DNA from: Tubiluchus corallicola
Lineage: Eukaryota > Animalia > Priapulida
NCBI GenBank assembly: GCA_030141605.1
Contig: JAQGDQ010000196.1
Location: 344,394 to 408,393 of the forward strand
Reading direction: 5' to 3'
DNA length: 64,000 nucleotides
In this document: piece after piece, positions 1-64,000 of the stretch
Numbering within the stretch: position 1 is the stretch's first letter
Layout: each line of letters begins with the position of its first letter
Made by a program: the position numbers and the translations under genes
The notes under the pieces: generated by a model
Databases searched by the model: none
Seen by the model: only the letters and a program-made list of their open reading frames with translations
Told to the model about the DNA's origin: nothing

Positions 1-246
1 AGAGGGAAAATAAGAGAGGAAGAGAAGCTTAAACGAACGAAAAAGTATGAATCGGAAGTGGTATCAATTTACTATGCATGAGTTCTGTTTCATATACGCC
101 GTAGCAGCAACGGTATGTCATGCATTTTTAACATCATATAGGTTGCTTTATATTACTATCTCCTATAGTAATTAATAATGTACGAAATAGACGGTCAGTC
201 TTGATTCGATCGTCAGCGTTGCAATTTAGGATAACAGAGAAACGCA

Positions 247-580
247 ACAGCTTACCGGGCTTTCTACAGCTTACCTGACTTTGTACAGCTTACCCGGTTT
301 TCACAGCTTACTCAGCTTTCTACAGATTACCTGACTTTCTGAAGATTACCAGCCTTTCTGCAACTTACCTGGCTTTCTGCAACTTGCCTGGTTTTCTACA
401 GCTTACCCAGCTGTCGGCCACTTAGATGGCTTTCTACAGTTTACCTGCTCTCTACAGCTTACCCGGCTTTCTGCAACTTACATGGCTTTCTACAGTTTAC
501 CTGGCTTTCTACAGATTACCCGGTTTTCTGCAACTTACATGGCTTTCTACAGTTTACCTGCTTTCTACAGATTACCCGAT
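247..580. repeat. 19-bp minisatellite (consensus ~ACAGCTTACCTGGCTTTCT), roughly 17 degenerate copies
   Basis: Head-to-tail variants (acagcttacctgactttgt, acagattacctgactttct, gcaacttacctggctttct) with no unique spacers. A 3-unit higher-order period is visible in the spurious ORF 426..674. Confidence 0.9.
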
Positions 581-2065
581 TTTCTTTATTGTACATAAAA
601 CGCTTCTGCCTAGTCGTAAATACATGCCACAGTCAATGAAATGTTTAGTGCACTCTATTGGAATAGAAATTTGAGGAAACACTGGTTACGTGGATTTCAA
701 CATTTTGATGACAAGTTATTGCGTTGCCTTCAAGTTCAATTTTTAACTTATTTCACGTTTTTGCGTCTTTCTGCCCATAAGTGTGGGCCACTAGGTTCAA
801 CAAATTATGCGGTTAACAGTTCTAATTTACGTGTGCTTTATTTTTGTATACTACTTATACACAGAAAACGATATATCAGAGTCACAATTAACAAAATAAT
901 AAATTTCACGAGAAATGATGTTGCAACAAGCTAAAAGTTTAAAAAGCCCGCCCAGTCTTACGACACTATGGGAATCCATCTTAGCAGTTATAGCTGAAGT
1001 TACAGTATTGAGATACATAGTGGTACTAATGAGCTATCACCTTGCTCAAAGTCGTTGATTTCTGCATACCATGTAGCGTACCCGTATGCCAATGATTCTA
1101 ACCCTGCAGGCCACGGCCTGTCAACCAGGACTTTTTCAATCTTAGCTTAATTTTATTCTGTGTAGGTTTGCAGTGTATGATGCGTTTTCTGATTTTGATT
1201 TTGAAGCACTGGCTAATGCACGACGTCAATGAGTGTGGTTTCATTGAATTCCCAAAATCCTTTAAGGTGAAATGCACAATAAGTTTAAAAAGAATAAAAA
1301 AGTAAGAAAGAATAATAAAAACTTTTATAAAGTCATATTAAAGGTAAAACAGCTCAACCTTGCAGGTATAAACATGTAAGTGTCCCTAAAGGGTAAATAC
1401 GAACTGAAGCTTTCCTTATAAAGGTCACATTGTCATTCAGTGATTAATCAATTGACTTAGTCTACAAAGCCAGTGGTCATTTTTCAATCGAATTTACGAT
1501 GTGTCACACGACAGTTTATCTACAGTTCGCTTTCACATATTTTACATATTATCCTTTCTCAAACTACATGCTAATGATTTACATTCTATGTTTGAGTAAT
1601 TACGGTATCATGCATATTACATGGCTAGCGTTGTTGTGAGAGTATTTGCAGCGTGATGTGGTTTTTATTGACCGTGCTACTCTCTGTACCTTACGAGAGC
1701 TTGTGCAGCGATATGTCATTGCGCCTGATCTGCATATTTATACAAGCCGAAGCTGAGTGCATGATATGTGTTTAGAATATAATATTGCATGAAATTATGC
1801 TCTCAGAGAGATGGTAAACGTTGAAGTGGACATTTGCTATGATTTATAAGCTATGGGCAGAAAGTTGGACGAACGCCGTTTGCCATGCTATTAATTTCAA
1901 GAAGAAAGTTTTGTTTTCACATTTTAAAGAAATTCCAATTACGTTTAACTGCTGAAAGGCCGCAACGTATACATAATGTGACCAGTTAATTAAAATAAGT
2001 GATGAAAATTCTGCTATCTATTCATTCCAGGCATACAATATGATATTAATATAAACGAGTGTTTA

Positions 2066-2168
2066 GGCAACAGGAATGGCAGAATGGTTACTATATGTGG
2101 TTGATGACCGAAGTTAAGCAACAATTGCCATAGTCAATAAATGGATGGGTTACCACCGGGAGCAATAC
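2066..2168 (+). mobile_element. 5S rRNA-derived fragment, probably a SINE3-type head, possibly preceded by a tRNA A-box
   Basis: gatgaccgaagttaagcaac...tggatgggttacc matches the 5S internal control region (box A GAAGTTAAGC, box C TGGATGGGTGACC). It is degenerate and lacks the 5S termini. tggcagaatggtta just upstream is A-box-like. Confidence 0.6.
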
Positions 2169-3108
2169 TCATTTTAAGTGGTTAAGATTTCACCGCCGTC
2201 TTAGTGTCATCTTGAGGTTAATCCCAATAATTACCTAGATACAGGTCCTGCCACAATGTTAATTAGGCTCTTTCATTGAGTGCTGAATCCCAGTGTGTAA
2301 TGTCCTGAACTTTCTGAAGAATCATCCTACATGTAACATATTTCTTACACAAAAATAACAAGTTTTCCATAGTTTCATTCCTAACGTCGCGTAGCTAATA
2401 AACAAGTTTACAAATAATCAACCATTAACTTTCTCCACCAAATATTAAAAGGTGTATTTCCACACATATCTTAATCTAATTTAAAAAATATATAATAATT
2501 AAATTTTAAAGTTATTAAAGTTAATAAGTAAGTAAAGTTATAATAAGCGTATAGAGTAACATGCACACGCGCCCAAGCACGCACACGCTCATGCACACGC
2601 GGTTAATATGTCTTGGGGTTGTAGGATAACGAATAAATATTGGGCCAGAACCCGTTTTTTAAGTTCAGTTACAAAATGATTTGTCACATGGCTATGGCTA
2701 TGGCCTTGAGCCATGACTATTTGGCTATAGAGTGACTAAGGAGGTGTGTCATGACCCATAGACATCGACCTCGGGACATATAGGCCTCACCTTGTTATTA
2801 GTTAATGAAATTTTACATCTTTGTTGCAGTTCATCTTATTTTCAATAAACATAGCGCTTGTACAAGTCTATAATGTGTTTACTGCATTCTGATAATTACA
2901 CGTAAATTAATATTCCCTTAAACTCTAACTGAATTGTCGTCTGCTGAATTCTACGTACACAATCACATTGTGTGAAGATTGTGGGTTCAACTGTAGCAGC
3001 CTAATTCACTGGCTTCAGAGGAAGAGAAATTATAGTTGCAGCCAGCAAGTGTTATGCTAGTAATAATTAGCACAGCATCTGCCTACTAGTCTATAGTTTC
3101 ATACCTTT

Positions 3109-3140
3109 GTGCGCATGCGCACACGTACCGGAATTATAAA
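3109..3140 (+). promoter_or_regulatory. Candidate Pol II promoter: NRF1/Ewg-type palindrome, ETS core and TATA
   Basis: Perfect palindrome GTGCGCATGCGCAC (3109-3122), then CCGGAA and TATAAA (3135-3140) within 32 bp. Motif evidence only. Confidence 0.3.
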
Positions 3141-6105
3141 TGCTGCGTGAATTGGAAATGAACGCATTAGACCTGTATAACACCTGTAGAATAAAGGCAC
3201 CAGAACGCCATTAAATGGTGATACTTCATATAACGTAATTGTTTATACTGCGGTGGAAAGTAAATCTGATGTGTAGTATTGGGTATTAGTATCAACACAA
3301 GCGAAATTGGGTTGCCATGTAGAGCGTGACTGCGTTTATCGAATGCAGTAGCCTGGAAGTGGATTTCTTGGCTTCAATTTAAGTGTAGGCATAGGGAGGC
3401 CAGGATAAACAAGATTTATGTGCTGAGGTTGAGAGGTTGACACCGGAACTGTGCAGTGTGAGACTCGCTGAGTCCGTTGCTGTTACCGTTACCTTGGTGA
3501 TTCTGGTATAAGGGCGATTGGATGCTGCAGCCATGGTTACCCCAGCTGATTAGCAGGTATTTGCCCATTGTACGTAATGTTAGGTAGGCATGCTGTACGT
3601 ATTCTCAATTAGCATAGTTATATCAGCCAAAAAATTTTATATAAAAACGCAATTAAAAATGGCTCAGTTGATATTTTGCTAGTGCAATTAAGTAACACAT
3701 TGTGTTGTCTACAAAGCGTTTTTACTGTACATTTACTTTACCTTCTCTTAAAAGGTTTACTTTTAAAGTTAGTTAACATGCAAGTACCGAATTTACTTGC
3801 ATATTAGTATAGTTGAATATACTTGTAGAATCTCAGTATTGTTTCTGAGATCAATGAGAAAGCCAGATCCTCGGAAAGAAAGAAGCCAGCCTGCAACCAA
3901 AAGGAACGCACTGTCATTTCAATTATGAGTTCTTGGTGTATTTTCGGTTGTGTAATTTTAGCTCTGCTAACTGCATGGTTGAAGGTTCTGTTGCTCGCGT
4001 AATGGTTTTCCACAGACCACACAGGAATTTCACGGGAAAAATGTTTGTCCGCGGCAACCAGCTACTATACATAGCCGTGTAGTCGCTTTTAGCTATTTAT
4101 TGTTTTATTCAACATTATAGCTTGCTAGAACTGACTTTTACGTTATTCACAGTATAAATTTTTGTAGCTTTATACTCAAATAAATTCAATTCAATTCAAT
4201 TCTACAAAACCAGTAACGAAATAGTAACAATTTTACACAGTTTTAGGTGAATATTATGCAAATAGAATATCTAAAAACTTTTATTACCTTGGTACTTGCC
4301 AGTAATATCTTTAAGCTGAATAGTAGGTTAGCTGAATAGAATGTAGAACTTTTCTGTATTTATGGTTTGGAGTGCGGAAATTTGAGCATGTAAATGTAAA
4401 TGTGTGGAAAAAATGGAAATGTGGCTTAACAAAAACGTAAAGTTGGATGACCTTTTCAAATTCGATTCGCGTTTTTGCTATGTTCTTGTCTTGGGCTTGT
4501 ACGTGTCGTATAGCAGTATATCTCAGCTTAACTGTGAGAAACCGCACTTTGCCATATTTCTGCTGGTTTTATAGTAACAGAACACCACCATAAATAATTG
4601 AAAAAGCTCACAGTCGGATGTTGATAGCAACTATACTGCGTTCATTCACGTGTGTGTGTTTAATTAGCCGATCAGCATCCCTAGAGAATCATATGAAGCC
4701 ATAATGATACTGCTTGAACTTCATTGTAACACCTAACAGTACTCTGTGTCTCTAGATGTTAGAGGATGCTGAATCTCAAGCGACTTATGGGCAGGTAATT
4801 GGTTCTAATCATCTGGTCGTGTAGATTGTATCCTTGGCTGATTGTGTGTCGCTAAAATTGTCTGAAATAACTGGAAAGATGACAGCCAAGATGGCCGTAA
4901 ATTGAATCAAATTGCAAGATTAGGTGGGTTTCGCTGCGATGTAGAATGTTTGAAAGATGTGCTTGCATGTTAGAAGAGCAAGTTGTAAAAATCATTCACC
5001 AAACTACACTAAGTAGATAAGATGAGAATTTAGACACTAGGGAAGTTGCAAATATGAAAGACGTGGAAGAGATTTAAATAATAACTGGTCACAGTGTTTC
5101 TGCGTTTCTCAGAATCCTGATATCTCAGCTTTGTATATACTAATTTATGTCATTGCACCTTTGCATGTATGTGTAAGTTACTTAACTTGGTCAAAATGTA
5201 TGCATATGCTGCATAACCCGTGTTCACAATAAGAAACGAATGATTATGATATTAAATATGTAATTAAAATTAATTACGCAATTAAAAATTTGAAAAAGGC
5301 GAAATGTGCTATTGATACGTGATGTGTGATGTGTTTTAATGGTAATGATAAATTTCTCATTTCAGTTAAAAATGGTTTATCAGTACATAAAAGCAACTTA
5401 TTTGTGAACTTTGTAACTAGATTTCGTGTTGAGCGGCTATTCAAAAACTAAATTTAATTTTTTTTATGTATTTCAGTAAACTCTATTATGGAAAGCCTTA
5501 GCGAGATGCTAATATGTAGTTAGATTCAACACACATCAGTAACCGATTTTATACCATACAGTAGCGCCATTAAGGCGTCAGTAAGCCTATTATAATTATT
5601 GAAGTTCATTTTTTATTAAATATTACCTATTTACCCACGCTCGCCTATAATTATATCGTAACTCAATATGTTAATCCATCATTTAGAATTAATCCAACCA
5701 TTTATTTTCAACCTCGTCTCATTTTATCCTTAACTTTCTATCTAGGCTCTACGTTTGTCACACATCCCAGCTTTCACTGTTGCTAAACCTTTCTGCGACT
5801 TAAATGCCATTTATAATAAATGTACTACAATAATGTACACTTGTAATTTTCTTATTAGATATGAATCACATCCGATAAGTTTTGGTATAGGGATTTCTTC
5901 CTGTTGGGAACATCAGTATAATTTATGTTTATGAAAGTATGTAATCTATCTACCATGGATAATCTTAAAACAAAAATACAGTCGAAACGAGTTGCCACCT
6001 TAAACTATAAGACTGGGAGAATGGAACCGAGTAAAACAAGAGGAACTTTTTAAACAATCAGAGAAGGTAATTACATTCCTAGTGCGATATTTCGACAATG
6101 ATAGT

Positions 6106-6270
6106 TTGTCGTGAGTTGTGAAACATTTGTTAGCTTACTGAAATGATTCCGAGTCAACTGATGGGGATAATTGAAAATTATCACTTGTTGCCCGGCAACT
6201 TCAGCTTCAGCAGCGGCGCCGCGCAATTTTCATCGCCTTTAGTCATCAACTCTACACAATTTCACGACAA
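6106..6270. mobile_element. Degenerate palindromic MITE-like remnant
   Basis: Imperfect inverted pair ttgtcgtgagttgtg (6106-6120) / cacaatttcacgacaa (6255-6270). Confidence 0.3.
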
Positions 6271-6771
6271 CAGATGAATTGATTATTATAATTCTTTAAA
6301 ATAAAACTTGTTTATAAAGTAATTTCTTAGCTTGAAACGAACGAATGTCAGAAATATTTTTAAGTATCCTTGGAGGCAAATTAGTTTAGATTAAGAATTT
6401 CATTTCACGTGAAGCGAAGTGAATATCTGCGTGATCACGACGTGTTCTTCGTGACGGAAGTTAAGAACAGGTGAAAAAATGCTCACGCAACCTCAAGCCG
6501 AGCAGTGATTGAGAACTACTTGCAGATATGTTCGACAGCAACAACAATAAGTGGTTTTTGGTACAACGTACCTCTTGCGGCAGCACTTCCTGAAGTTTGC
6601 CATTTTGGGGTTGATTTTATGCTTCCTGTGTAATTTGTTTAGTTCTTTTAATAACAGAGCCAGATTCTTAACGCATTCTACTAATTTCCTCATAAAACGT
6701 TAAAAAAGAGAATAACATTGGCGAAAAATGACGAAAAAAAAAATGATCAAGAAAAACAAACACCATCACTG

Positions 6772-6810
6772 CAACAACAACAACTACAACAACAACAACA
6801 ACAACAACAA
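6772..6810. repeat. (CAA)n microsatellite
   Basis: Direct reading. Confidence 0.9.
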
Positions 6811-7318
6811 GTACGTCGATCAAAAAATATCATACTAATTAACATTGCAGGCCTACAGGCTTCTTCTTTAAGCTTAATTTTTTTCCAATAAACATTGATA
6901 CTGCTGCTACTGCAGTGATGTTTTTCCACGATGGGTCGAAAGTTTATACACAATAATTACAAACCCCGCGGTTTATTGACAGTAATCTGTTGTCCAACGA
7001 GTGATTGTTAACCGTCTTTATCGTTCTGCATGGAAGATGCTCTCATGTCCAGCCGTTTCGAGAGGCGGTTGAATAACTTGAATACATGTGACAAAGAAAT
7101 TTCTGCGAATTTATGCTTAATGATGTAAAGTGATTTTATTACTGACACTTCTATATTAACTTGTGGTGTACCTTATAGGCGTTCTGAGCTTGTATGAAAT
7201 TTTAGTTATCTGACCGATCCACTTATGATTGTTTTTGGCTCATAATGGCAACACGAGAAAAGTTTTCACAGTTTATATGACCTGCTATAATTAAGTAAAC
7301 GCACAACAGATGTAACAT

Positions 7319-7321
<3 letters not shown>

Positions 7322-7356
<35 letters not shown>

Positions 7357-7367
7357 GATTATTATTA

Positions 7368-7433
<66 letters not shown>
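7322..7433. repeat. (ATT)n microsatellite
   Basis: Direct reading. Confidence 0.97.
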
Positions 7434-7435
<2 letters not shown>

Positions 7436-7805
7436 AGAGGCACAATTACTATAATTGTTATTTTGTGATAATAATAATAATCACCATACTAATGCTCTCC
7501 CAACTGCATAGTGACGCCTTCAACTAGTATTTGTTTCAGTAACTGGTAACATTTTCATAACTTTAGATATCTTGCTTTTAACTTTGTTTTTTTAAATTTT
7601 ATGCATAAACACAAAATAGACGCCAACCAATAAATTTCTTACACTTGCCGGCCAAAAACAGACACTGTTAATCAATAGCAAGTTAGTTTAAGATTTTGTT
7701 TTCTGGTGCTGTGTTTAAATTTTCACTTCTTAAGTGTAGTTAATTTGTTTAACTTCTTTGTGTAAAAACATATATTTGCAGGCCTAAATCAACATTTGGG
7801 TTAAT

Positions 7806-8000
7806 TGGCGTTTATGTAGCTTCCGGAATGCGCATGCGTTATGGGAGTGCGAAGTAGATGAAATCAGTTTATATTATTTTCAATGCACCCGTTCATATGA
7901 CCTGCGTTATGCGCTATTTTTTTCTGCAGTTATTTCTTATTAATTTTTTTATTCCGCAGGCGGAAACGCATAACGCGTTCCGGATGCTACATGAACACCA
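7806..8000. mobile_element. ~195-bp MITE, copy 1
   Basis: 27-bp imperfect TIRs tggcgtttatgtagcttccggaatgcg / cgcgttccggatgctacatgaacacca (4 mismatches). The internal sequence is shared with 35294-35468. Confidence 0.75.
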
Positions 8001-8515
8001 CTAGTCTGCTGTTTAGGAATTCTCACCCGTAACATATTATACGGGTTTACAGATCCCGTCCGGCAAAGAGATTGGGGAATCTACTCGTATGAATATTTCA
8101 TGAGTCTTCAAATATTTCACGAGTGTTCACGGTAACTCCTGGAAAAGCGGGAAACAATATCAATTACTGTAGACTACTTTGATGGCATAAAAACATTTTG
8201 ATATCGCGTTTGCTGCATCAAACAGATATAAAGTAGCACTTTATTGGCCAAAACAACGCGCAAGCAAACACATCGAGAGCCTTGTAGGTGATTTTAACTT
8301 CTGGAAATATCAGTGTAACAAGTGCACAATACGCCAACAACTATTATTCTGATCATTTTTGCTACCGATAACTGCAGCCAAAAAAGAAGGTGCAGACATA
8401 GCACTACTATCATTATTTAATTTCAGCTTAAGTTGTTTAACCAACGATATCATCCCCTCCTCCAGAATCTTTGCACTGATCACGCAGTTAACTATTAGTC
8501 GCTTAATTTAAATAC

Positions 8516-8645
8516 TAGTGGTAGTGGTAGTAGTGTTGGTAGTGGCAGCGGTAGCGGTAGCGATAGTGTGCAGCAGCAGCAGTGGCAGTGGCAGCAGAAG
8601 CGGCAGCAGCAGTAGCAGTAGCAATAGCAGTACCAGTAATAGTAA
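8516..8645. repeat. Degenerate (GTA/GCA/GTG)n trinucleotide tract
   Basis: Direct reading; source of the spurious Ser/Val/Cys-rich ORFs. Confidence 0.9.
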
Positions 8646-11600
8646 CTCAACCTTTTTGCAGAGACACTTAAATAGAACACTTAAATTTGTTTTGACTTCC
8701 TATCAGTCGAATACAATCGTATTGCAATAAAAATACATCATAACGTTTTAATTATATCCATTTGAAATTTCTTTAATTCAACTAATTGTTTGTTAGTGGC
8801 ACAAACTCTGTTATGATTTGTTATAAATCTGTTAATCATAGAATGAATAAAATTGGATCCAATTCCATAGATGATTGAAACTAATGTGATGTAACTGTAT
8901 TTCCATAGCCAAAGATTTTAGTATTGGCTGCAGGGAGCTGCTTAAAGGTGCACCTTAAATTCCGGTTAAATCCAAAACAAGATTTGTAAAACACTTTTCA
9001 GCGGAACACTAAACTGCATTACAATTCGATTAACAGGATGTGCATTCTGCCATCTTAAAGAACTTAGCTTCCCAAAAGTCACCGCGGGACGTCCCATAAT
9101 GCGCTGTTAAGAAAAACATCTCAGCGAGACTGGGCAAAGAAAGGTTTTTCGTACATCTATGTAGACGGTTTGAGATGCAGATGGATGCCACATGCTACGA
9201 AAAAACACATCTCGTTTTAGCTTATCCTTTCCTTATGTTCCTGTGGTGTGGAAGGGAGGTAAGGATGGTTCGGAAGATGTTCTTCGGTTAAATCCATTTT
9301 TAAAATCTTATGTAATAGTCGTTATTAATCGACCAATGTAACTGCGCAATAGCCTACACGATTTGCCGTCCGATAAGGGGTCGCTATCTTGAAAAGTTAT
9401 TATAATTAAAACGGGCTCTAGGCAGTTTGATGTCCTAGGCGAAAACTATTTGTAGCGTCGCCTCCTCAGCGGTCAACCCCCTTCCTTCATGGTTTTCATC
9501 CCACAGCCAAAATTGAATTTTGTTGCATGTATAAGTAGTACTTGTGTGTTAGGCTAATACATGTATTATAATGTGCTAATTAAGTGTAGTTAATTAACTA
9601 TCTACAGCATGTGTTGATTAAATGTAAAATTGAGTTTATGACCCAATTATACGTCCTGGATGTTCAGGAGCAATGAAAATTTCTTCTATTTTGCTAACAC
9701 TTTTCACGTACATGCTTTTGGCTAGATTTTTCCTGAATCTTTCCATCAATAAATTTTTGAAACACCAACTTCTCTTTTTATATCTATTTCACTAGTTTCA
9801 TCGTCTTTACAACCATAACTCTGGTCTGGTTGAAAATACTGACGTAGACATTCGATATAAGTAATTGTACTTCCAAGAGTGGAACTCATTTATTGTTTTA
9901 AACTAACTGTGTTCCTGTTGTATAGTTTTATCTTATGTGTATAGTTTTGTATTCTGCATTTCCTAATCGTTTTATATAGTACTCTACATATTGATTTAAA
10001 TCTAAAATGAAATAAAATAAAATAACATAAACATCTTTAGTGAATTTGTTTGTTGTTTAGTGTCCGCCTTTCGTTTCCTGTATTACGCTTCTGAAGGTAT
10101 ATTCGATTCTTATATGTTTTTCCGCTACAATTAGGCCAAGATTTTCCTATTGCGAAATCTTCTTGTTAGACAAACACTTTTTTATTAACAGGAGTAGATG
10201 CAATATGAACTGTAGGCAAAAGGAGGGAAATAACGTAATATTGGGAAACCAATTAAAACAAAAGTGGAAAGTGTTTTGCTGCAGGTCAGTGTCGATGAAT
10301 CATACATTTTCAAGAAATTTTTGACACAAATTAACACTTTGTACACAAAGAAATTTAGGCACAGTGACACGAGCTGAAGTTGAGTAGTGGTTATTTTGGA
10401 CATACAACACCTTGCAGATCACTCTGCCTGTGATTTTAGTACGAAGACATTTGACAAATAAGGCGAAAGTACAAAACGAGTTTTTTGGAGCTGCTTAAAT
10501 CACAAGAAGACACCCGTCATAAATAAAAAAATTGTCTTGAAATTTTTTGTCATTGTCTTATTGCATACAAACTTGCGCTAGCAGTAACACTGTATAAAAC
10601 TTTTAAATTAAAACTCCCGCGATGACTGTAGGTGTAGCAATTTTAACCATAAGTCGTTTGAAACAAATTTAGATAACATTGCATAAAGTTTGAAAAAATA
10701 ATAATCAGAATAGTTGTAGCACACTTTGTGCTAACTAAGCAAAAGTAAAAAATCACCTTATTTTGTTAGTAAGATCAATAATGTGTTTTGGTCTCGAAAT
10801 TTCCGAAAATTCAGAACGACTGTTCGTATTTCTACATATAAAATTGCAAAAACAGGTTTTTATCGCCGTATTTCAATTCCAATTCTTATATGTTAAATTT
10901 TAAACTTAAATTTACTGTATTTGTTGCTTGTCTATGATAGCACATTGCTGCTTTTTAAACGTTCTACATAAAAGTTTAAAAATTGATACTCAAATTGAAA
11001 ACTTTATCTTTTCCCAATTACTAGCTAAGCAGCATAAGCTAGAGGAAGTGTGTCTGACTCTAAAAGCTGATTATAATTTTGAAGCGGAAGTTTGTACCGA
11101 TGCTTCTTTCGTAATTACTGTGCAATGACCATGTTTCTTTGACGCGAACGTTGCCATATAAGTAATTTTGACTTTTGGAGCACAGTGTAACTTGGACGTC
11201 ACAAAAGCTCTCTGCAAGAATCATTTACAGTCATCCATCACAGCGCAGTCGTTAGTCTGCTGTGTGCTAGTTTAGAAGCCAGAGTTTTTATGGCTTCCCA
11301 AAGATAAATGAATGTTTTCAGCTGCAAGAGCGCGGCCTGACGCAAAAAAGCTAAAAACATCGTTGACCCGGTTTTAATGCCTTTGCGCATGCGGGGCGAA
11401 CATTTTACTTAACATGCAAAATTTGTAAACATATTTTCACTTGTTTTTTGGGTGATGTGACACCTACCATCGTGTATAAACGACTTTGGACTTGCTGAAT
11501 TGTAAAGAAGATTGAACGTTGTTCGGTAACACGGTTACACAGAAATTTAGGTACCTCTTAACTAGCGGATCTTGGTTTAATTACTGTTATTCGTATATCT

Positions 11601-14600
11601 GCCAAGCACTCAACTTCTGCGCAAATATTTGCTAGGTTTTGCTTAAGTTTTTGTTTAAGTTTTGACGTAAATCACTTACACTTGGCTATACATTTGCTTA
11701 CACTCCTTTCACCAGCTTATTTTTAAATCTGCTTAGGTTACTCATCTACTTTTACTTGCATTAGTTTTGTTAGTATACCTTGATTACATTTGTTTACATT
11801 ATTTACACTTGCCAACAGTTGCACACATTACTTCTGTTAGGTTATTTTGTTTACATTTGTTTATATAGTTACATTTACTTCAATTTGTTGGCATTGCTCC
11901 TATCGTCTTACTTCGTTTACACACGCCTACATCACTTACCTGCTCCACCATACCACTACATTATGTCTGCTAACTTACTTTGTTGAATTTGCTTAGATTA
12001 CTTACCTTAGATTATAATTCCTTTTCATAGTACAAGAAAAACATAGTATAAAACTTATTCATTTAAACTGTTACCTACGTTTTTATGCATCTTTTTGTGC
12101 AAAAATCGTTCTAATTTTAAAATAGATCAACCAAAAATTTCTAGACTTTGCACAACTCACTTATTGGCTTTCTTTGTTTGCAAAATGTTAAAATGGTTTT
12201 TAATTTGTACTATAATTCTGTAAATATTTATTGTGTTTTACATCCAGCTAATATTTACTAAATTTTTATAAACGTGAAACAATAAATTGAGTTTCAAATA
12301 AAAAAATGTAATAGGAAGTTAATTGTTTCCTAAGAATAAAGGCAGCTGCAGTTCTACTAGCATGAGAATACACGTAATAACATGACATGATCAGTCAAAC
12401 GTCTTGAGAATAATAAATTTCTCGTAAAAGCGTTATTGTCCAGAGTAGATTTATTGTATGTGCAGCTGAGCGTAGTTATACTGAGTATGTAGCCTTGGAC
12501 TATAGTGCGAGAGAGAGAAAGAGAGATTGAAATAATATTTCGAACAGTTAAGTTCATATATTTACAAATCCACGCAATTTCACACAAATACATACATGAA
12601 TAAATGTATACTTGAATAATTAAATAACTTGGTGTCAATATTGTAATGCTGGCGATGGTGTCGATTCACTGCAGTACACTTCATTGTAAAACGTGAATTA
12701 GCGAAAAAACAGAGAATTTTTGTAAAATGAACTGGCCAGAACCCAGTGTGCTCCATGTTAATTCTACGGAACAGGTGCTGAGATGTTAATCGCATCTGTC
12801 AGTCAGCCAGTGGAACCGATGAGACCACTCCATATCACCTACTCATAGCTGCTATTCAATGCCGATATGGAATGGCTTCGTAATGTATTAAACCATCACA
12901 ATGTGGTGGTAGGGGTGAAAAGAAATGTCATTTCGCCGCCGTAACTATTAGCTAAAAGTTTAAACACAATTGCTTTTTCGTTCTCAGCATTACAGACAGA
13001 CAGTTCTAAACAGATTGTGTTGCACTTTGTTGCCTATATAATAAAGTTCCCCACTTCTTTCTAATTATGCATGGTGAAACAGACATCACTTTTAAACATA
13101 CAAATTACATTTGAACTGCTGTTCGTACGGATTAGTAAGCTATTTACATATCTTCTGTGTATTACCACGAATTATTTTAAATTTAGTTGTATAGACATAG
13201 ATCTGCGAAATAGTCGATATAAAATTTTTCAAATCTTCTTTATTTGAATTTTTTCACAAATCTTTGCGTTTGTTTGTTAAAACATCTGTCAGATCATACA
13301 AATCACCAGATATGTTAATGGAATTAAACATAATTGTTATAATTATCACAAAAACGAGACAAAATAGAGATAATTTAAACTAATTTTTAACCTTAAGTAG
13401 CAATAGTTATCCAGAAGCTATGAAAGCAAGACACTGACAATAACTGTAGAGGCAAGCGAATTAAACTCTCTACCGGTACACGCCGAAAAGCCAAGATATG
13501 TATGGTTGTGGAAATGCGACTAACCCTTCTAGTCCTATCACCAGAGGCTCTGAAAGGGCAAATAAAATAACTTGAGTAATGGCTTAAACCGCTTGTTGAC
13601 TTATCGTCAAAAATCTAAATACACTGCACCCTGTAATGGTGCGAGTAATTAATTAGTCAAGCTATAAATAGTACAGCTGCGTCACCGTGCCAATAAGAGA
13701 CTTGAAATGACAGTATTTCTCAAGAATGATTAACATCTCAATGTGAACGCGTTACGAGCAGCTATCTTAAAAGGCGCTGTTATTGCTGAATAAGTCATTT
13801 TGACTTCGATGGTCGAAATGGAATGTCGGGTACCATATCTGACTTCATCATTTACAAATAAGGGAATGATGTGGTATTTTTGATTGATTAAATAAGAAGG
13901 AACGTTGGCTAAACAATGTTGGACGCCCCCTGGGTTTGTAAAACGTCATCTGAAGCTTTTAGTCCATTTCTAACTTTTACCCTGGCGACTGGCGTGCTGT
14001 CCATGCTTTTAGTGGGCTTCTAAGTTTTGTCCCAGTGAGATTTCAACGCTGAAATGTTCGTCTCAGCCTCTTACATCAGTTTATGATTAACGTCATTATC
14101 AAGGAAACGATGCCATGGCATATCGTTGTAGTTCTAAAACTGTGCAAGAAGATGTAATATTCCACAGGCTCTGAAATGCTCTAAAAGTTTTGTTATTGTA
14201 TGGCGAAAGAGGCGAATTCATACATTTAAGCCGCTAGACATAATTTACAGGATTTTTTAGACACGGTACAAGAGCAAAAACTACAGCGTCTATGACTTGA
14301 ATCAAATGAAGACTACACCCATTCAAATGAGTGTAACAAACCACAAGTTAAACTTTCTATCTTCTGTGTGTAAAGCCCCTACTGTGCTCTAGAGTCTAGA
14401 TAATCTGGATCCAGGCGGAAACGCATTTTAATTGATGTTATTAGTTTACTATCTGCTTATATCAAGTATGGCATGGCAACACACTGAACATCTGATAATT
14501 TACACTGACAAGCTGCTCAGTAGGGAAGCCTATACTCCTGTTTAGAATATACATGTCTTCCATGTTGTTTAACAAGCTGCAATCCACTTTTCTAGTTTAT

Positions 14601-17600
14601 ATTACTTTATAATTGCAGGGAATACGATATCAGCGGGGGGCATTTCCACCAAGGTAGTCCTGCCAACCTTGTCAACCAAAAAAAGGTTAAACCTTAAATT
14701 GTAAAAAATGTTTTGCAATAATGACGGTGTTGGTGTGAGTAATGTAGATCAGGATGGTGTATCATCTAAGATAATGATCATAGCGATGGTGGAAGCAATT
14801 GTGTTAGGGGTGGTAGTGAGAGCAGCGATGGTGACTGTTATGGTGTAAGAGGGAGTATTAGTGATGAGAATTCTGTAATTTATAAAGGAGACAAATCACT
14901 CAAATCGAACTTGTTGTTAAAGTTTGCAGGGGCAACCTCGCGAATATTCTTTTAGATTCGCCATGATACAAGATTTTTACATTATAGTCACATACGCGAT
15001 TAGTTGCCAATAGCCATTAGGTTCTCTATCGATAGGTATAAATTACACTGCAAACCATAGCTGCCCACAGCGGAAATAGAATCTAACCCATACCCACTAG
15101 CCTGGCTAATCTAGTTTCCAAAATAGCCACATACACATAAACAACCGCGTTCTGTTCTTGTCGTCCGCTAGGCCAAAATACAAACTATATCGCTCAGAGT
15201 AGACGTTTGTTAGGGTTGCCACTTAACAATGTAAGGGTCACTCATGCAATGCGCTGGAATGTATATTGTATTATCCTGTACTTGTATGTCAATTTAATTA
15301 GAAAAGAGTTGGTGACAACAACACGTGACCTGATGTAAAAATATTAAGTAGCTGCCAGGCCGTTGCGCCAAACTCTTTTCTCTGACGTGTGCCGTGATGT
15401 GATATGTAAAGGAATGCAATGCAATGTAGTGCAGTGCAACATATGGTGGAGTAATAGTATACGAACAAAATGATTTGTAATGGTAGTATAAATGGGGACA
15501 GCATTTTATTTCTGAAAATTTTAATTGTTGCTAAATATGTAGCCGAAGCAGCACAAAAAATCAGAAAAACTATGATTTTTTATGTTTTTAACAAAAATTT
15601 AAGCGAAAAGTTTCATAATTCCTTGAATGAGTTATTCGATATGTGGTAAATTTCATCCGAGATTTTTACCAGTGTAACGTTAAACCATACAAAATATTCA
15701 ATATTTAAACTTTTATTATCAGAAAAACATTACTTTTCTTTTTACTATTAGAAAAATTTCGTGAGTTAAACTGATCTAATCTGGAGGACGTGTTTTAAAA
15801 ATGGGGACGCTGAATCCGCAAAAAATGGGCCTATAAATTTTTATCGGCTACATATCGTCAGATAAAATAAATTTGGCTACGGCCCATAAATCACCGTAGA
15901 CGTTGGAAAATCTCTTTAGGTCAAGGTCTGCTGTTGTGCCTGTTGAATCTCCTAGCAACATCTAAAGAACAAGGACATTTATTAAGATGAAAGTGCTATG
16001 ATTGATCGGTGTTAATTTTGGTTCTCCGCTCAGTAAACTTGCATTTGGTAAACCTGTACGGCTACTGCACTTCCTTCGGTTAGAATTTAATCGACTGATA
16101 AATGTGTGTAGTTGATAGACCTGCACTGCCACTCCATTTTCTGCTGATATCTCTTAGCTGACCTGCTAAAGCTGTTCTGGTAGTCTGCTACTGTATTCCT
16201 ACTGTTAACATTTAGCTGACGGCTAAAAGTGCGCTGCTGTTAAACCTAGAGCTTGCTTCTTAACAACAAGAAGTTCAATAACAATATAGGTTTACCTATT
16301 GAATTTCTTATTGTTAATGTTTAGTTGATTTGATAGTGCGTTGTTGGTAAATATGTACTGAACTTCCTAATATTAGCAAATACCTGACTGCTGTTAGTGT
16401 GTACTGCTCCTAAGTTGTGGTACTACTGCACTTCCGACAGTTAGGATTTACCTAACGTGCTAAGGGCGCATGAGCGACGTTTCATGGTACCCACACACCA
16501 TACTGGTACATGGTACCCACACTGTACCGCCTCTCTATACATTTCTCTTTGTGCGTATGACCTCAGCACCTATATAAAGAGGGGTTACAAATCTCTGCAT
16601 TCAATTCACGCTGTTTTTGGCTTTTTGGCTTGCTAGATCATGTCTGGTTTACTAACTCATCTTTGCTGGCTTGCTACAGCACAGATGAGCAGAGTTATGC
16701 ATCTGTTCAGGCTAGTTATGCATACGTTATGTTCAGCTATGCATAAGTTTAGTACAGCTAGTTCAATCCAGCCTATAAAATTAATAAATTATTATTGGTC
16801 TACCGGCGACAGTTTGGAGGCTTCCTCAACGTGTCGTCCGGAAAAAGTGAAGTCAAATAAATTAGCTATTGATATGATGAACAGCGACATAAGCCACTTA
16901 TCATGCTAATTAATGTAGCGAGAGATGTTTGCAGCCTGGATACGCTTACATAATGTAATTGCTGTGCTTGACTTCATGTAGATAATTATGTGATAATCTA
17001 TATTGGGTAATTTTCATGTAATCTGCATTAACAGATGATTCTTACAAATCGACAGCAGTGATAGAAAGGGTCGGTATCTTTAATACCACAATAGTAAGCA
17101 GTTTTTAACCAGCCTTTCTTCTTAACTTTTTTCACGCCGACAATTTGGTGTGTTTCTTCCATTTTTTTCCTTTTCATCCCGCTTACTTGGTCTGTATGTT
17201 TGCCTATTCTATGGGAACAAAGCCCTGCTGTAGTCTGCTGCTAGAGTGATTAAGCGAAGTTGTGAATTACAGCAAAAAGCTAATGAAAACAAAAAACAAA
17301 AACTGAAGTGTACGATTGTTCAGTATGACATCTTGTTGTACACGCTGTTAACTTAAGAGACAGTAAGGCTGTTTCTTGGCATATAGAAAAAAGTGATTAA
17401 TAGAGTAGTCTTAGTTGCTGCATGAACACCAGAGCTTTTACGTTTCATTATGATTATTACATAAAATTGTTTTTCTAAATTCTCTTATAAGTATGAGGCA
17501 CTTGGTGCTAGCAGTTAAACTGTCCCACAAGTATTTGGTTTATTTAGTGGCATTTTGTGTGTTTTCCCTTCGTGGCGTTTTCTGTGCAAGATTAATGATT

Positions 17601-20600
17601 GCGTTTATTGATTTTTTGTCTTTTTCTCATGTGGCTTCTATGTAATCCATGAAAAATTACTGCTGGTGTTATCATTATAAAATTTTCAAAAACAAAATGG
17701 TTACATTTTTTATCCTTTTAACTTTTACATAAAGATAGTTCACAGCGTGAATTGACACGCCGCGTCTTAATTTTCATTTTTTCAACGTGTGTCTTTATCA
17801 ATGACGAGTAAATTACAAAACTAATAGTGCCAAATAAGTAATATTAAAATAAATTTAATGAATACCCAAAAGTCCCATTAGTAGGGAAAAGACTGAGAAT
17901 ATGAAAGTAGCAAAATCATTGGTAGAAGAGTGGCAGCTACTTCTACTGTACATAATGCTGAAAGGACATTAAGTTAGCTGTGGTTAGCAAACCACGCTGA
18001 TTGAATTTGCCCATGTAATCTATAAACTGCTGATAGTTAATTAGAGCTGCGAGGCTGAACACCATGCATAGTTAAAACCAATCGGTCACGTGATCAGTCA
18101 CGTGGTCACTGCTTGGTTTCTCCTGTAGCTGACTCCTTAAATCTGCACAAGCTGCTAAATCCAAATGACAAGCGAATTGCGTCATTTTGCAATTACCGAG
18201 TGTTAAAACAAAATGTTGTTTTTGTACGCTGTTGACAAATTGTTCAAATTTGTGGAAACTGAAAGCAGTTAAGATAACGCATATTTGCCTGTGAAAGGTT
18301 CCTGTTTTGTTACTAAATAGCAAGATTGAAATGAACAATAGAGTAGAAAAAATTTCAAGAAATCGTGAACAAAAACACTTAGAAATGACAAAAAGAGCCA
18401 GAACTGGACTTTTCACAATTTTTGATTATCCTATGATCTAAGTACTGATAACTTCAACTGTATATAGGTCAATAATATAATCACCGATTGTGCCAATTAA
18501 TCACCTTATTACTTATTAGTGATTGGATTTTGTTCTCATAGATTTGTAAATACGCAGGGGAAGAAAGAGGGATGAAAAGAGAAAAAATGTGGGAGGAACA
18601 AATCGAAGTTTCGACGTGAAAAGAGTTAAGAAGAAAAAAATAGGAAAAGAATAAAAACTCGACAACTAGAAAGCCACTCTGTAGAGTTCACTCAGCTCAG
18701 ACTTTTCCATTACAAGAATACACTTAATAAATAAAATAGATTTCCTTTAGTAATTCTTGATCGATAATTAACAAAAATGAAAATCATACCACTCCACAAA
18801 ATTTCAAGGAAATCGGTTAAGTAGTTTTTACGTAATCCTGCTAACAGACAAACCAACAAACCAACGGCTATGAAAGCATACCCTCCATGGCAGTAGTTGG
18901 GGTGTCAGATTTGTGGAAGGTCGAAAATGTCGGAAAGAAAGCTTGTCCAGAAAAAAGAAAGCTAATATAAAAAGAAATTCAAAAAATGTATAATTTTGTA
19001 TTAATGTTCTGATATTGATAACAGAACGATTTTGAATTTGAAAAATCAGATTTAAAACGGCTATCAGCTTATAAAGCTTCTTCATTCTTGACAACAGAAT
19101 TCACCACGTCATGTCTAATACCAACACTCTTTTCATAATAAAAACAACAAAATCATTGTTGAAAAATTAATTCAGAGTTAATAGATGTTTAATATTTGAA
19201 TTCGGTCTGATTGCAGAGGCGTGTGGACTACTTCACACTGTGAAATAAGCCAGGAAGCTTCTTGTCCTTACCAGGCTTGAAAAAAATTGAAACAAAAAAA
19301 AAGCTGTAGAGGTCGTACGTTACGTACACTGTGACGTTTTCTAGCATCTTTTTAGCATTATTATTTGCTCAGAAAAGAAGCCCACCGGTTTACTGCTACA
19401 TAGCAACAGCGGCATCAGCAGCAACTGCAACAACCGTCTTCGCAATTTTACTTTATTTCTTCAAAAGTCCGTTTTAATTAATTAGGTAAATTTGCTTGTT
19501 ACAGCTTGTAAACAGCTGTGCGCAATTAATTAGTCAAGTCGTTTGCTGAACATGTAAAACTGATCAACCATTACATCTGTTTATTACGTTTATGTAGGGT
19601 GACGTATTCTAATGAATTCCTGTTGGGATTCAACAACAATAATTAAAATTTTATTGCTATGATTTGTGGAAAACCACTATTCATTTCATGTATTTAGTAA
19701 AGTAGATCTGAGATTAAAGTCATGGAGACGGTTTAACCAAATCGGTTTTGAATTTGTTGTGAATTGGGTGGGTGGAATTATGGTATAGAAGTCAAAGAAA
19801 TTCAGTTCATTTCTGGGGTTTATTAAACAAAAATCAATCAAAATTTAAAAGAAGCATTAATCTATATTCAGGAATTTTACGCCGAGGACGCTTCAGTTCT
19901 GATATCAAGATCGAAGACTAATACTGTTAAAGATTTTGTCGGAAAGATAATATGATATCTGCCAAGCTTGATAGAATTACATTATATAGTTAAGTTGGAA
20001 AGTTTAGTTAGCTAAAGCCAGAAATGAGTTGGAGTCAAGCCTTAAGTTACTGAATATTTTTCATTTTTATAGTACAAAAATTCAGAATAGTTTAGTAGTA
20101 TTATTTGATGTACAAATAATTGTAATCTATAGGTTATAGTCTATAATCCATTATTGTAATCTCTCCTGCTTTTACTAAATTTGAAAATATCTAGTGACTT
20201 TAAAAGTGAAATCAAACAAAAATATGGAAACTGTGTCAGAAACACTTAATTCTAATAGTTATGGGTCTTGGCCAGAATAGAATTGAATCACACAGCACGC
20301 ATTTTTGCACCTAGTCCATAGGTTTTGTGAATTTACATGGCAAATAGCCTTAGCAAACATGCGATATTACGATATTATCGATACAACTTTTCGATATTAA
20401 AACGGGTGCTAATGATCAAGGTTTTAGCTAAATGTCAGAAATTTAGATTGATTAGATTAATCGTAATTCTAGACACGTGAAACACGATTTTTTTTGTAAT
20501 TTTAAGATATGCATTTGACAAACAAGTGCTAACAAATGTAAATAAATTGGCACAGGAAAATGTCACACTTAGTAAATATGTGTTTATGGTTAGCGTTACA

Positions 20601-21656
20601 GTGGGTGATAATTATTTTAGTTATTTTTATCTTTGCCAAGGAAGTTGCGCTTCAACAAAGTTTGTTTGTCTGTTTGTTTGGTTGCCCTTTGTCAGTTATG
20701 GCAGTAAGCCTACTACGCCAGAACTTGACGACCGAACACTTTGTACAAAAAGCATTCGTGAAGCACTTCGTGGGGGTCTCAGAGGAAATATCTAGTACAT
20801 CTTTTTTGCTATCTCCGCTTAGGCAAACAACTACGAGTTAGTTGCAGTTCCATTCTCGCTTGTATATTAAAACTGTGTAACGCTGCATATAACCTTCACT
20901 TATTAAGGTGTATAACCTAATAAGGTGAGTTACTATATATATATGCTGTCTATGTGTAGAGACACGTATATATTTGTCAGTCTATTAATGCGCCAAAATT
21001 AATGGCTAAAAAGTAGATAAACACTGTGTGGAACGTTCGTGCATTATTGATTATAAATCTATTTAATGAACAAATATTATAAGTCTTTTGCTAGTCTATA
21101 TAACACCAATGCAGGTATATTTTTGTATTACTGCCTGTTTACCTTTGTGTTAAAATTTTTTAATCACCAAAATCAGACGAATAAGTTTACGATTGTTCGG
21201 CTTTGCTAGAGATCTGTTTCTTACTGAGCGCATTCTAGTTTTATTACAGAAATCAAGTACATTAAAATAGCATACATGCCATTTTTCCTGTGTCATTTTT
21301 ACCGCGCACCTGCTAACACGTGTTGAACTTCACCTGCGTGTACCATCATCGTCATCATCGGGCTTCTTATCTTGTAATTCTTAACGGGAAATTTTTTTGT
21401 CTTGATAAACAGAGCCTTGCCAGCTTTCTGAAGGAGATTAATGTAAACCTAATCAAAATAAACTAAGAATTCTAGTTTTGTAGACCGGAATTCATATTTT
21501 CACCCTTCTAATAACCTTCTTACGTTAAGTAGCTACTAGCTTTGTTTGGAGCTAAATTTGTATAGAAAATAAAAATGTAAATTTTAGATTCTTTTGAAGA
21601 AAAATTATTTTAACAGCAATTTACTCTGGGAAAACTTAGAAATTTGGAATGGAAGT

Positions 21657-22237
21657 ACTAACGTGCTTGGATCCGGCACGTCATATTTGTAGCTCGTTTC
21701 TTGTAAATTTAATGGTTTCTTTAAGCTTTTATTTTTGCCATGGCCCGTTTTATTCGTGAAAATCTACAATTTTGCTACGATGACGAAATGCGTTTGTTTT
21801 TATCAGCACTGTCTATCAGGTATAAAACCGCAGATACATAATGGCCTCGTCGGTTCAGTGGATAGGCAGAAGGTGTTTTTAACAACTCAGCACTTGTTCT
21901 TGTCAGCCAACATGTAGACCTCGAAGTAGATTCCTGGCTAGTCTCTGTTTAAATTCGTGTTTCGAGTTCAATGTGTATCAGCATCATCGTTATAATATAT
22001 TAGAATGACAGAAGCCCAACAATATAATTAATGCCTAGGTCAGATCCATTTAACGGGCATATTTGAGGGCATATTGGGAAAGTGAAAAGTCGGCGTTCGT
22101 TAGGGTCTGCGCAATGGTTTCTATAATGAAATCCGTGGCCTGTGATAGCCTTCAAAGTTAAATGCGACGCAAACACCTTCAATAACATGACCAAGCTTTC
22201 GGTATTTCGTGCTTCGTGCCGGATCCAATAACTAGTG
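21657..22237. mobile_element. Non-autonomous TIR element (MITE), possibly CACTA-type termini
   Basis: Perfect 14-bp inverted pair ttggatccggcacg (21667-21680) / cgtgccggatccaa (22215-22228). A related left end, cactaacgtgcttggatccagcacg, occurs at 31548. Confidence 0.55.
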
Positions 22238-23983
22238 CATTGTCACACATTTGTTACTTATTCAACGAAGGTCACTTGCTAACCTCTTTTATTGCTACTT
22301 CCATAAAAGTTTCTTCTAATGTAGATGGTGGCTTCGTTGGTCGTCTCATGTTCTTTTACAAGTAGAGTACCTGAAGTAAAGCAAGTCAAATACATAATTT
22401 ATTAGCAACCGATGTGAACTAAAATTTGTAAAAGTTTGTATTTCATCATTAATTCAGTACAAGATTCGGTTTGTATTAGAGCGATCTTATAGTATTCGGT
22501 TCTAATTTTTATTAATTTAACCGCTACAAAATAGTAAATATCTGTATATCAAAAGTTTATGAATAGTTTTTAAAATCCTCATTATCAGTTGTCGATGGAA
22601 AAACACATTATGAATTTCATTTTACTTTTGTAAGTGCAAGTTTACATACTTAAAATAACAACAGTTTGACAAAATCTGTTTATTTCTTCGGTTCTGGCCT
22701 ATAAGTTACTAATGAGAGTCGAATACATTTCCCAATAACAGAGAAATGAGGCAAACGCGCAAAGGCAAATTTGAACGTTTGCCGTAAGAAGCCGCGACCA
22801 TTAGAAATTTGAAGCTGGGAGTGAACAAATATACAGACTACATTAATAATTTAAATCTGTGGAAATCGCTAGTTTTAAAATGATAAAGTTTTGAACATTA
22901 TTAGGCTTCATTCATTAGCAGAAACGTCGCACAGTTAATTCTTATTTTTAACAAGGCATGCGCCATTCTATTCCCTTTATATTAATCTGCAAATTATGTG
23001 GATGAACTAGGTTTATTTATTACATTTTGACACAAAGAACAGCGCACACCAATGATGCAGTGTAAGAATCACACAAACGCATACAATTAGACTAGAAATG
23101 TACACCAAAATATAAAGTACGCATAAAAAGTAATATAAGTCGACGTGTTTATCTGCAAATGTCTACAACTGTAATACGTTTCATGTTGTTTATCAGCCAC
23201 TGCTGTCTACGAAATTGAATGTGGTAAAAACACATTTGTAGAAATTCCTGAAACAGTAGCTACAGGCACTTTTCTAAGAATGTAAATTATGCTCTCAGTA
23301 AAAACTGACATTTTTTGATATTGTTACACGAAGGTCCACTGGCTTCCAGATAAATTTTTCGTAAACTAAGATATTTGTATAATCTTTATATTGTCTCGCT
23401 GTAAGAATGCCACTGAAGCTTGACACGCGCTGCAAAGGGAGGTAGAATATTGTAATTATTATAGACCACTGTTTCACTGAATAATTGATCACGTGATAAC
23501 ATATATACGTCTCTCTCGCTGCTTTCTATCGCTGGGGAGTTAAAACATAATGGAAATTGTATCAAGCTAACCGTAATGGCACATGGGTAGTAAGACTATG
23601 TAGACTTGCTTCAGTGTAACATATTTTAAATGTCTATAGTAAATAGACCTTTAGGCGGTAGTCGACACACGGCTACGGCAATTGTTACTAGTCGTAAAGT
23701 ATAAGATGTGAGGTGTTTATCACCCAAATTAACATATCACGTATTTTATTCATAAATAATTTGAACAACAGTTCAGGACATGTGATGATAGCAAAAGTAC
23801 GTTAAATGAATAAAATTGCCCAGTTTGAGCAGGATAATACATATAAAACATCACTTTAAAAAAATTACAATATATAAAACTTAGGTTTAAAACAATTACT
23901 ATATATAAAACACAGGTTTCAAACAATTACATTATATAAATATACGTTTAGAACGATTACAATCTAACATTTACACAATTGCA

Positions 23984-24440
23984 TTTATTTATCTATTTAT
24001 TTATTTATTTATTTATTATTAACAATTGCGTTTAACAGTAATGCACAAAAAACAATTAAGAAACTAACCAAGTAATAATTACACAGAGAGATGATCTGAA
24101 AATTTGAAATTAGTTAAAAGATAAATGAGATTCTTTTAAAGCTTGGTAAAACACATCGGCAAAATTGAAAGTTTACATTTCGATGTCAAGATGGACTGAG
24201 TCATTCCAACTCGGGTATGCTGTTGAATAGAGAATATGTGGGTAATGTTGTAATCTTTCTTATTTTCTTGAATATTTTTGATGAAAGACTGGTTATAGAT
24301 CTTACCTTGTGTGGTCATTAGTCTTGTTTGGGAGCGTATGTGCACCTTTTATCCTTATTTTACACTTACTTACATTGATTTTCCTGACTTTATTTCATTG
24401 ATCTTAATTAACCTGGTTTGACTTGCTTACGTTGAATTTG
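23984..24440 (-). mobile_element. Decayed LINE 3' end with (TAAA)n tail
   Basis: (TTTA)n tract at ~23984-24020 next to a degenerate minus-strand segment resembling the 'WN' C-terminal motif of L2/CR1 ORF2. Confidence 0.3.
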
Positions 24441-24632
24441 TTGTGACATTTGGAGGCTGCTATCGCTACGTTCTTTCGCCAAAATTACAGGCTTCTGTAA
24501 TTTAATTTATAGTTCAAAAAGTCTGTAGTCTTCTAATGAATTTTTTTTAAACTAACAACAAACTGTTATAATTAAGAATTGGGGTAAATTTCTGCATTTC
24601 ACGTTATTTATTGTTTATCTGAATAAAAACTA

Positions 24633-25585
24633 CCGTAAAACGGGGTGAGTTCGCCACTTTTTAAGGGTATTTTTTTACATTTCCTGCCTTAGCAAGAGAA
24701 TTAGCCAACCGATTTTCTTAGTTCAAGCTTTATATTGCCCTTCGAATAAAACACTATCGTGGGGTGAATTCGCCGCTAACAATTTAACACTGTTTAATGC
24801 CATTCTAGGCAGCTGAAGTTAACTGGTTGTGATTGGCTGGTTGGGGGTGAGTTCGCCACCCTATGAAAAAATTATAAAAAATGTCTAGTTTTAGTTTTCA
24901 AATATAAACTTCTACGTTGGCAAGGAAGGCTTGAACGTCTTGTGCACTGATCTTATCGCGGTCGCCCTTGATGTTGCCAGCCACTCTGAAAACCAGATTG
25001 TTCCTTCGGGCGAATGATTTGACAAAGTCTATTCCAGGGGTGTTTGCCTTGAATCGTCGTTCCTGGATTCCCTTCGCGTCAAGAACACTCTTAATCAGTA
25101 GTCGGAGATCGATGGCAGTCATTGGGAACCCCCACTCAGCGGCCACTGGGAGTGTACTGGCGATTTCGTGCTCCTCGGCGGCGGAGAACACTGGCTGACT
25201 TCCGGTCTTCTGCGGATGACTTCCGGAGAGTTTGTCAGAAAGGTCTTTCTTGGAACTCCGAATTGCCTCGCCGCTGGGCTGATTGTCCTGTTGGTATTCT
25301 TGACGGCATGTAGGGCAGCTTCCAGAGCTTCTGGGGTATAATTTTGGTATCTATGACCCGGTACAGTGGTGCAGGTGCGTGGCATGTTAAGTAGCCAGAA
25401 ATAGTAGACAAATAATATGTAGCGCAGAATGGAATACTTCTAGTGCGAATTGAAAGAAGATAACTGTCGCAAACTGTTTATAATGACGGTGATCATGATA
25501 TCTGTTCATTAAATACTGAACAATAGTTACAGCAAACCTACAATGGCCATTATGTAAGGGGTGGCGAACTCACCCCGTTTTACGG
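24633..25585 (-). mobile_element. Internally deleted pogo/Tigger-type (Tc1/mariner superfamily) DNA transposon, 953 bp
   Basis: Perfect 25-bp TIRs CCGTAAAACGGGGTGAGTTCGCCAC (24633-24657 / 25561-25585) flanked by TA on both sides. Internal copies of the TIR core lie at 24761-24774 and 24844-24859. It carries minus-strand transposase N-terminus fragments. Confidence 0.92.
24898..25385 (-). pseudogene. Truncated, frameshifted pogo-like transposase (psq-type HTH + CENP-B HTH; no DDE domain)
   Basis: ORF 25119..25385 has YTPEALEAALHAVK...ISPAARQFGVPRKT (psq HTH). Overlapping ORF 24898..25191 has EEHEIA...AEWGFPMT..DLR...PG.DFVKSFARRN (CENP-B HTH). They are joined by a frameshift. Confidence 0.85.
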
Positions 25586-26630
25586 TAGTTATTTATTTAT
25601 TCACTTGCTAGTACTATGCTGAAATTGATGGAGCAAAATTAGCCAGGATTTGTACTGAAATATGGTCGAGTAAAAGTACAGCGGCTAGCCGTCTCTGGCG
25701 TTGATTAATGCTCTTTCTCGCCTAGATCTCAATGGTCTTTGTTATTTCAGGTTCACACTGTAAATATTGGATGATCAGTCGAGTGGACAAGGGAAAATCC
25801 TTGACCGATCAATACGTGATTGCCAAACCTAATTGATATCGATTACGCTAATCGATGCTGTGACCGTAGTTGTGTTTGCATCTGCCGATGGCTGTTCCCA
25901 CTCAAGAAGACCTTCAGAAAAAGCGGAGCCCTTTTAGTGGGAAGCCCTTTTATTTATAATGAAGCGAGAAGAGCTGTACACGTTCTTGAAGAACCGCATT
26001 TCTTCGGGAAAAACCGAAACGTGATACAATGTAATGGTGCAAAAATAGAAACCTCTATAAACTCACAAGAAAACACGAGCCAACGCTGCGGCAGCTTAAT
26101 TAGTTTTATTGGTGCTAACTCACCTCATTGTGTTGGCGGTAGCGTGATGGATATGAGAGTACGCATGAACATTTTCACGCACCCACCACGGACATGTCGG
26201 TAGTGATTAACATCAGCTGTGCGGACGTAAGTGGTTTCAGTCCTTCGATGTTGACGTAATTAGCAATAACAGCTTCGTGCTAGATTAGATATTAGTGAGC
26301 TTAATCGAGGAAGGTCTACTAACACATGAGACTTGCTGCAGCCACTAATATACTAAAGACTTATTAGTTTATTATAGTGGCACTTGCGTAGTGAGAACGT
26401 AAATTTTTGTGTCTTTCTTTATGTTGCATGACATAGACAAGTCTGTGGTCACATTTGAAGGTAACAAGACTTGGCCCATTGGTTGACAAAATGCATGATA
26501 GTAGTGTAGTGCTAATCAACTACACACATTGATTCTAATGGCATTTAATTTTATTCTTGGTAAGCGCCTGGAATCTGTAGCTGAAGGATGCGTTGAACCA
26601 CGGTACGAAAAAGAAAAACGAGAAAAGAGC

Positions 26631-28034
26631 ATGGCAGCCGAGAAAAGGAGAGCAGCACAGGAGTGCCTTTTATTGGAGGAGGATGACAGCAGGGCAGATC
26701 CATCAAAATCCTCGCAGCAGTCAGACACAAACAGACAGAGCAGCGATCTGAACAAGAATGGCGTCATCTGTTCAGATCATCCTAACACACGCATAATGAT
26801 CAACATCAGTGGTTTAAGGTTCGAGACCCGGGTAAAGACGTTACGTCGGTACCCTGATTCTTTGTTGGGTAATCCAGCCAAACGTTGCAAGTACTTCGAC
26901 ACTTTGAGGAACGAGTATTATTTTGACCGACATCGACCTAGCTTTGATGCAATTCTCCATTATTACCAGAGTAAAGGGCGACTGCAGCGACCTGCCAATG
27001 TTCCTATGGACGTATTCATCAGTGAAATCAAATTTTTCCAATTAGGCGAGAAGGTGCTTGAGCAATACTTGGAAGGAGAAGGCATCGTGAAGGAGAAACC
27101 AAGAGCTTTACCAAAAAACCCCACTTTGAGGACAATCTGGAAATTGTTTGAGCACCCAGATGCCGGATGGCCATCACGTATTGTGGCAGTTATATCAATA
27201 TCAGTCATAGTGTTATCTGTGATCACATTCTGTGTGGAAACGTTACCAGAATTTTCTCAAAATAAAACTGTTTTGTTTCAAAATGCCACAAGAGATGAGA
27301 TTGGGGCCTTTCTTTTTAGCGATCCTTTCTTTGTCATTGAGACATTGTGTGTGTGCTGGTTTACATTTGAGTTAATCATGCGTTTTGTGTCGTCGCCAAA
27401 TAAATTTAAGTTCTGGAAAAGTTTTATGAATATTATAGATTTGACTGCCATCGTGCCATACTTCATAGGTCTATCAGTGACATACATCAACAAGTCTGGA
27501 GATATGGGATCGATGAGCTTAGCTGTACTCAGGGTTCTTCGTCTAGTCAGGGTGTTTAGAATATTTAAACTGTCACGACATTACAAAGGTTTGCAAGTCA
27601 TTGGTCAAACTTTACGAGCAAGTATTCCAGAATTAGGATTACTTACTTTCTTTCTCATCATTGGCATGATTCTTTTTGCTAGTGCTGTCTACTTTGCCGA
27701 ACTCGACAAAAGTGACTCTCACTTCACTAGTATTCCAGCCGCATTTTGGTGGGTGGTTGTCACCATGACCACAGTTGGATATGGTGACATGTTTCCACAA
27801 ACAGGTTGGGGAAAGTTGGTGGGATCTCTCTGTGTGATATCCGGTGTTCTGACAATAGCACTTCCTGTGCCTATCATTGTGTCAAATTTTGATTATTATT
27901 ACCACCGTCATTGTGACACTGAAGCTTATACGACAGAAGAGGAGGATCCTCAAGCTGATGGCGATATAGGTACCAGAATAGATTTGGAAGCAGCTGGTAG
28001 CAAAAATGATGATTACGATGAAACACATTGCTGA
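26631..28034 (+). CDS. KCNA: Voltage-gated K+ channel alpha subunit, Shaker/Kv1 subfamily; coding region intronless (alternative in-frame ATG at 26538)
   Basis: T1 domain ([10 protein letters not shown]...[30 protein letters not shown]), S4 ([18 protein letters not shown]), selectivity filter TTVGYGD (TVGYGD at 27771-27788), S6 gate [10 protein letters not shown] and C-terminus ETHC, all in one continuous ORF. Confidence 0.96.
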
Positions 28035-29011
28035 GATACAGAACGGATTCGTGGTGGATATCTTACAAGCGTACGTTATTTATGTTTAATAATTGTTTCT
28101 CTGTAATACTCATTTCTGGAATGTCTACGATCTGGAATTTTTTCGTTTTGCAGTGTATTTTAAATTTGTTAACAGTTTTAACTAAGTAAAGAAGTTTTTC
28201 AACTTGATTATTAGAGCCCTAATATAGGCATGTACCCCATTTTCATTCCATATTAGAATGCCTTGTATACATTCTGTATGTATAGTCATGAGAAATGTGA
28301 CCTTGTCTTTTACTGTGATACATATAAAGACGGTCAGGTGAACTATAATCATACCTAGGTTTACCGCAATACATGATGTTGGTCTCACATTTCAAGTATG
28401 CTCGTCTTTATTATAATGTGTAATGTTTTGCTAAGTCTGGACTTTAAATGTTCTGCATTTTGTTCGAATTATTCCTATTTTAACAAATTGTAAAAGTAGT
28501 AAGTCTTGATTAAGTTGCTGCAACGCTGCTTTAAATTAGGACTGGTGCCGTAAAATCATTTTGTTCATTCAAATGTACTGAACTTCATAATATACTTAGA
28601 TATCGTTTACTACAGTAACTCTGTTTAATTCGTATCTTTGAGGATGGATGAAATTCTTCGTATTATGCGAAATATGGGTTCTGTGACAATTTGTACATGC
28701 GCATAGAAGCTCATTTGAGTTGTCAGAGTTAATCAGGTCTGTCGTTAGCTGATTTGATTGTATAAAATGATGGAAAGCAATGTGGTCTATTAATAAACAT
28801 GGATGTTTATGAAACAAACATGTTATTTGCTTAAGGCTATGCGATATAATGCCTACCTTCAAAGTAGATGTTGTTTTCTTATACGGATTGTTTGCCATTT
28901 TTATCTTGCTATAACGTTGATAACATTTGTTGTTTCCAGTACCATTTCAAAACTATATTGTGTATTTCTTTCTATTAATTTTTTTGTTATGTCATGCTCA
29001 GTTTTGCAGCC

Positions 29012-29128
<117 letters not shown>

Positions 29129-31307
29129 TTATTGTATTATTCACGTTCGTATTTAAAAGACTCACTTGACAATCAAATACCGTATGATAACAATCATGAG
29201 CTAAATTATTGTTTTTACAATGGCCTGTTGCTTGAATCTCGTTCCATGCTTATGTCATAATTTAAAAAAATATTTTCACTAATTAACTATTAAATGAGCT
29301 AAGCATGTTCTCTAAATAGTAATAATACATGTAATTGTTGTTTCAACAGAAATCTTTGCTGAAGTCTTTTTTATGCTGATTTCAATAAAACTAAAGACTT
29401 AGGAATCACTTCAGTACATTTCTAATTCAGTAAGCCGTTTTTCATAGAATTATAACTTTATATGTACCTAATTACAGACCCCTTATAAGTACAATTATTA
29501 AACTTTGCATTAAAATTTATACTAAAGTGGAAAGTTGTGCCTCATTAATAATAATTGCAGATTTGCAAGCGTATTTGATTGTCAGGGGATAAAACGATTT
29601 TAATCTAAATGAGAGAAGCAAGTAACAAATCATTGTTTTCCAGTAAACAGGTTCGATTGGTGATTGGACAAATGAGGCTGGGAAATACAAATTTTAAGGC
29701 TTTTCTGCATTTTATAGTATTTTTGAATTCCTTTTTCAGTTTCAATTTAAGAGGATCTCGTGTTGGATCTATTAACTTTTGTTAATGTTTGATAATTTTT
29801 CTTTGAGATTTTTTTGTAGACAAACGTCCCATAATACCACATAATTATAGCTTGAACCATATGTCAATAACGTACTTGCTAATCCTTGGGTTTACGCCGC
29901 TTGACCAGTATTTGCTACTGATAGGAATCGCAGGTATTTACCATTTGTGTATATAGAAATCATAATTACATTACTATGATGTTATTAAAATTAGCTTGTT
30001 GTTTGTTATTGTTATTTCAAGTTTTCAAATTGCTTTGTAACCGCCTGATTCCTCGTGTTGAAAGCACTAATTTTAACTTGTTGCTATTATTGGTTGGTAC
30101 GTAAACGTGCCAGGACTAATATCCATTGTATTATTATTAAAATTTTTACATTAAATATTACCATTCTACCTATGCCATTTTTGTCACTTTTGTAGCCTAC
30201 TGTTCGTATGTTGTAAAAACAGTTTGAAATTACCCGTTTAATTTTTTCTTGTAAAATAATAACGAGATCTTTTAAATTACCTTCTTCTTGATGATAGAAT
30301 CGTTACTGTTTGGTACATAATTTCTATGTATTGTGCAATTCTAACATCCCGGTTTTAAATCAGTATTCCCAATAAACGATTTTTTGTTATAACGTTGAGA
30401 AGTTAAGTGATCATTATACTTTCTGTTGTTATTGTAGCAGTGCACACAATAATTTCCAATCTTTCAACAGTATTTTTTAACAATATTTCAAAGTCAGTTA
30501 TTAATAAAATTTGATTGTTAGACCATCATCGTCGTACGTCCATCACGTTACATCTATTATAGCGCTGGGCATGCAGAATTTTAAAATAAAAAAATCCGCC
30601 CTCGAGATAGCTAAACAAAGCAGTAATCCAGAAAAAACTAGTCACTGCTATTGTGGTGTCTGGTCAGCACCATTTCCGTTCTCTTGAGCATCATTGAAAC
30701 ACTAAAATCTTGTTGGAGAACGCCGTTTACTAGTTGCGACATGCGTGCTGCCATCTAGGGCCTACAAAAAATGTTATTAAGCAAGACAGAAGCTAGTGTT
30801 GTCCTTCCGCGGGTGTAAACGATGTGGTAGAGAAATGAGGTATTTAGGAAATTAAGTTAGATCCGGAATTTGAACGCAAGATCTTTGTCATTCAAAATGC
30901 ACATGCTTCACCGACCAGACAAATGATTGACAACTGTCTCACTGAATGTTATTGAGCTGCTTTGTTTAGAAATATTATGCTTATTTTTTAATTTATTTTT
31001 TATTTTAAATTTGTTTCATACATGTATACATAGCATTGTATAAAAATTAAAAATACTCAACTATACTACAAAATAGCGGTAGAAATAAATAAAATATTTA
31101 CATATGCATACATACACACCCAGACACAAAACATAAAATCACAAGACAGATCACTAAAAATACAATACACAGAGGCATGAAACTCAATAAAACTCACCTT
31201 AAAATGGTAAAAGATGTTGATTTCATAATGCAAAATATAGTTTGTAGTTTGTACCAGTTCGTCCATATAACTGTATTGTGATATGCAGAGTAAACATACA
31301 ATTTATC

Positions 31308-31435
31308 AATAATATTATTAGGTATTTCTGCCAGCCCTTATATAAAGAATCCTGTTATTTTTCGTGTAATAATATTATTAGGTATTTCTGCCAGCCCTTA
31401 TATAAAGAATCCTGTTATCTTTCGTGTAATAATAT
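31308..31435. repeat. 60-bp tandem duplication (2 near-identical copies)
   Basis: aataatattattaggtatttctgccagcccttatataaagaatcctgttat(t/c)tttcgtgt repeated with period 60. Confidence 0.95.
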
Positions 31436-31547
31436 CATAGTTTGGCTTAAATAAAACACAAGCCCAGTGATATTTGGTTACTTTCATATGTTAAGTTTGT
31501 CCATTACCTTTCATCAGTACTAAACACTGTATAAACTAGAATGCAAG

Positions 31548-31622
31548 CACTAACGTGCTTGGATCCAGCACGTCCAATTTGCTCGTTTGATCTTTTTGTA
31601 AAGACAAAGTTAATGGTTTTCA
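31548..31622. mobile_element. Second copy of the left end of the 21657-22237 TIR element
   Basis: cactaacgtgcttggatccagcacgtccaatttgctcgttt aligns with ctaacgtgcttggatccggcacgtcatatttgtagctcgttt at 21658. Confidence 0.6.
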
Positions 31623-33229
31623 CAAGAAAGTCGCGGGAAGCATTTAGCACAGCATAGAATATGTTTTCCATACTGTTGGGCAAACTGTTTGTTAGACTCA
31701 CGGTTAACAGAATCAGTCGCTTAATTGACTAATAAACGTCTGGTTCGTGCCGCTCCTATTCAAATGTGTATAAAAACTGTCGGCAGTTGATTCAATAACT
31801 CCGCATAACTAGCTCAATTTTTGTAGTTAAAATAAGACACTTGCGATCAAAGAGCGTTTACTACAGCGCGCCTTTGCAAACCATTATTTTCCGTGTTTGT
31901 CGTTTCCACTGCTTCCGCACAGAAAGCCACGTAAACACACGGATACGTACTCTAATAGTCAAACCATTTTTTCTGCGGAGGGACAAGTTCATTTTTATAA
32001 TGGAGAGACTCACACGATGTAGAGATTAAACCTGGTTTGACGACAAGTTAATCCCAAATATAGTCACAGAGATTTTACAAAGGAGCTGTACGTCGAAGTG
32101 CCTATGATGCCTATGAAGTCAATAGTGATTTTAGAATATATCTTGTTTTTGTTATTAAGTTAGCGTTCCCGTAAATTTAGATCTGATTTTGCGATTGCAT
32201 TTTTTAATTCATAGTATATATTTACACGCGCTTTTGCAACAATAGATCTACTTTGCCCTGAAAATGTTCTTTCATAGTTATGTTGTTACAATGAAAAAAA
32301 CTTGTAAGCTTCAAAACATTGTTACCTATATGATAAAAACCGCTTTTTAATTTTCAGTGAAAACAATCGGTCCATTTGAATTCTACTGGAAAGCACGCTG
32401 TAAAATTGCGACTTCTCGGTACGCTTCACGACGAAATGCTTGTGATAACTTTTAAAGATATATTTGACAACAACACCACTAGACAATCTAACCAAGCTTT
32501 AGGGATTACAAAGACAAATGCGTGCCATAGGAAATGACATTAAGTCATTTCGCATCAAATAATAAAATACTATAAACAATAACTGGCAATCGGCCTGTGC
32601 TTAATTTCCAACGTGCTGAAGTATAACTCTACATAACTAATTGGTTTACTTGTCAGATGAATTTAAATTAAATCATATTGTTGATAAGTTCTTAAGGCTT
32701 TAAAACCAGTATTTATTTCCCAGTATTTATTTCACGAAGCTGTTTGTTGTGTTTGTTTTTCTTTTTTCTTTAGCGTTACTACAGCTATTCTTGTTTCTTG
32801 ACTATCACTCACTCACACTGGGCAAATTTTTATGGTGAAAAAAATCGCAAGTAGCGTATCATGTACACACGGAAACATCTGTTGACGCATGCGCGGTATG
32901 CGTGTGTGTCCAATTCGTGCTTTTTTTTTAGAAAATTAGCTGGATCAAGGGCGTATAGACCATTAAGCAAGGGCAAAGAAAACAAACGAAACTGATCCCT
33001 GAAAATCTAGAACAAACACAAAGCTGCCTGATATTGTTTACAAAAAGAAACATGCAAACGTTGTAAACTAACAACCTGTACCACTGTCTGTATTTCAGTC
33101 AAAATATGAAAAGATAAAACGTATATGCAGCACAGAATTAAATTTTAGAGATGAAAAGGGCTAGTTAGAAGATTATGGATAAAAGCACAAAGAGCCAAAG
33201 ATACTTACCGGTGCCTATTAAAAGATAAA

Positions 33230-33530
33230 TGATTATTCAGATTTACATCTTTTAAACGGTTTTTAACAAGTTTGCTACCCTGAGCACACAGCAAAGCAGC
33301 ATCGTCGACAGACCCAGGGAGTTCATTCCAGATTTAATTATTCTATTTGAAAAACTTTTTTGAAATAACCAAGTTGGCGGTGAGTAGGCTGCAACTTTAA
33401 GCGGTGACCCCAGGTTACATCAGATACAAGTGCTTTGCTAAAAATACATATTTGTCTATAGCACTGTCTCCATTTAATATAGGATATGTTGACCAAACAT
33501 ACATCGTTAGATCATACAATGAGATTTGTC
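33230..33530 (-). mobile_element. Decayed CR1-like LINE 3' remnant
   Basis: The minus strand reads FSNRII..WNEL across a frameshift near 33320-33360, the typical CR1 ORF2 C-terminal motif. Confidence 0.4.
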
Positions 33531-34468
33531 AGACTTTACAACGCTCACCAAACGAGATAATGCTACGTACATTTTATATAAAATAAACTAAAGATTGACC
33601 GATTGATTAAAGATAAAGACAAATTAAGTTATTTTGTATTTTTGGTAAAATGCACACTCGCAGGTTTTTTTAGTAAACAGGTATACACTAAACATAAATC
33701 ATTTACTCCGCCAACCCATTGTACGTCGAATCACATCTGATAATAGCTGACTTTAATCAAATTATGCAATTCAGCTAAACTTTGCCAAAATTTTGATTTT
33801 TCAAGGCACTAGCGTCCTCTCCTCACTGCTACAGTTACTACATGTTTACAGCGTGACAGAGACTACACACTACAAGTTGCTCGCGCCATCTGTTGCAAAT
33901 AAATAAAATTTCGCATGGGTGCGATAAGTATAGTACAATCTCTCTTATTGCTACGCACAACATGCATTATTACAGAATTGTACAGTTTTGCAGTTTTGAG
34001 TTACTCGCTTGCGAAGTAATTCTACAGAAAGGTTTGTTTCGCAGTGATGCTGCTATCGTTCTCGATTTTGCATTATCTTTTAATATTGTGACGTCAGAGT
34101 TGACCAACTCCCCACTTCTAAATTTTTACGAAAGAATCGGATTCCATCACATCAGTAAATGGTGTTCTAAATGAGTATTCAGGCAGTTTGGCAGAAAAAC
34201 TCAATAAGCGATTAACACAATGCTTTGCGTTCCAGATTGTTTACATACCACATGTTTATTTGAGCTGATTAAATTTTATCGTTTATTTCTAACGTAATAC
34301 ATAACACAACTACAACTAGCATGAAATTATTGCTGAAATAAGCGCCTCAAAATGTCTCTAAATTGTTCATGTTATTCTTCTCTCTTTTTATTTCACTCTT
34401 TTCGTCCTTTTTTGTCGTTCTCATCATTTCTCATCCTCTCTCCTCTCGTTTCTCTCTTCCATCTCTCT

Positions 34469-34472
<4 letters not shown>

Positions 34473-34522
<50 letters not shown>
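34473..34522. repeat. (CT)n microsatellite within a pyrimidine-rich tract
   Basis: Direct reading. Confidence 0.95.
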
Positions 34523-34526
<4 letters not shown>

Positions 34527-35293
34527 CCCACCTCTCTCTCGTTCCCCGTTCTCTGTGTCTTTTCTTATCTCTTTATCTGTTCACTCAACTCGCCTTTTTT
34601 CTCTGCTTCAGATGGGGTCTTGAAAATTAGCTCTTATGAATGCATAGGAGTGAACGTGTGAACGTAATGACAGAAACTTATGCTTTTGTACACACCTCTA
34701 CAAACTGTTTTTACCACATCTTGGCCATATTTTATATAAGTTGATTGCCGGTGCAGATGATGAAATCCGATGTTGTTAAAGTCAATAATTTTCAGTTTTA
34801 AAAATCTACAAATTAAAAAGTGGTTGATTATTCGTTTATTTTTCTTTTCTACCAACAGGCACGGGGACGTATCAATAGCTTAAACAATATAAACAATAAT
34901 TTCAAAATCAGAATTTTTTCCGTGTAATTAGACTGCGTTGAGCATTTCAGGGTATGTATATTTTTTGCTGGCTGACAAAATTGGCAGATCATATCAATTT
35001 GTAAAGTAGCCGCGATTAAGGGGTTCAAAATCTTGAAACCTATTAACTTAACTTTCTATTAACTTGTGCGACTTTTTTTGGGGAAGATATTTTTCTGGGA
35101 AATGGTTTTTTCATCATTTGATCGGTACCCGAAGAATTTTGTGATTGTCCGAAAATTTTTTGCCGAATTGGGGGGGGGGGGTGAGGGCTGCAGCTCCCTT
35201 CCCCTTCACTGGTTCGTATGCCTGTACCGTGATCTATATGCACTAAAGTGACCCATGCCTTAAGTGAGGTCATCCATATTGAACCAGTTTTAG

Positions 35294-35468
35294 GTGACGT
35301 TTAGCATCCAGAATGCGTATGCTGTTTATCTTTTTTTCAATGCGCCCGTTTATCAGACCTGCGTTATGCATTATTTCTTTCTGCAGCTATTTTCTATTGA
35401 TTTTTATTCCGGAACTATTCCGCAGATGGATAACGCATAACGCATTCCGGATGTCTGGTAAACGCCAC
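35294..35468. mobile_element. MITE, copy 2 (same family as 7806-8000)
   Basis: Shares ttcaatgcRcccgtt...gacctgcgttatgc...ttctgcag...aacgcataacgcRttccggatg with copy 1. The right end is followed by TTAA. Confidence 0.7.
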
Positions 35469-35629
35469 TTTAATGCCATTTGATTATCCGAAGCTCTTTT
35501 AAAAATAATTCTACGTTCCTCCTTGCGAAAGAATGTTAGAATATGCAGGCATAAAAGATTTGTAGGTCTACCATGTCGTCGTGTATAAGAAGACTGAACG
35601 GTGTACTACTGTAAATTAAGATACTTTAG

Positions 35630-38380
35630 ATATTTATTAGTGTCAAAAATACATACAATGCAAGAAAAAACAAGGCATACATACAATTTCGATTTTGAAA
35701 TATACAAGAAAAAACAAGACACACATACAATTTCGATTTTGAAATATAATGATACTATATACAAACAAAACAATTACTAATAAAACAAATATTATTAAAT
35801 CTGCTTGTTAGTTGTATTAGTTACTTAAATGAAACGTTCAATGATTAGTATTTAAAATAAATTGTCATTCCTTAGGCCTCATTTTCAATGGTATGATTAT
35901 TACATAGTATATTGTTCTTCATGTCTTAAAAACGCTTTTTCAACATAATCAATAAATGCCTTAATTACTTCCAAATCATTACTTCTCATCAGGAATAAAA
36001 ATTTATCAGCATCGCTCATAAGGAAAAATTCTGGTATAATTACATTGATGCGATTATATAATTTCTTTCTAAAATCATTGTAATATGGGTTTTTATAACA
36101 AAGTGTAATTGGTCTTCGATTTCATTTCTTAAATAGTATGAGCGTATACCATTTCCAGCTGGGATTTTTCAAGGTTTAACGTACCTCCCTCTTTCAATAC
36201 ACAAAGTATGAGAGCTGATTCTCAGTTTTGTAAATTTTGTTATAGCATATTTGGAATAACCAGAAAGTAAATAGTTTCCTAGTTGATATTGTTTTTTGAA
36301 GGTACGATACGTTCGCAGTTTGTTTTGTCCATCAGGTTTGTTATTATTATGGATTTCTTCTTCCCAAAACAAAGTATAATCAGTTTTTATGAAGTAGTCG
36401 CTTAGGTGAAAACGTTGTCTGGTTATTCCACACGTGTTCAAAGCTAAATACACATAATGTATACTTAACAAAAGTAGTCCAACAAAAACAGCTAAGTTTC
36501 GGTTTTCGTTATAAGCAGTGGCGGATTGTATACTTAATTATTTTAATAAAAATGGGGGAAACGGCCACGTTCTGCCCTAGTCGCACATTTGCTTGATTTG
36601 TTATCGACATTCAAAAGAAATCTGCATAATTTAATATTGGCATCTTCGCTTGGCGCACTATCAAATTTAGTTTGAATAAGCGGAGAATTGGTTTTAATTT
36701 TAGTAATGCTAGGTCCCCATACACAAGAGCCATACAGCATGATAGGTACTACAGTATGTTCAAATAATTTGATAATAGTAAGTGGATTTGAGATGTACTT
36801 TTTCATGCAGTAAAAAGCTTTTAGGCATTTGTCTTTTAGTTTGGTGCAGCTTTGCCTGAAAGCACCGACCACTAAGTATTCAGAGGATTGGACTATTTTC
36901 AGCTTATCAGACCCATAGGTAAAGTTCAAGTCTTTTAGACTTCTACTTCTGCCTGCTTTGTTAAAAACAATAATTTCTGTCTTTTTAGTGTTAACTTCTA
37001 GAGCCCATTCGCTACAATAATTATTAAGCTTATTTAAGGCATTGTTGCAATCCTGACTGGGAACAAGAAAGTAAGACATATCATCTGCATAGAGAAGACA
37101 TTTGGTTTCAAAATTGCCTAGACTGACGGGATCGCATTCATTAGATGTGAAAACTGTTGGTAAGTCATTGATATACAAGGAAAAGAGAACTGAGCTCAAC
37201 GTACATCCTTGCTTAACACCTAAGGAGGATGCTATATCTATATACCGCCAGCGATTTTAACGGAGTAATTAGCTTTAGAGTAAATATTTTGCAGAATCTT
37301 AAGAAAATAACCACCTATATTATTTTATAGCAATTTATAGTACAATCCAATTCGCCAAACTGCGTCAAAGGCTTTGCGCAAATCAACGAAATAACAACAA
37401 AGTTTATGATTTGGTTTCAAAAATTTATCAATAAGTGTTTTTAATGTAAACATATGGTCACTGGTACGACAGCCTTTTTTAAATCCTATTTAAAATGCAG
37501 AATGTTATTATTAGGAATTTTCTAACCTGTTATTAAGAATGCTCGCAAATAATTTGCTTAAGCTGCTTGAAATGGCAATTCCGCTATAATTGTTTGGATC
37601 TGTTGCATTTCCACTTTTGTATATTGGGATGATGTGGCTTTGCTTCCACTGGGTAGGATAGCAGGAACCAGAAAAGACCAAATTTATTAATTTACGAAGA
37701 TAGGGAACCATAACTTCGCTTGAAGCATTTCCTTTATTAACCGTCTGTACCAGCAGTTTTGTTATTAAAACTGTTTAATGACAATCAGGATTTCCGTATC
37801 AGTCATTCTATAATCTAACTGAGAAAAAGAAGTGTAATTTTCTTCAATATACTCTGACAATTTTTTAGTTTTTCTCCAATGGCTGTCATTACTATTCAAT
37901 GAACTTCGAAAATGTTCTACCCAAACTATTGGGTCAATGTCATCGCCCTTGTTTAAGGTTTTTTTCTGGGTTCTGATTATCTTTCAAGTGTTTGATTAGG
38001 TTCCAAAAGACCTTCGGATTTTTAGTTTCCAGTTCAGTTAGTTGTTTCATAACACGGGCTTGATATTCCCTGTGTGCTTGCTGCTTGATCTTTTTATAAT
38101 ACCTCTGTTCTTTAAAGTACAGTTCTCGTAAGTTTCTATTATAAGGGGCGCTTTGCAATTTAAAATGCAAGTATTTTAGTCGGTTGTGGGCTGCTTTCCA
38201 TTGACTGTTAAACCATTTCTTATCTGGCCAGTGTTTTTGCTGGGCTACGCGTTTATTATTATTTAGAGTATTTCGTTCTTTAATTATCTTAGATGCAGCT
38301 ATAAAGCAAAATGGAATTAATGTTATTTACAGCCGCTTCAATCTCGTTCTCGTTTACATTATAATTAAAGCAATGTAGTA
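35630..38380 (-). mobile_element. Decayed 5'-truncated non-LTR retrotransposon (ORF2 pseudogene; tentatively RTEX-like)
   Basis: Collinear minus-strand fragments: NPKVFWNLIK (37940..38170), IPIYKSG..DPNNYSGIAISS.LSKLF (37511..37711), LFSLYINDL...LLYADD (36543..37199), KLRTY..FK...KLRISSHTL.IERGRY (36169..36471). Many stops and frameshifts. Confidence 0.9.
35661..35748. repeat. 44-bp tandem duplication in the LINE 3' UTR
   Basis: caagaaaaaacaagRcaYacatacaatttcgattttgaaatata occurs twice. Confidence 0.9.
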
Positions 38381-39252
38381 TAGTGCATTAAGGCCTTTTT
38401 ATAAATAATCTCTGGATTGTGGCACGTCAAGCTTCGCTAGCGGTTTCTTTACTTGCGTAAACTACATGAAAGTGCGCACATCATTGTCTATTGTTGAGCA
38501 GATGAAACCACAAAATACTATAATTTGTTAAAATCAAACCTGTTGTAGTTTGCCATTTTTTATGAAAGATGAAGTGTAGCCAACCTAAAAGGAGAGAAAG
38601 TAGGTAAATTAGTAAAATTATGGTATTGTGTGCTTTCATTCGCATACATTACCCATCAACTATAGTGAATGATGAAAGCAATTTACCTGTAGCATAAGAC
38701 TTCACCGCCACACTCAACAAAAATTAGAACAACGTCCATACTAACTGAACACAACAGAGTAGCGCCACCTATCAATACTGGCCTTCATTCACTTTGTTAA
38801 ACGAATGCGATTCGCAATGTCTACACAATTATATTACTAGAATTTAATAACCAAGATTTAATAGACAAAATAAGCAACAGAGGAAATGAATTAAAGCAAC
38901 AAGGTTTCTCTCAAAAGCAAGTTTTGAACAACGTGTACGTTGATGACACATCACATCATGCCAGTGATTCCACGTCAGCAGCGCCGCGTCACGTTTTTGC
39001 AGCCATGTGTAAATTTTTACAGACATGTACGAATCTTGATAAGGCAGTTGTAAAGCTGCATGAGTGCATTTCTATTTACGTACTTACGCACCTCATATCT
39101 ATTTATACATTATTATATGAGGTGCATCTAGTTACGTAGGCCTATTCTATTAGTCAAAATAATGCTTAGATGCGCAGTCAAGATTCGTGTTTTCTAAGCT
39201 GAAAGAGTTAGACGGAATTTGCCAACTTTATAAGGCCTTGCTAATTTTTGTA

Positions 39253-40590
39253 ATGGCCTGTTCATCGTCCAAAGACTACTCCATAGATATGGCGGCAATA
39301 TGGAAAAGAGCAAACTGGTCTGAAAGATTGTCCAGCCTGTTTGATAGTGGTACGTTGCAAGACGTTGAGTTCATCGTAGGTGAAAAACGCATCACAATAA
39401 GAGCAAATAAACTCGTCTTGTCGTTGGTAAGTCGAGTATTTTTTACAATGTTTTATGGATCACTACCAGAGGTCACTAACACACCTATTGAAGTTCCAGA
39501 TATCAGAGTGAAAGTGTTCAACATTTTTCTCGAATTTGTTTATACCGACAGGATTCCCATAACTGATTGTAGTGTGTTATGTCATGATGGGGTTCCTTCA
39601 GCATTTGAACTAATTTATGTGGCCAAGAAATATGACGTGAGAAGGTTGGAAAGCATTGCGGCTAAGTACATTATGTCACATCTGACAGTTGATAATGTGT
39701 GTGATGTCATTAGAGAAAACTATTTGTACGAAAACCGGGACGTGCACGAACAGTGCTATCAACTAATTGATTTGTACCCGCTGGATGTGTTTACGTCTAA
39801 GAGTTTCACAAAGCTAGCCTACACAGAATTGCTGGAAATAGTTAAGAAAATAAACAACAAAATTTCTGAATTATCAATTTATGAATCAGTTGTTGGATGG
39901 GCGCGGGCTCAATGCGCCCGGAAAACACTGGCGACTTCTACTGGTAACATTCGCAACGAAATGAGCGACGTACTGTACGAAATTCGTTTTCCCTTGATGG
40001 ATCTGCAAGAGTTTGCGGATGGACCCGCTCAGTCCGGCATATTAACCGATAGTGAAGTAGCTAACATTTTCTTAAACAGGCATGGATCATTAAACAAAGT
40101 ACAGCTGATTTTTCCCGGAGAAAATAGGTGCGATTTTATGCTAAACTCACAAGACTTTAGGGGTAGGCCTACGCTTGTCTTTAGAGTGCCAGTACAGCAC
40201 ATTGATGGACTTCAACGCGGAAAAGGAAAGTGGTTTTCCTCTAAACCATGTTATCCTATTGCGGGAGTGTCCTGGGCGCTAGAACTTAGGAAGTGTGGCC
40301 CACTTACCTGTAATTCTGAGACTGAAAAAGGCCAAAGTTGTTGTTTTCATTTCCGGTTTGAACCCCATTGTGCAGCAGAAGAACGAAGAACTAGAACATT
40401 GTTCAGGGAATCCAGGATAGTGCTGGTGAATCTTGATCCACAAAAAAGCATCGAAAAAAAGCTGGCTGAGGACAAAACACCAGCTATTTGGTGGGAAGAC
40501 AACTTCATTTCGTCACGTGACTTGCTGACATTTGAAAGTGGCTTTATTATTGCTGACGTGATTACAGTTTACTTTATACCATGTGTTTAA
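39253..40590 (+). CDS. Intronless BTB/POZ-BACK protein (BTBD1/2/3/6-like N-terminus) with C-terminal MATH-like domain; putative Cullin-3 adaptor
   Basis: BTB: DVEFIVG...ANKLVLSLVSRVFFTMFYGSL...FLEFVYTD...AKKYDV. BACK: ELSIYESVVGWA..QC...IRFPLM..EFA. The C-terminus (LVFRVP...GVSWALEL...NFIS..DLL..ESGFII.DVITV) resembles MATH/TRAF. First in-frame ATG at 39253; AATAAA at 40681. Confidence 0.85.
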   Translation: MACSSSKDYSIDMAAIWKRANWSERLSSLFDSGTLQDVEFIVGEKRITIRANKLVLSLVSRVFFTMFYGSLPEVTNTPIEVPDIRVKVFNIFLEFVYTDRIPITDCSVLCHDGVPSAFELIYVAKKYDVRRLESIAAKYIMSHLTVDNVCDVIRENYLYENRDVHEQCYQLIDLYPLDVFTSKSFTKLAYTELLEIVKKINNKISELSIYESVVGWARAQCARKTLATSTGNIRNEMSDVLYEIRFPLMDLQEFADGPAQSGILTDSEVANIFLNRHGSLNKVQLIFPGENRCDFMLNSQDFRGRPTLVFRVPVQHIDGLQRGKGKWFSSKPCYPIAGVSWALELRKCGPLTCNSETEKGQSCCFHFRFEPHCAAEERRTRTLFRESRIVLVNLDPQKSIEKKLAEDKTPAIWWEDNFISSRDLLTFESGFIIADVITVYFIPCV

Positions 40591-41055
40591 CTAAGACACT
40601 TCAAGCAAATAATCATGCTAGTGTAATTATAAGAATCCACGCGAAAATAATATTGTAATTTGCATAAAATGAGACAAACTAATAAAGATTAACCGCATGG
40701 CAGCCATTCTAGTGCATGAGACAAAATTTTCATGTTGCGTATTTGTGCAAAATCGTAATGGCTAAAATCTGAAAATCTGAATGTAATGTTTTATTTTTAT
40801 AATGCAACTCAGTTGTGCTGTTTTATAGCCTATTAACTGTTACCGCTGCTGCTGCTGTTGTTGTTACTAAGACTGATAGAATTTTTTTATAACGACGAAT
40901 AAAAACGAACAGTCTTAAATTTTATTATTCTTATTAATACTTAGTCATTCTTTATCTAATTTAAAATTTCAACTTGCTGATTTATGTAGAAATGTAGCGA
41001 GATTAGATTAATTAAATTATGCTCTCAAAACAGAAAGTCCAATGGAAGTGGAAGT

Positions 41056-41156
41056 GTTTTATTAACTAACACTGATTGATTATCTCTGTAAAGTTTTTAT
41101 CGGTGATTATCAATGTATTTTAATGGCAAATAAAGATTATTATATATACATATATA
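41056..41156 (+). mobile_element. ~100-bp 5'-truncated copy of the 3' end of the LINE at 60369-63940
   Basis: ttttattaactaacactgattgattatctctgtaaagtttttatcggtgattatcaatg...taatggcaaataaagattat(ta)n is nearly identical to the reverse complement of ~60369-60475. Confidence 0.9.
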
Positions 41157-41810
41157 AGCAGAATAAAGTTGGAAACAGGTGTTTTGCAGCACATTGATTC
41201 ATTGAATGAATATCTGCACCCTGACATAAAATACTGACTTTCAACACAGCCAATGTAATATCAGTTAGTATTCAATGACTTAAAGTTGATTTTTCTTGAC
41301 CTGTCCGTTAAGAAAAGCAAGCATATGACGGGTGCGGAAATTCATTCAACATATTACAAAAAAAGGGCCGATTCCACGTTTATTCAACATCAAGTTCCAT
41401 CGGTCTTTCAAAGTTAACCTAATATCGCGAAATTTCAACATAATTCAAAACGTGAATTGAAGCGATAACTAAATTTTGACTACCCTGTAGTTCCTTATAA
41501 TAAAATTTACTGCACAGTTTCATATCCAAAAGCATCTGTGTGATTACGTATCATTTAGATCAAGCAGGCAGCAGGTGTGTTTGTATAAGATTTTGTTTGA
41601 GATATCTTTGTTTACCATTGATGCAATAGAGTTGATGTATTTCAGTGTGTAAATAAATTTGATTGTCATCAAACTACATTGTGAAAAATCGATTTGAGCT
41701 GCAAATAAGTAGTTTTTGCAAATGAAAAAGCTACACAAATACAACAATTTCCCACTACGAAACTCATGTTGTAGTGTTCAGACGTGGAAACATCAGACAA
41801 TGTTCCTAAA

Positions 41811-42995
41811 ATGATACCAAGGAAAGTTCATGTCAGAGATATTGATGCAGCATTACACACTGGTTTAAAAAATCAGCAATCAGTTGATAAAGTCAAGAGA
41901 AATGCAAAAAGGTGGTTGCATCCGAAGGTATACACCATCCAGGAAATAGAAAATAAAAGTACAGTGAAACCTGGCGATAACAACTACTATCGTGATTGTT
42001 CAGTAACAAGCAATGAGTTGTATTACAAATTGCACCCACTTTTGAATTCTGCAAGGATTTTCGGTCTCTTTCACCTTCCGAAACATCGGCCCGAAAATGC
42101 TTCTCTGCTTGCCTCTTTTTCTGGAGCCACCTGGTGGTCGCTCGTGACACTGCTGTGTGTTACAGCAATATGTGCAAAGTCATTGAAATCTGACACTGGC
42201 AAAGCTGACCTGACGACAGCCACCGGCATTGCACAGTCGTTTGTCTTGTTCTTGGAGGTAATTCTGGTTTTGGTTAGATGGTTCACATTTGTTGCCGGAT
42301 TCAAAATGGCGAATGTTTTCTCAGAATTTGAGAAACAACTTCCTCGTTATATCAATCACAGTAAAGTTACTAACATCAAATCACTTACACAAACTCTCAG
42401 AGAAAATCGGCTTTCATGGGGATTAACCTTGATGGGCTGGGCGGTGATTATAAGTACTTTTTTGTATGCAACAATAAACAAGGTTTTCGAGAACCTGAAT
42501 TCAACTATAACTCTACGTTTGGTATTTATAAATACGGTTTATGTTATCTATGACAAGTTTCAGTTGGCAACTGTCATTTTTGCTGCATACATCGTCGTCT
42601 CGTTGTGCAAAATATTAAATTCTAAATTTAGTTTTCAACACGATGGCCTACGATTGGATACTGACGAAAAGGTGAATAATTTCTTGGACAAGCAAAGAGG
42701 ATTCATTCTTCTAATTGAAGTTGTGGATGAGACAATATCACCAATGCTTTTGATGATTTGTCTCGGAAGTTTCATGGTGATCGTTGTTCAAATTTATCTT
42801 TACAGCCATAATTATCACTCCGGTATTCCACCAGGTTATTTACAGGAATTTGTCCACGTGTTTTCTACTCTACAAAGTTTCTCATTCCTACTGATTCTTA
42901 TCAGCTGTACAGCTCTGCACGAAAAAGTCATGCAAGTTGAAAGAATTTTACATTCTATAAAACGAAGTCAATTGGGAGAAATGGCCAGATATGAG
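41811..42995 (+). CDS. Gr/Grl chemoreceptor variable exon A (N-terminus, TM1-TM6); predicted splice to 50166
   Basis: L.PLL.SARIFGLF N-terminal motif and six hydrophobic segments. Ends ARYE|GTAAAT (phase 0); read-through hits a stop after 3 codons. Confidence 0.85.
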
Positions 42996-44128
42996 GTAAA
43001 TACATGAAATAATTCTCAGACCTGGCACTCTTCATATGCTATGTAGATTTTTTTTATTTCAGGAAATATAAAGAATAAAAGCAAGCATGTAGTGATGGAA
43101 AGTTAAACAGCTTCTAAGAAAATAAAACAAATTAGAACTGTTTGGAAATTTGCAGCAAGAGTTAGTTGTACAAGTGTACAAGCCACTAGAGCTCTAACAA
43201 TAAGAAAACAAAGGTAACACCTTGCCAAAACACACTCGATGGCTTGAAACACTTTATACGTGAGTGAAGTGCAACAGATAAAAGAAAAATATATATTTTA
43301 CATTAACTGTTGTTCAAAACAATTCATGTGCAGGTATTATTGCCTAAAAGGATGATGTTCTTCTATTCTTAGCCCTTAGCAGTTCCAGTGTTGGAAATTT
43401 TTTTCAAGTTTCTTTCCAGGTCTTTGCATCCGAAAACTGATTACACGTTCAAACTAATAATTAGTTGTCTTTAATTAAGTTACTGCACACTTGATAATTA
43501 ATAATAAAACCATTGCCTCCATACTCAACCAAGATCAGTCTCTGAATCATGTGAGATGCAATTTAAAAACTTTAAGATAGAGTTAATTGCTTACAACAGA
43601 TGTAGAGACGATTGCTGCTTTAATCTGGTACTTTAAGTTAAAAAAGTAAGCGTCTTATATCCAACGCTTATCACATCTTGTTGATTCCTAATATTCCAAT
43701 GCCACCTTCCTGGTGGGTCAATAACTAGATATAGTTGCTGTGCTGCAAATATTAGCAGTGTGACCTGCTAATTTTATTCTATCTGTGAATTATTCCATCC
43801 ATTACATCACTGAGGCACTTATTGCAGTATGCTATTATTTAACAATAAACGCCAACAATAAATGTGTGCAAGGCTGTTATGCATTTGTCTAGCAAATGGT
43901 AAATAGATTGAAATTAAAAGCATTTGTGTTTACACTACTTTGTTCTGCACAACATTAGCAAGCAACAGAAAAACCACCTTATTTATAGCAAAAACAATTC
44001 AGGACTTTTAGATCACGTTCAGAATTATTGCAATCGAGAAGTACTCCTCGTATGCTAGTTCAAGAAAAGGAAATAAATATTACTCAAAGTTAAACAAGAC
44101 AGGTGTTTTCGATTTTTCTACAAATGAT

Positions 44129-45241
44129 ATGAAGAAATCTAAAGACGTTTCAAAGCAAGTTGTGAGTACCATAAGTTGCATAGCTTGGAAATCATGTGAT
44201 GACGATCCTTCAATGCCCATCAACCGTGAAATGGAAGAAAAGAATTTCACAGAAATTTTGATGATGAATGATATGTATAAAAGCTTAAAACCTTTGCTGC
44301 AATCTGCCAAAGTTTTTGGATTATTTCACGTACCAAATCAATACCAGGAGAGTTTTCGCATGCTGTCATATTTTTCTAGAAGCACCACTTGGTCGTTCAT
44401 TGTTTTTCTTGGTGTAGTGTCAATTTGCATAAAGTCTTTGGTTGCAGATGTACAACATGCTAACCTTACTACAGCCAGTGGTATTGCACAATCATTCGTC
44501 TTACTGTTGGAAGTAATTCTCACACTTGTGAGATTTTTTGCATTCATTGTTGGGTTCAAGATGAGAAAGGTGTTCATCGAGTTTGACAAGATGGCATGCA
44601 AGAGGAAATCATATTTTGCTAAATCTGATTCAACTACAACCAAAATTTCTGTAACTTTTATATCCTATTTCCTGGCAGTAATTGGATGGGTTACAATGAT
44701 TGTGACATTTGTTTATGCAGCAATTCATAAAGTAAAAGTTCATATCGGCAACGACAATAATACTATGGGCAACATAATTATATCAGCAGCATATCTCATT
44801 TACGACAAATTTCAACTCGCAGTGGTAATATTTCCTGCCTATATCACTACTTGTCTGTGTATCACCTTGATACAAAAATTTAAAAATGCAAAACTTGGTG
44901 AAACCACAGACCAGAATCTTCACGTCTTCTTAGAAAAGCAAACCAAATTCATTCATTTAATCAAAGTTATTGATGAGACAATGTCACCAATGCTTTTGAT
45001 GATTTGTTTCGGAAGCTTCATAGTGGTCGTTGTTCAAATTTATCTTTACAGCCATAATTATCACTGTGACATTCCACCAGGTTATCTACAGGAATTTGTC
45101 CACGTGTTTTCTACTCTGCAAAGTTTTTCATTCCTACTGATTCTTATCAGCTGCACAGCACTTCACGAAAAAGTCATGCAAGCTGAAAAAATTTTACATT
45201 CTATAAAGCGAAGTCAATTGGGAGAAATGGCCAGATATGAG
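44129..45241 (+). CDS. Gr/Grl chemoreceptor variable exon B (TM1-TM6); predicted splice to 50166
   Basis: Paralog of exon A (YKSLKPLLQSAKVFGLFH). Ends ARYE|GTAATT, phase 0. Confidence 0.85.
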
Positions 45242-46897
45242 GTAATTACATTAAATAGTATCTTATGCTTATAAGGGACAGTTGTAGATGACGGAATGCT
45301 CAAAAAATCAAATCTCAAGTTCTGTTTTTGCTTGCTAATGGCATTCTAACAAAATATTATAAAGCACCTTTGCAAATACAGTTGCAATTATAAGACCATA
45401 ATAAAATAATTAACTGATCAAATGAATTAATAATTTACGTGTGAATGTTAAAATGTTACAAACTACAACAAAATTGCAAATGCAATGTTGCAAAGGCTAT
45501 AAAGGCTACAAAGGTAGTTTTACAGTCTATTGTTCTGCTGGATTCTGCATATAAACAGATTGAATCACTTGAGCATGTATGTATAGGCTAACAAATTTAA
45601 ATGTAAGCTTCATCCAAGGCTTGAAGGCCTGAAAGGTGGCTGCACATGACAGTATATCAGTTTATCCCCAACAATTATAGTTCTTTGTATTTTAGCCAGT
45701 GCAGTTCATTACACAAGTTGGGGTAATCCAGGTATGAAACTGTCTACACCATTGAGACTTTGCCAGTGGTGTAAATCGTGCCATCAGCTGCAAGTGAAAA
45801 CAGAGGCAATAAGCACATTTACCCGTGACATCACGTAGTGTCACCTTTAAACGCACAAGATTCTTGTACAGATTTTGTAACTTAAAATTAACATTTATTA
45901 TCACGTAAAGTAAAATTTTGCATTTTAGCACACTATATTTCTTTTATAAATTACTCCTAGAGTCACGTCTGAGGACTTCACGTATTTGAAATTGAAAAAT
46001 TACAAAATCGTGTTTATCTTATTTGCAGTTAACTGTGCAAGGTCTGTGAAGACCTTTTTATTGCTAATTTGAAAGAATATGCTTTCGCTCATTGAATCAT
46101 AAATGTTGACAATGCGTTTGTTTGCCGCTCCTCATATTTTTGCTATGGACGTCTCCGAATGCCTAATGTTTGCTTATAAACTCTGCTTTTAACAGAGGCT
46201 TGTTATCTCACTAGTTTTTACCAAAAATTGTTTCCTGTCAACTACAGTTTTACTTGCTTCAAGAAGGTCGACCTATCACTACCAAGTTATTAATAAAAAA
46301 AATTTCTCGCCCTGTTTTTAAACCTGTTTTTTACTGTGGGAATGCCTCAGCATATTACCATAATTCAACGCTGTCAGTTCTTTAGAACTTCTGTCTTTCA
46401 GATTTTATGACATTTCTGACTTAAAAAATGACGAAGAACATGGACATTCAATCGCACACACACATTGTGCATTGCGCCAAAAAAAATTAAAGGGGCAAAT
46501 GCTTTTTTTAATGATTTATTGGCTCTTTGTGTTGCCAACTGATCTATGTTCATCCAGCAGAGGATTAGTGTTGCCTAGTTCAGCTTTAACTCATCCACCA
46601 TAGAAGCCGAGAATAATCGATTAATACGTTCACAAGACTTTGAGTTTTTTCTTAGTTATAGTTTTAGCTGGTAATGAAATACTATTTTTTGAGACATGTC
46701 GAGGACAATCGTGTGAAAGTAACTTCTACAAAGCTCACAACTATTTAAGTATAGTCTTTTTTAATCTGAGTTCAGGGACTATTAGCGATCACCCTGACGA
46801 TTATAAAATTAGTCATGGTAATATGAACACATAATTAATTAGTTAATTAAATTTCGATACCAAACTTGCAAGACAGGCGTGTAAAATATTAGAAATA

Positions 46898-46966
46898 CTG
46901 TCTGTATTTGAACCACTGCCCTTCTGCTTACAAGGCAGATGCTTCAGATCAATAAGCTACTTTATT
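46898..46966 (-). mobile_element. tRNA-derived SINE head or tRNA-Thr(TGT)-like pseudogene
   Basis: Minus strand gtagcttattgatctgaagca-TCTGC-cttgtaa-GCAGA-agggcagtGGTTCAAAT has an intact anticodon arm and B-box but a degraded D-arm and acceptor stem. Confidence 0.5.
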
Positions 46967-47540
46967 ACTCAGCGAAAAGTTTTAACATTTCCTGTCTATA
47001 AACTTTGGTATCAAAATTTAGTTATATGTGTTTTTGTAATATCTTTCATAACAATCTTGACATTACGATTATAATAATTAAAAGTGGTCTTGTTTACTCA
47101 AAACAAAGGCACAGTTAATAAACTTGGTACAACCAAAACAGGTTTAACTGCGAAGGTATAATAGTAGAAAGTACAATTTTAGTGTTTTTCATTCATGCAA
47201 TAATAATTTCTAAAATGAATGCCTTTTTATAATGAATGCTCATTATATAAGTCAGTTTCTTTTTTGACTTCGATCATGGTGTATAGCGTAGGAATTCTAA
47301 AGGAGAGAAGAAATCGCTGCAATTATGGGCAAACTGACTATTTACCCAATTATAAATGTATCAAAAGAAAATGTTCTCCAATGTTTCTTTGTTTGGCATG
47401 CAGCACTCAACCACATTTCCTTTGGCTATTGTGATCTGTTAATGCATCAGCTTGAGGCTTCTACGAAGGAACCTAGGTCACCAGAGTGCTTCAAACACTT
47501 ATACTTGAACGAAGTGATGTTTTTGTTAAATTGTTTCATA

Positions 47541-48677
47541 ATGGGCACCAGAATACCTTCTGCTCCAACAAATACTTTTAAGAACTCAGTAATAAAAAGT
47601 CCAACGAAATGGACACCAATTCAGACAATGGTTGGTGATGGAAAGCTTGCAAATAACGTGATTTCAGAGTCTGGCGACTTCATATTGTTGGACACAGTGA
47701 GTTTTTATAAAAGCTTGCATCCACTTCTAACGTTAGCTAAAGTATTTGGCCTATTTCACATTCCAAGTAGAAAAAACACGCAAAGGAGATTCCAAGCTCT
47801 TCTATGTGGCAGTACGACGTGGTCATTAGCAATGGCTGTTGGAGTCACAATAGTGTGTACCTACGACTTAATTACGGACTTGAGAGCTGCAGACTTGATT
47901 ACTCCAGCTGGTATAGCACAATCATTTGTACTTTTTCTCGAGGTTGTGAATACTATCATTAGATGGTTTGCTTTTGTTTCAGCTTTTAAAGTGACCAAGT
48001 TGTTTTCCAAGTTTGAGTGTACTACAGAAAACAGTGCCGAACGGACAAAACTACTTAGGCTCAAATTGTTTAAACGAGAGCTAAAAGACAGCACTGTCAG
48101 CTGGACATTAGCCTTTGTAGGATGGATTGCGATGAGCTGCACATTTTTAAACGCTTTAGTAGAGAAAGTGAAATATATCTACGAAGATACATCCATTAGG
48201 AGTTGCGTTTTAAATATCGTATTTTTATTCTACGATAAATTACAACTTTCCACGATCATGTTTCCAGCCTTTATTATAGTTGGTGTTTGTTGCACTCTGC
48301 TCTCCTACTTTGAAACTCAAAAGGAACCCCCGAAAGTCAATACCGATAAAAATGTGTTAAGTTATCTGAAGGGACAGTCAGCAATTATAGAAGTTATTGA
48401 AGTCATCGATGCAGCTATATCACCCTCGCTTTTCATGATTTGTTTCGTGAGTTTCATGGTAACTGGATTGCAAGTATATCTCTACAGTCACAACTATCAC
48501 TTTGGTGTACCAAAAGGTTTTATGCAAGAGTTTATATTCGTCTATTCTACTCTGCAAACTGTCTCGTTCTTATTAATTCTGATCGGCTGCACAGCTGTGC
48601 ATGAAAAGATTTTGCAAGCGGAAAGAGCGTTACGCAAAGTTGAACTTTATCAACTGGGTGACGTGGCACGCTATGAG
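47541..48677 (+). CDS. Gr/Grl chemoreceptor variable exon C (TM1-TM6); start uncertain (ORF open from ATG 47325)
   Basis: Paralog of A/B (YKSLHPLLTLAKVFGLFH). Ends ARYE|GTATAA, phase 0. ATG 47541 gives an N-terminus comparable in length to the paralogs. Confidence 0.85.
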
Positions 48678-48747
48678 GTATAATATTGGGCCTATACCAA
48701 ATTAATTCTTTTTTTAAGGCATGTCGCCTCTGAAGTGAGGAAAATTA

Positions 48748-49056
<309 letters not shown>

Positions 49057-50165
49057 AATTCTTTATTGCTATAAAATTTAGTAGTTTACTACCCATTCAA
49101 AAATTGACAGCATAACCAGTGTTTCCACTGCTGTGAGTATTAGTGTCAGGATAAAATAAAATTATGAGTAAAAACATGAGTGAAGCTATGATCATTACAT
49201 CGATTGCACAAAAGTCTACATTCATTTGACACGGTTCAGCGAGTACTTAACACAATTTACAATATTTGCAAGTAATAGTTTTGTCTAAGATATTAAAATT
49301 GTGTAAATATGAAATTGCATGAGTGGTTTTGATTTTTTTTGAGTTGGTGACACTACAAGTTGAATGTTGATAATAATAAAAAGGTGTGATTTGATATTTT
49401 GTATTAGGTCTTTTTGATGGCTAGCATGTTTTTAGTTCATTTTTGAATCCTTTTAGCGTCACTGCAGATTTTACATTAAATAGCTGAATACTCTTGCTTT
49501 TGTGTTAGTAACGGAAACAACACAGTAAAATTAAATAAAGCAAAAATAAAACAAAGCAAGAATAAAGCTCAGCGAAACAAAGCATAGACATAAAATATTA
49601 CAGCTTCTGAAACACACTGAGACTTGTAAAATCTGCATGTTACGATCAAAATAGAGTTTTGAAAATAATTTGTGTTGCCACTACTCAATGTTTAACGCCT
49701 TCATGCCGATTTTTATTTAGAATAATAGGTAAACAAGCAGAATGAAGCGAAGTATAAAATACACGACAATGTTTAGAGCGGCAAAATAATGTAAAATGGT
49801 CAGAAAAAAGAAAAAAATGCGACATGAAACAATAGTTATAACGAGGCAGCAGTACAATAATCATTATCGTTTATTAATATTATGACGACCAAATACTTAG
49901 CGCCAGTTTATCGATGAACATCACGTTTGTCAAACTGCTTGCCTTTGAATATTAATAAAATTAGGATGCAAATGCAGCTAAGAATTCAAGTTTATTGCAG
50001 CAAAATGTTTATGTTCACGGGTAAAGTCATTGGGTGAACGTAATTATCCGATGAGATTGAAAATGACGATGATGGTGGTGATAATGATTGTGATTGTTAC
50101 TCTGGTAATGACGAAAATGATAGTGATGGTGATAAATGAGAGCCATAATTGAATTGCTTTTGCAG

Positions 50166-50255
50166 GTACTTATTCATCTCCAACAACTATCATCAAGATC
50201 TATTGGCCTCACAATCTGGAAATTCTACGTCATCAATCGAAACTTTGCTTTTATC
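50166..50255 (+). CDS. Gr/Grl constant exon 1 (90 nt, phase 0/0): VLIHLQQLSSRSIGLTIWKFYVINRNFAFI
   Basis: Acceptor ttgcttttgcag|, donor |gtgagt. The peptide matches the Gr IL3/TM7a pattern (..F..QL.....LT...F..I.R). Confidence 0.88.
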
Positions 50256-50371
50256 GTGAGTTCAGTTTGTTGCTATTTTGGAAATATAGCTTCGCCCAGT
50301 TTAATTTTTAAAGTGGAGATTAGATTTTTGATCTTTTCACTGATGAACTCAATAAACAGTTTTGTAACGTG

Positions 50372-50460
50372 AGGCGAGTTGAGTAGCGGAGTGGTCATGG
50401 CATGCGTTTGTCAGTGAATGGCTCGTAAGTGCCCGGGTTTGATGCTCCCTGAGGGAAATT
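50372..50460 (+). mobile_element. Degenerate tRNA-derived SINE head
   Basis: A-box-like tagcggagtggt and B-box-like gggtttgatgc at tRNA-like spacing; no cloverleaf. Confidence 0.3.
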
Positions 50461-50883
50461 TCATTCGCCATGCTAATTTCTTGTTGCGCATATTATACCC
50501 ATCTTCCGTACATATACATATATATGAATGTGATTAAAACAGCTCTACCAGCTCAGTGGTTCATCTTAATGGCTATTCATGATAACGAGTTTGGCATTGA
50601 TCTCCCCAAAAAACAGTGGACCTATTATTAAGAGCTGGATTTTGGGTTGCAATACATTTGCAATGTATTTTATAAAGATTAAAAATAAAAACGTGCTTTA
50701 CCTAAAGCACCTTCATCACAAAACAAATTCATATTTTGCTTTGAGTTCTTGTTGTCAAATAAACTCTTGAATAAAAGTTACCAAGCTAGTTTGTTACTAT
50801 TGCATGATAAATTTATAACTGTTATAACGTTTATAACTGTTGTTGAGTTGCTTAGTTTAACAATAAATGTTGTTGTTTTGCAG

Positions 50884-51045
50884 ATTGTCAGTGGTATCTG
50901 CACGTTTTTCATCGTGATAGTACAATTTCATCAGACAATTATTGGAAAGCAACAGACAAACGTGACACTCCTTATGGACGCCTTTGCCAATGAAGCTTGT
51001 CATATCTGCAGACGATTTCTCAACAACCTTAGTGATCCTGATTAG
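50884..51045 (+). CDS. Gr/Grl constant terminal exon: TM7b (IVSGICTFFIVIVQF) plus 38-aa tail
   Basis: Acceptor gttgttgttttgcag|, phase 0. TFFIVIVQF matches the Gr-family signature TYhhhhhQF. Stop TAG at 51043-51045. Confidence 0.88.
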   Translation: MVSGICTFFIVIVQFHQTIIGKQQTNVTLLMDAFANEACHICRRFLNNLSDPD

Positions 51046-52800
51046 AAGCTTCGAGCTTGTCAACTTGCTGCTATAGCTTGACAAAACGCATCTAACTATG
51101 GTGCAAATTCTGCAAATTAAACAATATATGTCACTTTAATATTAACCGAGCAACAAAACGAAGAAAAATGAGATTTTTCTAAGCCCAGGGACAGATTGTA
51201 TATTTTTATCCACTCATATAAGAATGTGTAGGTTTTTTACCTACTCATTTTGCTAATTTGAAATTTGAACCTAATATTCAGACGCATAAGCTTTAGCCAA
51301 ACAAAGACAGCAGAGTTTTATGTTGTGTGTTGTTTTTTATATAAAAATTTATTTCTTTTTTTGAATAATTCAGAAGGACCGAATTTTAGGGTTAAATTAA
51401 AATATCAGTAGGTGGACTACTCTTACCCTGACTGGTATCAAATTGGTATATGGCTAGTGTTTTAAGTAAACTGCATTCTTATTTTTTTTTTATAAAATTC
51501 CATGCATTGCAAGCCAAAATCCAACTTTTAAAAGCAGGTTCATTGTTTTTATGGCGAGAATCACAGCTCAATTCATTACCTGTACTTTTGATAACATTTA
51601 AATTACACTTAATCAAACTACGGTTCTCTTGTTTAAGAATAATCTGAGGATGCGTTCGAAAGCTTTTACATGGAAATTGAGAAACAAGAAGCGAGTTGCT
51701 GTTTTAACTTGCCTATATTCTTGCCTCTACTGAATTGTTATTACCACTTTAGAACTTTAAAAATTTATAGTTTTCAGAATGTTTAGTGTATGTAAAATGA
51801 ATGTATGTATGTATGAATTATTTACGTAAGCCTTCCTTTTACTTATTTGAACTGAATCGAAACTAAAATTTGTAGTGATTTAAAACTTCTTGATTTGATA
51901 GCAAATATCGTATTATGACTATTAGCAGAACGCAGTAGAAATAGCTCGTTTCTATCAGCTCCGGTATCTAAAGTCAAATTAACAATGTTCATATTGTTAG
52001 TGCTACTAATCTTTATTAACACTTATGTTTATTATAATTACATATTTCTTTAGAGAACACGTCTTTGTGCGTTGTGATGTGCACATAACAAATAAAAGTC
52101 CGTTTCTGTATTTGTGGCAGTAGCTGCATTATTGTATTTTGAGTGTGCAGTGGCGATAATGGCATCTCTGTCGAGCAATGCCGAAACGTGCCGATTTATG
52201 ACTAATCAAGTGAATAAGTCTTTAAAATTACGTCTTCATTGGCTTTTAAGCTAACATTAAGCTTTCCAAATCTAAATCACCCATTATTAGAGTCCCTGTA
52301 TATTTAAATATATAGTTGTAAATATATAGTAATTCTATCCATTATTACAGTATGCTGCTATCTTCTGGTGGGAAAAACGCAAAAACAAGACAGGCTAGGG
52401 GATGAAAATAACAGATGACAGAATGAGAATGGCCATTTCGTTTTTGTTGTAAACCGTGACATTTACAAGATTGACATGCTCAAACAAATATGATCACGCA
52501 TAGGCAAATCACATTTATTACATTAAAACGTGCCTGTAATTGTTTGCGATGAATAAACGGTAGCTCGCGTGGATGTCATTGACAATTTAGCTTAATGTTG
52601 GTGTTGGAAATACTTGATTGCTCCTTCTTTCTGGCTAAAGCTGTGAGTTAAACTAAACGTTGTGTCTTCTAATTAATACCGCAGGAACTCATACGACTTA
52701 GACAACTTCATTTGTAGCTACCGAAAAAGTTATCTAGACGTGTTTAGTCATCTTGCTTCGCTAGAAGTGACCTGTTGGTGACACAGTTTTTAAATCCAAA

Positions 52801-53901
52801 ATGAAAGCACATCATAACACATGGACCATCGGACTGACTGGTTCACTTAAAGTCACGAAGGAGCACGTTAAAACACTATCTCCTAGAAAACTCAATACAG
52901 GTTCCCATAATGATTCCAACTGCCAATTTTACCAGAAATTACGTCCACTATTGATTTTTGCCACAATTTTTGGCTTGTTTCACATGCCTAACAGAAAGAC
53001 GCAGAAACGGTTTGGGTTGGTGGTATTGTCCTACAGTACCATGTGGTCTTTGACTATTCAGATTTTCGTCACAGTTCCAACTATATGGTCCCTTATGCGT
53101 GATACCAGTAAAATTGATCTCACAGCAGCAGAAGGAATTGCCCGGTTATTTGTCATGTTTATGGAAGTAACACTCACATGTATAAGATGGTTGGTATTCT
53201 TTGCTGGATTTAAACTGGTAGATGTCTTAGCAGAATGCAGAGAAGTCAGCAAAATTCAATATCCAAATATGCTGGTTACAGTCATCTCTGGGAAACAGAA
53301 GTACTTGGAGAAAGGAATATCATGGATATTTGCCACGTTAGGAGGGATCATAATTGTCTTTTCGATTATTACAGAATCTCACACTTTGTGGAAGCGGTTT
53401 AAAAGCGGAGAAGAAGAAATTTCATTTCTGCCGATTCTGATTATGTATTTGGTTTCTGACAAGCTGCTGTTGGCAACTGTGATGTTTCCTGCTTATATTA
53501 TAACTTGCTTTTCCTACGTGCTAATATCCCATCAAAGATCATTTCAGAAAACAGAAGAAAATCTTTCAGCTGAAGAAGTCATGTTGTTTTTGAAAAGACA
53601 TTCAAAGTACATTCGCGTTGTCAAGGTCATAGACAACGCTATATCTTCTACACTGCTGATGATCTGTCTGGCAAGTTTTATGGTAGTTGTAGTACAAATT
53701 TATCTTTTCAGTCACAATTTCTATGCTAACATTTCCCACGGATATCTGCAACAATATTTGTATGTCTACTCTACCATGCAGTCTGTGTCATTTCTGCTGA
53801 TTCTTGTTAGCTGTACAGCAGTACATGAAAGCGTTATGGAGGCTGAAAATAAGTTACATGCGTTGAACAAAGAGAGCCTGGGGGAGACAGCACGTTATGA
53901 G
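52801..53901 (+). CDS. Gr/Grl variable exon D (second cassette; constant exons not in window)
   Basis: YQKLRPLLIFATIFGLFH and six TM segments. Ends ARYE|GTAAAT, phase 0. Confidence 0.83.
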
Positions 53902-55919
53902 GTAAATTTATTGTATTGCATTTGTCTATCAGCAATATTTCACTAATTTCTGTTTTAAATCACTCATGTTTTGTGTGTAGGTTTGTATGTATTTATATAT
54001 TCTCTCCATTATCTATCGTAGTTTTTCGTACTTAGTATTTCTTTGTGTTGTCTTACAAAGAGATGATCTTGCTTACATGATTGCCTCCTGTTCTGAAAGT
54101 AGGGTGGGAGTTTAGCAGCCAAAACCTGAAATTGCTCAAAATATGGATTCCTCCATGGTGACCTTATTTTTGTGTTGGTTTTAGTATTGTTTTTTGTTGA
54201 ATTCTTTTATTCAGATAATAATGCAACACAGCTATCTTGTTGACTTTCATCATTTACACGAAATTTGATGATTATAATCAATTCCAAGCGATAAAGCGGC
54301 TAATGTGGAATTGTACTGTCTAGACATCCTATACCGCAGATCTTCTATTAATTAAATCAAAGCTGATTAAGATTAAATTATTTTTCATTATTGGTCTGCA
54401 GGGTGTAATTAGATTTCACGAAATCTGATCTTGATAAAATCTTTCCGAAATTTTAGTAACTCAGTAAACCGACTCACGTTCTAACTCCTTATTTTAACAG
54501 CTGCAAGAAAACAACAGAAAATAAACACTAGAGGCATTTACCTTTACCAACCCAACTATGAGAAAAATCGCGAATTTCGGATAGTATCTGCTACATAGGC
54601 CCCTGGGTCTATTTGCTCTTAAACCCAAAACATTGAGATCGAATGTTGTACAAGCCAACCGAGGCTATACAACCATAAGTCGTGCTTTAATATGGTGTGC
54701 GGTAAAACCGCACAAGTAAAAATGACACAAGAAAAAAACATGGTAAAAGTGGCACAGGAAAAATGGCACAAATGGAAATCGCACAATTGAAAATGGCATA
54801 TATGTTATTTTGATGCAATTAATTTCTATAAAAAAAACTAGAATGCGCCCAGTAGGAAGCAAATCTCTGCCAAAGGCGAACAATCCTAAACTTATTCGTC
54901 TGATTCCTTTGATTAAAAAAATTTACCCCAAAGATAAACCAAGCAAACATACAAAAATACACCTGTATTGGTATTATATAGACTAGACTCACAAAATATT
55001 TGTTCATTAAACAGATTTATAATCAATAATGCACGAATGTCCCACATACAATTTGAACTAGCCTTCTACACGTATTTTTTCTTCCTTATTGTTTCTTTTT
55101 ATGCATTTTGAATCATGTATTGGTAGTATTGCTGCTGGCACTGCTACCTCTTGTGCTCCAAAAATGTTATAGTCCCAAGTTATTTTTAGTATGCTTTATG
55201 ACTGCCATATAATAATCGTTTTGTTACTTTGTTGTAACACGACAATTAGACTAATACTTTGAGTGACAGATATGAAATTAAATGTGTTGTAGCACAAAGG
55301 GTCAGCAAACAAGAACGTTATCAGCAAATTGGCAAATAACCCGATAGCATGCAGGACAACTTATTGTAACTACAAAGGACAATTATGCTGTGGTGTCTGT
55401 TTGTAGCAGTTGTTTTGAATTGCGATTGTGTTTTGCAACAATATACGATGATGTAAAATAGCCTGTCTCATCAAAAACGCGATAAAGCATTTCTAAAACT
55501 CAATGTAATGAAACAAGAAGTCAAGTTATAATTATTTTGTGCGGACTTCAAGGTTTCCATTGTGATTTGGCCAGTTTAAAAGAAACACCTACCTAATCAG
55601 TCAGAGACGATCATTGGCAAAATTTAGCAATTATTAAAAAGCTTGCTTGCCACTGTCCAGCTTAAGTAAGTTTATGTGTTGACTGTCCTACATTATGTGG
55701 TTCTGTGACACTTGACATTTCTGTTGTTCCATTTAACAAATTGAGCCATAAAAACTGCAGTCTTTTAATCCCGGTCATATTACCAACACCAATTGTATAA
55801 GTACCAAATTTATTGGCAAATAAGCCAATTAAGGAAGCACATAGATTTCTAATATGAACGTGTCTTACTAGTAGCCAAATATAGATCAAGCTCCATTTTG
55901 TCGTCTGAAGATAAGTAAA

Positions 55920-57047
55920 ATGGAGAAGTCTCGTGATGCAAGGTCCGTTGACTTGGACAATAATCCTAAACATCTAAAGCAAGAAGAGGAGATAAACACT
56001 GAGTCACCTCCCACAAGTGGCAATAACTTCAATGTTATTTTTGAAACTGGTTTGTATCAGCAACTAAGGCCACTGTTGACAAGCGCAATGTTTTTTGGTC
56101 TCTTTCATATTCCTAACTGCAGAAAGAAAAATGCACTATTTGGACTTGTATTGTTGTGCTCTCGTAGCACCATTTGGTCATTAATTAATCTGATCTTTGT
56201 CACTTCAACAACTGTGCTCTTGTTTCTGATTGATTATGAGGATATTGAGACAGTGATACTCACAACGCCAACAGGAATTGCAAAAATGTTTGTCATTTTA
56301 ATGCAGGCAACATTATCTTTGATAAGATGGCTGATCTTCTTTGCTGGTCTCAGAATGGCACACATTATGGAAAAATCATATGAGGTTCAAGAAGCAGAAA
56401 AAATCTATTCTTCTCTTATTCCTACAAAAAAGAACAAGAAGAAAAATTTCGAGAAAAGAATGGTATGGAGCCTGACTGTATTTGGATGGATTGTTATTTT
56501 TTACTCGTCTGTCAAGGAAGTTTTTGTTTTCTGTGAGATATTTGTGGAAGATCTGGAAAAGGGAGCCATTTTTGACATTGTGGCGATAATCATACTTTTC
56601 CTGTATGACAAATTTCTGTTGGCAACCGTCATGTTTCCCGCATTTACCATAACGAGTTTATCTTTTATATTAAAGACTAATCAAAATTTGGCACTGAAAA
56701 TGGAAAATCTCTCAGATGAAGAGATTATGTTATTTTTGAAAAGGCAAACGAAGTATGTTCATCTGGTCAAGGCCATAGACAACGTCATATCTCCGACATT
56801 GTTGATGATCTGTCTGGCAAGTTTTATGGTAGTTGTGGTACAAATTTATCTTTTCAGTCACAATTTCTATTCTGGCATTCCCCCAGGTCATCTGCAGCAA
56901 TATTTGTATGTCTACTCTACCATGCAGTCTGTATCATTTCTGATGATTCTGGTTAGCTGTACAGCAGTACATGAAAGCGTTATGGAGGCTGAAACAAAGT
57001 TACATGAGTTGAATAAAGAAAGTCTGGGGGACACAGTACGTTATGAA
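55920..57047 (+). CDS. Gr/Grl variable exon E (second cassette; constant exons not in window)
   Basis: YQQLRPLLTSAMFFGLFH and six TM segments. Ends VRYE|GTAAGT, phase 0. Confidence 0.83.
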
Positions 57048-58329
57048 GTAAGTTTTTATCATTACCTTGCTGAAGACATTTATAAATGTCCCTCTTGTTT
57101 ACAAGTATGAAGACGATAGTCTAAATGGTAGATTATCTTAAAGAAACGGCCCCAAATGATGGTAATCGTGAACAGAAAGATGTTTTCTTAAAAATGTTTA
57201 TTTATTTTTCACATTATGCGTGCAATCCAACAGTAACAAAACAAAATTCATGCTTGTGAAGCAGCAGTGAGCTAAGGTAATTACGAAAATGTATGAAGAA
57301 ATATCAAGATTAGCAAAGAAAATAAGCAAACAGATTGATTAAACTGTCATATTCCAAATTACTCAAAACAAGCGTTCTAGAGTTATCGAAAGTCAGCACC
57401 AACGAGGTGCATCAGTGGCTTTGTATGAAATGCACAATAGTTAAATGTTTAGAAATTTTGATAGTGTACCACGTGAACACCCAGAATCTCCCATTCTCCC
57501 AGGAAGCTTTAAAAATTCCCCCACGTACATCAGTTTTGGACCACATAAGCAACGCTATACAGCAACTAAATAATAATAACTTCAGCATAGACGTGTTACG
57601 TGATGACACCAGCAAAGGTGTTGATATATATTTTTGAGCTGATCGTTTTGCCCAACTGCTACAATGTGTTAAATTGTTAGGGTACTCTAAACTTGCTGAA
57701 CTATCTTCGTGTGACATCTTCAGCTCAGGTACCCTCAGCGAGTACTTCGTGACCGTGTTCAATACTCTCTCTTGGAGGTTTCATTTAGTATACTATTTTA
57801 AGCTGCCTACTTTGCTGGTTGAGGATAGTTCACCTCTGCCAGCTTAGTGACTTATCTCTGAGAGTTAACATTGAAATAAATTAGGCTCTGGTCTCTTACC
57901 ACAAATATAACAACGAATAGGCCCTGATCTATTCGATGTTTATTCGTTTTCCTACAAAGAGAATCATCTATAAAGCAGCTTATCCAAAGATTTTCTGAAC
58001 TTATTACGCGATAGTATGCCAGCTGACCACCCATCGGTGGACAAGTTAAATAAGATACTGTTATTGTTTCGCCTAGCTAAGATGCTTACAATGACAAGCA
58101 AGAGAGAATATGGTCTTACGTATTTACAGAAATATGATGATAAAGGCTTGAAATCTTAAATTACCCAACTATATTTGCCTGTTAGTCTTAATAATGTGCA
58201 CTTGTGTTAATAGAGTTTGGCAACTAAAAGTTTAGCTTTATCGACCATCAGAAAGTTTTGAAATTAACATATGGGGCTAGTAATTCAATTACTTTACTCA
58301 TGTAAGGTAATCTTATAGCATTGTAAAAT

Positions 58330-58800
58330 GGACATGTTAATAAATAAAACAACTCATCTCTACTTTCTTAAAACTACTGATTAAAGATTTGTTTCTAGTA
58401 TCAATGGAAAGCTTATTGCATTCATTTATATAAGACAGGAAGAAACTTGATTGAAAGTAGTTAGAATTGCAAGACATTAACGACAAATTTTCACTATTAT
58501 GCAAATTATAATAAGTTCTATCATAAACATGTAGCACAAGTAGAGAAGTAAGGTAACACGGAGAAGCTCCTTTAACTATTTTATAAAATAAAAGCATTTT
58601 ATGAATGTATCTTTTGTGTGACATGTTTTCCCAAGAAAGATCTTTCAGCAATTTCTCACCGTATGTAACAAAAACAGCCCCTGTCACTACTAACGAAGCA
58701 TGGTACTGAATTTGCTCAACAACTAGAACACTTGCTTCTGAACAATATTTTAGCAATCACAGTATTCAAATGAGAGGATGAGGAAAAATAACTATAATAT
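58330..58800 (-). mobile_element. Decayed CR1/L2-group LINE ORF2 C-terminal fragment
   Basis: EQIQY.A.LVVTGA...KLLKDLSWE....R..HKMLLFYKIV.G..P.YL...SSFF...I.E.NKL is the typical ORF2 tail. Confidence 0.75.
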
Positions 58801-60368
58801 AATATGTTGGGATTTAACGCTGGATATCAGCTCTGAAAAGAAGTCGAGTTAATTACTCTTAGGCGCAGTTTGCAGTTGCACTCAAAGGGATAGACGGCAG
58901 CACATGTCCATTGAGTAAATGAAGCCAGTATTAAGGAATCAGAATCAGAATCAGTGTAAGTTAAGGAAGAATCAGAATCAGTATTAAGTTAAGGGGCGAG
59001 GTCGACTTGTGCGAGCATCAAGTGAAAAATAGTCAAGTTAAAGTCGACCAATACTTTGGTGCTGTCAAGGCACTGAGTCAGTAGGAGAATAAAGAAGTGA
59101 AGTGCGAAAGAATAAAGTATTCAAATATTGGGTGTACCCAAAAACGATGTTGTCACTTCCTGTATCGCCTACTTTCTTCTAGAATTTTGCAGTATAATTT
59201 TGGCGGACAGAAAAGTTAATAATCTGTGCAGAGGATTGTTAATAATCGGTTTTAGTGGTTTTACGTAGTGCGCTCTTCAGTGAAAAACTGTATCATTTAA
59301 ATTTGCTAATCCATGGTTAAAACCTAAGTAACAAATTGTCAATTATTCTTTTTCGAAAATTAAAGACATCGCATCCTTGAATTTTTTTAAATATGTATTC
59401 GATTCAAGATTTTCGTATTTAAGTTTGTGTAAATTTGTTTTTTATAATTATTATTTCTATAGTTACTCAATTGGACCCAAATACCTGCTAGACCCCAAAG
59501 TCATTCAGTACGATTCCGGCTCCTAAACGCAACCATACGAATGGCAAGACTATAATTGTTTGATTGGCCAGATATTAGTAACCGTGTCATTCTGGTATCG
59601 TTCACGTTGCTAGTAAAACAGCAAAGAAGCGAAATTAATAATAATAATAATAAAAAAATAAAAAATAAAATAATTATTATAATTATAATAATAATAATAG
59701 TAACCTTTATTTAAAGTCAGCATTAAATTCAAAAGACAACACAAGTCTGCCACGACGCTTTTGTGGTTTCTATCTCTAATGACCAGTGTTGAAATGCTCA
59801 AATCTTTCTGTGCAAAATCTAAATATGCTAACGTTTGTCCGCCTGCTGTCCTTTCTGGCTGGTTCTATCGTTTGCTGAAGACCTTTAATGAATTAGTTTC
59901 AGGTAGTCAAAGCATATGACCATAGTACCTGGAATATTAATGGTGCATTTTATAGAGTTGGGAATAACACTGTCTCAAAATTTAATGAAGATGGCTTTGT
60001 GGCCTATTTGCCAGTGACATTATTTGTCTAATTGAAGCACATTCTAATTCTAGTCCACAGATTATGCTTAAAATCTATACATGTGTACAAAATTGTCATC
60101 CCAATTCAGATAAGCGCCATTTTGGAGATTGTTCTAGTGAAGAATTCAATTCGCCGCGGTGCAAAATCCATTGACAGTAAATGTTCCGAATATATTTCGT
60201 TAAAATGTTAAAAGATTTCTTTGATCTTGAAAGAGATGTGTATATCAGTGCAACATATGGTATCACCAAGGGATGCGTCTTTTAATTTGCGAAATAATTT
60301 GGATGTTTTTACTTTATTAAAAAATGATATTATTAAATTTAGAATGCAAGATGAACCTGATTTCATTT

Positions 60369-63300
60369 TATATATATATATATATATATAATAATCTTTA
60401 TTTGCCATTAAAAACATTGATAATCACTGATAAAAACTTTATAGAGATAATCAATCAGTGTTAGTTAATAAAAACTTACACTGCTGAAGGCAAATGCGTC
60501 AGTGCAATCTAAACTACTGTGCAGTAATGACGAATAAAAGCAAACATATTTACAACTATACACAAAAAAATATAAAAAAAACTATGATTTAATTAATATG
60601 GCCGTGGGTATATGAATTCGGAATTAGTGTGTATGTTGTCGTACTGGTGTGATGGTATTTCATATCTGGTTAATATTAGTGATTTTAATTTTGTTTTAAA
60701 TGCTGATAGGGACTTGATTTGTTTAACCTGTAATGGTAGAGAATTCCAAAGTAAAATTGCTTGTTTGATTACAGAGTTCGTTCCATAGTGGGTATTTGTC
60801 CTAATTTGTTTTAGATTGCTTGTTCTGGAATTAACGATAGGATTTGGAAAAAAGATAAATCTGTTATTCTGGAATGGTTTGCTGATGTTGTTAATATATT
60901 TATATATAAAAAGCAGAGTAAAATATTCTTTGTGTGCTTCAATGATTGGGAATTTTAAAGTTTTTCTCAGGTTAGTTGTTGAAGCTTTGAATTTTTGTCT
61001 ACTTGCCTTGTGTTTGTATGAGTACCCAGCTATCAATCTCAACGCATAGTTTTGAAGGAGATTTAATTTTAAGTAATTTTCTCTTTTGGTTTTTTGAAGT
61101 AGCGTACATCCATATAAGAAGTGTGGTAGAACTAAAGTTTTATATATTAGTGTTTTAGTTTCCTTTGTTAGTTGCCCTTTAACTTGTCGGAGATATGATG
61201 TGCTAGATGCCATTTTTGTGTATATGTTATTAAAGTGATCATCCCATGAAAGATTATTGTCTACTTGTATGCCCAGGAATTTAACATTGTTAGTTTTTTT
61301 TGATTACAGCATTATCTATTGTCAAAGTGGTTGATGATGCATCATTAGTATTTAATGAGGGTGACAGTATCATGAATTCTGTTTTGTCATTATTCATTTT
61401 TAGCTTGTAATGACTAAATGCCATATTTATATTTTTTATATCTTCTTCTAAATAATTTTTTGCAGTTTGGACATTTTCATGGGCTATGTAGATTGTAGTG
61501 TCATCAGCGTATTGCGTTATTTGTGAGTGTTTTAATACACTGGATATGTTGTTTATATATAGGCAAAATAATAACGGACCTAGTAGTGTTCCTTGCGGTA
61601 TACCTCTGTTTAACGTGGCCCAGTCAGAAAAGTTGGTTGTATCTAACTTTACTCGTTGTTGTCTATCTTTGAGATAATTTTGTATCAGTTTTAACGATAT
61701 CGAATCTAATCCGATTTGTTTTAAATTATCGTAAAGTAGTTCGTGATTAATGCTATCGAAAGCTTTACTTAAATCCAAAAATGCTGCTAAAATGTATTGC
61801 TTGTTGTCTAAACTATGTCTCCAATTTTCTGTTGTGTGTATTAGGGCGTCAATGGTTGAATGATGTTTACGGAAGCCAAACTGATGTTTTGATAAAAGTT
61901 CATGTTTATTTACATATGAATTTATCTGATCATAAATTACCCTTTCCCAAACTTTGCCGAAACAATGGATTACGGAAATTGGGCGATAATTCATGGGATC
62001 ACATTTTGGATCTTTTTTATGGATTGGAGTCACATTTGCCATTTTACATACCGTTGGAAATTTGCCTCTCATAATTATCTGATTAGCAATGTAAGTCATA
62101 TGCGGGGCTATTACAGATGCGCTATCTTTTAGAATTTTGATAGGAATATCTGATGGTCCACTCCCTTTGTTGGAACTTAGGTTATTTAATATGTCGTTAA
62201 TTTCTCCTACTGTGACGCTTTTGAATGAGAATACTGTGTTAGACGATTTGTTTTTTAATTTATTAATTATATTATTGCTAATATGAGAAGCCACTCCCTT
62301 AAAATTTCCAAGATTCAGGAATATTGCATTTAACGCGTTGGCAATATCTTTGGGTTTTGTAATAACAGTGTTGTTGATCTTAATTTCGTCAACACGCGTT
62401 AGTTTGTTACGGCATTTATTTATTACATTGTTAATAATTTTCCATTTTTCTTTGGTATTTGTTGCGTTTTTACATTGTTGTTGTATATGTTTATTTTTCA
62501 AGCATTTATTAAGATTATTAAATTGATTTCTCTTTTTTTTATAATTGTTATGATTGTTTTTAGTTTTGTTCTTTTCCCATATATTATACATTCTGTTTTT
62601 CGCTATTCTTAGTTTGCCAAGTTCAGGTGTTGTCCAGGTACTTTCGTTATTGAGTTTGCTTTGTTGTGGGATTTGCTTTACGTTTTTATATGGTGCATGT
62701 ACATTAAGGCAATATTCGACATTATATGTCAGAATATTAACTTGTGTATCTATTTTATCAGTCATATATATGGAGGTCCAGTTCATTTTTGCTAAGTCGA
62801 TTAAGTATGAATGTTTGTTGTATTGGGCGTAGTCTCTCATTAAATGCCAGACTGAATTTTGGTTATTATTATGCTGTGGGGTCATTTATCTACTAATATT
62901 GTGAAATGATGATCTGAATAATCACACGGGAAAGTATCATATGCTACGAAATTATTGTTACTATTCGAAATGAAATGGTCGATTACTGTAGCTGATGTTT
63001 TAGAAATTCGAGTAGGTTTATTGTTGTTAAGTATGTGGACATTATATTGTTTTAAAAGCTCTGTGTATGTTTTGTATGCCAGTGTGTTTGTAGCTAAAAT
63101 ATCAAGGTTGAAATCGCCCATTATAAGAACTTTTTTATTTTCGAAAACACTGCGTTCTAGTTCTTCACTAAAGTATTTGAAAAATGTTTTGTGTTTGAGA
63201 TTGGGTGGTCTATATATGGTTCCTATTACATAGTTCTCAATGCTGCACCAAACAGATTCAATCTTGCCGGTTCTGATGCCTTTCATTTCTTGTGGTCTCA

Positions 63301-63940
63301 GGTGTGAAGGTATATACATTGCAACCCCTCCACCTTTCTTATTTTTACATCTATCTCTTCTTATTAATGTGTGATTAGGTAATTCTATAGTGTTGCTAAG
63401 TATTTGTTTATGTAGCCAAGTTTCTGTTGTGCCTACAATCAGATTTTCGGTGGCGTGAATTGTATCTTTCAGCAGCCAGTGTTTTTTGACGAGACTTTGA
63501 ATATTTATATTTAGAAATTTGATGTTCTTTTTATAAGTAATCATGCATTTTTTTAGCTCATCACTGGTATTATTATTGTTGGTGTTATTATTATTATTAT
63601 TTGGCAAAATGGGTCCAGGGTTAGTTGCGATACCACCAAGTATAAGTAGTAAACGAATTATGGTTAAAATGTAAGCCAGTTCAGAACATGAGTATAGAGT
63701 GCTTTCAAATTTAGATGAAATCTGTAATTTTTCCAATTTTTTTAGAGCTACGTATTTTAGATTGACATGACGCATTTGTCTTATAGCACTGAGGTACACA
63801 ACTTTTAAGATGGATACAAATCTTTTTAAAATAAATTGCATAGAGTGTCTTATTCTATCGCTATTTACAGGAAAAGCAATGAAAAAGTTGTTTAAATTAC
63901 CTTTAGTCATTACATTACAAATTACTGTTACGTAGATCAT
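60369..63940 (-). mobile_element. Near-complete CR1/L2-group LINE ORF2 (APE endonuclease + reverse transcriptase) with two frameshifts and a (TA)n tail
   Basis: APE: NINIQSL, TETWL, GGGVAMYI, IYRPP, MGDFNLD, IDHF, SDHH. RT: NYRPIS, QFGFRK.HST, DLSKAFD, GIPQGTLLGPLLF, QYADDT, then KFLGIQVDNNLSW after the shift at ~61290. 3' end is aataaagattat(ta)n. Confidence 0.95.
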
Positions 63941-64000
63941 TTTCAGTTTTAGTATGGATAGTAATGTACGTAGAATAACTAAGACGTAAGCATAGTTACA

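Follow-up and report, generated by a model that had tools for sequence, protein, structure and literature searches.

The window analysed here, a stretch of 64,000 nucleotides from the priapulid Tubiluchus corallicola, contains on its forward strand a series of large, related exons and a single pair of short ones. Upstream of the pair lie exon A (41811-42995; 395 open codons; donor GAG/GTAAAT), which is predicted to encode an N-terminus and helices S0-S6, exon B (44129-45241; 371 open codons from its first in-frame ATG at 44129; donor GAG/GTAATT) and exon C (47541-48677; 379 open codons counted from 47541; donor GAG/GTATAA), the start ATG of C being uncertain because its frame is already open from 47301. 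As the sequence-only reading had described, all three are intact, with no internal stops and a phase-0 RYE/GT end at the identical codon, and reading on past the donor meets a stop after 3, 10 and 1 codons in A, B and C, respectively. Its count of three exons was right as far as A, B and C are concerned but incomplete, as two more exons of the same type, D (52801-53901; 367 open codons; donor GAG/GTAAAT) and E (55920-57047; 376 open codons; donor GAA/GTAAGT), had been overlooked 3' of the short pair. All five large exons have a phase-0 donor at the same codon, directly past which similarity among them vanishes; C and D are 40% and 38% identical to A. These reading frames are far beyond chance expectation, since shuffling the bases of the window 50 times gave no stop-free run longer than 173 codons. 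Comparison of the sequences upstream of the five exons revealed no convincing common motif, and hydropathy segment counts were too noisy for numbering the helices.

The two short exons are K1 (50166-50255), 90 nt long, of phase 0 at both ends, preceded by TTTTGCAG and followed by GTGAGT, and the terminal exon K2 (50884-51045), also phase 0, which is preceded by TTTTGCAG, opens with IVSGICTFFIVIVQF and runs to a stop codon. K2 encodes TFFIVIVQF, the motif of the pore helix S7b, followed by a 38-residue tail, and AATAAA/ATTAAA motifs lie 3' of it at 51116 and 51396; a contig of run X5 matches 50876-51075 with 13 differences in 200 positions. K1 probably encodes the anchor segment S7a and would correspond to the ancestral 90-bp gustatory receptor (GR) exon, as it agrees in size and phase with the ancestral third exon of PMC13388675. 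When joined by coordinates, the A, B and C products have 478, 454 (371+30+53) and 462 amino acids without an internal stop, as had been proposed. An exhaustive ungapped scan at each position of either strand, together with tblastn and blastn, bears out the earlier statement that this is the only TM7 exon pair in the window, the best non-self scores being 27 for K1 (self 152) and 31 for the K2 core (self 93). Nor do the A-B and B-C gaps hold private TM7 exons, the best AG-preceded open candidates scoring -5/3 and -1/4, and there is no K-like exon between D and E or in the ~7 kb from E to the window end at 64000. For calibration, paralogous ends of the large exons scored 83-145 against each other over 30 residues and 32-86 over 18 residues; the K1 test is the stronger of the two, because the 18-residue calibration overlaps the best chance score.

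Three lines of evidence support the GR/7TM ion channel fold or family that had been suggested. First, two of the five large exons exceed the gathering score (26.6) of Pfam 7tm_7, namely B (35.1 bits, E-value 1.2e-8, profile positions 1-311 of 370) and E (29.4 bits, E-value 6.8e-7, positions 1-314 of 370); A, C and D alone give no Pfam match, although they align throughout with B and E. Profile coverage stops ~10 residues short of the donor; the 56-59 positions then remaining are approximately supplied by those 10 residues, the 30 of K1 and the 15 of K2 up to QF. Second, an AlphaFold model of exon A alone (S0-S6, without the K1/K2 part), of middling pLDDT (63.8; the other four models have 42-47), was compared with 48,161 chains, and its top eight matches are all insect GR, OR or Orco structures at Z 16.8-19.9, the next row being at 8.5. 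Orco, BmGr9, AgamOR28 and MhOR5 match at Z 18.8-19.9, with ~300 residues aligned at an rmsd of 4.0-4.7, and the top 16 Foldseek matches of this model are likewise insect GR/OR/Orco, with E-values of 1.2e-3 or weaker. Third, TFFIVIVQF in K2 fits the TM7 motif (T/S)Yhhhhh(Q/K/E)(F/L/M) with F in place of Y, a change counted as conservative in PMC7746228. Two phase-0 introns flank K1; the first of the three ancestral 3' phase-0 introns appears to be absent and was presumably lost here. By family, chemosensation is the most likely role, and the products would be expected to form tetrameric ligand-gated cation channels.

Close relatives were not recovered: a homologue search with exon A gave no match, alignment A1 matched none of 1.84 billion cluster representatives at E 0.001, an A1 word search found no relative up to E 10, PDB sequences searched with A1, K1 and K2 gave no match, and the metagenome contigs searched contained no homologue. 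In the ESM Atlas, 7tm_7/DUF267 clusters appear at 0.94-0.96, just below the recognition threshold, and provide a lead only.

The 3' ends of the large exons appear to have had a history different from that of the remainder. In A a homogenised tract spans 42711-42999, approximately the membrane half of S5, S6 and the last cytosolic loop, with its partner in B at 44957-45245. Only 3 of 30 four-fold sites differ between A and B within the tract versus 24 of 39 upstream of it, and codons for the same residue are identical at 71 of 81 positions versus 39 of 98; for D and E the corresponding codon counts are 66 of 77 and 48 of 88. With a tract boundary that was set after the A-B comparison had been seen, codon homogenisation within groups has p values of 3e-11 (A-B), 0.002 (A-C), 0.053 (B-C) and 2e-5 (D-E), whereas none of the six pairs across groups (A, B or C versus D or E) shows it (p 0.18-1). 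Synonymous-site selection is a less likely cause of these tracts than gene conversion, given a tract length of ~285 nt and the different synonymous states of A/B and D/E. This module-by-module homogenisation of the last ~95 codons (S5-S6) is new here, and its restriction to within A/B/C and within D/E suggests two modules; D and E likely form the second, with their own shared exons beyond 64000.

Upstream of the tract pS is 0.68-0.84, near saturation, with pN of 0.34-0.48 and with frames and donors intact, from which it follows that the large exons are old and have been under selection. The proposal that they provide different ligand pockets holds in that A and B differ mainly in S1-S4, but it needs qualifying, since the S5-S6 region, where the final 95 codons share 89% identity, lines part of the pocket. 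The A/B difference nearest the donors lies at 42962 in A and 45208 in B, 33 nt upstream of the exon ends. Among the variants listed for A and C, beyond which there are eight further differences, four of the five SNPs in A change the residue, and the otherwise invariant FGLFH motif of C has FH replaced by LN in the low-depth source-sample runs X2 and X4. In a contig of run X3, the left part of B is joined to the B intron via a segment with the A-type letter at each of the 13 A/B differences between 45066 and 45208. This mosaic could be a converted allele or a product of collapsed contig bubbles, since X1 shows a similar swap at D/E, as such collapsing would give.

With a probability that we put at about 80%, A, B and C serve as alternative first exons of a single GR-family gene, each spliced to K1 and K2, yielding three predicted seven-helix ligand-gated channel subunits that have the pore helix in common. 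From such subunits the sequence-only reading predicted possible combinatorial heterotetramers. The arrangement is of the Gr39a type, with long exons in tandem, an ATG and a donor for each, and no private C-terminal exons. Each large exon would have its own promoter as well as its own ATG, and in a transcript starting at A or B the first donor would be the exon end and the first usable coding acceptor that of K1, so that downstream large exons would be removed along with the intron, the mode known from Drosophila Gr39a. Specificity would come mainly from S1-S4, and gene conversion between neighbours would keep uniform, within each module, the part from S5 through S6 and the loop, which packs against the shared S7.

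The best-surviving alternative, itself unlikely, is that only C is spliced to K1 and K2, and that A and B (and D and E) either are orphan duplicates whose TM7 exons were lost or never existed, or are read through to polyadenylation sites close by and give truncated six-helix proteins. No TM7 exon accompanies D or E in the window, which shows that large exons can occur in this cluster with no TM7 partner in view, AATAAA/ATTAAA motifs (common in AT-rich DNA) occur 9-160 nt past the A and B donors, and the SNPs in A are mostly residue-changing. Orphan status, however, fits poorly with frames and donors that persist despite near-saturated synonymous divergence, with the apparent exchange of 3' ends between A and B (the signal being weaker for C), and with the conservation of D in the divergent run X5, a contig of which has 45 differences in 360 positions there (52824-53183). 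A subunit without S7 would moreover have no pore and would miss part of the anchor (PMC12635824).

Slightly less probable still is that a common upstream exon (non-coding or short coding) or a spliced leader precedes A, B and C, which would then be mutually exclusive internal exons served by one promoter, with splicing deciding among them. In-frame AG dinucleotides do occur shortly 5' of the ATG in A (41645 and 41774) and B (44011); these have weak pyrimidine tracts, though, and C and D have no in-frame AG of this kind. The separate ATG and unrelated N-terminus of each exon speak against this arrangement, and K1 would face competition from any internal acceptor in front of B or C.

We consider it quite improbable that the layout is an assembly artefact, in which the TM7 exons of separate complete genes would have been merged into one pair, or sequences wrongly joined at a microsatellite. 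Short-read contigs break at the repeats shared by A and B and at an AAT/AGT/GAA microsatellite in the C-to-K1 intron (48743-49056), the sole join within the module that they do not bridge; none spans the whole stretch, and X1, the best-matching run, may be the source sample. Nonetheless, contigs tile the region from the A intron to C, and a single contig of 4321 nt covers K1, K2 and D, at single-copy depth. At the 85% likeness used for contig matching, X1 depth over K1 and K2 is 178-197, equal to the ~160-200 of neighbouring unique DNA. No additional sequence turns up in either gap, both being tiled by overlapping contigs of X1 and X2; X3, which comes from another study, contributes contigs for the greater part of A, some of the A-B intron, the B end together with the intron that follows, and sections of the D-E and K2-D gaps; and the window contains no N. 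Indels in two contig comparisons lie outside these exons in 12 of 12 cases each (12 listed of 21 and 12 listed of 29). Contigs of X6, guessed to be RNA, matched as three short repeat pieces, none on exons, which tells neither for nor against splicing. Least probable of all is that K1 and K2 are the sole TM7 pair of the cluster and serve D and E by trans-splicing between pre-mRNAs, for although the 7 kb 3' of E are devoid of TM7 exons and X1 has no second K1/K2 copy of at least 85% likeness, the window simply ends at 64000, a second pair at ~60% protein identity would escape such matching, and D and E are homogenised with each other and not with A, B or C, which is what a fit to a different S7 would predict.

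In two quick trees (50 of 120 matches, and 19 named matches, cores only, with no cnidarian, kinorhynch, loriciferan or nematode rows), a Kv1 gene next to the locus clusters with Priapulus, in keeping with a priapulid host. If alternative first exons are indeed spliced to K1 and K2 in a priapulid, an outgroup to the arthropods, automated annotation likely misses GR repertoires outside arthropods, given the lack of matches at E 0.001 among the cluster representatives. It would then be testable whether the design is ancestral or evolved repeatedly, and how a single pore helix can serve several pockets; the locus itself constitutes a natural domain-swap series. That S5-S6 is homogenised only within modules indicates which helices must fit the shared pore, and this agrees with the role of S5 in insect GRs in linking pocket and gate (PMC12635824). 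A broader reading, which we offer as speculative and more doubtful than not, is that the variable-exon/shared-pore design is general and possibly ancestral in protostomes, that priapulids have a sizeable hidden multi-module GR repertoire, and that conversion matches the S5-S6 gating and anchor helices to their own pore exon, such that modules are assembly-compatible sets.

Variable first exons on constant exons are also found in the vertebrate clustered protocadherins and UGT1, which encode unrelated proteins and offer an analogy only; parts of the protocadherin variable exons undergo conversion. The sequence-only reading likened the architecture to these, while also naming Drosophila Gr28b and Gr39a, but the closest precedent is insect Gr/Or splicing itself, for which the architecture is standard, and routine for annotators (PMC6175461, PMC13388675); it is not in itself new. 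In Drosophila Gr39a, Gr28b, Gr23a, Or46a and Or69a, tandem large exons are spliced singly to small shared C-terminal exons, and as at the present locus each large exon carries an ATG and a GT donor of its own; copies have been gained and lost, and conversion among them is mentioned once in the available part of PMC2204066. Gr39a has three shared exons and the locus here two, and splicing has been demonstrated in flies whereas at this non-arthropod locus it is predicted from sequence. Blattella germanica Gr51-94 have this layout with RNA-seq support, Gr60a-m for example having 13 isoforms (PMC6175461), and several 'cores' per array are foreseen by insect GR annotators (PMC6175461, PMC13388675). 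Among non-arthropods, Trichoplax has three GRL genes and Nematostella four, which share the TM7 motif and 3' phase-0 introns with our locus; the available excerpts of PMC5850775 and PMC7746228 mention no variable/constant layout for them. We found no literature on this design outside arthropods, although such splicing may already be on record for other taxa. The solved insect channels BmGr9 (8vc1), DmGr43a (8jm9), DmGr64a (8jme), Orco (8z9a_A), MhOR5 (7lic) and AgamOR28 (8v3d) have the same S0-S6 fold and the TFhhhhhQF signature, from which the locus differs by the tail past the motif and by a sequence identity of only 7-11%. The GRs of Blattella germanica, the firebrat and other early hexapods resemble the genes described here in having long first exons, shared short phase-0 end exons and a 90-bp penultimate exon (PMC6175461, PMC13388675), but the second exon of 69-72 bp in the ancestral gene does not stand by itself at this locus and has presumably been fused into each variable exon, so that more of the anchor region would be duplicated, and it is that end which is homogenised.

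Three large exons on the forward strand, A (41811-42995), B (44129-45241) and C (47541-48677), precede a single pair of small phase-0 exons, K1 (50166-50255, 90 nt) and the terminal K2 (50884-51045, encoding TFFIVIVQF), each behind a TTTTGCAG acceptor. The feature is real, and the sequence-only reading had its anatomy right: re-reading bears out its coordinates, its open frames and the phase-0 RYE|GT end of A, B and C, and scripted joining of each to K1 and K2 reproduces its approximate lengths with open products of 478, 454 and 462 residues. Read-through past the donor reaches a stop after 3 (A), 10 (B) and 1 (C) codons, A-B identity falls from 30/30 in the last exon bin to 17/30, 8/30 and 10/30 in the intron bins, and the longest open run in base shuffles of the window was at most 173 codons. 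The exon set was incomplete, however, as it overlooked two intact paralogues with the same donor 3' of K2 on the same strand, D (52801-53901) and E (55920-57047).

The earlier assignment to the gustatory-receptor (GR) family is upheld by Pfam and by predicted fold. B and E match 7tm_7 above cut-off (profile positions 1-311 and 1-314 of 370), while A, C and D alone have no 7tm_7 match; the 56-59 uncovered positions agree in number with what the exon's final ten residues, K1, and K2 as far as QF would add. The structure predicted for exon A has a mean pLDDT of 63.8, against 42-47 for B, C, D and E, and shows seven long helices past residue 67, named S0-S6 by order alone. In a comparison of this model with 48,161 chains, insect GR, OR or Orco structures take all of the first eight places at Z 16.8-19.9, and the ninth scores 8.5; Foldseek gives the same picture with weak E-values. 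No sequence relatives were found among 1.84 billion cluster representatives, PDB sequences and metagenome contigs, making this a sequence-orphan clade in the collections searched.

A second copy of K1 or K2 was not found in the window by tblastn, blastn or an ungapped scan that covered each position of both strands, where the top non-self scores were 27 (K1) and 31 (K2) against self scores of 152 and 93. The claim that the A-B and B-C gaps hold no private TM7 exons also stands: tblastn with the constant exons found none, and the best AG-preceded open candidates reach only -5/3 and -1/4, compared with 83-145 for 30-residue ends of paralogous exons. A generic T/S-Y/F...Q-F scan of the window returned K2 and three non-hydrophobic chance strings. 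We favor, at a probability of roughly 0.8, large exons that are first exons, as was proposed from the sequence and is likely correct; each would start a transcript from its own promoter and its donor would join K1 and then K2, yielding three channel subunits with a common pore helix. GR subunits could plausibly assemble into heterotetramers. Upstream of about A residue 300, all ten exon pairs have pS of 0.68-0.84 and pN of 0.34-0.48, and such near-saturated synonymous sites with lower pN point to old exons under selection; that A and B are orphan exons is improbable, and that A, B and C are internal, mutually exclusive exons slightly more so.

Misassembly of the locus is very unlikely. DNA contigs from X1, X2 and X4 (the probable source sample), X3 (a second study) and X5 (a divergent run under the same species label) were aligned to the window. 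Overlapping X1/X2 contigs cover the A intron to B and the B intron to C at flat depth; they break where A and B share sequence, and none bridges the microsatellite at 48743-49056. A single 4321-nt X1 contig spans K1 and K2 and reaches D at a depth of 178, similar to neighboring contigs, which argues against K1/K2 being several copies collapsed into one. In X5, K2 is retained with 13 differences over 200 positions and a portion of D with 45 over 360. Across the contigs, the indels listed (12 of 21 and 12 of 29) all fall outside these exons. Counted against the favored reading are exon A SNPs, 4/5 of those listed altering a residue, and a low-depth two-base difference in X2/X4 at 47756-47757 of exon C that changes FGLFH, invariant across all five large exons, to FGLLN.

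No K-like exon lies in the D-E gap or from E to the window end at 64000. D and E likely form a second module, with shared end exons of its own; their joining to K1 by trans-splicing is the least credible alternative. Short high-copy repeats, at very high contig depth, occur in the large-exon gaps (41050-41160, 45580-45660, 46880-47080 and 54740-55050).

Four-fold sites differ between A and B at 3/30 in the last 95 codons versus 24/39 upstream, and between D and E at 4/30 versus 19/35, with a sharp boundary. Codons for the same residue, tested with a boundary set after seeing A-B, are more often identical 3' than 5' in A-B (p 3e-11), D-E (2e-5) and A-C (0.002), marginally in B-C (0.053), and in none of the six cross-module pairs. 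This pattern suggests gene conversion that stays inside a module and runs from the membrane half of S5 through S6 to the final cytosolic loop. An X3 contig (44785-45569) with B flanks carries A-type letters at 13/13 differing sites (45066-45208), and may be an allele produced by conversion or an artefact of contig building. In solved GRs (PMC12635824), the anchor comprises the cytosolic parts of S4-S6 and S7a; the pore is lined by S7b and the pocket by S2-S6, with S5 coupling ligand to gate. A and B would thus differ mainly in S1-S4. We infer that conversion was favored because the tract must fit the shared S7, and proximity alone could also account for it.

Upstream lies an intronless Kv1/Shaker potassium channel gene (26538-28031, forward; Pfam BTB_2, Ion_trans). 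Its top BLAST match, at 610 bits and 66% over 468, is a tsha2-like channel from Priapulus caudatus; the highest named match outside priapulids reaches 510 bits. Quick trees of this one gene, built without kinorhynch, loriciferan, nematode or cnidarian rows, group the two (SH-aLRT 98), join another Priapulus paralogue to them (100) and keep this clade apart from arthropod Shaker. On this single gene, the host is likely a priapulid or something closely related to one. An intronless BTB + BACK gene by Pfam (39253-40590, forward) adjoins exon A on its 5' side; its C-terminal 146 residues have no Pfam match and by eye appear MATH-like. Reverse-transcriptase matches mark broken non-LTR retroelement pieces at 36169-38326 and, inside the would-be E intron, 60593-62885 (both reverse). 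Two overlapping reverse-strand frames matching HTH_psq (24898-25439) are likely a decayed DNA-transposon piece, and a 19-nt unit is tandemly repeated ~17 times at 247-585.

The variable-exon/shared-exon layout is established for Drosophila Gr39a, Gr28b and Gr23a (PMC2204066) and for 26 cockroach Gr genes with up to 13 isoforms and RNA-seq support (PMC6175461); for early hexapod GRs it is presumed from the exon arrangement itself (PMC13388675). The ancestral hexapod GR, according to the latter source, has a long exon, exons of 69-72 bp and 90 bp and a terminal exon, all phase 0, whereas here the 69-72-bp exon appears fused into the variable exon. A literature search, with most subscription papers outside its reach, found no priapulid GR paper and no such splicing beyond arthropods. 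This is a known kind of system in a phylum likely new for it, with a probable second module and a module-limited homogenized tract besides.
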